Below, one piece after another: positions 1-64,000 of a stretch of DNA of 64,000 nucleotides. Position numbers and translations under genes: made by a program. Below the pieces are notes generated by a model that saw nothing but the letters and a program-made list of their open reading frames with translations, did no database searches and was not told where the DNA came from. Each line of letters opens with the position of its first letter. Position 1 is the stretch's first letter. Source of the DNA: Macrostomum lignano (Eukaryota); assembly GCA_002269645.1 (NCBI GenBank), contig NIVC01000275.1, forward strand, positions 310,001 through 374,000. Reading direction: 5' to 3'.

Positions 1-168
1 ACAGACACAAGAGTGCTGGACTACCATGACAGACACAAGAGTGCTGGACCACCATGACAGACACAAGAGTGCTGGACCACCATGACAGACACAAGAGTGC
101 TGGACTACCATGACAGACACAAGAGTGCTGGACCAACATGACAGACACAAGAGTGCTCGACCACCATG
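1..168. repeat. 28-bp minisatellite (ACAGACACAAGAGTGCTGGACYACCATG), 6 copies, runs off the window start
   Basis: Direct tandem copies start at 1, 29, 57, 85, 113 and 141. Confidence 0.95.
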
Positions 169-1376
169 GCAAGCAATACTCCAGATGTAGAGTCGCACGC
201 ACTACTGAGACCCCGAGTCACAGAATCAGTTGCAGCATAAACGTATTGAGAATGCTGAAGGTAAAACGTGTAGATCGCCAAGATCCACAGTAGGCCCTAC
301 TAACAGTAGCAAATGCCGCATTCCTACGTGGTTATTCGTCACTCCCGCTGCCAGACGCATCTCGGCAGCAGCTCAGGGCGATTGAATCTGCCAAGAATTA
401 CGAGGCAGCCCTCACCTGGATGTGCTGCGTGTCCACCCTGATGCTCGCGCTGGGAATTGCGACTCTCAAGCATTTGAGGTGAGCACCACTCATGCAGTGC
501 AGCTCTTGTCTGCTGCTATTGTAGTGTCTGTTTTCGAGGTCCAGTGCAGAATGTTTCAACAGTATCGAAGCGTATCGACTGCAACCCCCCTTAGCTGGCA
601 GCGTTTCCGGCAACCCGGCGCCCAGAGCGGGGCTTTGCCTGATCGAAAAAGCGATCACAGAAAAAGCGCTCAAGCAACTCTGCAGTAATTCTTCCCCCGC
701 TCCTCTCTGATTTCCAGATCTCGCAGACAATTGCAAAGCCAGAAACGGGAGCTGAGTGAGTTCAAGGCGCGTCTCTTTTGCTGCCTGCTTGCTTTTTTGA
801 TCGGAAAAATGTGATATTCCTTGGGCTCAAAGAGTTTGGTTTCTAGCGAGAATTTCACGCTTTGTCAGCAGCTGTTCAGGTCAATCGACAAAAAAGGCAA
901 GAATTTGAGCACCTCCATTTTCACTGCCTCAGTCCCAGCCAGAACTTTACCCTGCATGGCGCTTCTTAGTGTAGCTCGCATGCTCTGCAGCTGCGTCTTT
1001 TGTTTTGCTGCAAGCAGCCTGGCTTCAGCAGTGCAGCAGAGATGCTGGAAGCGCGAGAGACAAAGGAGCGCCGGCAACAATGGAGCAGATACAGTAGAGC
1101 ATGAGTAACAGCCTGAGCCGCTGCTCATCATTGGGACCAGTCTAGACCAATACCTAAGCTGCAACGCCATCTCCCAGACTCCCAGCTGCATCGCCTGCGC
1201 CTCTCTATCCCTCACTGCTCAGTCTCCCCTCGCCCCACCCCGCTGCCCACCAGCCAGAAAGGCTGCTGCCATTGAATGCCCCCATTAAAAAGGAGGAGAG
1301 CGGGACAGAGAGTAGGGATTGAGAACTGGTGGAGCACCCCCCCCCCACCCATCTGGAGGTGAGCGCATTCCATCTC

Positions 1377-1379
<3 letters not shown>

Positions 1380-1411
<32 letters not shown>
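1380..1411. repeat. (GA)n microsatellite
   Basis: Perfect GA run. Confidence 0.95.
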
Positions 1412-1412
<1 letters not shown>

Positions 1413-1850
1413 CACAGGAACGGAGCTAGTCACTTCACAGTGACCCAACACTGACCCCCCATAGACTCAAAATTGGCTTGCCCAGGTGGCGTGTGCGCGT
1501 TTTAGTGCTGCACTTATTTAATCAAGGGCCAGAGCTGACGCTGCGCCCCAGATCCGCTGAGCTGCTCTGTTGCTCCATCGCTTCTTCCCTCTCGCTAAAC
1601 ATTTGTTTGTTGTTTCTGGGCGCCCCATCATCTCCCCCGGCTATTGTGTCCCCAGCCTCCGCTCTCCATCGCCTCCAGCAGCCCCCCAACCTTGCCGCCG
1701 CCTACGAAGTCAGGACTTTTGTTTTAAAAAGAAGGCAGCTGAGAAAGCTTTGACTTCAGCAATTTGAGACCCATCAAATGGAGTTGGCCGGTCGCATCCC
1801 CCCTGCCGAGTCTTTGTCAGTTTCCAGCCCCCTTGTCTGAGCCAGCGGCC

Positions 1851-4800
1851 ATGTTCCTGTGGAAGGTCTGCAGTCTCATTCACGAGCGCAAAATTTTAGT
1901 GGAAGAGGAGCGCAGGCTGAACCGAGTCAGCCAGGACCCCATCGAAGCTGCCGCCTTCGTGAAGGAGCACCGGCGCAGGACCCGGAACAAGGAGCTGCAG
2001 TATGAGTACAAGGTGAGTAGCGGCTGGTTGTGGAGCTGCAGTATGAGTACAAGGTGAGTAGCGGCTGGTTGTGGAGCTGCAGTATGAGTACAAGGTGAGT
2101 AGCGGCTGGTTGTGGAGCTGCAGTATGAGTACAAGGTGAGTAGCGGCTGGTTGTGGAGCTGCAGTATGAGTACAAGGTGAGTAGCGGCTGGTTGTGGAGC
2201 TGCAGTATGAGTACAAGGTGAGTAGCGGCTGGTTGTGGAGCTGCAGTATGAGTACAAGGTGAGTAGCGGCTGGTTGTGGAGCTGCAGTATGAGTACATGC
2301 ACTGCAGACACGGACATGCACTGCAGACATGGACACGCACTCCAGACACGGACATGCACTGCAGACATGGACATGCACTGCAGACACGGACACGCACTGC
2401 AGACACGGACACGCACTGCAGACATGGACATGCACTGCAGACATGGACATGCACTGCAGACATGGACATGCACTGCAGACACGGACACGCACTGCAGACA
2501 CGGACATGCAGACACGGACATGCAGACATGGACATGCAGACATGGACATGCAGACATGGACATGCAGACACGGACATGCAGACATGGACATGCAGACATG
2601 GACATGCAGACACGGACATGCACTGCAGACATGGACATGCACTGCAGACATGGACATGCACTGCAGACATGGACATGCACTGCAGACATGGACATGCACT
2701 GCAGACATGGACATGCACTGCAGACACGGACACTCACTGCAGACACGGACATGCAGACACGGACATGCAGACATGGACATGCAGACATGTACATGCAGAC
2801 ACGGACATGCAGACATGGACATGCACTGCAGACACGGACATGCAGACATGGACATGCAGACATGGACATGCAGACACGGACATGCACTGCAGACACGGAC
2901 ACGCGCTGCAGACACGGACACGCACTGCAGACACGGACATGCACTGCAGACACGGACATGCAGACACGGACATGCAGACATGGACATGCACTGCAAACAC
3001 GGACATGCAGACACGGACATGCAGACACGGACATGCACTGCAGACGCGGACCTCAGGGTATTATCGCGGGAAGACACTCGTGTCGTAGGGACTCCACAGT
3101 ATGCAGTCAGTCAATGGCTAATTCATTCAAGCTGAGATTCAAGCTTGAAGATTCTCGACGCATTTTTCTCGAAAGTCGCCTTACCAGAGTGAAACGGCTT
3201 GACTTGAGGCGCTGCTCTGTCTCCAAGCGGGAAATTTCTACTTTGATGAAAAATTAATCTCTGCTTGCCTGACAGGGTAGAGAGAACAACTGGCTCCACA
3301 AGCCGCCGGCTCAAAGCATTTATCGATTGGCACCAGGGCTCCCATCATGGCTTGGGTCTGTATCATCGCTCTCTCACGCGTCTTCAGTGGCAGCTGCCAC
3401 AATTGCTTTTTTTCCTGTTTCTGCGCAAAGCTGGCAAGCTGAGTTTTGAGCACAGACTCAGGCAGACTCAGGGCTGCTGCCAATTTTCTGAAGCTGATTC
3501 CATTATTTAGCAAAGCTCCACACAGTCTGAAGAGTTCAATAAGTTCAACGTTGTCTTTAGCCGTATCGGATTTCGCTGGATTAATGAGATTATGAAAAAT
3601 GAGCTTTTCGATCTCAATTGTCCTTTTCAGGCTATCGAGCAAATCTCTGTGGGCGAGAAGCAGTCGGTGAGGAAATCAAAAATGAAATTTAATCGAGAAA
3701 GACTCGTCAATAATTGAAATCCCCAGGGGCCACAAAGCAAACTTCCCAAAGTTTGCCACCTCAGCTCCCCAGGGTCTGCCAGCTCAGCTCCTCAGGGTCT
3801 GCCAGCTCAGCTCCTCAGGGTCTGCCACCTCAGCTCCTCAGGGTCTGCCAGCTCAGCTCCTCAGGGTCTGCCAGCTCAGCTCCTCAGGGTCCGCCACCTC
3901 AGCTCCTCAGGGTCCGCCACCTCAGCTCCTCAGGGCCCGCCACCTCAGCTCCTCAGGGCCCGCCACCTCAGCTCCTCAGGGCCCGCCACCTCAGCTCCTC
4001 AGGGCCCGCAAACACACCTCTATTAAAGCGCCATCCCTGAATCCCCGAATCCACAGGCCAGCATCAGAAGCGAAGGTCAGCACAAGGTTGCTGAGGCCGC
4101 CAAGCTGCCGTGCAATAAAGAGAAAAACCTCAGTGAACGAGTCCTGCCGTGTGAGTGCCGCACCAACAGGTTGCATTCGTAAAGATTAATTGGGATCGGT
4201 GCCCTCATTCATGTCATCTTCCGATCTCCATTCACCAACCGCTCCTCATTCACCGATCTCCCCGACTCCCCATTCACCAACCGCTCCTCATTCACCGATC
4301 TCCCCGACTCCCCATTCACCAACTAAACCTCATTCACCGATCTCCTCGACTCCCCATTCACCAACCGCACCTCATTCACCGATCTCCCCGACTCCCCTTT
4401 CACCAACTAAACCTCATTCACCGATCTCCCCGACTCCCCATTCAACAACTAAACCTCATTCACCGATCTCCCCGACTCCCCTTTCACCAACCGCACCTCA
4501 TTCACCGATCTCCCCGACTCCCCATTCACCAACCGCACCTCATTCACCGATCTCCCCGACTCCCCTTTCACCAACCGCTCCTCATTCACCGATCTCCCCG
4601 ACTCCCCATTCACCAACCGCACCTCATTCACCGATCTCCTCGACTCCCCATTCACCAACCGCACCTCATTCACCGATCTCCTCGACTCCCCATTCACCAA
4701 CCGCACCTCATTCACCGATCTCCCCGACTCCCCTTTCACCAACCGCTCCTCATTCACCGATCTCCCCGACTCCCCATTCACCAACCGCACCTCATTCACC

Positions 4801-7800
4801 GATCTCCTCGACTCCCCATTCACCAACCGCACCTCATTCACCGATCTCCTCGACTCCCCATTCACCAACTAAACCTCATTCACCAAGCTTCCGGTTTCCC
4901 ATTTACCGACTAAACCTCATTCACCGATCTCCCTAATCCCCATTCACTAACTCCACCTCATTCACGGATCTCCTAGATTCTATTCACCAACTAAACGTCA
5001 TTCACCAATTTCCCTTATCCCCATTCACCGACTAAACCTCATTCACCGATCTCCCCTCTCCCCAGACGAACGCAACATAGTCCGCCTGGAGCCGGGTCTG
5101 GGCGAGCCCGACGTGGCTGAGGGCGGCGGCTACATGAACGCCAGCTGGATTGATGTGAGAAAAAGTTTTAATGGCTTCTGCTCAATTTTTTATCACGAGC
5201 ATCCGATAGTTTACGATCTCTTAATCCCCAAATTATCGGCAGGGCTACAACCAGCCCAAGAAGTTCATTGCCGCCCAGGGCCCCCTGGCGGCTACTAAAA
5301 ATGACTTCTGGCGAATGGTGTGGCAGTACCGCTGCTGCTGCATCGTCATGACTACGAATCTGTTTGAGCACGCCAGGGTGAGTCGAGAGTCTTAAGCCTC
5401 CCTGGCTTAATCCCCTTATACCGGATTAGCTACTCCAAACTGATTCAGAAATTTTGCTGGTCCAAACTTATAGCAACAGTGCGACAAGTACTGGCACAAT
5501 GTCTATGCCAGGTTTGGCGACATTGACGTGTGGCTTGACGACCTGTACTCAACTGCCGAGTACGAGAGCCGGCTGTTCAAGGTTAAAAAGGTGAGTGGCT
5601 TTGTCTAGATTAGTGCCTAGATTAGTGCCTAGATCAGTGCATAGATCAGTGCATAGATCAGTGCATAGATCAGTGCATAGATCAGTGCATAGATCAGTGT
5701 ATAGATCAGTGCATAGATCAGTGCATAGATCAGTGTATAGATCAGTGCATAGATCAGTGTATAGATCAGTGCATAGATCAGTGCATAGATCAGTGTATAG
5801 ATCAGTGCATAGATCAGTGTATAGATCAGTGCATAGATCAGTGCATAGATCAGTGCATAGATCAGTGCATAGATCAGTGCATAGATCAGTGCATAGATCA
5901 GTGCATAGATCAGTGCATAGATCAGTGTATAGATCAGTGCATGTCTTCACCTCCGCCTCGCCAGGCCGGCTGCGAGACGCGGCTGGTCCGGCAGTTCCAG
6001 TTCAAGAACTGGAGCCACTTCGACACGCCGCTACCAACCACGGTGATCGAAATTCGACGCAAAGTCAACGACTGGGTGCGCGGCAAATGCGCACCAATCA
6101 TCGTGCACTGCAGGTTGGTCACGTGACAGCCTGTGACGTTGTGACGCTGTTTATTTAAAGTTCTTATCGAAAAGTACGAATTGTTTTTATTGCGCTCCCG
6201 TTACCAATGTGGCGCCCCAGATGCCAAAGTGGCGCCCCAGATGCCAAAGTGGCGCCCCAGATACCAAGGTGGCGCCCCAGATGCCAAAGTGGCGCCCCAG
6301 ATACCAAAGTGGCGCCCCAGATACCAAAGTGGCGCCCCAGATACCAAAGTGGCGCCCCAGATACCAAAGTGGCGCCCCAGATACCAAAGTGCCGCCCCCG
6401 ATACCAAAGTGGCGCCCCCGATACCAAAGTGCCGCCCCCGATACCAAAGTGGCGCCCTTTGGCATGCACGAGTCGAATGCGGATTGTGAAATAACTACAA
6501 TATTAAAATTAATATCTTAAACGGAAAATCTCGCACAAGATATTCTTACCCAGCGTCTGGTCCCACTGACATTGCCTGTCCTTGGCTCTCTTCCGGTTTA
6601 AAAAAAACTTTTTTTGCAACGCCACACCAGAAGAAGCGAGCCTGAGTAGCAATGGCCCAACCCCACGACAGCAGGAAGCGGAGCATCCAGATCCCTCTAC
6701 ACGGCACAATGCCTCCTGGCTCTTTTAGTCCATTCAATTTCCTGATTTTGAAACTCAAATCTTTGCCGATCTCTTTTTAACCCCCCCCCCTGAGTCCGGC
6801 ACTGCCGGAACCTCCGCTGTCCGCGTTCAGGGACAGAATTAATATCCCATTTTTTACTTTTAACTGACTGCACCTCCGCATCCTGGAACTGGGTGGGCAT
6901 TGTGCCAACTTATTTGAATGATGCTTCTAAGATAAAATACTGCGCAGCACAATCTATAAAGCTTGAATGCGTACTTTTCTAAATTTTAAAGACCAGACTA
7001 ATAAATGATCGGCCCCTAGTACCTGAACTTGGCGCCCCTAGTACCTGAACTTGGCGCCCCTAGTACCTGAACTTGGCGCCCCCTAGTACCTGAACTTGGC
7101 GCCCCCTAGTACCTGAATTTGGCGCCCCTAGTACCTGAACTTGGCGCCCCCTAGTACCTGAACTTGGCGCCCCTAGTACTCTTGATTGTACCGTCGACAT
7201 TTACCTAAACAAAGTCCTCATAAAATCCGAAAAGTCCTGAAAATCTTCCGAAACCGCTCCCTGACCCAGCGACGGGGCGGGCCGCACCGGTACGTACATC
7301 TGCATTGACATCGAAGTCAGCAAGGCGGAGGACGGCCGGCCCATTGACATTCTTCAGCAGACGCTGGCGCTGCGCAAAGCCCGGCCAGGCCTGGTGGGCA
7401 ACCTCAGCCAGTACCGGTTCGTGTACGAGACTGTGGCCACGGCGCTGGCCTGCCGACCGACCACCGTGAAGGTGTTCGACTTCGCTAAGCTGACCGCTAG
7501 GATGGCCCAGCGCGACCCGTCGGGTGGCAGCCAGGCGACCGGCTTCTCGGCGGAGTTCACCTGCCTGGCCGGCCTGGTGAAGCCGCTCAGCGTCGGCGAG
7601 TGCGCGGGCGGGCATCGGGCGGAGAATCGATGGAAAAGTCGAGACGTCATGGTGCAGCCGCGTGAGTCCCTGGCTAGCAGCTGGACTACCAAGAGCGGGG
7701 TGCAGGAGCACTGACTGGGCTGACTCCACTGCCCGTTGCAAACGTTAGCGTAGATGAGAATCGCTAAAAAATTCGTTTGTCTTTTTAACGACTCAAACTC

Positions 7801-10800
7801 GTTGTGCTGACGCTTAACTTTCGCTAGAGATGTGACTCAACTTCATCAAGCGACGAAAATGCGCTTCAAACACAACTCAGTGACTCTACAGCGACTCAAG
7901 CACGCCTCAAATACGACTCTACCGCCCAGAGTAGCTATACTGTCAAGCCAGAGTCACTTGCGTCTACCGCCCAGAGTAGTTTTACTGTCAAGCCAGAGTC
8001 ACTTGCGTCGACCGCCCCAGAGTAGCTATACTGTCAAGCTAGAGTCACTTGCGTCGACCGCCCCAGAGTAGCTATACTTTCAAGCCAGAGTCACTTGCGT
8101 CGACCGCCCCAGAGTCGTTTCAGAGTCGCAGACAATAAAACGCTTCAAAGTGACTTTTGGGCGAATCTTTGATGACTTTTTTGGCGGCTTTAAACGTGAA
8201 ATCTCGTCGTTTTAGAGTTTAGTCCCACGTCACTTCTTTCTTATTTTACCTGTACCACCTGCAACGACTCTAAAACGACTCTGGGGCGACACAAGTGACT
8301 CTGAGACGCTTCTTGGCCCAGGTACCGTTTTCATCGGGCTGATGCTAGAATCTCAGAAATTCAGTAGCTCACCCAATCAAGGTGTCAGGTGCAAGTCGCA
8401 ATTAGCTATCTGATGATATTTCGTCTATTGAAAGTGCATGGATTACGGAATGGTAGACTCGCTGAGGGTGCTCAGAGTGTCTGCAGCATCAGCAGCACCC
8501 TGTGAGCAGTAGGACTCGACGCGGATGATGTGGCCTACCGCCTGGAGTCTCCGACGACGAGGCAGATCCTGGGGCAGGTTCTTGACTTGGCCCTGTTAAA
8601 AACCTTCTTACAACCTGGATCATCGCCTGAAACAACGTTGCCCTCTGTCCGACAGAAGATGCAAGGCAGCCAAGACGAAATCCTTGATCCATCCCAGGTT
8701 AATTAATCACTGTCAAACCGTCCAGCTGACTTTACACGTCGGGCTTCATTTATCAAATATGATTTTTAATCTTTTTGTTTGTCAGAGCTGTCAATGAAGT
8801 ACAAGCTGCTCATTAAGTTTGCTAGATCGTTGGTTCCGTGTTCTTGAATTTAAAATTATCACCTGATTTCCGCGCCACCTTCAGCCGAGCGAGCCAGGCC
8901 CTACCTGCTGACGCAGGACAGCGCGTCCAGCACGGACTTCATCAATGCTGTCTATGTTGATGTGAGTAAATTGTAGGGCTCGGTGGCAGCTCCCTAAATT
9001 TCTAGACATACCCCGTTAAATTATACGAATAGCCCAGTGTTCATACTCTGAAATGCTCTATGAGCATTGTGCCCACTAAAAGTATATTATCTAAAATACC
9101 ACTGGCAGGGGCATAGTCGGACCAATCAGTACATTGTGACCCAGTGGCCGCTGAAGAATACTGTCTGCGACTTCTGGAAGTTAATCCACGATCACCACGT
9201 GTCAGTGGTGGTGCTGCTGTCCGACTCCAGCCGTGGCGGCACCGGCTCGCAGCCGAGATTCTGGCCAGCTGAGACCGGCTCGGAGCAGGGATTCGGCTCA
9301 GTGTTTGCCATCAAGCAGGACGAGTTGAGAGTCACCGAGAGTGTGCTCTGCAGGATGCACGCCGTTACAAAGGTCAGGAATTCTGATAGAATATTTCTAG
9401 CACTTAAAAAAAAACTTTTATTCCTTCTAGCATATGGATGGCTACTTAGACTAACTTGTTAGTCCTAAATTCGACTAACATCAGAAACGCAATAGTCCTC
9501 ATCCATCTCACGAGAGCGTCAATAAAGATTCGTCAGCTAACAGACCTGATCTTGGCTGCTGTGTACACGAGTATCGGGCGGGGTAGGAAAACTGCGGCTG
9601 GGGTGGGTGCCGAGTGTATAAGCATTAATCGATAAACTTCACCCACCCCACTCCCCGCTGGGGTTAACGTAAGTCGCTTAGCAGACAGATCTAATTAAGG
9701 GGGGTTGCGGACGTGGGGATAGGAAAATTGGGGTGTTGGGGGTTGGGGTCCTTTGCCGGAAAATCGATAAGACCTACTCCCCACTCGATATGGTAGCGCA
9801 GTTAAAAATATTACTTTTATTAATATACACTACATGTGAGAATTATGCTCGTAGATTGATCTTATAGCTCGTAAGCGATAAAAAAGCCACTATCTCTAAC
9901 CAAAAACAATGTCTCTTTGAAGGACAAATTATTTTCCTACGAATTAGCTATCAAGGTCGGCTGGTCCAACAGTTCAGTTTCTATGAAATATCGGTGGCCT
10001 GTACAATCTCTCTCGATGCGGGGAGCGTGAGTGTGCCCTTAGTTCCACGAAATCAACTTCCCAATTCATCACCAGGTCCAGTGTTTGGGCCTGGAGAAGT
10101 GGAGGTTAGAGAGAGAGAGGGCGGTCGGGCTCAAACCTGTCTTTAATCCCTCCAGCTTCCCCATCTAACAGGCGGGCGGCACGCCAGCCTGTCAAAGGAG
10201 GATCTCGGGGTGCAAGAGTGGACTTTATGGCGGCCTGGCAGGCTGGAGGGCAAAAGGGGAAAGGTGCTGAGCTGGAAAGTGAGAGCATAGAGAGGGAGAG
10301 AGAGCAGAGAATTGAGGGTAAGAAGGCGCTGCCATGGTCTACAACCACCCTGCAGACCAAACTGAAGGGGATTTTTTCAAAAAAGCCCAACCCATGAAAA
10401 GCCTGATGAATTGTTTCCCAAGAGCAGCGGCCGCCCTGCATCCCGCGCGATATTGGGCCTCGACACGCAGATTGACTTGCACTGCACTGATAGGGACGAG
10501 CCAACCCGACTGCAAGGGAAGCCGGCTCGGAGATGTTGGGAATAAAGTAGCATTATTAAGTGGAAGAGGAGTTGAAATTTACCCCCCTCTGCAGCTCAGA
10601 GCAGACGTCTCTCTTCAGCCAGCTTAGCAGCGTTCCAGCAATCGGGGTGGTTGGAAATATGTTCCATGAAAACGTCTTTGCTGAGAACTTCAATAATATA
10701 ATTGCACTGGGCCACCCGGCCGTCAATCCGGCTCCCATGACTTGGGCCTATCTGCCTATGCCAGTGTTTGCTTATCTCCTCACTTCAACCGGCCCACCCC

Positions 10801-12974
10801 AGCTTCATTCCTGAGTATTTGGGGCTCAGCGCGTCACAGAGTGGCTTATATGGTTAACCTGCTCCCCTTGGCGACAATCGCTTCTCTTCCCCGACGGTTC
10901 TCGCAGCCCCGGACGGAATGCTGTCTGGGGCTTCTGTACTCTTCTTCTCTCAAGCCTCACACGGCTTCATTTCACACAGAGCTGCCTGCCTCCATCCTGC
11001 ATTTCCTAGCACGGTTTGTTGCATATCTGGTACACAATTATTGCCAGCAGCATCGCAATTCTGCTCATCCAAAATACCACTCAGTCGGAAATTCTGACAG
11101 CTACAATTTTGCACAGCAGTAATTTCTTTCTGTTATAATTTTCACTCTGTCACTATGTCACTCACGTAAAGGTCAGATACTAGATAACTACATAATGTCA
11201 CTTAAATCATAGTCACTCGATCACAATGTCACTCGATCACAATGTCACTCGATCACAATGTCACTCGATCACAATATCACTCGATCACAATGTCCCTCGA
11301 TCACAATTTCACTCAAACACAATGTCACTCGATCACAATGTCACTCGATCACAATATCACTCGATCACAATGTCCCTCGATCACAATTTCACTCAAACAC
11401 AATGTCACTCGATCACAATGTCACTCGATCACAATGTCCCTCGATCACAATGTCACTCGATCACAATGTCCCTCGATCACAATTTCACTCAAACACAATG
11501 TCACTCGATTACAATGTCACTCGATCACAATGTCACTCGATCACAATGTCACTCGATCACAATGTCCCTCGATCACAATGTCACTCGATCACAATGTCCC
11601 TCGATCACAATTTCACTCAAACACAATGTCACTCGATTACAATGTCACTCGATCACAATGTCACTCGATCACAATGTCACTCGATCACAATGTCCCTCGA
11701 TCACAATGTCACTCGATCACAATGTCCCTCGATCACAATTTCACTCAAACACAATGTCACTCGATTACAATGTCACTCGATCACAATGTCACTCGATCAC
11801 AATGTCACTCGATCACAATGTCACTCGATCACAATGTCACTCGATCACAATGTCACTCGATCACAATGTCACTCGATCACAATGTCCCTCGATCCCAATG
11901 TCACTCGATCACAATTTCACTCAAACACAATGTCACTCGGTCGGCATTGTTACTCTTAATCTGAACCTCGCAACTCCAACAGATCGGCAGCGGGGGCCCC
12001 TCTGGTTTCTCCCAGGACGTCCGTCACGTGGCCTTCCTCTGCTTGGCCTCGCCCTGGCCAACCTCCAGCCGAAGTCGCGGCAGTCACGGCCTCCTCGAGC
12101 TCGCCTGTCTGGCCGAGTCAACCAATCAGAATCTGGAGGAGACCCCGGGTTCGAGTCCTCTACTAGTCGTTAGCAGGTTAGTTTGATTTATCAACGCAAC
12201 GATAATTTCATCACTAGGAAGATTTTGTCCCTAAGTAAATTTGTTCCCGCCATTGCGCAGCGACGGAGTGACCAAGTGCGGAGTCTTCTGCGTTCTGCAC
12301 ATGACCATGGACAAGATGCGCTACGAGGGCGAGGTGGACATCTTCCGGGCAGTCGAAAAGGTGAAGCGCAATCGGCCGCAGCTGGTTGGCAGCCAGGTGA
12401 GTTTTGGTTTCCGAGATTGGGCACCATCTGCCCAATTTATTACTCTCTGATCGTAGTGCAGTATGAAAATTGTGGCCTTTCATGGGGTGTGCTAATGATG
12501 AAGCCTTCCGCGGGACAACCATGGCCAGCAGAGAAGTTGCTTCTGGCGCCTTCGATTTTCGCTAAAAACTCCTTTATTAGCGCGTCTGAAAGTGACTGAC
12601 CTCCTCTGATAATAGCTCTTTCTGCTGCTTCCTGGGCGCTGGTTTTTGGGCTTCAAGCGTCCAAATTCATTCGCCACTGTTCACTCGCATTGCAGCAGGA
12701 GTATGAGCAGTGCTACTCCCTGGCGGAGCTGCTAGTCGAGTATTTCTTCTCTGGCCGGGTGTCCATCCAGGACAGTCAGAGCCTGCGGTTTCAGGACCTC
12801 GACCGAGTGCCTCCCGTCACCGGCCGGCCGGCCGCAATCGCGGATTTTCGATTTCCAACGTCGCAACCCGACGCCGGCGGGATGGGGCGCCGTACCCTGG
12901 ACGCTCTGCTGCTGCCCTGCGCCAGGCGGCGCCGGCGGGAGAGGCAGCTGCGATTGGCCGCCGCGATAGTGTGA
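1851..12974 (+). CDS. Ptp36E: Tandem-domain protein tyrosine (pseudo)phosphatase, Ptp36E-like, ~695 aa, 12 coding exons
   Basis: GT-AG exons with consistent phases: 1851-2012, 4057-4150, 5066-5154, 5243-5377, 5474-5590, 5965-6113, 7270-7661, 8885-8961, 9109-9372, 11983-12176, 12261-12396, 12696-12974 (2088 nt). D1 motifs: NKEKNLSERVLPY, YMNASWIDGY, FIAAQGP, DFWRMVW, IIVHCSDGAGRTGTY. D2 motifs: CAGGHRAENRWKSRD, DFINAVYVDG, YIVTQWP, LLVVSSDGVTKCG, EVDIFRAVEKVKRNRPQLV. No signal peptide or TM segment is visible. The Ptp36E assignment is from recalled motif similarity, and the start ATG is tentative. Confidence 0.88.
1991..2297 (+). repeat. 41-bp minisatellite containing the exon-1 3' end and 5' splice donor (7 full copies + partial)
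   Basis: Unit GGAGCTGCAGTATGAGTACAAG|GTGAGTAGCGGCTGGTTGT at 1991, 2032, 2073, 2114, 2155, 2196, 2237, partial at 2278. Confidence 0.95.
2298..3046. repeat. Mixed 14/19-bp minisatellite (CATGCAGACAYGGA / CATGCACTGCAGACAYGGA) in PTP intron 1
   Basis: Directly visible; it generates the repeat ORFs spanning 1880-3257. Confidence 0.95.
3238..3646 (-). other. Antisense exon-like ORF nested in PTP intron 1, weak death-fold resemblance
   Basis: Strong acceptor (TTTTGATTTCCTCACCGACTGCTTCTCGCCCACAG, AG at 3648-3647) opens a 135-codon non-repetitive frame containing GISFRKLAAALSLPESVL...EKKQLWQL...AMMGAL. Confidence 0.35.
3755..4009. repeat. 23-bp minisatellite (GCCASCTCAGCTCCTCAGGGYCY) in PTP intron 1
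   Basis: About 11 direct copies. Confidence 0.93.
4215..5060. repeat. 42-bp minisatellite in PTP intron 2, decaying into the acceptor of exon 3
   Basis: Unit CCCCATTCACCAACCGCACCTCATTCACCGATCTCCCCGACT; it gives 14-aa periodic ORFs. Confidence 0.95.
5606..5942. repeat. 12-bp minisatellite (TAGATCAGTGYA) filling PTP intron 5
   Basis: About 28 direct copies between the donor at 5591 and the acceptor at 5964. Confidence 0.95.
6209..6457. repeat. 20-bp minisatellite (GTGGCGCCCCAGATRCCAAA) in PTP intron 6
   Basis: About 12 direct copies. Confidence 0.93.
7011..7178. repeat. 21-23-bp minisatellite (GGCGCCCCTAGTACCTGAACTT) in PTP intron 6
   Basis: About 8 direct copies. Confidence 0.92.
7926..8120. 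repeat. 45/46-bp tandem repeat in PTP intron 7
   Basis: Unit CCAGAGTAGCTATACTGTCAAGCCAGAGTCACTTGCGTCKACCGC, about 4 copies. Confidence 0.9.
11212..11938. repeat. 16-bp minisatellite (TCACTCGATCACAATG) in PTP intron 9
   Basis: About 45 copies ending ~45 nt before the exon-10 acceptor. Confidence 0.95.
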
Positions 12975-15030
12975 TGTGACGTCATCACTATTATGTGAGA
13001 GCAGTAAAATGTTGGCATTTTGCTCAATGTACTGCTGCTTTGAATTATTCAGTAGTATACAGCGAAAAATTGCCCGATTGCCACTTTATACTGCTGGTAT
13101 AACAATGATAACTCTTAGTTCCTACATTGAGTTTAAGCGAATTGCAAATAAGCATATGCCAGCCATCGTGAATAAAGATCCGAAGATAAACTGACTGCCT
13201 AGAAATTATTTTATTGTTTTTTATAAGCGCACAAAGTATCTATGATAAGCATGCACCTCTGTGAATGATTTTCTGAATGAATGAGATTTTGCATTCTTAG
13301 AGTTTTTTTCCTCTCAGTCTCCACTCTGTGTTCAAAGCCATCGTATCCAGGTCTCGTCTTATTTAGAGTTTCGAAAATATTTTCAGATTTCATGTAAACC
13401 ATCCGTTACAAAAGTATTTTTGGAACAAATCCTCGACCTTCAATTTTAATTTTCCTTTTGAAAAAAATTGTTAAATATATCAAATAAAATTTTGAAAACC
13501 TTACACGGTGTAAAAGTAAAATATCCGGAGATTTAAATTTTATACCAGACGTTTTATTACCAGAAATCAACTGAATTAATTATCATCTATACAGCAATCT
13601 GTTTTTAGCATTAAAAAGGGTACTGAGAAACTGGTGGCAACGGAAGTGCAATTCTATTGTATTAAAAGACTCATAGTCGCACATGTATAAACATATCCTA
13701 GTACATGCATGTATGGCTGTAGTCCTTGTGTTCTTGAGCAAGGCACTACAAGTGAAATTTCTGATATTCAGCAGAAGTGACCAATTTATTTGTCCTTTGT
13801 AGAAAGAATCTTCACTCTGATAATTAAAGGGTATACAGTGTTGTTTATGGGTCCGGTTAAAAGTTTGATAGAGCTGACCTAGACAATTACAAGTAACTTA
13901 TAATAAACAGCGTGTACTTTAGCAGAGTATTATTAGTTGATGCTACATGTGGCGCCCGATTTTCTACATGCGGAGTGCATCTTACAACGATTAAGTGAGT
14001 TAGTGCAGTAAAATTCAGTCGGTGATCCGATGCCTACTGGCGATCCGCCGCAGCATTTATGATATCCTTATTGCTCATGAAAGCGAAGCAGTGTGTCCCC
14101 AGAAGAAAAGCGGGAAAAATACGAAATAATAGGACCGTTCGTAAAAGCGTTTTAGCTTCCGAGAAACGTTCCCGTCAATTCAAAATATCCAAAATGCAAG
14201 AAACCGCGCGGCACGAGCGTACGTGCATATATTTAATTTTTTGTCCCCAGTCGTAGCTACTGCTTGATTGGTGGCAATATTTAGTTACTTACTTTTTACT
14301 TGAAGGTAAACAAGCCACGAGTAGTCCTACTTTTGTGTAATTAAATCTACGGAAACAATTGTTCTTTGTTAATTGCCCATTCGATTCTTAATCTTGTGCT
14401 TAATTTTAAAATTCTTAATTTTAATGTCATCACAAATTCTTGGAATACTTTATTTATTTGATTTAAAGACAAATCTTTAAAAGCATATTTTATTAAGTCA
14501 TATAAAGACCTTAATAGTTGAAATTAAGAGTTTACATAAATTCTGATATTTTCAGTGGGTCAGATTATTGTTTTCTTGGCTTTGATTAATTTCATTCTAT
14601 TAAATAAGGCCATTTTACCAATATTAATAACTATACAAGGTGTAAGCTGAACTCCAAGGACTATACTAAGCTCTGCAAAGTGAAATAAAAAACAAATTTA
14701 TAATTAGCACAAAGTATTTTACCTATATTTTTGGCTTTAATGTTCACAAAAAAGTTTAAAAATATATCTATGCTTCACTTTGAAAATCTTTTTTATGCTT
14801 GTAGCTATTTATTCTAACAAATTCTTAGGAGTTTAAATTTTGGCATTATCTTTCGCCTCAGAAATTTTAATTTAGCAATAGCATTTAAACATTTTAATTT
14901 TTTATTTACTTCCATATTTCAGTTTTTAAACTCTTGTAGTTTTGAATTGTTGATTCTTATTTTTAGCTGAATTTTTGGCTGATAGTCCTATCAAATGAGA
15001 ATCAAATTTGCAGCAAATTAGACACAGAAA

Positions 15031-17972
15031 ATGCTTGTCACTGAAAGCACAGCTGAAGTGCTGCATGCAGACCTGTCCAGGTGGTCGGGCATCGACCCAC
15101 CAGAGATTCCACTGTCTCCGATTGACTCCGTGATGCCGCCCTGTTACATCACCGCCATCTACGTGTTCAAGAATGCCAATGGGTTGGCAGACTTCATGCC
15201 GTTCGACTTGCTGTCCGAGGGCTTGAAGCTGGCCATGGTCGACTTCCCGGATCTCAACTACCGGCTGAAGCGAAACTGCACCGGTGACTGCGTACTGGTG
15301 ACCGAGAACTGCGGGGTCCGGCTGGTCACCGCCAACGCCGACTTCTCGGCTGCCGACCTCGAGGCCATCAATTTCGACCCAGTCAGACTGCCGGCCAGCC
15401 TGCTGGATGGCAGCCCCGCTGACTGCGGACAGTTCGTGTGCAAGGTGCTGCTATGGGGGAGATGGGATTGGGGGTGGGAAAGATGGGATTGGGGGTGGGG
15501 AAGATGGGATTGAGGGTGGGGAAGATGGAATTGAGGGTGGGGAAGATGGGGTTTTGGGTGGGGGAGATGGGATTGAGGGTGGGGGAGATGGAATTGAGGG
15601 TTGGGGTGAGATGGGCTCGGTTAGGGTCATGGTAGCGGAGATGGGATAATTGAGTTGGGATCGTAATGTAAAATCGCACGCACCCGCAGTTCAAGCTGAC
15701 CCGCCTGTCCGACAACTCGGTGGCGCTAGGCGTCCTGCTGCACCATAACGTGATGGACGGAGACGGCGCATTCGGCTTTATCAACAGGTGCGCTGGAGAA
15801 GTTACTCCGTGCGAAGCTAACAAGCACACGAACCACTGAAGGAGCAGATGGTACGCTTGCAAGTTATCAAAATCCAACTTGTAACTTGTGAAATCTATCA
15901 AAAACGCCAGGTGGGCCGGCATCTGCCGGGAGCTGCGACAGCGGGGAGGTCGGCCCGCCGAGCCGGAGCTGCAGCGGCCGCCGGTGTCCCGCGACCGGTC
16001 GGTGCTGAAGCCCGACGGCGTCCCGTCAAGTGTCGACCACCAAGGTCGCGAGTACGCCTACGTGGAGCCGCAGCCGGCGCCCGAGCCCGAGGTCAAGCCG
16101 ACGCTGCCAGTAACCCAGGCGCCGCAATTCACGGCCCGTCTGTTCCACCTGAGCGCGGATTTTCTGGCCCGACTGAAGAACAGTGTTAATAGCGAGCCGG
16201 GCGAGCAGGTCAGGGAGAGGGGCTCGGTGCGAGATCCCAGCAGATAGCGGGACTTTTATTGTTTGGACGGCAGAAGGTCGTCGCTGGAGGGATTTAGTAG
16301 GCAAGTTGGTTGTCGTGGACGCCAAGTTTGTTGTCAGGGACGCCAAGTTGGTTGTCAGGGACGCCAAAGTTTGTTGTCGGGGACGCCAAGTTTGTTGTCA
16401 GGGACGCCAAGTTTGTTGTCAGGGACGCCAAGTTGGTTGTCAGGGACGCCAAGTTGGTTGTCAGGGACGCCAAGTTGGTTGTCAGGGACGCCAAGTTGGT
16501 TGTCAGGGACGCCAAATTAGTGGTCAGGGACGCCAAGTTGGTTGTCAGGGACGCCAAGTTGGTTGTCAGGGACGCCAAATAGGTTGTCAGGGACGCCAAG
16601 TTTGTTGTCAGGGACACCAAGCTGGTTATCAGGGTTGCTAAGTTGGTTGTCAGGGTCGTCCGTCAAATTTGAGGTCAGACACTCAAGCTTTGCCTTTCAT
16701 GTCTTTTACATGAAAGGACAATACTGTTGTGACAATACTTTTAGCAAACGCTTTCACAACATTTTCGCTTTACACTCCTTTCTTGTTACTCGCCTAGTGT
16801 CGAGCGTTCTTTATTATTTGTTATTCATAAGTGATCTAGCCACGTCGGGTTTAAGTTGGCACTCCTTACGTTAGCGAGGCACAAATTCTTATTCTGACTT
16901 CTTATTTCAGTTTTTATCTTATCAAGACGCCGGCCGGTCTGCCAGAAACGGTAGAGGGCTGCATGAGACCCAATTTTTAATTTGTTTAATCTTCTCCAGC
17001 TCAACTAGTACGTGGGGTCATTGCTAGCAATGTGTGTGACAGTTTCTGAGTAGGAAGGGAAAAAATTCTTTTCAACTTAATTTTATGCTACTCGTTAGTA
17101 AGCGATGTCTGTTCTGTTTAAAGAGGTTCAACAGCCTTAACTAATATCTCACAGAGATTATGAATTTGAGCGTCAAGTTTGGTGTGTCAGTGGTTTCAAG
17201 TTGGTGTGTCAGTGGTTTCAAGTTGGGGTGTCAGTGGTTTCAAGTTGGGGTGTCAGTGGCTTCAAGTTGTGTATCAGTTGTTGCTATTGAAGTGCTTGTT
17301 AGAAAGTCCTTATGGGGTGTCAGGATGGCGCCAGTGCAGTGGGTGTCAGGATGTCGCCAGTTCCTACCAGTGTGAATTACCAGCAGCTCCTGCCCGCCCC
17401 TGCAGCCCGCGGTCCAGTGCACCACCAACGACTGCTTGGTGGCGCTGCTGTGGCGCTGCGTCACGAAGGCAAAGCGGCTGCCCGCCGACGCGCCAACGAA
17501 ATTCGCCATGGCCTGCAACGCCCGCCAGCGCCTGTCGCTGCCGGCCGGCTACGCTGGCAACGCGAATTTCTACATCGCCGACCAGCTGACGGCTGGCGAG
17601 GTGGCCGACGGACTCAGCCTGGCCAGCCTGGCTCGCCGGGTTCGCGCCGCGGTGTCGCGCGGCACGGCGCCGGACTACCTGCGCTCCATCCTGCGCTGGC
17701 TGGCCGAGCGGCCCGACCGGTCGCGCATCCTGCCGGGCTTCCGGATGTTCGCCAACGACCTGGCCTTCACCTCCTGGGTGCACTTCCCCGTCTACGAGGC
17801 CGACTTCGGCTGGGGCCGGCCGTTGCGATTCGCCGTGCCGAGCGCCGGATTCGACGGCCTCGCCGTCCTGATGCCGAGGTTCGACGGCGACGGCTACGAT
17901 GTGCTGACCGGCTGCGAGGTGGACGCGATGGACCGGCTGGCGGCCATGCCGGAGCTGGCGAGACCGACTTAG
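15031..17972 (+). CDS. BAHD-family (HXXXD/DFGWG, Transferase-type) acyl-CoA acyltransferase, ~458 aa, 4 exons
   Basis: Exons 15031-15444, 15690-15787, 15911-16208, 17406-17972 join in frame through GT-AG introns (phases 0, 2, 0). Motifs: N-terminal LSPIDSVMPPCY, catalytic HHNVMDG, TTNDCLVALLW, GYAGNA, C-terminal TSWVHFPVYEADFGWGRP. Confidence 0.9.
15458..15612. repeat. ~20-bp G-rich minisatellite (GAGATGGGATTGAGGGTGGG) in acyltransferase intron 1
   Basis: About 7 degenerate copies right after the donor. Confidence 0.85.
16303..16660. repeat. 21-bp minisatellite (GTTGGTTGTCAGGGACGCCAA) in acyltransferase intron 3
   Basis: About 16 direct copies. Confidence 0.93.
17177..17270. repeat. 22-bp tandem repeat (GTTGGKGTGTCAGTGGTTTCAA) in acyltransferase intron 3
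   Basis: About 4 copies. Confidence 0.8.
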
Positions 17973-18689
17973 GGCCTTCGGATCTGTGCCCTGTCTACCG
18001 AATATGCTTGGGTGGAGTTTCAGGTTTTACCCACAGAGATTTTTACTGCAATAGTATAGTGCTCAATGAATTGACAGCATAATTGACAGGGACCTAATTA
18101 TTGACTAATTATCGCAGAGTGAACCGTCTCGCTTGCGGAATCGCGCAATTATCTCCTAATTAAAGTCCCCCCCAATAGAGCCAGAAAATTTTCACCAATT
18201 ACCCAGAAGTTTCGTCAGTTTTTATGGATTTTATTGCGTCTGATTTTGCTGATTTTCAGTCCAATCAAAAGAATTAAAAATTTTCTAAACAAATAAATCA
18301 GAACTCTCGCTCTAATTCCAAGTAAATATACTCCCCATTTCTCCCTTGCAAATTTATTTCTTTTATTTTAGGCTTCAACAATGACAGGGTGCTAACTACT
18401 TAACAAAATCCAAGCTTAAATTTCGCTAGAAGCAATCAAATCAATAATTTTACTAAATTTATAACACAGACACGGTACGGCGCGGCACAGACACTGGCAA
18501 AGCTACAGCTAATTAATCCACAATGGCTTGCTGTGATGGGGTTTGTGACCAAAGGAACTGCTATGGGGTTTGTACTGTCTGCATTCATGAGACGGACGAG
18601 AAGAAAGGAGCGAGACGCTGGAGAGACGTGAGACTGATATGATGGGACTGAGAAGGCTGGCAGGTCAGAGTGGAGAAAGACAGAAAAGA

Positions 18690-19600
18690 TGGGAGACAGG
18701 TGAGATGAGAGGAGAGAGACGGGCATGCTAGGAGAGACAGGTGACAGGTGAGAAGATGAGGGGAGAGAGACGGGCATGTTAGGAGAGACAGGTGACAGGT
18801 GAGAAGATGAGGGGAGAGAGACGGACATGCTCGGAGAGACAGGTGACAGGTGAGAAGATGAGGGGAGAGAGACGGACATGCTCGGAGAGACAGGTGACAG
18901 GTGAGAAGATGAGGGGAGAGAGACGGACATGCTCGGAGAGACAGGTGACAGGTGAGAAGATGAGGGGAGAGAGACGGACATGCTCGGAGAGACAGGTGAC
19001 AGGTGAGAAGATGAGGGGAGAGAGACGGACATGCTAGGAGAGACAGGTGACAGGTGAGAAGATGAGGGGGGAGAGACGGACATGCTAGGAGAGACAGGTG
19101 ACAGGTGAGAAGATGAGGGGAGAGAGACGGACATGCTAGGAGAGACAGGTGACAGGTGAGAAGATGAGGGGGGAGAGACGGACATGCTAGGAGAGACAGG
19201 TGACAGGTGAGAAGATGAGGGGAGAGAGACGGACATGCTAGGAGAGACAGGTGACAGGTGAGAAGATGAGGGGGGAGAGACGGACATGCTAGGAGAGACA
19301 GGTGACAGGTGAGAAGATGAGGGGGGAGAGACGGACATGCTAGGAGAGACAGGTGACAGGTGAGAAGATGAGGGGAGAGAGACGGACATGCTAGGAGAGA
19401 GAGACAGGTGACAGGTGAGAAGATGAGGGGAGAGAGACGGACATGCTAGGAGAGACAGGTGACAGGTGAGAAGATGAGGGGGGAGAGACGGACATGCTAG
19501 GAGAGAGAGACAGGTGACAGGTGAGAAGATGAGGGGAGAGAGACGGACATGCTAGGAGAGACAGGTGACAGGTGAGAAGATGAGGGGAGAGAGACTGTCA
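18690..19600. repeat. 51-bp purine-rich minisatellite
   Basis: Unit GGAGAGACAGGTGACAGGTGAGAAGATGAGGGGAGAGAGACGGACATGCTM, about 17 copies. Confidence 0.95.
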
Positions 19601-20292
19601 TGCAAGGAGAGACACATGACATGCAAGGAGGGGCCCCACAACATCAGCAAATTACAAGACACGCAACAACAGTCTAACAAACAAATTAGGTCAAAAGCTC
19701 AGTTCGCGACCCTACAGTAAGTTTTAACAGAGGCAAACAGTACAAATCAAGGTAGAAGGGGTGGGTGATAACGCAGGTGCATTGAATGCGGCTAATATGG
19801 GTGTGACAGGTGTACCTTGTATGGATTATCAGTGAGACACCGCTAAAACTGATGAATGACACAAACTACACACGCAGTCATAAATAAATATATGGATATA
19901 TTGATAGCCAGATCGATGTGTACAGAGGAGCATGCGCTTATAAAAATAAATTAATATTCATAATCGATTGCAAATAGTCAAATAAGTTGGTTTAAATTTA
20001 ATGATAAAATCTGGTTTGGGGTGGCTGAGACTGGTACAGACAATCTACGCATGTAATGTATCGCAATTCTGAACAAGGAACAAAGTAAAAGACAAAGATT
20101 TACACACAGAGAGAACAGAGTCTGGCAGAATCTATGCAGGCTTAAAAGGTGCATGAAATATTTGGTTGAGGACTGTAATTGTAAAGAAATTTGCTTTTAA
20201 AACACAAATCCGACCTTAACCAAACTTAACCAAAGCAATCCTTCGGACCTCTACTGATGATCACCTGGTTGGGCTGTCCATGAGGTCAGCTG

Positions 20293-21048
20293 TGTCTCAG
20301 TTATCAAAAGATGGGATCTCGGTTATCAAAAGATGGGATCTCGGTTATCATAAGATGGGATCTAAGTTATCAAAAGATGGGATCTCAGTTATCAAAAGAT
20401 GGGATCTCAGTTATCAAAAGATGGGATCTCAGTTATCATAAGATGGGATCTCAGTTATCAAAAGATGGGATCTCAGTTTCAAAATATGGGATCTCAGTTA
20501 TCAAAAGATGGGATCTCAGTTATCATAAGATGGGATCTCAGTTATCAAAAGATGGGATCTCAGTTATCAAAAGATGGGATCTCAGTTATCATAAGATGGG
20601 ATCTCAGTTATCAAAAGATGGGATCTCAGTTATCAAAAGATGGGATCTCAGTTATCAAAAGATGGGATCTCAGTTATCAAAAGATGGGATCTCAGTTATC
20701 AAAAGATGGGATCTCAGTTATCAAAAGATGGGATCTCAGTTATCATAAGATGGGATCTCAGTTATCAAAAGATGGGATCTCAGTTATCAAAAGATGGGAT
20801 CTCAGTTATCATAAGATGGGATCTCAGTTATCAAAAGATGGGATCTCGGTTATCAAAAGATGGGATCTCGGTTATCATAAGATGGGATCTAAGTTATCAA
20901 AAGATGGGATCTCAGTTATCAAAAGATGGGATCTCAGTTATCATAAGATGGGATCTCAGTTATCAAAAGATGGGATCTCAGTTATCAAAAGATGGGATCT
21001 CAGTTATCAAAAGATGGGATCTCAGTTATCATAAGATGGGATCTCAGT
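20293..21048. repeat. 22-bp minisatellite (GATGGGATCTCAGTTATCAWAA) downstream of headcase
   Basis: About 34 direct copies. Confidence 0.95.
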
Positions 21049-21270
21049 TTTAGAGGGTGAAGTATACAGGCAATCTCAGTATCGAAGGAAAGGATTTAAG
21101 CAAGCATCTACAGATGACATTTCAATATCAGAGATCAGTGGATGATATCTCAGCACGAGAGACTGCGATATCAGTTTAACAACATGTCGGTAATAATTAA
21201 TCTAATAAAATCAAAGAAATAAAACTGGGGAAATCTTTTGCAGCTACAAGAGACCGTCTCGGACTTCGGC

Positions 21271-22991
21271 CTAGAAGGACGCCGCCGCTCCGCTGCCTGT
21301 CATAGCGGCGGCGGTGGCGGCGGCTGCGGCGCCAACCTGCCTGAAGATATGGCCGGCCGGCTTGACAAAGTGGAAGTCCTGCGCCCGGCAGTGGGCGCAC
21401 GCGGCCGCCTGGCTGAAGTGGGAGAAGGCGCTGGGCAGCTCGGCGGAGTCCTTCACGGCTGGCCGGCGGCAGTGGGCGCACATCAGGCGGTCCGGGCAGC
21501 ACGGGCAGCAGGCGAACACATCAAACAGGTAGACACCGCCAATCAGCAGGTGGGAGCCATCCCAGACTCGCTGGCAGAACCGGCAGCGGCTGTGCAGGGT
21601 GGACACACAGGCGCAGTGCATGCAGACAGCGTGCAGGTAGCCTTTGCCGCAGGCTGGGCTGTCCTTGTTGTGGCGCAGCGGGCTGAGGAAGAAGGTGCCG
21701 TCCACCAGGGGGAAGTGGTCGTAGACGGGCATCTGGCGGGAGCAGAGGACGCAGGCGACGGTTGGGCAGCGGCAGGCGGTCAGGGTGGTGAGCACCAGAG
21801 ACTTGAGCTCGTCATTCTCTGTTGAGCTGTCGTCCTCGGTGACAATGTGGAACTTGTTCTGCTTCCAGCGGGGCAGCGCCTTCAGACTGTCGTAGTTGTC
21901 GCTGCGCCTCTGGAAGATGTTGCCCCGGCTGTGGCCGCCGCCGCTGGCCGAAGCCGCGGCCGCGGCAGTGTAGACAGGCGAGGAGAAGGGCAGCGGGGCG
22001 CCGGGCGCGTTGCCGTCGGTCTGCGGCGGGCTCAGGCTGAAGTTGCCACTCTGGTTGGACGAGTTGCTGAGGTGCCGGAACCGTCTGCTGATCATGTCGG
22101 TCGGGCTGTAGGAGGAGCCACCGGCCACCAGGCCGTTGGTCTGGCGCTTGCGGACCCCGGCGGCGATGAGCTGCGGCGGCGACTGCCGGGTGTCCCGGCT
22201 GACCTGGCCGCGGCCGCAGGGGCACCGGATCTTTCCCATGGTGCCAGGGGCGCGCAGTTTGGAGGCGTTGAGCAGGACGCGCTCCCAGCGGCCAAAACAG
22301 TCAGCATGGGCCCACAGGCCTGGTTGGGAGAGATCATGTTTGTGACACACGACAAGTAAACGGCGGGAGTAACTATATCCCCTCGGCCTCGTCATATTAT
22401 TAGTCTTAAAGATACGTGGAAATTTTCAAGTCAATACTAATTGCAAGGACTACTCAATTAATCCTTGAGTTGTCCTTGGTCTGTTGAAATGGGTGGCATT
22501 AAGAAACACAAAATACAATTAGAAACGTTTCAATTTTAGCACAGGGGATCTGTACTGTGTTTGCGCAATTCACTAAGTACATGCATGCTTGTAAGTTTCT
22601 GGCTTTTTAGCGTAATATAATCCTTGCCAAAGGGAGCCAGAGAATGCTTCACAGTTTTGAACAATTCATCACTTCGGTTTTCTCTACTTTCACCTTTGTC
22701 AATCGATTTTTTGGTGCTAAGTTGCTTTGCACTTTAAATAAACAGCCGAGCTGCTTGCTGATTGACTGACTCACTGTGACTGCAGTGCGCGTTGGAGCAG
22801 ACCAGCTTGACAGCGTCGCCTGGCTCGTCGGGATCAATCATGAGATCGCCGGGGTCCAGGCAGCCGTTCAGCGCGTGGCCCGGCTTGCTGGGGTCCGGCT
22901 CGGCGTGCAGGCAGCAGGGAACACCCGGCGACACGGCGATGCCGTTCTCCACGGGTGACTCGGAAGCTTTGCGCACTCGACTGCTGGACAT
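21271..22991 (-). CDS. HECA: Headcase protein homolog, ~421 aa, 2 coding exons
   Basis: Exons 22991-22775 and 22319-21271 (phase-1 GT-AG intron). N-terminal DAVKLVCSNAHCSHSLWAHADCFGRWE and CPCGRGQVSRD. C-terminal headcase domain with NKFHIVTEDD, CVLCSRQMPVYDHFPLVDGTFFLSP, LHAVCMHC, WDGSHLLIGGVYLFDVFACCPCC, FSHFSQAAACAHC..DFHFVKP. Confidence 0.92.
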
Positions 22992-23700
22992 TGTTGACTT
23001 GCCCTGTGCCCGGCTGACTGCTCCGCTTAAAACAAGAGGAATCGTTTGAAATGGCGGCGACGGGCGAGGATCAAGAAAGGAAAAGTAAAGGATGGCGATA
23101 GAGACTATGACGCGATGAGGAGATGACGGGGCGAGGAGATGGGAGAAAGGAATGACAGGGTGCGAGGCCTCGCTTAGGTTCAATTTGCTAAAAATGAGAG
23201 AGGAGAAAACAGGCAATGTCTGGCTTAGCAGTGCGCTTTTCTATCTGCGCAACTAAATGTACGCGAATACACGCCTGCCTCTCCCAACATGCTTTCCTGT
23301 CTTTCTGATCTCGGAAAGCGCTTGCCGGGGCCTGTGAATGGAGAAGCGGGCGGACGGCTCTCTGACCCTCTCAGAGAGCGTGAATGTACATTCAGCCTTT
23401 CCCTCAAGAGTGTACAATCAAACCTCCCCTCAAAACAGTGTACATTCCTATCTTTCCAGAACTTTCTAGCTAGCTGGCATTAGTTCTTCCCCCTTATTTT
23501 AGACAGCGTACACTGGAACACAAGTTTTTCTCTCCAATGGCCCGGCCGGGGAGGGCGGGGTCTATTTGCAAGGAAACGCGACTTGCACTTTAAAACCGCC
23601 GCATCTAGTGTCTGTACTTAGCCAAGTCTATGCTATGCGGAGCTGAGGGTGAGAGGCTCTAGCAAGCGGTCGGGTGAGACAGTTGGCAATGCGGAGTACG

Positions 23701-23701
<1 letters not shown>

Positions 23702-23763
<62 letters not shown>
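23702..23763. repeat. (CA)n microsatellite
   Basis: Perfect CA run of about 31 units. Confidence 0.97.
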
Positions 23764-23764
<1 letters not shown>

Positions 23765-24584
23765 TCAGTAAGAGGCCCGACAAGGCTAATTCGGCTAAAG
23801 AAAAGTAGGAAGGGCCGGCAGCCCCCCCCCTGGTCAGGTGACCAAGGGAAGCTAGTGAACAATGATGCACTTCTTTCGTTCATTTGCTAATGTACAAGGC
23901 CGCCTGCACAGCAATGCTAACTTCAACTGCATTAGGCGATTAACATTATTTTGCATGTAGTAAAGAGTCCTCAGACTCCTCTAAAGAGTCATAAGACTGC
24001 CGGCCACAAATATTGTGAAATTCAGAAGTATCTTAATAGCTTTTAGAGAAGAGTCAATTCTTTTTTAAATCAAGTTTAGATGTACAAAATAAGAGGCTGG
24101 CCGTATGTATGGTTTTATTACAATTAAACTATATATAATTTAATATGATTGCCATGTTTATATATATATATTTTAATTTAAAATATACTCAGCCGCAGGA
24201 GACAACTTAAGGTTGGTTTAATCAATGAGCGGAGCGGCATGCGATCAATAATATTTATAGATCAATCGAAAGAAAACGTGAGCAAACTACTCGTGCACTA
24301 AACACTAACTGGAAGCAATAAACGGTGACAAGAGCCGCTAAATGATCACATCCACATTGTCTATAGAGACTGAATTTACTGTGAACTATGCCTATTGTGC
24401 TGCTATGTTGGAAATAAAGTCTGCGTTCGCAATCAAAACGGGGTTTGCATTGTATAAAATCTTCAAGTATAAGGGTTAAAACACATCCTCCTCGAATACT
24501 AACAATGGGAGAAATGAATGATGACGAGCATAAGACTGATTGGTTAAAAGGCAAGTCTTAAGGCTTGAGTGCTGGGGTCGGGCA

Positions 24585-24800
24585 GATGAGGGTGCACTGA
24601 AGGGCTGGGACAGCTGAGGGCGCACTGAAGGGCTGGGACAGTTGAGGGTGCACTGAAGGGCTGGGACAGCTAAGGGTGCACTGAAGGGCTGGGTCAGCTG
24701 AGGGTGCACTGAAGGGCTGGGTCAGCTAAGGGTGCACTGAAGGGCTGGGGCAGCTGATGGCGCACTGAAGGGCTGGGACAGCTGAGGGTGCACTGAAGGA
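24585..24800. repeat. 28-bp minisatellite (GAGGGTGCACTGAAGGGCTGGGACAGCT)
   Basis: About 8 copies. Confidence 0.9.
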
Positions 24801-25117
24801 TACAAGAATAAAAATCGTATAAAACTACTGAATAACAGATGAATAAATGTGAAGCCAGATTAGGAAACCAGCCCAGTCACAGTAACAAGTGTACATGCTG
24901 TTAATAATTAATGAGATTAAATATGCACACATGGATAAAAACGAGTACTGTTGACACCGAATCTGAGAATGACGCTTGCCCGAGTCATCGTTAGAATATT
25001 GATGACAATTTAGAATTGTAATGAGCAAACATAAGCCAGGAAAATTCAAGAGATGCATGGCAGATCTACAGAACTGAGAGAATAGAAAGTTTGTCAAAAA
25101 AAAACAAAAATTTGTTT

Positions 25118-25392
25118 CTAATCCAGATTCTACTATACACATCTTGCTAGTTTAGAAGTCTCGGGGCGCAGTTTCCAATCCAGATTCTACTATACACATC
25201 TTGCTAGTTTAGAAGTCTCGGGGCGCAGTTTCCAATCCAGATTCTACTATACACATCTTGCTAGTTTAGAAGTCTCGGGGGCGCAGTTTCCAATCCAGAT
25301 TCTACTATACACATCTCGCTAGTTTAGAAGTCTCGGGGGCGCAGTTTCCAATCCAGATTCTACTATACACATCTTGCTAGCTTAGAAGTCCC
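25118..25392. repeat. 57/58-bp tandem repeat immediately 3' of the p85 stop codon
   Basis: Unit TTTCCAATCCAGATTCTACTATACACATCTTGCTAGTTTAGAAGTCTCGGGG(G)CGCAG, about 5 copies. Confidence 0.93.
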
Positions 25393-25407
25393 GGGCAGAA
25401 GCCGCGG

Positions 25408-28400
25408 TCAAACGTAGGTATTGTTAGTCCGCTCGGCGGCATTCATCTGGGCCAGCTGCTTCAGCGGCAGCAGTAGAAAGGTGTCCATGTCGCGGTTGTG
25501 CTTGCCCAGCGAGTTCACCCGGTAGTGCGCGACCAGCTCCTCCAGGCTGGGGAACGAGGTCGGACTGACGTAGTCGAAGCCGCACCGGCCGGTCTGCTGC
25601 TGGCCGGCGCCCAGCTCCATGAAGATCTTGCAGAAGCGGACACCGCACGGACTGCGGACGGACAGCACTAGGCTCTCCTCGCCACCTGAGCGAGACGCGT
25701 GAATCAGGAAGGTGCCGATTGGCGCATTGTCCAGATGGCGCAGCAGCGGGTCGGCCTTGGTGATCTGCCTGTCCAGCCAGTCGGCGGGGTCCCACGGCGC
25801 CGCGGAGGTCGAACCCACCGGGTCCTCGGCCAGCGACAGTCGCTCGAAGCTGTCGGCGCAGCCGGGGAAGTAGCCGCCGAGATTGGCGGCGTCCTCGGCG
25901 TCCACCGTCTCGCGCAGCACGCCGTACAGGGTCATCAGGATGGCCTTGAGGCGGATGCGCTTCTCCTGGATTGCGCGAACGTCTCCGCGCATCGTGCGCA
26001 CCTCGGCCTGCATCACCTGGCTATCGTGCCGGATCCGCTGCGCCTCCTTCTCGGCCGCTTCCTGCCTGGACCGGTACATCTGCATGCGGCTCACCTGCGG
26101 AATGGGCGGCGGGGGTGGCTTTATGGGTTGCCAGCGGTATGCTGCTTGCGGGATCAGGTAGAAACAGGTGAGGAGAAGGGAGCATAGGGAGAATCCAGAT
26201 GGGAGCATAGGGAGAATCCAGATGGGATCATAGGGAGAATCCAGATGGGAGCATAGGGAGAATCCAGATGGGGATCGAGGGAACCCATATGGGGATCAGG
26301 GGAGAATCAATATGGGGATTAAGGGAAAATTCCGAGAATACCGATACTCACGATTCCACTCCAATAAACTTATCACTCACCTGCGAGTCCCGATTGGTCT
26401 TCATGAGCTGTTCCAGAGCACTGCGCCGCTCAATGAGTCTGTCCATCTTGGCGATATTGTTGGTAAGGGTGAGCACGACCTGCGAGTAGCACTTAGCGCC
26501 GCGCTCCGCCTCCAGCTGCTGATCCTTTAGCGTTCCCATAGTAACAATGTTCTCGTCCATCTTTGTAAACACGTCGGAGATTTCGCGACCCATTTCTTGG
26601 TAGAGGGTCAGCAGCTCCTGCCTCATCTGGGCGGGAAAACCAATTCGAGATGGGATCAATACGACTCATACGAGCCTCATGCGCCCCATCACTCGATTCT
26701 TCCCATCTCCACAATCTTCCCCCTTTCCGTCACTCCAATTCTTCCCCTTTCTCGTCACTCCAATTCTACCCCTTTCTCGTCATTCCAATTCTTCCCATTC
26801 CCGTTACTTCAATTCTTCCTCTTTCCTGTCACCCCCAATTCTTCTCCTTTCTCGTCACTCCAATTCTTCCCCATTCTCAAAAAAATAATCTTCCCCCTTT
26901 CTCGTCACTCCCAATTCTTCCTCTTTATCGTCACTCCCATTTTTCCCCTTTCTCGACCCTCCAATTCTTCCCCTTTCCTGTCACTCAAATTCTTCCCTTT
27001 TCTCGTCACCCCAATGCTTCCTCTTTCTCGTCACCCCAATTCTTCCCCATTCTCGTCACTCCTAATTCTTCCCCTTTCTCGTCACCACAATTCTTCCCTT
27101 TCCTGTCACTCAAATTCTTCCCTTTTCTCGTCACCTTAATTCTTCCCCTTTCTCGTAAATCGAATTCTCCCCTTTCCTGTCACTCAAATTCTTCCCCCTT
27201 TCTCGTCCCTACCAAATCTCTCTTTTCTCGTCACTCTAATTTTTCCCCTTTCTCTTAAATGCAATTCTTCCGCATTCTCTGACTCTAATTCTTCCCCACA
27301 CCCTGCAACCCAAATTCCTCCCCTACGAGTGAACAGCAAAACACAGATCCCCAGCTCACTTCTTCGCTGTTCCCCTTGGAGGCAGATTCAGCTGGGCAGC
27401 CTGCAAACTTGCTAATGGGATAGAGGAGCAACACGTCCAGGTTGTTATTGTACTCGCGCAGCGAATTGTAGGTGTAGTGATTGATGACCTGGGCTACCGT
27501 GTAGAACTCGGTGGCCCGCTCGGAGAAGCCGTACGTGACCCGGTCGCCGGTCTTGTAGCGCGGATAGATTCTAATCAGCTTGTTCTCGCCGTCCTTCTTC
27601 AGAGTCAGCGTGTAGCCGCCGCTCATGTTGGCGGCGTTGCGCACTAGGAATGAGCCGTCCGGCCGGTTGGCCAGCACGGCTTGAACCTCCGACTTGGAGA
27701 TGTCGCCCCAGTACCACGGTTGCTCGGGCAGGGAGATGTGATCCACCTGCGGGATGGCGCAGCGGTTGCTTTTAGTTGTCAAGCCGGTTTCACTTATGAG
27801 CTAGTTGCTAGGCAGTTCTGGGGATTGGATATAATTGGGGTTGGGGTTTGAGATCGGGAATCGGGATAGTGATGGGATTTGAGATTGGGAATCGGGACAG
27901 CGATGGGATTTGAGATTGGAAATCGGAACACTGATGGGATTTGAGATTGGGAATCGGGACACTGATGGGATTTGAGATTGGGAATCGGGACACTGATGGG
28001 ATTTGAGATTGGGAATCGGGACAGCGATGGGATTTGAGATTGGGAATCGGGACAGTGATGGGATTTGAGATTGGGAATCGGGACAGTGATGGGATTTGAG
28101 ATTGAGAATGTGGATGGGATTTGAGATTGGGAATCTGGATGGGATTTGAGATTGGGAATCATGATGGGATTTGAGATTGGGAATCATGATGGGATTTGAG
28201 ATTGGGAATCTGGACAGTGATGGGATTTGAGATTGAGAATCGGGATGGGATTTGAGATTGGGAATCGGGATGGGATTTAAGATTGAGAATCTGGATGGGA
28301 TTTGAGATTGGGAATCAGGATGGCATTTGAGATTGGAAATCGGGATGGGATTTGAGATTGAGAATCTGGATGGGATTTGAGATTGGGAATCATGATGGGA

Positions 28401-31400
28401 TTTGAGATTGGGAATCTGGATGGGATTTGAGATTGGGAATCATGATGGGATTTGAGATTGGGAATCTGGATGGGATTTGAGATTGGGAATCATGATGGGA
28501 TTTGAGATTGGGAATCAAGATGGGATTTGAGATTGGGAATCTGGATGGGATTTGAGATTGGGAATCTGGATGGGGTTTGAGATCGGGAATCGGGACAGTG
28601 ATGGGATTTGAGATTGGAAATCAGGACACTGATGGGATTTGAGATTGGGAATCGGGACAGCGATGGGATTTGAGATTGGGAATCGGGACAGTGATGGGAT
28701 TTGAGATTGGGAATCGGGACAGTGATGGGATTTGAGATTGAGAATGTGGATGGGATTTGAGATTGGGAATCTGGATGGGATTTGAGATTGGGAATCATGA
28801 TGGGATTTGAGATTGGGAATCATGATGGGATTTGAGATTGGGAATCTGGACAGTGATGGGATTTGAGATTGAGAATCGGGATGGGATTTGAGATTGGGAA
28901 TCGGGATGGGATTTAAGATTGAGAATCTGGATGGGATTTGAGATTGGGAATCAGGATGGCATTTGAGATTGGAAATCGGGATGGGATTTGAGATTGAGAA
29001 TCTGGATGGGATTTGAGATTGGGAATCATGATGGGATTTGAGATTGGGAATCTGGATGGGATTTGAGATTGGGAATCATGATGGGATTTGAGATTGGGAA
29101 TCTGGATGGGATTTGAGATTGGGAATCATGATGGGATTTGAGATTGGGAATCAAGATGGGATTTGAGATTGGGAATCTGGATGGGATTTGAGATTGGGAA
29201 TCTGGATGGGATTTGAGATTGGGAATCTGGATGGGATTTGAGATTGGGAATCTGGATGGGATTTGAGATTGGGAATCTGGATGGGATTTGAGATTGGGAA
29301 TCTGGATGGGATTTGAGATCAGAAATCTGGATGGGATTTGAGATTGGGAATCGGGATGGGATTTGAGATTGGGAATCTGGATGGGATTTGAGATCAGAAA
29401 TCTGGATGGGATTTGAGATTGGAAATCAGGACACTGATGGGATTTGAGATTGGGAATCGGGATGGGATTTGAGATTGGGAATCTGGATGGGATTTGAGAT
29501 TGGGAATCTAGATGGGATTTGAGATTGGGAATCTGGATGGGATTTGAGATTGGGAATCCGGATGGGATTTGAGATTGGGAATCTGGATGGGATTTGAGAT
29601 CAGAAATCTGGATGGGATTTGAGATTGGGAATCGGGATGGGATTTGAGATTGGGAATCTGGATGGGATTTGAGATCAGAAATCTGGATGGGATTTGAGAT
29701 TGGGAATCATGATGGGATTTGAGATTGGGAATCGGGATGGGATTTGAGATTGGGAATCGGGATGGAATTTGAGATTGGGAATTGGGACAGTGATGGGATT
29801 TGAGATTGGGAATCGGGATGGGATTTGAGATTGGGAATCGGGATGGGATTTGAGATTGGGAATCGGGATGGGATTTAAGATTGGGAATCTGGATGGGATT
29901 TGGGATTGGGAATCTAGATGGGATTTGGGATTGGGAATCTGGATGGGATTTGAGATTGGGAATCGGGATGGGATTTGAGATTGGGAATCGGGACAGTGAT
30001 ACGATACGATACAGTAACTGTAGGGTATAGGACCAAGGAAGGCTCACAACCACCCCAGGGAGACAGCAGCCAGACTGAGGAACGAACCTGAGACGGGTCG
30101 TTAAGCACCAGAAATGAAGGCAGCACGCAGCCCCAGCGGCCGTGGGACAGCACCCCCTTGGCAACGTCGTGCAATGGCACAACACAAGGCCGACTGTGCT
30201 CGCCGGCCACCATCCCGGTCACTCGGGACCAGGCCGGACGGAGCAGCAGCTGGCCGAAAACGCGCGACCACGAAATGAAATACTGACGGTCGGCGTTTCG
30301 AACCCGCCTGAAGATCTGCACAAAGTGGCACATGAGGTGCTGCAGAGTAGCCCTATGATGGTCGGGGGCCTCCGACAGCAGACGGCGGAGCTCCACGGCC
30401 TGCTGATGCAGCTGGCTGGCAGGCAGGTCCATGAGGCGGACGAATCTGCGCGGGAGGCGAGTGACAGATTCGCTGGGGTGAGAGGGCGACTCTCTGGGAT
30501 GAGAGGGCGACTCTCTGGGATGAGAGGGCGACTCTCTGGGATGAGAGGGCGACTCTCTGGGATGAGAGGGCGACTCTCTGGGATGAGAGGGCGACTCTCT
30601 AGGGTAAGAGGGCGAATCTCTAGAATGAGAGGGCGACTCTCTGGGATGAGAGGGCGACTCTCTGGGATGAGAGGGCGACTCTCTGGGATGAGAGGGCGAC
30701 TCTCTGGGATGAGAGGGCGACTCGTTGGTATGAGAGGGCGACTCTCTGACAGGTAGGAAGCGATTCTCAGACTTGGAACTCTCTGATGCGCCAATGCCAG
30801 CCTTCAGTCTCACTTGTCGTAGTGCTGGCAGGGCAGCAGTGAGGTCGGCAGCTCCTGCAGCCACAGTTTGAGCAGCTGGGCCGCCAACTTGCCGTCCAGT
30901 TTATTAAACGCGGCCGGCCCAACTCCGCAGCCGAAGTCGGCGCGAAGGGCTTCAACGTCGGCGGCGGTCCGCCTGAAACGGTAGAACTGCAGCAGGTCGC
31001 CTGGATAAGTGAGGCTCTCCCGCTCCACTGTGTAAGTGCACAGCCGGACAATATAGGGCACCAGGTGCGAGGCCGCCTCCGGTGCCATGGAGTCGGGCGC
31101 GTCGGACAGAGCCGGCTGGTCAGAGTGGGCCAGGCTGTCGTACACGTTGGTGGAGTCGGCGTAGTTGTCCAGCTTGCGGCGAAAGCTCTCGTCTGGCAGC
31201 TGCTGCTCGCCTGCGGCTACCTGCTCATCAATGGACGCGCCGAACACGATGGACGGCACCATAGGCGGCACGGTGGGTCGGCAGGATTCGTCACCTTCAG
31301 CACCGGTTGCCCCCCACCGGTGAAACCTGGCGCAGTGCCGATGCGCGACCCGGCCGCAGACGGTGCACTGCAGGCCCTGCTGGTAGATGCCCAGCAGCCG

Positions 31401-33405
31401 GAGCCCGCAAGCTGCGCACTCAGTCTGGTGTCCGGCAAAGCTGGCCAGCCGCATCCGATGCCCGGCCGGACTGTCCGGATGTCCGAGCCGCCACTCGGTT
31501 CCGGCTTTGTCCGCCTCTGGCCAGTCGCGGTAGCCGGCCAGCAGTTGCTCCAAGGCGGCCGAGATCGCCCGCCGGTGCGGTACATCCTGCATCCGCCAGT
31601 CCTTCTCCAGCACCTGGTCCGTGAGACCGCGGAGGCACGCGCCGCCTGTTCGGAGTTGAAAGGGGCGGCGATGAGGAATCGAGAGTTTGGATTCCGAATT
31701 TACAAATCCCAAAAGTGTGGGAATGGTTTTCAACCCACATGAACTGCAGATTACACCAGATACAGATCCCAAAACAGTAAAGCCATAGATCCCAAAACAG
31801 TAAAGCCACAGATCCCGATGAATAAAAGCCAATCAACAGCAGCCATCAGTTACCCGGGAAGCCCCGCTGGCCGAGATATTTGCAGCAAGAGTCCAAGAAC
31901 CGGCTGAGGTTGGCAACGCACAGCCACTCCAGCACCATGCGGCTGGTCCAGGCTTCCACCAGCACGGGTTCCCAGTGCAAATACAGGTAGTGAGAATCGT
32001 CCGGCGGCGGGGCGAAGCCGTCGCAACCGACCAGAAGCTGCGACCCGGCGCCCGCCTCGGAGTCAGCAACGTCGCCGTATTTGTCGTCGACATCGCCGGA
32101 AGCCGCCGCCACAGCAGCGGCTGTACAGGACAGGTGAAAGACGCGCTTGCAGACGGCGCACTGCGCGGCGCCGCAGTTCCACAGATAGTCCTGGCACAGG
32201 GTGCAATAGCGCGGGCCGGACACGAACACGGTCGGGCCGCCAGGCAGGGCGTGCCGCCGTCGCTCCCGACTGCTGCTGGCCGCGGAGTCGCCACTGCTGC
32301 TGTCCGAGAGCTGAGGGCCTGACAAGCCTGGCATATTGGGATATGGGATCAAAATTGGGGACGTTGCAAACTGGGAAACAGTGGGAATAGGATGGGGATC
32401 ACAGTGCGAATAGGGTGGGGATCACAGTGCGAATAGGATGGGGATCACAGTGGGAATAGAATGGGGATCACAGTGCGAATAGGGTGGGGATCACAGTGCG
32501 AATAGGATGGGGATCACAGTGGGAATAGGGTGGGGATCAGTGGGAATTGGGTGGGGATCACAGTGCGAATAGGGTGGGGATCACAGTGGGAATATGGTGG
32601 GGATCAGTGGGAATTGGGTGGGGATCACAGTGCGAATAGGGTGGGGATCACAGTGCGAATAGGATAGGGATCACAGTGGGAATAGGGTGGGGATCACAGT
32701 GGGAATAGGGTGGGGATCACAGTGGGAATAGGGTGGGGATCACAGTGGGAATATGGTGGGGATCAGTGGGAATAGGGTGGGGATTACAGTGGAAATAGGG
32801 TGGGGATTACAGTGGAAATAGGGTCGAGATCACAGTGGGAATTGGGTGGGGATCAGAGTGGGAATTGGGTGGGGATCGCACAGTGGGAATTGGGTGGGGA
32901 TCGCACAGTGGGAATTGGGTGGGGATCGCACAGTGGGAATTGGGTGGGGATCGCACAGTGGGAATTGGGTGGGGATCACAGTGGGAATAGTTTGGGGATT
33001 ACAGTGGAAATAGGATTGGGTTACTGAGTAAGAGTATTCTGAGTAGCCAGGGTATCTTCAACCAATCAAAACAAGCAAAGAGCACAAAGCAAGGTCTGGA
33101 GAGTTGCCAGGATCAAGGAGAGAGAGAGCACTCCCGCCCTTACCAGCGTCAGTGGAGGGGTCATCCGCCTGCACCAGCTGCAGATACTTGGTGGGCACCA
33201 GGCCCTCCCGATTCTGATAGCGCACCCGGCAGGTGCCAGGCAGGACTGCGGTGGACACCGAAGACTCCGCAGGTGCCAAGCCAATCAGCTGAGCCCCAGC
33301 CTCCAGCACAGAGATGAAGCCAGCGGCCACTTCCTCATCGCTAGGAATAAATGGCTGCAGACAGCGATAGACAATGGCTAATGGTTTTGGTGGCTCTGTG
33401 GCCAT
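25408..33405 (-). CDS. PIK3R1: PI3K regulatory subunit, p85-like (SH3-C1-SAM-C1-RhoGAP-nSH2-iSH2-cSH2), ~1081 aa, 7 exons
   Basis: Exons 33405-33144, 32327-31854, 31645-30814, 30445-30088, 27746-27360, 26626-26381, 26094-25408 join in frame (3246 nt). SH3 (EGLVPTKYLQ), two Cys/His C1 fingers, SAM (WTSRMVLEWL...HRRAI), RhoGAP (VPYIVRLC, LLKLWLQELP, FGQLLLRP), p85-type nSH2 (PWYWGDISKSEV..PDGSFLVRNA..GGYTLTLKKDGENKLIRI; SLREYNNNLDVLLLYPISK), coiled iSH2, and cSH2 (SLEELVAHYRVNSLGKHN). Some acceptors have in-frame alternatives. Confidence 0.9.
26170..26330. repeat. ~21-bp degenerate repeat (GGGAGCATAGGGAGAATCCAGAT) in p85 intron 6
   Basis: About 6 copies. Confidence 0.75.
26690..27260. repeat. 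Degenerate CT-rich minisatellite (CCAATTCTTCCCCTTTCTCGTCACT) in p85 intron 5
   Basis: Repeated core visible throughout. Confidence 0.85.
27835..29997. repeat. Large 25/31-bp minisatellite (GATGGGATTTGAGATTGGGAATCTG) filling p85 intron 4
   Basis: About 80 copies, including a 636-bp higher-order duplication. Confidence 0.96.
30476..30748. repeat. 21-bp in-frame repeat (ESPSHPR on the minus strand) at the p85 intron 3/exon 4 boundary
   Basis: Unit GAGAGGGCGACTCTCTGGGAT, about 13 copies; the minus-strand frame is open across it. Confidence 0.93.
32385..33010. repeat. ~23-bp minisatellite (GGGTGGGGATCACAGTGGGAATA) in p85 intron 1
   Basis: About 27 copies. Confidence 0.93.
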
Positions 33406-36221
33406 CAGTTGGCCACAGTTGAAGCTGCAATCATGGGATTGTTGGAATGATATTTTCTGAAATCAATCACATACCTAGATAGATACAGACAAATCAGTTT
33501 TAGCATTGTGGATTTGTTGTCTCATTGCAAAAGTAACAAATATTGGCAGGAAGGCTGCAGACACCCTGGCGCAATGCCTTTGGTAGCATTGGTCTTAGCT
33601 AGTCTTGGGATAATTCTGCCCATTCCACTGACTTGTAAGGACATAAAAGCATATACCAATATTTAAGCAGGCACATACTCATATGCACGCTTGCACAGGG
33701 TGTACTGCAGAAAACTTTTTAATTGTTAGACATAGGCAAATTCTGCACCTTAGTGGTTGGCCATTATAGGTGAGAGGCAATTTAATCCTTAGCAAATTTT
33801 GTACACAAGCCCTAAATGAATATGGCTATGCACAGAATCAAACTAGAGGTTCCCATTTTTCAATTCTTAACCAACATTTTGTATTTCATATATTTGACAT
33901 TTTGATAAATTTCCAAATTTCACTTTTTTAGCACATTTGATTTCTTGCCCCTAGATGGGAAACAACTTTTAATATATAGAATTATTTTTATAATAAGAAA
34001 AAATCAAACATTGGCAATAGTGAATGATAATAAAAATAATAATTTTCCTAGAGTCTCCTTTAGAATTCTAGGCTGAGACAAATGTTTATAGATCTTAAAG
34101 CAAATCTTTTTGCTATTTTGATTATATTAATAGTCTATTAAATATATCAACACTATAAAAAAGGCTTAGACTAGCCTAATTAAATTAAAACCTAAATACA
34201 GATACTTATAAATATACTTTTAGGCAAAAAAGCTTATATAGGCAAAGTGCATTAAAAAAGTAGTTTGATTATTAAAAAATTAAGATAGAAATATTTTTAT
34301 TACTTGACTAATATCAAAAAAGCTTTTAATTTAGGCAAGCAAAATTTATCAGTCACCAAAAACAACTTTTAAAATCTCATTGGAGCACTTATTAAAACTA
34401 AATAAACAATGTTAATAATAGACAAAATGGCTATATAAAACAAGTGTTGCAAGTTGACTTGCTCTATTAATATATATTCTTAATATTGTATAATAAACAC
34501 AGCCTCTACTATACTATATAAATATTCTAAACCATTGTTGTTATTTTTAAAGTAATACATTTATACTACTAAGTATACTTAGTGTTGTTAACTATTTTTA
34601 GCTTTGGTACTTGCATCATTTGCATCAAAATACAAAAGAAGTGAATATATTGATATCATAAAATTTATATAGGCAATATGCATCCAAAAAGGAAAGCACA
34701 AAAGAAGTGAAAACAAAATTGTATTTTATAGAGCAACAACAAACAATTATATAAATTAAAATAATGCTAAAATGGTTATGCCCTATTGGAATAAGTTGAC
34801 AAAACGCGGACGACCGTCCGTCACATTTTTGGATTCTCCTGGTGTCGCGTCGCGCGACAGTGGTGTCAAGTGGTGTGTCGCGTCGCGCGACACTGGAAAC
34901 CTGGTGTCGTCATGAGTCGCGTCGCGGCCTGGACCTGTAGCCAAAACCTTGCAAACTGTGTTTCATTGTAATATGTTCATGGTTGTTTCTCGTATTTAAA
35001 TGTTTCAAATGTGTTTATTAAGTTCTTGAATTGTTCTTTTTTATTTTGACAGTAAAGTAACTAATACTTCAAGTATGTTACTTATTTTTTGTAACTATTT
35101 TTAGAAATGTTACTTGTTAGTTACAATGCGTGCACTGTTTTTCTAAGTGTTGTACCTTTGTTGTTTTACTGTGTTTATTGTTTTTAAATTTCTTTTCTTT
35201 TTCCGCAAAATTGAAAGGAATACTCTCGTCCCTTGCCTCATGGTCTCGGTGTTGGGAGTGAATGGCAGAACAGGAATTGTCAATTGCAACGTGGCTGCTG
35301 TGGCGTCCTCCCCCCCCCCCCAGTCATTCGGTCAACAGACATCAGTGTTGCATCGCGCGTCGCAGCCCCCGCGTTAAAAAAATTTGGTGTCATGTCGTGC
35401 TTTTGTAGGCACAATTTTAGCACCCATGTCGCGCGTCCGCAGGTTTTTGAAACTTATTCCAATAATAGGGTGGTTATGTAAAATAGTTAAAAAAATCCTA
35501 AGTGTTTACAAAGTATCACAAAGTAAAATTTACCACAAAATTTAATTGATCATAAAAGTAAAAAGTAGCTCCACCCCCTTTTTGTTAATTATAAACTTCA
35601 ATTAGGGGGCCTAAGCATTTTCAACTTCTATTACAAATTATTAAATCTCTTGTTCTAACAGTACAAAATGCAATAGACCTACAACACTTTGTTTTATGTG
35701 GCCATTTTAATGGTGTGACTATTTTGTTATGTGGCACATTTTGATGGCATCCCATTTTGATATTGTTAGTTAGTTTTTTGTTAAAAATCATAAATCTTCA
35801 TTAATAGTTTATTTAAAATAAAAAAATTTAACAAATAAAACTTAAGTTATGTTGTCATTTGATATCTATTGGTAGCCTTAAGCTATCAAATTTATTGTGT
35901 AGGCTAGGCTCTATACATGTTATGTTATTGTTAAATATGTAAAAGAAAAACAAGAAAACTTAGAAAACTAGGCCTAGGGCCTACAGAAAATATATATTAT
36001 TTAAGCCTAGTTTTAAAATAGTATAAAGTGCCTCTTGTTGCACTATTTATACCATAGTCCGTAAGCCCTAACCATAGCCCATAGGCCTAAAATCCTCCAT
36101 TCCCAATACCTTGGTTGGCTTTACCTATAACATTACATAACACATAGTTGGGTTGAAGCTACCAACCAACCAACACAGTGAAGCTTGAATTTGAAATAAG
36201 CACCATGCATTAAAGGGTGCT

Positions 36222-36985
36222 GGTCACTTCGTCAACTGGCGTTTCGTCAAATGGTTGACGAAGTGACTATTTGGCAGGGTAGGGTATTTGCTATTGACGA
36301 AGTGACCAAAGTCTAGTGGGTGGTCATAGGCCTACTGATTGGTCAGTTAACGAAGGGACCGAGATCAATGAACCCAGTTGACAAAACGAAACAACAAACT
36401 TTGAATAAGTTTACTCGATGGAAGGGGATTGGCTATTATTTTTTATTTTTCCTTCGTTCGAAGTGCATGCCATGTCAAATGCGTTACTCGATGATGCCAA
36501 ATCAAGGACGTCGTAAATACGTATAAATTATTAAGCATTTGTTCACAAGTCTTAATTGTAGTTCTTGAGGTTAATTTTTATTAATCAATTTTAATTGCTT
36601 AACTGTTTATCGTTATTAATTGTTCTTTTTTGAAATAGCTTTTCCTTTGTTGTAATTCAATGAATTTTAATATCGCAAAAATTCAAATGTTCAGTATGTA
36701 ATTAGAAATGTCGACTGCAGCAGCAGTGTTGGTGTGGTACGCGATTTAAAATTAATTAAACTGCTTAATCCGCTTCATTCATGTGAGAGTTTAACAGAAG
36801 AATTATTGGCACAGATGCAGTCATGAACATATATACATACTACTACTGCATTGTATAATACGAGTATGTACGTAATGCACAGTGACGAAGTGACCACGTT
36901 TAGAGGTCCACTGATTGGCCAGTTGACGAAGTGACCCGAGGGCAATAGCTTCCCAGTTGACGAAACGCCAGTTGACGATTTGACT
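36222..36985. mobile_element. Non-autonomous DNA transposon / MITE-like element with 29-bp terminal inverted repeats
   Basis: Left GGTCACTTCGTCAACTGGCGTTTCGTCAA (36222-36250) matches the reverse complement of right TTGACGAAACGCCAGTTGACGATTTGACT (36957-36985). Subterminal TGACGAAGTGAC motifs recur near both ends; there is no ORF. Confidence 0.7.
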
Positions 36986-37589
36986 AGGATCCGCATTAAA
37001 AACCCCTTATATTAGTGGCAAAACTATGAATTTGATCCTATCAAAATAGCAACTTATATATATTTATATATATATATATATATATGACTTATTATATAAG
37101 CCAAGAAGTCTCAAAATTTAAGTAACTTTCAATGTGAGTTGGGTTGTAATTTGAGAGCTATGAAACTGGGGCTGCTTAATCACAGTTAGAAAATGTCAGC
37201 TGGTAAATATAGCGGCCACAAAAAGTCGGCAAACTAAAACCTGAACTGACAAAAGTCGGCTAATGGGTTTCACAATTGCTCTGAAATTTCAGACCGATTA
37301 CATTCAAAACGATTCGTCTATAATTTTTAACAAAATTGACCTGCTTCAACCATCTTTGTCGCAAGTATTAAGCAATTGCTTGGCATCTAATTAGCTCTAT
37401 AAAGTGACGATTTTCTGAAGTGAAAAAAATTAAGATACATCGATTCATAGATTGCCTAAAAATAATTGAGGCAGACATTACATATTTTGATGTGTATTGC
37501 CTTTCTTATGGCTCTATTGATATTCATAAAACTTTACGCGCAGAAAGTTAGTGTTCTATGTTAATTCTCAGTGTTCTAAATCTACCATC

Positions 37590-40500
37590 CTATATACTAA
37601 AAATGAAATGCTTCCTCCTAATACTAAAACTGACGCGATGTTTGTCTGTCTGTCTGTCTGTCTGTATGTAGCAAGTGAACTCCTACAATACTGCCAAGTC
37701 AGCGTCGAAACTTATATGGGAAAACTGCAAATTTTCCGGAGCAGGCTTTAGGCTATTTTAATTTTTAATTTTCACATTTTAACATCCCTAAAAAAGCAGA
37801 AAACTGTTTTTTTAACCCCCAATAACCTTCTTTGGCCACTCTGACTAGGGCTGCAGCCAGTTTGTAAAAATAGCCACCCCAACCTCCGCCCGCGGGCCGC
37901 TGTGTATTGAGGGGTGGTGGGTGCGCGTGTTCTGGGTTCAATGCAAATAAAACCCCCGCCTGTTGGGGGGTTGAGTTAAATTTAATGATTCCCCCAGAAC
38001 GGGGGTTGGGCTTGGGCTGAGTGTACATAGCAGTTGTACAGTGTAAATAGATAGACTGTGTCGAGATTCATTTGGTTTTATTATTGGCAGCCCTGTGTAT
38101 TAGTTTGGCAGTGAAATTCAATGAATAAACTTGCGAGCTTCTCTAGCAAGCAGTCGGGAAATCGGTAAATTTCAAACGCTAACTGTTCCTCGAGTTTTAA
38201 ACTTTGAGAGGAGAGACTTATATTGCTGGAAAGATCTTGCAACGCTGAGTTCGGGGATATAAGTTGTATGCTTTAAATATGAAAAGAAAAAGCACAGCAT
38301 TTAAAAAACTATTTCCATACTTTTAACTTTCTGCAAAAATTGTACTCAGTTTTGCGAGACGTAATAGATAAAGTTGGGCGTATTGGAAGGGGGTCTGCCG
38401 CTGCGTATTGGAGGGTTGATTTAGATTGCGCAACCGTTTATTTAACTTTAAATAAGACTGATACTGTCTGACTGAGAAATGGTTTGCGCAATTAATTGAT
38501 TCAATTAATTCAACACGCAGCTCTGGGCAGCTCTAACCCTAACCCTAACCAATGAACTAAGAGTTAAGTTCTTTTTGACAGAGAAAATTTCGATTGAGTC
38601 CAGTTTCACGGAGTATTCTGATGGTTTTCGGTTTCACGGAGAGGATTTCTTTTTCGTGGAGAGAATCTAGATGTATTTCTGTTTTACGGAGACGATTTTG
38701 ATGGATGTCAGTTTCACTCAGAGGATTTCCATGGAGCCCAGTTTCACGGAGAGGGTTTCTGTTTCGCGGAGAGGATTTCTGTTTCGCGGAGAGGATTTCT
38801 GTTTCGCGGAGAGGATTTCTGTTTCGCGGAGAGGATTTCTGTTTCGCGGAGAGGATTTCTGTTTCACGGAGGGATTTTGGTATCTTCAGTCAGTCAGTAA
38901 AGAGAGTAAAGACAAGAGTGAAAAGAGAAGAGAGAAGAGATTATAGAAAAGAGAGTAGAGATGAGAGAGGACAGATTAGACATGACAGATGGGAGAGAAG
39001 AGGGGAGTAAGGCGGGAACGAAGAGGGAGAGAGAAGAAAAGAGGAGAGAGGAGATGAGAGGGAAGATATGAGATAGCAAAGGGAGACAGGAGAGATGAGA
39101 GGAGAGAAAAGAGAGGAGCTGAGAGTAGAGGAGAAAGAAATAGTGAGATGAGGCATGAGGGATGTGAGATGAGAGAGGAGAGAAGAGAGGAGAGAGAAGA
39201 AAACAGGGGATAAAGGAGACAGGAGAGAAAGACGAAAGACGAGGGAGAAGAGATAAATAAGTTGGTAGAGATGAGAGACGTGAGAGGAGAGAAAAGAGAA
39301 GAGAGGAGACAGAAGAATCTGAGTCTGGACAATGGCAGTCAGTTTTTGCGAACAGGGAAAACAAGATATGGTATTTGAAAGGCTTTACAGAGGATTTGGA
39401 GATGATTTGGAAGATGGGATTCAAGTCATGGAATTTCAGCTGATGGATTTCAGGGAATGGAATTCCGGTGATGGGAGTTCTTCCCCTTTCTCCTCCAGAG
39501 GAGGAGTTGGCCTCGTTAATACTAAAAGTGGTGCGTTGTTTGTGTGTATGTATGTTGTAAGTGAACTCCTACAATACTGCCAAGTCAGCGTCGAAACTTA
39601 TATGGGAAAACTGCAAATTTTCCGGAGCAGGCTTTAGGCTATTTTAATTTTTAATTTTCACATTTTAACATCCCTAAAAAAGCAGAAAACTGCTTTTTTA
39701 ACCCCCAATAACCTTCTTTGGCCACTCTGCCTGGGGCTGCAGCCAGTTTGTAAAAATAGCCACCCAACCTCCGCCCGCGGGCCGCTGTGTATTGAGGGGT
39801 GGTGGGTGCGAGTGGAAATAAAACCCCCGCGTGTGGGGGGGTTCAGTTAAATTTAATGCTTCCCCAGAACGGGGATAGGGCTTGGGCTGAGTGTACATAG
39901 CAGTTGTACAGTGTAAATAGATAGACTGTGTCGAGATTCATTTGGTTTTATTATTGGCAGCCCTGTGTATTAGTTTGGCAGTGAAATTCAATGAATAAAC
40001 TTGCGAGCTTCTCTAGCAAGCAGTCGGGAAATTGGTAAATTTCAAACGCTAACTGTTCCTCGAGTTTTAAACTTTGAGAGGAGAGACTTATATTGCTGGA
40101 AAGATCTTGCAACGCTGAGTTCGGGAATATAAGTTGTATGCTTTAAATATGAAAAGAAAAAGCACAGCATTTAAAAAACTATTTCCATACTTTTAACTTT
40201 CTGCAAAAACTGTAATCAGTTTTGCGAGACGTAATAGATAAAGTTGGGCGTATTGGAAGGGGTCTGCCGCTGCGTATTGGAGGGTTGATTTAGATTGCGC
40301 AACCGTTTATTTAACTTTAAATAAGACTGATACTGTCTGACTGAGAAATGGTTTGCGCAATTAATTGATTCAATTAATTCAACACGCAGCTCTGTGCAGC
40401 TCTAACCCTAACCCTAACCAATGAATTCTGAAAGTTAAGTTCTTTTTGACAGAGAAAATTTCGATTGAGTCCAGTTTCACGGAGTATTCTGATGGTTTTC

Positions 40501-41450
40501 GGTTTCACGGAGAGGATTTCTTTTTCGTGGAGAGAATCTAGATGTATTTCTGTTTTACGGAGACGATTTTGATGGATGTCAGTTTCACTCAGAGGATTTC
40601 CATGGAGCCCAGTTTCACGGAGGGGATTTCTGTTTCGCGGATTGGATTTCAAAAGGAGTCCAGTTTCACGGAGAGGGTTTCTGTTTCGCGGAGAGGATTT
40701 CTGTTTCGCGGAGAGGATTTCTGTTTCGCGGAGAGGATTTCTGTTTCACGGAGGGATTTTGATGGATTTGGTATCTTCAGTCAGTCAGTAAAGAGAGTAA
40801 AGAGAAGAGTGAAAAGAGAAGAGAGAAGAGATGAGAGAGGACAGATTAGACATGACAGATGGGAGAGAAGAGGGGAGTAACGCGGGAACGAAGAGGGAGA
40901 GAGAAGAAAAGAGGAGAGAGGAGATGAGAGGGAAGATATGAGATAGCAGAGGGAGACAGGAGAGATGAGAGGAGAGAGAAGAGAGGAGCTGAGAGTAGAG
41001 GAGAAAGAAATAGTGAGATGAGGCATGAGGGATGAGAGATGAGAGAGGAGAGAAGAGAGGAGAGAGGAGAAAACAGGGGATAAAGGAGACAGGAGAGAAA
41101 GACGAAAGACGAGGGAGAAGAGATAAATAAGGTGGTAGAGATGAGAGACGTGAGAGGAGAGAAAAGAGAAGAGAGGAGACAGAAGAATCTGAGTCTGGAC
41201 AATGGCAGTCAGTTTTTGCGAACAGGGAAAACAAGATATGGTATTTGAAAGGCTTTACAGAGGATTTGGAGATGATTTGGAAGATGGGATTCAAGTCATG
41301 GAATTTCAGCTAATGGATTTCAGGGAATGGAATTCCGGTGATGGGAGTTCTTCCCCTTTCTCCTCCAGAGGAGGAGTTGGCCTCGTATATACTAAAAATG
41401 GTCTGTCTGTGTCTATGTGATCGATTAGAGAAAAAATGGCTGGACCGATT
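37590..41450 (+). mobile_element. Head-to-tail ~1.9-kb tandem duplication bounded by Helitron-like 5' heads
   Basis: 37673-39516 and 39559-41386 are near-identical. The heads at ~37590, ~39515 and ~41385 read (T)ATACTAAAA followed by a (GTCT/GTAT)n tract. The third continues GGCTGGACCGATTTT, a motif typical of non-autonomous invertebrate Helitrons. Confidence 0.6.
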
Positions 41451-41997
41451 TTGTTCGAACTTGCACTGTTCGATCAGAAATTTTCCCGTGACGGTACATG
41501 CATCGTGGCTAAGAAATTGCTCGATGCTAAAGGCATTAAATATTCGAAAAACATGCTTTTTTGCAAAGGTCAAGCAAACTTTTCGACTTGAAATGCATTG
41601 TAAGAATGCTAGAGAAAAAACTGACTGGTTGAATTCTGATTCTGAAATAGATTGCATCATAACTGAATTGTAACTTCGACTTGAATTGAAAATGCAGTGT
41701 GGAAGCGTAGCACCAGACTTGATTTAAATTGCGTAACCATATTGTTAACTGATACTGACTGACTGAGAAACTGATTATGTCATAACTGCTTCGTGTGATT
41801 TACTCTATGCTTGGATTTTAGAGTGTTGAATTATATAAGTGAAAAATTTGATGATATCAAAACGATGAGAGCTAGCCTAGAGGTGAACAAATTGAACTGC
41901 TAAATGCAGCGACGATGGTTCGAATTTTCATAGTGTATAATTTTTTTAATTAAAGCTTTTCAACGTCAGGAAAACTAAAAGACTTTTTAAAAAGAAT

Positions 41998-43600
41998 CGT
42001 CATGTGAAAATCATAGAAGCGTCATGTAAAAAATCGTAGAAGCGTCATTTAAAAAATCATAGAAGCGTCATGTAAAAAATCGTAGAAGCGTCATTTAAAA
42101 AATCATAGAAGCGTCATATAAAAATCATAAATGCGTCATTTAAAGAATCATTGAAGCGTCATGTAAACAATCATAGAAGCGTCATGTAAACAATCATAGA
42201 AGCGTCATGTAAAAAATCATAGAAGAGTCATGTAAAAAAATCGAAGCGTCATGTAAATAATCATAGAAGCGTCATGTAAACAATCGTAGAAGCGTCATAT
42301 AAAAATCATAGAAGCGTCATTTAAAAAATCATAGAAGAGTCATGTAAAAAAATCGAAGCGTCATGTAAATAATCATAGAAGCGTCATGTAAACAATCGTA
42401 GAAGCGTCATATAAAAATCATAGAAGCGTCATTTAAAAAATCATAGAAGCGTCATGTAAACAATCATAGAAGCGTCATGTAAAAAAGTCATAGAAGCGTC
42501 ATGTAAACAATCATAGAAGCGTCCTGTAAACAATCATAGAAGCGTCATGTAAACAATCATAGAAGCGTCATGTAAAAAATCATAGAAGCGTCATTTAAAA
42601 AAATCATAGAAGCGTCATTTAAAACATCATAGAAGCGTCATGTAAAAAATCATAGAAGCGTCATGTAAACAATCATAGAAGCGTCATGTAAAAATCATAG
42701 AAGCGTCATTTAAAAAAAATCATAGAAGCGTCATTTAAAACATCATAGAAGCGTCATGTAAAAAAATCATAGAATCGTCATGTAAACAATCATAGAAGCG
42801 TCATGTAAAAATCATAGAAGCGTCATGTAAAAAATCATAGAAACGTCATGTAGAAAAATCATAGAAGCGTCATGTAAACAATCATAGAAGCGTCATGTAA
42901 AAATCGTAGAAGCGTCATTTAAAAATCATAGAAGCGTCATTTAAAAAAATCATAGAAGCGTCATGTAAAAAAGTCATAGAAGCGTCATGTAAACAATCAT
43001 AGAAGCGTCCTGTAAACAATCATAGAAGCGTCTTGTAAAAAATCATAGAAGCGTCATGTAAAAAAATCATACAAGCGTCATGTAAAAAAGTATAGAAGCG
43101 TCATGTAGACAATCATAGAAGCGTCATGTAAAAATCATAAAAGCGTCATGTAAAAAATCATAGAAGCGTCATGTAAAAAAATCATACAAGTGTCATGTAA
43201 AAAAGTATAGAAGCGTCATGTAGACAATCATAGAAGCGTCATGTAAAAATCATAAAAGCGTTATGTAAAAAATCATAGAAGCGTCATGTAAAAAAATCAT
43301 AGAAGCGTCATGTAAAAACATCATAGAAACGTCATGTAAACAATCGTAGAAGCGTCATGTAAAAATTACAAAACTTATACAAAACTTATTACAAAACTTA
43401 TATAAAAACTAATGGAAGTGTCATTTAAGAAATCATAGAAGCGTCAAACATCAAAAGCTAATGAGCTAAAAACATCATAGAAACGTCATATAAACAATCA
43501 TAGAAGCGTAATGTAAAAAGTCATAGAAGCCTTATATAAAAACTAATGGAAGTGTCATTTTAGAAATCATAGAAGCGTCATGTAAAAATCAAAATAAGCG
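41998..43600. repeat. 21-23-bp AT-rich satellite (AAAATCATAGAAGCGTCATGTAA)
   Basis: About 65-70 copies, degenerating at the right end. Confidence 0.96.
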
Positions 43601-43639
43601 TCAGGTCAGACATGAAAGAAGTGTCATGTAAAAATTAAA

Positions 43640-45010
43640 AGAAGCTATTGTGCTGTGCTGGGGAGAATTACTGAGATGTCAAGGCTCACGGAGAATAACT
43701 GAGATTAGGGGGGGGGGGTTTCTGAGATGTCAAAGCAAAAGTCAGAAGCTACTTCAAAGTACATGTAGTTTACTCAATTTTTTTATTACCTTCTTTGTTG
43801 GCTCGCCACGGGGGGGCGCTGATAGAAGAAGAGTCATGTAAAAAAGAAAAGAAGCACTATGTATACATAAAAGAAGAGTCATATCGAAGTTAAAATATTC
43901 ATTTGGGAATTGCTACGATGTCAAAGCGTAGTGTCAAAGGTTGAGGGTTAGATTTTAGCGGGTTTCAAGGTTAACAGGGGATTTTTCAGATATCAAGGTT
44001 TATGGGGGGCATTGCTGACATTTCAAGGCTTACGAGGGGAATAGCTGAGATGTCAAGGATCATGGGGGAATAAATGAGATGTCAAGGCTAAAGTCAGAAG
44101 CTACATGTAGTCTATTGAAAACTTTTTTTCATTATTTGTTGGCTCCTCATGGGAGGGATCGCTGATAGAAAAAGCGTAATGTAAAAAATAAGAAGCTTCA
44201 TGTCGAAGTTAAGAGATTCATTTGGGAATCCCTACGATGTCGAGGCTTGCAGGGAATCGCTATAATGCTGTAGTAGTGCTATAATGACTCTTAGAGAGAA
44301 TTACTGAAATGTCAATGCTTTAGGGTTAGGTTAGGTTAGGGTTAGGGTTAGGGTTAGAAAGTTGACAGATTTTTTTAGATTTCATGGCTTATGGGGAGCA
44401 TCGCTGAGATGTCAAGGGGAAGTTGAAATGTTAAAGCTTGTGGGGGGGGGGAATTACTGACATGTCAAGGCTTACAAGGGACTGCTTGCAAAGCAGTATA
44501 TTATTGCAAAGAGATGCAAATATTGCAGAGAGATATTGCAAAGTGATGCTACATGTAGCTTATTACAAAACTTGTACTGCATTTTTTGGCTCCCCAACGC
44601 TAAGATACTAAGCTAAAAAAATACTACTAGCGCTTCACAAACTTATACAGATGTCAGGCTGTAGGGTTAGTGTTAGCGTTGGTGTTAGGGTATATGGTTA
44701 GGGTTAGGGTTATAGCGTTAAGATTCGGGTTAGTGCTAGGGTTAGGGTAGCTTATAACTTAGCTCATGTAGCTTATTAAAAATGTTTAGCATAGAAGCGT
44801 CATGCAAAAATCATGGAAGCGTCATGCAAAAAATCATAGAAGCATCATGCAAAAACTCATGGACAAAATATTAAATTTAGGGTTATGTTTAGGGTTGGGG
44901 TTAGGGCTATTAGAAGTTTGACAGGAGATTTTTTAGGATTTCAAGGCTACATGTAGCTTATTAAAAAACGTGTATTTCATTTCTTTAGCTCCCCAACGGG
45001 GGGCGTAGAT
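43640..45010. repeat. Degenerate complex repeat with CTGAGATGTCAAGG units, recurrent GCTACATGTAG...GGCTCC blocks and short (TTAGGG)n runs
   Basis: Related blocks near 43740, 44090, 44565 and 44945; TTAGG(G) runs near 44320-44357, 44665-44750 and 44877-44906. Confidence 0.7.
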
Positions 45011-46006
45011 TGCTAGTTTATACTAATGCTATAAGTGCTAGGATCTATGGTTATTAGGACGGCCCAGTTATTAGTCAATGGAAGAGAGCGACATTAACAC
45101 GCGCTGTATCATGTTGACCGCATTAACCCGATAAGAGGAGAAAGAGAGCTAAAGAGGAAATGGAGGCATTGAATGTACTGCTTCTCTTAATTTTACATAT
45201 TATGAAATTAGCCATGGCTGACGCTGAGAGGCAGTATCTAAAATTTTGTCTCATACTGAACGATAAGGAGCTTTGCCTAGGGATGAGATATCCGGAGTAA
45301 CCTTGATCACGGAGCTGAACGGAGACGGAATGCAAGCGGAGCTGAATGCAAGGATCTAATTTTGGTGACTTCATGACGTATCTGGATGCTGAAACTGGTG
45401 AGAATGCAGTCGACATGTTGCATGGAATGCCTGAAAGTTCAGAGGCAAATGATGGCCGACTTCGGTAATAAGTTTGTTATCTTTCTTCGCGCAAAAAACC
45501 TACAGGCGTAGCGACTTGGCTGACATGGATGATGATGGAACGCTATTAAACCAGTATCTGAGAAAATTCTGAGGCATAGCAGTTTTTTTCTGCCCTATTT
45601 TGGAGTGTTAATATCATTACAACGCTCGCGCTGTAATAACACTAGCCTTCAAAAATAGTGCAGAAAATATATCATTACGGCTGAACCAATTAGCAAGTTG
45701 TTTACGTCGCAAGCTTGTCTTTATTTTTTATAGCTTATACATCCTTCTTTGCAACTGAACTGGAAGTAGAAGGGCTGTTTCACTAAGTATTGAATACCTA
45801 AGTGAACCAGTCTAGTTATTTCAGTATCTGTAGTATGCGAGTGCAGAAATATGCTATTTTAACGCACTGTTTCCACTAACTGGCACGTGGCGGTTATATA
45901 TACTTATAAGTTGTTTTACGAGTGTATATTTTAAATTTTTATTCAAAAAAACGAGTTGCGGCATGCGAGTGTTAAGTAAGTGCGACAGTTTCATAATATA
46001 AAATAT

Positions 46007-46966
46007 TCAATGGTTAGTGTTTATCATGTAATGCTCATAGCAACAAGTCCTCTGCACTTTGAGCGATGCTACTGATGGGAAAAACACTGAGAGAGGATTC
46101 TTGTGCCACTTCCAAGTGCGAAAGCCAAGCTTAAATAGGCCTCGCCAAATCCGAATCAAGCGCGCATAGTCGCTCTTCTTTTTCACGAGTTCACTAGTGC
46201 GCGATTTGAAGATGAGCTGCTTCACATTCTTCAGGCACCCTTCGTTAAAAGCCTTTTCAAAGCTGGCCCACTCCCAGTGCTCAACGTCGATTTTCAGTAT
46301 GTCGATCTTTTTGTTCTCGTAGCCCAGCTCGTAAACCAGCGTGCATAGAGTTCGCATTTTCCAGCCATTGCTGTCCACCTTAGTCTCAGATGAAATGCCA
46401 ATTCGATAGAACCTCGATGTCTTCTTCCTCTGATGGTCGTTCACATTAACCTTGCTTGGATCGAACATGTACACGTTGCAATGATACTTTTCGGCGAGAG
46501 TGTCGTCGTACTCCCAAGCATTGTCGATTCCCAGTGAGAAGGCGACGCACGGCTTGCTCTCCGTGATGTTGAAGGGCCGGATGAAACAGACATCCCAGCC
46601 TCCATCGTCGGAATTCCCGATGCGGATGCTGTAGGGGCAGCGGACGTGCTTCTGTTCCAAAATGCTAAAGTACATGACTTCAAGCTGCGCGGGAGTTAGC
46701 GAGGCCAGATTCGTCTTGAGAACAGCATCCGCTAGGTTGAAATCTTTCGCTTTGCGGACATCAAGCCAGGAAGAGTGACTTGCTCTCCGCTTTGAGGCAT
46801 CTGTTCCTACTTCAGTTCTTTCAACATCATCTGTGGCTTCGGCCTTAACTGCGCTGCAGCTCAGGCCGAGTCTGCGGTGAATAGTGACGATCACAATCAG
46901 TGAAGTGATGAATAATGTAACAGAGAGAAATGCACTGGGCAAAGAGACCGTATTGGAGACCCTCAT
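46007..46966 (-). CDS. METTL24: METTL24-like (Methyltransf_22/FkbM-type) methyltransferase with N-terminal membrane anchor, 319 aa, single exon
   Basis: RIGNSDDGGWDVC, CVAFSLGIDNAWEYDD, CNVYMFDPS, WKMRTL, IDILKIDVEHWEW, LKNVKQL, CCYEHYMINT; hydrophobic N-terminus FLSVTLFITSLIVIVTI. Confidence 0.85.
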   Translation of the reverse strand: MRVSNTVSLPSAFLSVTLFITSLIVIVTIHRRLGLSCSAVKAEATDDVERTEVGTDASKRRASHSSWLDVRKAKDFNLADAVLKTNLASLTPAQLEVMYFSILEQKHVRCPYSIRIGNSDDGGWDVCFIRPFNITESKPCVAFSLGIDNAWEYDDTLAEKYHCNVYMFDPSKVNVNDHQRKKTSRFYRIGISSETKVDSNGWKMRTLCTLVYELGYENKKIDILKIDVEHWEWASFEKAFNEGCLKNVKQLIFKSRTSELVKKKSDYARLIRIWRGLFKLGFRTWKWHKNPLSVFFPSVASLKVQRTCCYEHYMINTNH

Positions 46967-47672
46967 GTTTACTAAAAATCGATGCCTGTAACTATTTAAG
47001 CTTTTTAAAACATGCTTTATTGCTTGCTGTCGTCTTTTTGTATTCTTTCAGGATAAAAATTGACTTTAATAACACACAAGAGTGGAATTCTACTTGCTTG
47101 GAATGGAATCTCAAGAGTCATACATGTACGTATGGTGTGAGTAGGCTTGTATCAAAAAAATGTTTAACCATGACTTTATCGATTATACAGAAACATAATT
47201 CAAAACTTAGTTGCTACAGGAGTTCGGTTGATACCAACTGCCTCGCATTTTTGCGCAGGTTTCAGGAATGCAACTTTCATGCCTTCATGACTGCTTTGAT
47301 TGAGAGTTCGATGTAAAAGTACTTGTGCTTGTATGCTGAACCTATCTTACATGATCTATGAAAGTAAGATGCTGATTAATACCCGTACAGGAACAGTGAA
47401 AACAAATATTCCCTGAGATCACTGATTGCTTCTATACCTTCTTTGAGGCCTTTTTCCTTCTTTCAAGTCAAGATCGACTTGGTCGGGCAACCAAATCCCC
47501 CACTTTGTGTATAAATTATTACAAATATCAAATAAACTCAATGCAAGAAGGAAATAGATGTAAACTGATGCCAATCATAGCAGCAGTAATGGAACCTGCA
47601 GTTGTATTTATTTTCTATATGAATTTCTATATGAAATGCAATTTTGCGGTCGGATTGGATTATCTCCCTTCC

Positions 47673-49302
47673 TTACGCTTCTTCTAGAAGAATTGGTTCT
47701 CCGGTGTCTGGACTGGCCAGCAGAAAGTCGGGACTGTCAGCTGGGCGCTGCAGGCCCCAATGTACCCGCGGGACGCTACAGATGCGACTCTCCAGCGCCT
47801 GCAGCAGTCGCGCATCGTCTGAGAGCGCACTGAAGATGGGCAAGATTGGCTCTGCTGGGCTTCTATCAGCGGTAGAACTGAACTCTCGCGCTCGCTTCGA
47901 CAGCAGACGATAGAGTGCCAGCGCCGCGCCTATGGCCACCAGAAGGCAGCCAAGTGTGGCGGCGACTGGAGCCAACCAGACTCGAACTCCGTTGGAAGCC
48001 TCGCTGACGCTCTTCCGGCGTTTATCGCAGAGCTGCCGCCGCAGTGTGGTAAAGTTTGCCGGATCCACCAGATCGGGTCGGCACCTCAGCTTGTTGATTT
48101 GCAGTTGGCGCCAACCAGAGCAGCCTTTCTGCCTGCCGACTGTCATTCATTAGGGCAGTAGGTTCGAGTAGTAAGTAAAAGTTCACTTTTTGGACTGCAG
48201 CAGTGTGGATATGGTTTTAGTTGCTATGGCCAACCTGGTCTCTGCTTAAATATGGAATATGGCCGTGGTTGCTATGGGGAATCCAATTTTGGTTCCCAGG
48301 GCGTACTGGAACTCACTTGCAATTTCGCACTCCTGCTCTGGAGTTGCAGCATCACAATGCCCAGTTGCCGATGATGAGCCACTATGATTTAACAGTTGTT
48401 CAACCTGCAGACGAAATCGCGCATATTAGAGTTAAACGGGTGACATATTTAATTTTATTGTAGTACAGATTCGATGTAAAAGCAGCTTATAGTTAGCATA
48501 CCTTCCATCGGTACGGATACTGACACTTCAAGTACTCCGATGGTACCCTGAAGACCAACTGACGCAGCACTGGTTGACCATGCGATGAAACTAGTCGCGT
48601 CTGGAAACAGAACGAGTAGACATTCAGATCTTATATCTATATACTTTTAGTTGGTTTGCAGGGGCTTCTCGGCACTGGTAAGGTGACAGCGACGCTTTCA
48701 TAAGCTCGAGCTTCATGAGAGCTTAAGTTAGAAAAACAACAAAATTTCTAGCACTACTTCCAGAGATTGTGAGGTGACCGACATGTTTACAGTTTTCGAC
48801 AATGGGAAAAGTTCGAGCTTGTGCAGTTTCGAGTTTTTTGAGGGGAATCAGCAAGACCCTTCGACGACTTGAAGTTTTTAGCTGGTAACATTATTTTCTC
48901 TTTCGTAATGAGATTCTGTAATGCAGGTAAAAGTCCACCTTGGTTGTATTTCCCAGCACAATCCTCATCCAGTGGCTGTCGTAGCTGTTGTAAAACTCGA
49001 GGCAAACTTGCCAACTCGATGCTGTTGAATTGCTGTTGCTGCTGTCACTGGCAGTTCTTGCTGGCATGAGGATGTGCAGAAATTCTCTTTGGTTGCAGAC
49101 CATCGCCAGCGGAAGCAGCGACTCTGCAAGCCGATGCGATGCAAAAGCAATTTGTTTTTAGTCTATACTGAAAAAGACTGCATGCTTTGCAGTCTTGGAA
49201 ATTGAACTGCTCACCTTGCAGACCGTTGGCATTCAATGACAGAGCCGTTAGTAGCAACAGGCATGGCAGTTGCAGGTCTCTGAGTCCGACTGCTGCCGTC
49301 AT
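47673..49302 (-). CDS. Orphan single-pass type I membrane protein, ~308 aa, 5 exons
   Basis: Exons 49302-49215, 49123-48939, 48600-48502, 48404-48317, 48139-47673 join through GT-AG introns (phases 1, 0, 0, 1) into 927 nt with no internal stop. Signal peptide (LPCLLLLTALSLNANG), Cys-bearing ectodomain, TM (VWLAPVAATLGCLLVAIGAALALY), cytoplasmic tail. Confidence 0.72.
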
Positions 49303-49639
49303 ATTGTGCAGAGCAGGCAATACACGAGCAAGCCCTTAGCCAAATTCAAATGCCTCTTTCGGTGTGCGCTATCTTCTATTTTTATAACCACCAGGCGACA
49401 CAATTGCGCCGCACTTGCTTTCTTTTTTCAAGCCTGAGCCGCCAGTACAAACAAATATGTTGAGTTTGCTTGCCTCTCTCTTTCTCTTCTTCTACCTCTT
49501 AATTGTGCTCAAGACGCCGCACATTGTCAGTCAAACTCTGCAGCAGTTTTATTGGCAGGAGGCATTTGACCCGCTGCATCTGGCATACACACACGCTCAG
49601 AAATTCAAACTCCACAGCTTTCTACATGGTTTGGATCAA

Positions 49640-50045
49640 ATCTCTCTCTAATCTCCCCTGTCTCTCTCCCTCATCTTTCCATCTCTGATCCCTCTGATCT
49701 CTCTGTGTCTCTCCCACATCTCTCAGTCTCTCTCTTTCTCTCATCTCTCCGTCTCTCTCTTTCTCACATCTCTCCGTCTCTCTCTTTCTCTCATCTCTGC
49801 GTCTCTCTCCCTCATCTCTCCGTCTCTCTCTCTTTCTCTCATCTCTCCGTCTCTCTACCTCATCTCTGCGTCTCTCTCCCACATCTCTCCGTCTCTCTCT
49901 CACATCTCTCCGTCTCTCTACCTCATCTTTCCCACCTCTCCCTCATCTCTCAGTCTCTCACCTTCATCTCTCAGTCTCTCTCCCTCACCTCTCAGTTTCT
50001 CTCCCACATCTCTCAAGTCTCTCTCTCATCTCTCCTTCTCTCTCC
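49640..50045. repeat. CT-rich low-complexity tract
   Basis: CATCTCTCCGTCTCTCTC-like units. Confidence 0.85.
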
Positions 50046-50505
50046 CACCTCAATCTACAACAATGCAAACGTCAAATCAATAATCGCGGCGCACACTCAG
50101 TCCCTCCACTTCCTTCCCTCTGTACAATATAATACAACAGGCCCCCAAATGGCGCACGAACCAAGCAGCCATCAAATTTTAGTCAAGCTGCAGGCGCGGT
50201 CCCGTGCAGACACACTGAGCCAATCTCTTTCCACCTGTCAGGCCACTCCCCAATTGCGGAAGACGCTTCCCAAACGGCCCGCCAAGCAATATTAGGCTGG
50301 AGGTACACAAGAGCCACGGATATATGCGCGCACACGTCTGACTCTTGCGGCTTCCGGACTTGAGACGCCATCGCTGCTGCAGAGTCTGAAGTATTTGCCA
50401 AATTCAGTTTTCATCATCCTGGAGTGCTTCTATCCATCGTGTAAGCAACGTCCTTAATAATTGCAGTGGCTGAGCAGTAGGAAGATGAGAACAGTACTGC
50501 AGCGT

Positions 50506-52572
50506 CCCCCTCTCACCCTGTCTCCCTCTCATCCCGTCTCCCTCTCATCCCGTCTCCCTCTCACCCTGTCTCCCTCTCATCCCGTCTCCCTCTCACCCTG
50601 TCTCCCTCTCATCCCGTCTCCCTCTCACCCTGTCTCCCTCTCACCCTGTCTCCCTCTCACCCTGTCTCCCTCTCACCCTGTCTCCCTCTCACCCTGTCTC
50701 CCTCTCACCGTCTCCCTCTCACCCTGTCTCCCTCTCATCCCGTCTCCCTCTCATCCCGTCTCCCTCTCACCCTGTCTCCCTCTCATCCCGTCTCCCTCTC
50801 ACCCTGTCTCCCTCTCATCCCGTCTCCCTCTCACCCTGTCTCCCTCTCACCCTGTCTCCCTCTCACCCTGTCTCCCTCTCACCCTGTCTCCCTCTCACCC
50901 TGTCTCCCTCTCACCGTCTCCCTCTCACCCTGTCTCCCTCTCATCCCGTCTCCCTCTCACCCTGTCTCCCTCTCACCCTGTCTCCCTCTCACCCTGTCTC
51001 CCTCTCACCCTGTCTCCCTCTCACCCTGTCTCCCTCTCACCGTCTCCCTCTCACCCTGTCTCCCTCTCACCCTGTCTCCCTCTCACCCTGTCTCCCTCTC
51101 ACCCTGTCTCCCTCTCACCGTGTCTCCTTCTCACCCTGTCTCCCTCTCACCCTGTCTCCGTCTCATCCTGTCTCCCTCTCATCCCGTCTCCCTCTCACCC
51201 TGTCTCCCTCTCACCCTGTCTCCCTCTCACCCTAGCTCCCTCTCACCCTGTCTCCCTCTCACCGTGTCACCCTCTCACCCTGTCTCCCTCTCACCCTGTC
51301 TCCCTCTCACCGTGTCTCCCTCTCATCCCGTCTCCCTCTCACCCTGTCTCCCACTCACCCTGTCTCCCTCTCACCCTGTCTCCCTCTCACCCTGTCTCCC
51401 TCTCACCCTGTCTCCCTCTCACCCTGTCTCCCTCTCACCCTGTCTCCCTCTCACCCTGTCTCCCTCTCACCCTGTCTCCCTCTCACCCTGTCTCCGTCTC
51501 ATCCTGTCTCCCTCTCATCCCGTCTCCCTCTCACCCTGTCTCCCTCTCACCCTGTCTCCCTCTCACCCTGTCTCCCTCTCACCCTGTCTCCCTCTCACCC
51601 TGTCTCCCTCTCACCCTGTCTCCCTCTCACCCTGTCTCCCTCTCACCCTGTCTCCCTCTCACCCTGTCTCCCTCTCACCCTGTCTCCCTCTCACCCTGTC
51701 TCCCTCTCACCCTGTCTCCCTCTCACCCTGTCTCCCTCTCACCCTGTCTCCCTCTCACCGTGTCTCCTTCTCACCCTGTCTCCCTCTCACCCTGTCTCCG
51801 TCTCATCCTGTCTCCCTCTCATCCCGTCTCCTTCTCACCCTGTCTCCCTCTCACCCTGTCTCCCTCTCACCGTGTCTCCCTCTCACCCTGTCTCCCTCTC
51901 ACCCAGTCTCCCTCTCACCCTGTCTCCCTCTCACCCTGTCTCCCTCTCACCGTGTCACCCTCTCACCCTGTCTCCCTCTCACCCTGTCTCCCTCTCACCG
52001 TGTCTCCCTCTCATCCCGTCTCCCTCTCACCCTGTCTCCCTCTCATCCCGTCTCCCTCTCACCCTGTCTCCCTCTCATCCCGTCTCCCTCTCATCCCGTC
52101 TCCCTCTCATCCCGTCTCCCTCTCATCCCGTCTCCCTCTCACCCTGTCTCCCTCTCATCCTGTCTCCCTCTCACCCTGTCTCCCTCTCACCCTGTCTCCC
52201 TCTCACCCTGTCTCCCTCTCACCCTGTCTCCGTCTCACCCTGTCTCCCTCTCACCCTGTCTCCCTCTCACCCTGTCTCCCTCTCACCCTGTCTCCCTCTC
52301 ACCCTGTCTCCCTCTCACCCTGTCTCCCTCTCACCCTGTCTCCCTCTCACCCTGTCTCCCTCTCACCCTGTCTCCCTCTCACCCTGTCTCCCTCTCATCC
52401 CGTCTCCCTCTCATCCCGTCTCCCTCTCATCCCGTCTCCCTCTCACCCTGTCTCCCTCTCATCCCGTCTCCCTCTCACCCTGTCTCCGTCTCATCCCGTC
52501 TCCCTCTCATCCCGTCCCCTCTCACCCTGTCTCCCTATCACCCTGTCTTCCTCTCACCGTGTCTCCCTCTCA
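50506..52572. repeat. 16-bp pyrimidine minisatellite (TCTCCCTCTCACCCTG), ~129 copies
   Basis: Direct tandem array; source of the 718/488/249-aa artefact ORFs. Confidence 0.97.
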
Positions 52573-52958
52573 GCTCTGTCTCTTAAGCGCCATTGCACCA
52601 AAAAGCCATCAGCTTGAATAGAATCAGTTCAACCGAATTCGTTATGAGCTCTGCAAAAGCAGAAAAGCTGCAGGTTGGCAATTTCTATCTTTAGGCCTTT
52701 TCCGCATGGCTAATTGAGATTGCCATTGGAAATGATTTATGCTATTCGGATATATTTAGCAAAAATATCGCAGAGCTAGTTTAAAATCAATGATGAGCCT
52801 GGATCGCTTGCTTTTTTATTGCAGATAAAATTGATGATATTTTTAATGAAAACGGCTCTGGGAAGAGAGATTAGAGAGAGATCAATATACTGGCATGTAT
52901 TGCACAGTATGAAAAAGTGAAAGGATTGCTAGTCTAACCAATAGGTTAATAGCGATCA

Positions 52959-54062
52959 GTGGATAATTTATCATTAGATGCCGTCAAGTATGACGTCATT
53001 TTCATAGGCAATCAAACAAGATTTGCGCTGCAGAACTCATATGGGTCTTTGGTGGGGTTGGCGTCACCACAAAGATTGCACATGCCTGGCGATGGAAAGT
53101 CAGACCCGCTGTACACCCTGTGTGCGTGTCGACTATCGCCTTGCTTTCCGGCAGTGGCTAAGCTGCCCCCACTGCGAGCTCATCAAGTCCCAGAGCAGAT
53201 TGATCAAAGCAATTTTGCCTCCTCCTTTCCGAAACACCCAGCGGTCCTCCCGGATCCGGTCAGCCAGCTGAGCTCTCGGCGCCGCCTGCAGCAGCGGCCG
53301 CTGTCGCCCAGCAGCCACCGGCTGGCGCAGATCGCTCGCGATGTCGATATCCTGCGCCGGCGCCGAGGCCGCAGCCCGCCAGCCGTCGGCTGCGTTCGCG
53401 GCCGTGGCCTCGCCTCCGCGCCCGCCGCCGCGCCCTCAGCAGCCGGGCCGAGCCGCTGCGCTGCGCCGGTTCGCTCGGCGAACTCCAACCCGACAGTCGC
53501 ACGCGAATCGTCAAGCGGTGCCGAACTCGCGCCCCAATCGACGGCGCTGATCTTCGCTGACGGCTTCGCCGGTCCTGCCGATGTCGATCGGTTGCGCGAG
53601 CGGGGGTCTCGACGGCAGGCGCCTCAGAGACCGCTGCGGAAGTCGCCTCTCCCGCCGCCACAGCCGCTGCCTCTGGTGGTCCCGGAGCTGCTGGTTGAGT
53701 CCGCGGCTTCCAGCAGTGGCTACAGCCATCGCCGGACGGTTTCGGCTGTCGCCTTCGAGGCCCCCAGCTCTGCCGCCTTCATTCGCCGGGAGCCGCTGCT
53801 CGGCGTCAGGAGGAGTCGAACTGCTTTCAGTTGCCGACGAGGCGCTGCCGCCGCTCCGGCTACGACGACACCGCCAGCCTGGCCGACTTCGCCGCAAGGC
53901 ACCTCAGCCGGCGACTGCCTGCGAGTGTCCGCCGCGCTGCCGCCGCGTTATCGACGCTGCGCATCGCAGCCATCGACGGCGGCGGCGCTGTGCGAGCTGG
54001 CCGAGGACACCTGGGCGCAGCCGAGAAATCCCGTGAATTCGCCTGAGCCTCCAGCCTACTGA
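52959..54062 (+). CDS. Hypothetical Ser/Pro/Arg/Ala-rich protein (true start uncertain; ATG at 53081 is an alternative)
   Basis: 367-codon non-tandem ORF with the GC-rich composition of the confirmed exons, followed by AT-rich sequence with AATAA-like signals; no domain recognised. Confidence 0.55.
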   Translation: MDNLSLDAVKYDVIFIGNQTRFALQNSYGSLVGLASPQRLHMPGDGKSDPLYTLCACRLSPCFPAVAKLPPLRAHQVPEQIDQSNFASSFPKHPAVLPDPVSQLSSRRRLQQRPLSPSSHRLAQIARDVDILRRRRGRSPPAVGCVRGRGLASAPAAAPSAAGPSRCAAPVRSANSNPTVARESSSGAELAPQSTALIFADGFAGPADVDRLRERGSRRQAPQRPLRKSPLPPPQPLPLVVPELLVESAASSSGYSHRRTVSAVAFEAPSSAAFIRREPLLGVRRSRTAFSCRRGAAAAPATTTPPAWPTSPQGTSAGDCLRVSAALPPRYRRCASQPSTAAALCELAEDTWAQPRNPVNSPEPPAY

Positions 54063-55377
54063 AACGCTTTTCATGCTACTTATAAAGCATAAGTAGTGTG
54101 TAAGGAGTTTTTTGATACTTAAATTTAACGAAGAAATGCATATAAACCTAAACCTAAACATGCGTACATATGTGAAATATTAAAATAAGCTTTATTTAAT
54201 ATGTATTATAATTACTAATTAATAGTCACTAATTACTGTAAGAAAAAAATCTTTGGCAATATATTTCACAGACGTAGCTCAAATTGTGTATTTTTAATTG
54301 TACATAAAAAGGAACTTTTAAGTCTTCAAATATTTGTTTTTTTTAAACTCGAGAGAAGATTCGTTTTATTCGTATTGAACTTATTTCAAAATCATAGATT
54401 TCAAAGAAAACTTGTTTACATCTATTTTTTATCAGTCCATTATGAAACGTTGTATTTTTTCGATGACAGCTCAAGTGAGCACACTGCACCCAATAACTCT
54501 CTCCAGCCATTTCTGGCGGCCCCGCAACTGTTCGAGGCATTCTTTCTCGGATTAAACAGGATTAGAAGTTACAAGCTATTCAAGAGACCACAGCTGGGCT
54601 CGCGGGGCCACTCAACCGAGACGGGGCCATCAAAAGTGGCTTTGTGAGGCTGGGCTGCATTGGTCTGGCGACTTTTGTGTCTGTATTATGCAAAATTTCT
54701 ATTCAATATGACAGTTGAGCTGGCTGCTCCGCCATTGGCCCGGCAGGGCTGGGCTGGCACAGAATATGAGAAGGTGGGAGCGCCGGCGTCTCAGCCCAGC
54801 GGGGGGTTTAAATTCAAGCAAGGCGCCCCAAAGCTCATTAGCGGCCAACTTGCAGCAAAGCATTCGAGAGACAGAGAGGCTCTTTCCCTCTCGTACCCAG
54901 CTGAAGTGCCGTGCGCTTTAATTGACTCAACAGAGCTGCTCAGCTTAATCCCTTGACAACCTACTTCACACTGTGGTACAGCCTGGGCCTCATTCGGTAC
55001 TGCCGGAACTCCAGCAAGCGTTGGCTTAACCAGCTCAGACGGATAAGAAGAAACAACGAAGGGATCCAACAGCTTTACGAAGGCAGGTAGGAAACTTCCG
55101 GTTCTGTGCACCCCGAGTCCTTTCCGAAGTATTCTCTCTCGAAGACATTCCAAATTTGCATCAGGCGGCTGGCCGGTTTCGCAATGGCAGCCTCAAACTG
55201 GCCAATTCTCATTTTCCCAGCTCTCAATGGAGCAGCCAAACAACACGCACAGGTAGAGGCTGTGAGTAAATGAGAGGCGCTGGAATTTCTGCCAGGCAGC
55301 CGCCCCACCCCAAGTTTGCCAACTGAGTCCGCACTGTTTGTTTGGCCTGCTTGCCAAATGGAAGAAGTTGAAGAGGC

Positions 55378-55378
<1 letters not shown>

Positions 55379-55427
<49 letters not shown>
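55379..55427. repeat. (CA)n microsatellite
   Basis: Perfect CA run. Confidence 0.95.
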
Positions 55428-55430
<3 letters not shown>

Positions 55431-55832
55431 TGGGTGGGGACGGAGCAGAAGAGAAAAGCTCAAACTGTCACGGTCCAGTCCGCTCAGGTTGCGAGACTCC
55501 GACCCCAGCCCACCCCACCTGCACACAGCGGAGAGCGGAGGCCCGGTGTGTGCGGATTCCTGCAGCCTCTGAGCGATACCCAAACTCACAAGGCAAGCAC
55601 GTAGCCGCCATCAATCAGGGAGCGGCAGCCGGTGCGCACCACCGTCTACTGCCAAAGAGCCCAATGCATTTTATTTCTTCTTTCCTCTGCTGCTCCGCTG
55701 CTTTCGGTGCGGACCTGAGGCAGTAATTTTTTATTGAATTCTCCTACGCCCTCAGTAGTGAGCGGCTAGCTGAAAATACAGATGGATTTAGAAATTCTCC
55801 ATTTTGTCGGAAATGCTCATCCTGCAGCTTCC

Positions 55833-57173
55833 ATGGCGTCGCGGCAGGCGCACTGGGAGGCGGCACCGGCCCGACGCGCCGTCCCTTCCTCCAGTTGGCA
55901 ACAGCCAGCGATGTCGGCCTCCGAGCAGCTGCAGAGCTACATCGACAGGTTCGAGAAGTCGCAAGCAGCAGAGTCGGCTCCGCCAGTTCATAACGGCTTC
56001 AGTACGCATCAGCAGCAAGGCGCAGCAAAAAATGACGACAAGGACGCGTGGGACTTGCTGTGCGGCCGGCACGGAGCCAGCGACGGTCACGTGAGCGTCA
56101 AGACGCGCTGCATACTGCGAGACGTCGAACGAAAACTGGGCTACACGGAGCCCTGCTACTCTGCACAGGACAGACGTGAGTGAAACTCCAATGCTCATAT
56201 GAACTTTCTGAAATCCAGCACGTCCTCAGCATGACACACCGCAAACAATCCGCTTGCAGTGGACCTGCGCAGCATCTGGCCCAGCATGCACGAGCATCTG
56301 GAGCGGCGCTGGCGTCGTCAGCTGCGCGAACGCTACGAAGATCAGCAGCGCGCCGAGGCTGCAGCTGCGGCAACCGCGGCTGAGGCTTCCGCCCGCGCCG
56401 ACCTGTACAGGTATAGTCGGAAGATCTCAGGCGGTACACGGCGCAGCCGCTTGCCGACGTCGCTAACTCCGCAATCAGAGGCGCCACCGGCTCGGGTGCA
56501 AGCTTCAGCAGACAGCGACGATGAGGACAAGACCGTGGAATGCAGCGACTCGGGGAGGGACGGCGGCGGCGGCGGCTCCTCGCTGGCCGTGGGTGCAACA
56601 GACGCCGCTCGGTGCAGCAAAGAGCGGCTGTGGGGCAGCGACTCCGGCATCGAGCAGTCCTGCAGCGGCGCCGCGGCCGCGACTGCCGCCACCACCGCAG
56701 CTGCAGCTGCCACCTGGCAGAGCGATAATAAAGTATCCAGCGAGGCCGAGGCGACGGACGACCCAAGCGAAGTCGGCGGCTCCTTCGAAGAGCGGATGCG
56801 CTCCTACCGCTGCGTCCTGGAGGCTCACGAGTTGAGCTCGCGACTCCGTCAGCACCTGGAGGCCGCGTGCGCCACAACGGGCAACGGCGGCAAGAAAGTG
56901 CTCAGCGTAGAGGAGAAGGGCCGCATCCGGGACCGGCTGGCTCGGCTGCAAGGGCCGCTGCGAGGCGGCTTCATTCCGTCGGACGATGGCGAGGCAGATC
57001 GCGAGCAGCCGCCGCAGCCGGAGCCTGAGCGAATCACCACCGAGCGGCTGGCTCAGCTGATGAGCTTGGCGCGAGGCCTCTTGCCGAGTCGAGTTGAGGA
57101 AGCTGAAGAGGACAGGCGATGGCCTGTGCTTGATGATGCAGCTGTGGAGGCTGGTCAAGAACCCGGACAGTGA
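55833..57173 (+). CDS. Hypothetical protein, ~418 aa, 2 coding exons, low-complexity with predicted helical segments
   Basis: Exons 55833-56175 and 56260-57173 joined by an 84-nt phase-1 GT-AG intron (AGAC|GTGAGT ... TTGCAG|TGG); GC-rich exon composition. Confidence 0.7.
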
Positions 57174-58019
57174 GGACGTACCAAGCACCTTTTTTAGGAG
57201 CTGCGAGATATCCTTCAAGTATTTTTTGCATTGAACATCCACACATATTACTTGCACCAACGTATAATGCCTCACGCATCAGGTATAATAAATCAAATAT
57301 AAATGTTGGAAAGGCGAACTGATGCAGCTAAAAAGTCCAAGATGCTACTGCTAGTAGGCAAGTACAAGTTTATTCTTGTTATTTTAAATCTCCATCGCGT
57401 CAAAAAGCTATTAAAAGTATTTTGCTACTTTGTTTAAGACGATGAACAGTGTGCGTGAAGTACAGGATTCAATGAGCTACTACTGCTTGTGCACAATGGA
57501 CTCAACTACGGTGAAATAGATAAGAGCCATAAACAGGCCCCTCAACTGAAGGCTTGTCGTTGGATTTCATGCCTTATTTTGAATGCGGCCTAGTTCGAAA
57601 CTTTATCGACATTAAGATAAAAGTACAAGCTAAAAAGCTAGGTTTAATAACAAATTATACAGCATACTGCTGGATTGGGGTTTTCAGCCATGTTGTGCCA
57701 TTTCAAGGACACTGTAAAACATGTACAGTGCGGCATCACTTGGACTAGGACTAGTGATGCGTTTCGTTATTGACACAAATAACTGGCAACAAGCAAAAGG
57801 GAATCACGTTGTATAGGTGAAGGCCTGAGTGCGCAGGTTCATGCTACGGTTAGTACAAGTTAATACGAGCATAAATACATGAAGCTAGTGAAAGTGCTGG
57901 ATTGTATTTACAACGCCCTTGCTTGCCATGATATGTGGACTACATGATGAGTACCTGATACCAGTGTATTACAAGCGTAAATTAGTCAGCGAGAGCGCGT
58001 GAGATCATATTATCGCCGG

Positions 58020-58716
58020 CGTTGTCAGGGGTGCCATTGTGGGTGTTGTCAGTGGAGCTACACTGGGTGTTGTCAGTGGAGCTACAGTGGGTGTTGTCAG
58101 TGGAGCTACAGTGGGTGTTGTCAGTGGAGCTACAGTGGGTGTTGTCAGTGGAGCTACAGTGGGTGTTGTCAGTGGAGCTACAGTGGGTGTTGTCAGTGGA
58201 GCTACAGTGGGTGTTGTCAGTGGAGCTACAGTGGGTGTTGTCAGTGGAGCTACAATGGGTGTTGTCAGTGGAGCTACAGTGAGTGTTGTCAGTGGAGCTA
58301 CAGTGGGTGTTGTCGGGGGTGCCACAGTGGGTGTTGTCAGTGGAGCTACAGGGGGTGTTGTCAGTGGAGCTACAGTGGGTGTTGTCGGGGGTGCCACAGT
58401 GGGTGTTGTCAGTGGAGCTACAGGGGGTGTTGTCAGTGGAGCTACAGTGAGTGTTGTCAGTGGAGCTACAGTGGGTGTTGCTACAGTGGGTTTTGTCGGG
58501 GAGCTACAGTGGGTGCTGTCGGGGGTGTCACAGTGGGTGTTGTCAGGGGTGTCACAGTGGGTGTTGTCGGGGGTGTTACAGTGGGTGTTGTCGGGGGTGT
58601 CACAGTGGGTGTTGTCGGGGGTGTCACAGTGGGTGTTGTCGGGGGTGTCACAGTGGGTGTTTTCGGGGGTGTCACAGTGGGTGTTGTCGGGGGTGTCACA
58701 GTGGGTGTTGTCGGGG
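58020..58716. repeat. 24-bp minisatellite (GTGGGTGTTGTCAGTGGAGCTACA grading into GTGGGTGTTGTCGGGGGTGTCACA) just 3' of the MDH stop
   Basis: About 29 copies with a left-to-right change of unit variant. Confidence 0.95.
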
Positions 58717-58775
58717 GCGCAAAGATATTTATTTGACACTCTGTAAGCCAACAATCGAAGTCCTTCCATTGATTC

Positions 58776-61294
58776 TCACTCAGCCGACGGCTTCCAGGCT
58801 CGAGCGAACCGCCTGCCCTGGTCGATCTGCTCGCCGAGCTCCTGAGCCGCCTCGCTCAGCAGCTGCGCCTCCGACTCGGACAGCCGGCCGACGCCCAGGT
58901 TCTGCTCGACTCCCTCCTGGCCGAGCAGCAGCGGGTTTGAGCAGAACGCCGGTCCGTCCGTCGCGTCCGACTCAACGTAGGCGGACTCGACAACATTCTG
59001 CCTGCCGTCCATGGCACACAGCAGCGAGTGCAGGAAGCCGTGGGCCGCGGCCGCCACGGACAACGAGGCGGAGCCGGCGCCGGCCTTGGCCTGCAGCACG
59101 GTGTCAGCTGCGCCGCGGACAGCCCGGGTCATGGCAAGCAGCTCGCTGGCTGGCAGGCGGCAGTGCGGCTCCACCTGGCTCAGCACCGGCACCAAAGTCG
59201 AGCTGCTGTGGCCGCCGACCACCGGCACGCTGACTTGGTCCAACGGTGTGCCTGCGATCGGTGCACAGTGGTGTTGGATCGGTGCACAGGGGTGTTGGAT
59301 CGGTGCACAGAGGTGTTGGATCGGTGCACAGGGGTTTTGGATCGGTGCACAGGGGTGTTGGATCGGTGCACAGGGGTGTTGGATCGGTGCACAGAGGTGT
59401 TGGATCGGTGCACAGGGGTTTTGGATCGGTGCACAGGGGTGTTGGATCTGTGCACAGGGGTATTGGATCGGTGCACAGGGGTGTTGGATCGGTGCAAAGT
59501 GGTGTTGGATCTGTGCACAGGAATATTGGATCGGTGCACAGGGGTGTTGGATCTGTGCACAGGGGTATTGGATCGGTGCACAGGGGTGTTGGATCTGTGC
59601 ACAGGGGTGTTGGATCTGTGCACAGGGGTATTGGATCGGTGCACAGGGGTGTTGGATCTGTGCACAGGGGTATTGGATCGGTGCAAGTGGTGTTGGATCG
59701 GTGCACAGGGGTGTTGGATCTGTGCACAGGTGTATTGGATCGGTGCACAGGGGTGTTGGATCGGTGCACAGGGGTGTTGGATCTGTGCACAGGGGTATTG
59801 GATCGGTGCACAGGGGTGTTGGATCTGTGCACAGGGGTATTGGATCGGTGCAAGTGGTGTTGGATCGGTGCACAGGGGTGTTGGATCTGTGCACAGGGGT
59901 ATTGGATCGGTGCACAGGGGTGTTGGATCGGTGCAAAGTGGTGTTGGATCTGTGCACAGGGGTATTGGATCGGTGCACAGGGGTGTTGGATCTGTGCACA
60001 GGGGTATTGGATCGGTGCACAGGGGTGTTGGATCTGTGCACAGGGGTATTGGATCGGTGCACAGGGGTGTTGGATCGGTGCAAAGTGGTGTTGGATCGGT
60101 GCACAGGGGTATTGGATCGGTGCACAGGGGTGTTGGATCGGTGCACAGGGGTGTTGGATCGGTGCAAAGTGGTGTTGGATCTGTGCACAGGGGTATTGGA
60201 TCGGTGCACAGGGGTGTTGGATCGGTGCACAGGGGTGTTGGATCGGTGCAAAGTGGTGTTGGATCGGTGCACAGGGGTATTGGATCGGTGCACAGGGGTG
60301 TTGGATCGGTGCACAGGGGTGTTGGATCGGTGCAAAGTGGTGTTGGATCTGTGCACAGGGGTATTGGATCGGTGCACAGGGGTGTTGGATCGGTGCACAG
60401 GGGTGTTGGATCGGTGCAAAGTGGTGTTGGATCGGTGCACAGGGGTATGGGATCGGTGCACAGGGGTGTTGGATCGGTGCACAGGGGTGTTGGATCGGTG
60501 CACAGGGGTGTTGGATCGGTGCACAGGGGTGTTGGATCGTTGCAAAGTGGTGTTGGATCGGTGCACAGGGGTATGGGATCGGTGCACAGGGGTGTTGGAT
60601 CGGTGCACAGGGGTGTTGGATCGGTGCACAGGGGTGTTGGATCGGTGCACAGGGGTGTTGGATCGGTGCACAGGGGTTTTGGATCGGTGGACAGTTTGCA
60701 ATCAGCTGATGCAGACACTGACACGACGCAACACTCACCTGTCTTCTGAGCCATGAGAATGTTGGCCCGAACCGAGTTGATGGCCGTGACACCGAACAGC
60801 CGGCGCGGATTGTACACCCCGTAGCGCCGCAGGACCTCAGCAGCCAGAGGCACACTGCTATTCAGCGGGCTGGTGAGCAAGCAGAGCAGCGCCTCCGGGC
60901 AGTGCCGGGCCACCGCTGAGGTCAGCTCGGCCACTGTGCCGGCGTTCTGTTCGAACAGATCGGACAGCTGCATGCCGAGCTGCCTGGGCCGGCCGGCCAG
61001 CATCACCACCAGGCTGCAGTGGCGCAGACAGTCGGCCAGCTGCTGCCGCCCGCCCTGATAGCTGCTGACGCGGGCCTTGGTGGCGATGTGGCCTAGGTCG
61101 GCGCACAGGCCTCGGGTGTCCAGCGTATCGTAGAGAGCCAGCTCGGACACGAATGCCGACCGCTTCAGCATGAGGGCCAGCGGTTGGCCGACAGCTCCGC
61201 AGGCGCCCAGGATGGCCACCCGGTTCTGCGGCAGGTCCGGCACGCCGTGCAGACGGCGCTGACCGAGAGCGCGGACCAGCTGACTGGAAGCCAT
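58776..61294 (-). CDS. MDH2: Divergent mitochondrial-type malate dehydrogenase (MDH2-like), ~343 aa, 2 exons
   Basis: Exons 61294-60739 and 59251-58776 (phase-1 intron). RVAILGACGAVGQPLALMLK, VSELALYD, GLCADLGHI, YNPRRLFGVT, VSVPVVGGHS, VLQAKAGAGSASLS, VVESAYVES, PLLLGQEGVE. Confidence 0.88.
59262..60690. repeat. 21-bp minisatellite (GTGTTGGATCGGTGCACAGGG) filling the MDH intron, ~68 copies
   Basis: The array abuts the acceptor at 59253-59252; it is the source of the 487-719-aa artefact ORFs. Confidence 0.97.
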
Positions 61295-61866
61295 GCGGTT
61301 TGTCTGACTAGAAATTAATTCAAGCATGTGGGGACTCAAGCACTACGGGTATAGCTGCGGTGATATATCGGTACTATACAGTAATGCGCCTGAATTGCTG
61401 GACTCGACAGCTGATTGGCTCGCCACAAAAGTAGCCTTTCAGCCTGCGTTGCCCCCTGCTGCGCCTCGCCAGTCCCGAACGGTGGATGCTGAATGAATTT
61501 CAAAGGGGGGATTTCAAGGTCGCCACCTCCCCAGCCTCCTCCTCAGGGCTCAAGAAACCATCGGAGCGGGGAAAAATTTATGAACTAAGCCGACTATGCG
61601 AGAGAGGGCTGGCAAAAGTACTTTTAATAATGCCTCTGATGCCTCTTCTTCCCCCCCCCCTACTTTCAGCCACTCATCTTTTCATCTTTACTTTAAAGCG
61701 GCTTATAATGAAAAATTGAAGACCTGAGAAGGAAAGATTTAAGTAAGGAAATCAAGTTTATTGCTGGAATTTACGGCTTACAATGCAGTTGCCAGCTGCC
61801 CACTGGAAGGGCGAACTTCAACCGTGTGTGGCGCACGTTTGTTATGTAACAGGGACTTTAGCACTG

Positions 61867-62500
61867 CCGCACCAAGGGGCTTTAGCACCAAGGGGCTTTA
61901 GCACCAAGGGGCTTTAGCACCAAGGGGCTTTAGCACCAAGGGGCTTTAGCACCAAGGGGCTTTAGCACCAAGGGGCTTTAGCACCAAGGGGCTTTAGCAC
62001 CAAGGGGCTTTAGCACCAAGGGGCTTTAGCACCAAGGGGCTTTAGCACCAAGGGGCTTTAGCACCAAGGGGCTTTAGCACCAAGGGGCTTTAGCACCAAG
62101 GGCTTTAGCACCAAGGGGCTTTAGCACCAAGGGGCTTTAGCACCAAGGGGCTTTAGCACCAAGGGGCTTTAGCACCAAGGGGCTTTAGCACCAAGGGGCT
62201 TTAGCACCAAGGGGCTTTAGCACCAAGGGGCTTTAGCACCAAGGGGCTTTAGCACCAAGGGGCTTTAGCACCAAGGGGCTTTAGCACCAAGGGGCTTTAG
62301 CACCAAGGGGCTTTAGCACCAAGGGGCTTTAGCACCAAGGGGCTTTAGCACCAAGGGGCTTTAGCACCAAGGGGCTTTAGCACCAAGGGGCTTTAGCACC
62401 AAGGGGCTTTAGCACCAAGGGGCTTTAGCACCAAGGGGCTTTAGCACCAAGGGGCTTTAGCACCAAGGGGCTTTAGCACCAAGGGGCTTTAGCATCAAGG
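61867..62500. repeat. 16-bp near-perfect minisatellite (CTTTAGCACCAAGGGG), ~39 copies
   Basis: Almost invariant copies. Confidence 0.97.
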
Positions 62501-63074
62501 GGCGCCAGCATCAAGGGACTAAAGAAATCGTCATTAAAACTCATTGGATAGCAACCTCTAGCTTCGTTATCCCCTGTTCCATCATCAAACCTTCTCTTAT
62601 CTCATCCCTCTCGCAGGCAATCCCTGTCCTGTCTTGTTTAATCAGATCACTCGCGCGTAACGAGACGCAGGCGGATGCTCGAATAATTCGATTTTCTGTG
62701 TCCCAGAAGGAATAGCGGTGCTACAGTGCAGTCCGCTTCATCATAGCCTATTATGAACTATACGGCAATATGAGCTCTGTGGGCTCCTGCGATTTCTTTA
62801 TTGATTTCGATTTTTGTCAGACAATGACTAATCCCGGGAAGCTAATGGCTAATGGCGATCTCTTCTTATCAGAGGGTACAATACTATTCGTGTTTGGCAT
62901 TGTAGTTAACTTAGTCTTTAGCCTAGCATTGGCGAGGCTCCATAGCAACTCCTTGTCCATTGTGGTGCTATCTTAGCTTCATCGGAAAGTGGACAGACAC
63001 TGGAGAAGGTTCCGCTGTTCAAGGTTCACTTTCGAATAGCCAATGATATCGCTTTGGATAGCGGTGAATGGCGA

Positions 63075-64000
63075 TGCTCAAGAGGAATAGCTCAGATGCC
63101 AATGCTCAAGAGGAATAGCTCAGATGCCAATGCTCAAGAGGAATAGCTCAGATGCCAATGCTCAAGGGGAATTGCTCCGATGCCAATGCTCAAAGGGAAT
63201 CGCCCAGATCCCAATGCTCAAAGGGAATTGCTCAGATGCCAATGCTCAAGGGGAATTGCTCCGATGCCAATGCTCAAAGGGAATCGCCCAGATCCCAATG
63301 CTCAAAGGGAATTGCTCAGATGCCAATGCTCAAGGGGAATTGCTCCGATGCCAATGCTCAAAGGGAATCGCCCAGATCCCAATGCTCAAGGGGAATTGCT
63401 CCGATGCCAATGCTCAAAGGGAATCGCCCAGATCCCAATGCTCAAGGGGAATTGCTCAGATGCCAATGCTCAAATGGAATTGCTCAGATGCCAATGCTCA
63501 AATGGAATTGCTCAGATGCCAATGCTCAAAGGGAACTGCTCAGATGCCAATGCTCAAAGGGAACTGCTCAGATGCCAATGCTCAGGGGGAATTGCTCAGA
63601 TGCCAATGCTCAAAGAGAATTGTTCAGATGCCAATGCTCAAAGGGAATTGCCCAGATTCCAATGCTCAAAGGGAATTGCTCAGATGCCAATGCTCAAGGG
63701 GAATTGCCCAGATGCCAATGCTCAAGGGGAATTGCCCAGATGCCAATGCTCAAGGGGAATTGCTCAGATGCCAATGCTCAAGAGGAATAGCTCAGATGCC
63801 AATGCTCAAGGGGAATTGCTCCGATGCCAATGCTCAAAGAGAATCGCCCAGATCCCAATGCTCAAGGGGAATTGCTCCGATGCCAATGCTCAAAGGGAAT
63901 CGCCCAGATCCCAATGCTCAAAGGGAATTGCTCAGATGCCAATGCTCAAATGGAATTGCTCAGATGCCAATGCTCAAAGGGAATTGCCCAGATTCCAATG
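63075..64000. repeat. 28-bp minisatellite (GCTCAGATGCCAATGCTCAAGGGGAATT), runs off the window end
   Basis: About 33 copies. Confidence 0.96.

Follow-up and report, generated by a model that had tools for sequence, protein, structure and literature searches.

Enzymes of the BAHD family, whose activity is acyl-CoA-dependent O- or N-acyl transfer, drive much of the small-molecule chemistry of plants and fungi and lie outside the standard animal gene set. The HCT-like members of this family include rosmarinate synthase as well as the agmatine and spermidine coumaroyltransferases, and TRI101 represents a BAHD-type detoxifying acetyltransferase of fungi. For the acquisition of a BAHD gene by an animal there is a published precedent in the whitefly, in which BtPMaT1 and BtPMaT2 are described as phenolic-glucoside malonyltransferases of plant origin (Xia et al. 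2021, cited in PMC9599486). BtPMaT1, the one animal BAHD known to be well studied, showed that a captured enzyme of this family can neutralise plant toxins.

Here we analysed a stretch of 64 kb (the window) of the flatworm Macrostomum lignano, which is 100% identical to the 426-kb contig NIVC01000275.1 and carries a spliced BAHD gene. Plant HCT structures (PDB 5FAL, 4KE4, 5KJT) and HCT-like BAHDs match the worm protein over its full length with E ~1e-39 and 25-28% identity, sharing the fold (TM ~0.8), the His of the HXXXD motif, the DFGWG motif and the Thr and Trp residues of the TSW motif, whereas the worm protein differs by Pro380 replacing the arginine handle and by a longer, proline-rich crossover loop. 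Fungal TRI101, a trichothecene 3-O-acetyltransferase (PDB 2RKV, 3B2S), shows the same superfamily fold (TM ~0.77) but is far more distant, matching only the C-terminal half with E ~5e-11 and 16-19% identity. The whitefly genes resemble the worm gene in being BAHD genes integrated into an animal genome, host-adapted and read as horizontal transfers, with an assigned function in dealing with small molecules of foreign origin (PMC9599486). They differ in belonging to the malonyltransferase clade, in having a clear plant donor with 40-58% identity to plant proteins and in residing in an insect that feeds on plants, where the ecological rationale is obvious, while the worm gene is more divergent and fungal-type in appearance.

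Gene structure, family membership and proposed function

The coding sequence comprises 1377 nt, i.e. 458 codons plus stop, in four joined exons on the plus strand of the M. lignano contig, interrupted by three introns all having GT and AG at their ends and being of phases 0, 2 and 0. Exon 1 (15031..15444, 414 nt), intact in 3/3 assembly copies, starts at the ATG, runs to K138 and covers the N-terminal portion of BAHD domain 1, ending at the phase-0 donor AAG/gtgctg. It is followed by intron 1 (15445..15689, 245 nt, phase 0), consisting mainly of a 21-bp minisatellite at 15454-15615 (TRF, 7.6 copies). Exon 2 (15690..15787, 98 nt), reaching from F139 into the R171 codon (first two bases), holds the HXXXD motif as HHNVMDG (residues 156-162, window positions 15741-15761) with His157 and Asp161. 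Downstream of intron 2 (15788..15910, 123 nt, phase 2, GT-AG), exon 3 (15911..16208, 298 nt) completes domain 1 and supplies the proline-rich crossover loop (residues ~182-243). Intron 3 (16209..17405, 1197 nt, phase 0) contains minisatellites with units of 21 and 22 bp, located at 16302-16655 and 17173-17282 (TRF), and exon 4 (17406..17972, 567 nt with the TAG stop) covers BAHD domain 2, in which lie the TSW motif (T392, W394) and an exact DFGWG motif (residues 403-407, window positions 17802-17816). All these parts lie on the plus strand, and tblastn found a single BAHD copy in the window. Downstream of exon 4, AATAAA at 18292-18297 is a candidate poly(A) signal. The preliminary description of this locus, which had reported a complete ORF of ~458 aa over four phase-consistent exons, the catalytic HHNVMDG, the exact C-terminal DFGWG and minisatellites in the introns, agrees in each of these points with the spliced 458-aa product, its GT-AG introns, the two motifs at residues 156-162 and 403-407 and the 21-22-bp units in introns 1 and 3.

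The spliced product is 100% identical to the UniProt/UniRef entry A0A1I8JM83 of Macrostomum lignano, showing that the gene is already public under the automatic name 'Transferase'. A literature search found no paper discussing A0A1I8JM83 and nothing relevant on BAHD genes in flatworms, on Mlig030323 or on horizontal transfer in Macrostomum.

We show that the worm protein is a member of the BAHD (HXXXD) family with two CAT-like alpha/beta domains and a crossover loop. The Pfam search that had been proposed for the spliced protein returned PF02458 at residues 18-448, covering profile positions 18-427 of 434 with E 9.6e-47 and 160 bits (cut-off 22.7), i.e. a full-length match far beyond chance, and plant HCT sequences in the PDB were matched over residues 32-443 with E 8e-40. 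The AlphaFold2 model shows a pLDDT of 87 and a pTM of 0.88, the crossover loop being less confident with pLDDT 54-77. Foldseek aligned at least 50 BAHD structures to this model with E below 1e-25 and TM 0.65-0.86, HCT structures being the best matches (TM 0.79-0.86). Across the 12 sequences of alignment A1, H157, D161, D403, F404 and G405 never vary and G407 almost never does.

The worm gene falls on the HCT-like branch of the family. In HCT, an arginine handle anchors shikimate, i.e. Arg356 in AtHCT and Arg371 in SbHCT (PMC6203249). The handle arginine of 4KE4/5FAL ('ALVRGAH') aligns with Pro380 ('RILPGFR') of the worm protein in phmmer, and the 'PGF' motif at this position is common to the worm and early-diverging fungal proteins. 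With the arginine handle replaced by Pro380 we rejected an identity as canonical shikimate HCT, and because this handle is absent neither shikimate nor quinate is predicted as acceptor. A placement inside the land-plant HCT clade was not seen in either of the two neighbour-joining trees, both showing the worm protein on the fungal side, and plants were part of its sister group in at most 9% of replicates.

In our preferred model this nuclear gene encodes a cytosolic ~50-kDa acyl-CoA-dependent acyltransferase. By analogy with the family, the two CAT-like domains would enclose a channel that acyl-CoA enters from one face and the acceptor, an alcohol or amine, from the opposite one; His157 (HXXXD motif) would deprotonate the acceptor enabling its attack on the thioester carbonyl, and CoA-SH would leave, while DFGWG (403-407) would stabilise the fold. 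The donor acyl-CoA and the acceptor probably differ from those of HCT, since the host is an animal having no known phenylpropanoid pathway. It is conceivable, and we put this forward tentatively, that the flatworm domesticated a fungal-type BAHD as an enzyme of specialised metabolism or detoxification, which might acylate small molecules from diatoms or microbes in the diet, polyamines or lipids. The function is open to direct testing, since RNAi, transgenesis and good genome resources exist for M. lignano.

Integration among metazoan genes and divergence of the copies

The BAHD gene is embedded among metazoan genes. Upstream and separate from it lies a protein-tyrosine-phosphatase exon (9067..9462, plus strand; Pfam Y_phosphatase, E 4.3e-16), and downstream a Headcase gene (21271..22395, minus strand; Pfam Headcase, E 3e-59), both providing a metazoan context. 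A third neighbour further characterises the downstream side, i.e. a C1-RhoGAP-SH2 gene of 1089 aa. Of the flanks initially named, Ptp36E-like, headcase and p85, the first two are borne out by the phosphatase exon and by Headcase, and the supposed p85 is actually the C1-RhoGAP-SH2 gene. The assembly contains three copies, on contigs of 69, 426 and 723 kb. The order of BAHD on the plus strand followed by Headcase on the minus strand is kept on 3/3 of these contigs; on the contigs of 426 and 723 kb C1-RhoGAP-SH2 likewise lies downstream, and the 69-kb contig shows Headcase downstream. The GC3 value of the BAHD gene is 0.858 compared to 0.867 for Headcase, in line with the exon style that had been described as common to the gene and its neighbours.

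These data exclude contamination, as had been argued from the outset: three independent contigs of as much as 723 kb share the gene order, host codon usage and host-type introns. We consider it highly improbable that the locus is an artefact, i.e. misassembled fungal or plant contaminant DNA, or a relic in the form of a decaying pseudogene, and this explanation is effectively refuted. It draws on BAHD genes being unexpected in animals and on the M. lignano assembly being repeat-rich and redundant (PMC5730564). Against an artefact stand the same metazoan neighbours on three separate long-read contigs, a codon usage identical to that of the host and spliceosomal introns with host minisatellites. 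Against a relic stand intact ORFs in all copies, conserved catalytic motifs, exons that changed less than most flanks and introns, and gene models derived from transcripts.

In detail, the CDS is intact and the catalytic motifs are kept in 3/3 copies, which differ by 8 synonymous and 4 non-synonymous substitutions, resulting in a dN/dS of 0.11-0.24 between copies, a value resting on just 12 substitutions between very recent duplicates. The copies differ by 0.3-0.9% in exons and by 0.8-3.2% in most flanks and introns. Intron 1 measures 245 nt in the window, 511 nt in the paralogous copy L001 and 824 nt in the copy L002, intron 3 measures 1197 nt, 2791 nt and 1653 nt, respectively, and intron 2 differs by 1-2 mismatches among the copies. 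The GenBank models Mlig030323.g1, g3 and g4 originate from an RNA-seq-based annotation (PMC5730564), and this transcript-based annotation, rather than the reads themselves, suggests that the gene is expressed and spliced. Host codon usage, three GT-AG introns and an intact, constrained ORF show that the gene is domesticated.

Relatives of the worm protein and origin of the gene

Searching 1.84 billion representatives exhaustively with HMMER gave 2860 matches, and ~22 among the best of these were given taxon names. The closest non-self match is Basidiobolus with 39% identity and 249 bits, and the closest sequences altogether are 'transferase' proteins of early-diverging fungi, i.e. Basidiobolus meristosporus (ORX94943.1), B. 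ranarum, Rhizophagus, Endogone and Hyaloraphidium, for which we know of no described function. Pythium follows as third-best match with 201 bits, and the best labelled single-domain plant match, Riccia, reaches 158 bits, leaving Basidiobolus ahead by ~90 bits. The labelled best matches (~22 of 2860) comprise fungi, oomycetes, one amoebozoan and plants; no animal or holozoan occurs among them, most of the remaining matches carrying no taxon label. A fungal-side profile scores the worm protein with 354 bits and a plant-side profile with 321 bits. Word-index homology searches, which are poorly suited to this GC-rich, Ala/Arg/Pro-rich query, gave 4, 5 and 10 matches, the first returning no protein between 26% and 100% identity. 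The preliminary description had portrayed BAHD enzymes as plant proteins with fungal relatives; plant and fungal homologues were indeed found, but the nearest relatives are early-diverging fungi and not plants.

The phylogeny that had been suggested as a check was built with distance (neighbour-joining) methods. A purely fungal sister group of the worm protein appears in 74% of 1000 bootstrap replicates, one with plants in it in at most 9% and a purely oomycete one in 3%, and the individual nodes placing the worm protein have a bootstrap support of at most 25-27%. With fungi alone as sister group in 74% of replicates, but with each single node poorly resolved, the most parsimonious reading is horizontal transfer, which is not thereby proven. 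Of the old horizontal transfer claimed initially, the age stands, since none of the 1.84 billion representatives exceeds 39% identity to the gene, which therefore looks old; the transfer itself is not established by these weakly supported trees.

Our data favour a model according to which this functional M. lignano BAHD gene most likely goes back to an old horizontal transfer whose donor was fungus-like, followed by the gain of introns, the adoption of host codons and duplication, and we regard this as reasonably probable. The gene would have entered the Macrostomum lineage with its closest relatives being found in early-diverging fungi such as Basidiobolus; it would then have gained three spliceosomal introns and adopted host codon usage, and finally have been duplicated together with the surrounding chromosome segment. 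The Basidiobolus gene is intronless and the single Rhizophagus intron lies at a site other than those of the worm introns. Since the closest homologue, that of Basidiobolus, has no introns, those of the worm were probably gained, so that the earlier proposal of intron gain is graded as probable. If true, the gene would be a second, independent animal BAHD capture after that of the whitefly, from a different donor kingdom; as the recipient is a flatworm that is not a herbivore, such a case would broaden what is known of gene transfer from eukaryotes to animals, besides indicating acylated metabolites not yet known in flatworms.

A position beside fungi is, broadly, also expected from vertical opisthokont descent with many losses. 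The HCT-like branch spans fungi (chytrid, Zoopagomycota, Mucoromycota, Ascomycota), Amoebozoa, oomycetes and plants, and with this patchy distribution across four eukaryotic supergroups the family could be ancient. A BAHD gene of the opisthokont or even the last eukaryotic ancestor, kept in Macrostomum and lost in nearly all other animals, would agree with this distribution, with the grouping of the worm protein with fungi and with its high divergence, and M. lignano retains genes lost in other flatworms, e.g. spermine synthase (PMC12803844). Such vertical inheritance nevertheless needs at least a dozen separate losses within Holozoa and Metazoa, it finds no animal or holozoan counterpart among the ~22 labelled best matches, and the worm protein has a tendency to fall within fungi instead of being their sister, a fungal clade excluding it appearing in just 0.8% of bootstrap replicates. 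We consider this explanation unlikely.

A transfer from a non-fungal donor, i.e. a streptophyte or alga, a stramenopile (an oomycete or the diatoms eaten by the worm) or a bacterium, appears rather improbable as well. Plant HCTs are the best matches among solved structures, a ranking which is biased in that the solved BAHD structures are from plants and few fungi. The worm protein has the exact DFGWG found in plants, whereas Basidiobolus and Endogone carry DFGYG, and Pythium ranks as high as third; set against this are the lead of Basidiobolus over the best labelled single-domain plant match and the rarity of plant-containing or purely oomycete sister groups among the replicates. For a bacterial donor, two pattern scans of low sensitivity over 185,579 bacterial and archaeal GTDB genomes revealed no relative. 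Intron 1 of the worm gene lies two codons upstream of an intron in Riccia and has the same phase 0. The Riccia intron occupies the site of the conserved plant 'Q-intron', and the proximity of intron 1 to this position is a weak hint against a fungal donor. An identity of intron 1 with the Q-intron was rejected, the two sites sharing the phase but being two codons apart, with a near-match of this kind expected by chance at ~6% according to a rough estimate.

A neighbour-joining tree of 114 full-length matches is star-like and pairs the worm protein with four unlabelled sequences at 27% bootstrap, a pairing we set aside as possible long-branch attraction. Two of these four sequences originate from AT-rich, gene-poor eukaryotic contigs of the ENA assembly ERZ25072740.

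Structure, fold and predicted chemistry of the BAHD gene

Splicing of window positions 14500-18500 joins exons 15031-15444, 15690-15787, 15911-16208 and 17406-17972 (all +) into a coding sequence of 1377 nt, i.e. 458 codons plus stop, with three introns (3/3 canonical GT-AG) in phases 0, 2 and 0. This agrees with the preliminary description of a complete ORF of ~458 residues over four phase-consistent exons, and both motifs named there are recovered, HHNVMDG at residues 156-162 (15741-15761, +) and an exact DFGWG at residues 403-407 (17802-17816, +). The Pfam search proposed at that stage returned PF02458 ('Transferase', BAHD family) covering the worm protein end to end (E 9.6e-47, 160 bits; gathering score 22.7 bits). 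Tblastn found one BAHD copy only in the 64-kb window.

The AlphaFold2 model, built from an alignment of 12 sequences, reaches a mean pLDDT of 87 and a pTM of 0.88, the crossover loop (~residues 182-243) being its sole weaker part. Foldseek against the PDB places plant HCT structures at the top (5FAL, 5KJT, 4KEC; E ~1e-36, TM 0.79-0.86), followed by other BAHDs with fungal TRI101 at TM ~0.77, and a PDB sequence search gives the same ranking. Every sequence and structure property tested is that of a BAHD family member. BAHD enzymes form a ternary complex in which the acceptor attacks the acyl-CoA thioester. The 12-sequence alignment shows no variation at H157, D161, D403, F404 or G405, and by analogy with the family the worm protein would bind acyl-CoA and acceptor in a ternary complex, His157 would act as general base on the acceptor, and the activated acceptor would then attack the thioester.

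In HCT an 'arginine handle' anchors shikimate (AtHCT Arg356; PMC6203249). The handle residue Arg371 of SbHCT (4KE4), located in 'ALVRGAH', aligns with worm Pro380 in 'RILPGFR', as counted along the phmmer alignment, and the nearest relatives from fungi and metagenomes have the 'PGF' motif too. As in HCT, the TSW motif retains its Thr and Trp. With Pro380 at the handle position we reject an identity as canonical shikimate HCT, and neither shikimate nor quinate is predicted as acceptor.

Genomic integration, constraint and expression

The BAHD gene lies downstream of a protein-tyrosine-phosphatase exon (9067-9462, +) and upstream of Headcase (21271-22395, -), two of the metazoan neighbours initially reported. 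The third, labelled 'p85', is a misnomer and is ruled out, because the SH2 ORF (25408-26208, -) and the C1/RhoGAP ORFs (29914-31832, -) detected by domain search are exons of a single 1089-aa C1-RhoGAP-SH2 gene in public models, present as one gene on public contigs, these exons lying within 25408-31832 (-) in the window. The locus occurs twice more in M. lignano, on a 69-kb and a 723-kb contig; Headcase lies downstream of the BAHD gene in each case, and the 723-kb contig also carries the C1-RhoGAP-SH2 gene. GC3 of the BAHD coding sequence (0.858) matches that of Headcase (0.867) and the SH2 exon (0.854). Introns 1 and 3 are packed with 21-22-bp minisatellites varying in copy number among the three gene copies, intron 1 (15445-15689) measuring 245, 511 or 824 nt and intron 3 (16209-17405) 1197, 2791 or 1653 nt. 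The GC-rich exon style shared with the neighbours and the minisatellite-filled introns of the BAHD gene, from which contamination had been argued against, are confirmed, and together with the three-contig linkage they effectively exclude a contaminant or misassembly.

The full ORF and all splice sites are intact in each copy (3/3), and the copies are 4-12 nt apart. Of the changes between the window copy and L001, one of the two others, 8 are synonymous and 4 non-synonymous. Pairwise dN/dS values of 0.11-0.24, and exons being 0.3-0.9% apart (99.1-99.7% identical) compared to 0.8-3.2% for most flanks and unique intron sequence, point to purifying selection, the numbers being small since the duplicates are recent.

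The window is 100% identical to NIVC01000275.1, a 426-kb contig of GCA_002269645.1, whose annotation was made from RNA-seq-guided transcript assemblies (PMC5730564). UniRef A0A1I8JM83 ('Transferase', M. lignano) is 100% identical to the conceptual product, and its 90% cluster, comprising M. lignano entries only, holds GenBank PAA49264.1, PAA86452.1 and PAA86545.1 (Mlig030323.g4, g3 and g1). As these deposited RNA-seq-guided models agree with the splice found here, expression of the gene and use of its junctions are indirectly supported. UniProt and GenBank already list the gene, automatically named; our literature search found no paper on it or on BAHD genes in flatworms.

Relatives and origin of the gene

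Word-index searches returned almost nothing, the first yielding no protein between 26% and 100% identity, so that in the databases searched the gene is without a close relative outside M. lignano. HMMER, run exhaustively against 1.84 billion representatives, gave 2860 proteins at E <=1e-3 and 42 at <=1e-30, the best non-self match having 39% identity (249 bits). The matches labelled with a taxon name, roughly 22 of the 2860, include fungi (Basidiobolus meristosporus, B. ranarum, Endogone, Rhizophagus, Dentiscutata, Syncephalis, Hyaloraphidium, Trizodia, Martensiomyces), oomycetes (Pythium, Phytophthora), the amoebozoan Phalansterium and plants (Riccia, Turnera, Avena, Miscanthus) but no animal. 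Riccia, the best labelled single-domain plant match (158 bits), scores ~90 bits under Basidiobolus. Among the oomycete proteins, P0160 of Phytophthora palmivora has acyl-CoA oxidase C-terminal domains fused to the BAHD domain and P0012 of Pythium oligandrum has two tandem BAHD domains; such fusions may indicate a link to fatty-acyl-CoA metabolism or be gene-model artefacts.

All trees were made by distance methods. The tree of 114 full-length matches is star-like. In the tree of 18 labelled sequences, Basidiobolus is nearest to the worm protein (distance 1.13). Of 1000 bootstrap replicates, 74% give the worm protein an immediate sister group made up of fungi alone, <=9% one that includes plants, and only 0.8% show a fungal clade without the worm protein; no individual node exceeds ~25%. 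Profile scores for the worm protein are 354 bits with the fungal-side cluster versus 321 bits with the liverwort-containing cluster. These comparisons suggest a signal that leans fungal, short of decisive. Intronless BAHD ORFs on two AT-rich (~33% GC), gene-poor eukaryotic contigs of ENA assembly ERZ25072740 (L005, 10001-11299; L006, 3902-5209) are neighbour-joining sisters of the worm protein with weak support (27%).

The Basidiobolus gene is intronless. Its Rhizophagus counterpart contains a single intron, at a site corresponding to worm residue 325, and that of Riccia contains two; none shares a position with a worm intron, which fits a gain of the worm introns after the gene's arrival. The first Riccia intron (3432/3433 of its gene stretch, L010; phase 0), which we take to be the 'Q-intron' conserved in plant BAHD genes, comes after the Gln that precedes the catalytic His by 17 residues, and its position aligns behind worm K140. 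In the worm gene, intron 1 (15444/15445, phase 0) follows K138, two codons upstream of this position; the near-match may reflect chance, sliding of the intron or common ancestry, and is given little weight because of a roughly estimated chance expectation of ~6%.

We consider horizontal acquisition followed by long domestication most parsimonious, based on the single animal lineage among labelled matches, the fungal-type nearest relatives, the intronless closest homologue and a codon usage that has become wholly that of the host. Vertical descent, the main rival, is possible too; a position near fungi is roughly what opisthokont inheritance would also predict, with at least a dozen losses in Holozoa required. 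Under transfer, a non-fungal donor, i.e. plant or alga, stramenopile or bacterium, is possible; for a bacterial one, no relative turned up when bacterial and archaeal genomes were scanned twice at low sensitivity. Of the old transfer with intron gain proposed initially, the intron gain agrees with the intronless Basidiobolus homologue and the age with an identity of at most 39% to any non-self match, and the transfer itself stands as the most parsimonious reading.

The BAHD genes carried by whiteflies include the plant-derived malonyltransferases BtPMaT1 and BtPMaT2 as well as others (PMC9599486), so there is precedent for an animal capturing a BAHD gene. Compared to these, the flatworm gene belongs to another phylum, is much more divergent and probably had its donor in a different kingdom. 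If transferred, it would join the whitefly cases as another animal BAHD capture, its main value being that M. lignano is open to experiment.

Further features of the window

Just downstream of the BAHD gene, a 51-bp minisatellite (18703-19621; ~18 copies, 96% identity) yields a spurious 317-aa repeat ORF (-). Long ORFs at 11226-12173 (+) and 1880-3257 consist wholly of tandem repeats and are not genes, one of them giving spurious Integrase_Zn and TEX29 matches with zero accepted stretches. A long ORF at 59180-61339 (-) encodes an NAD-binding domain of the lactate/malate dehydrogenase type (E 1.5e-27), after which comes a repeat-rich stretch with spurious low-complexity Pfam matches. A single unbroken 319-aa ORF at 46007-46966 (-) contains a methyltransferase domain of the Methyltransf_22/FkbM type (E 4.7e-14); at 0.61, the GC3 of this ORF is below that of neighbouring genes.
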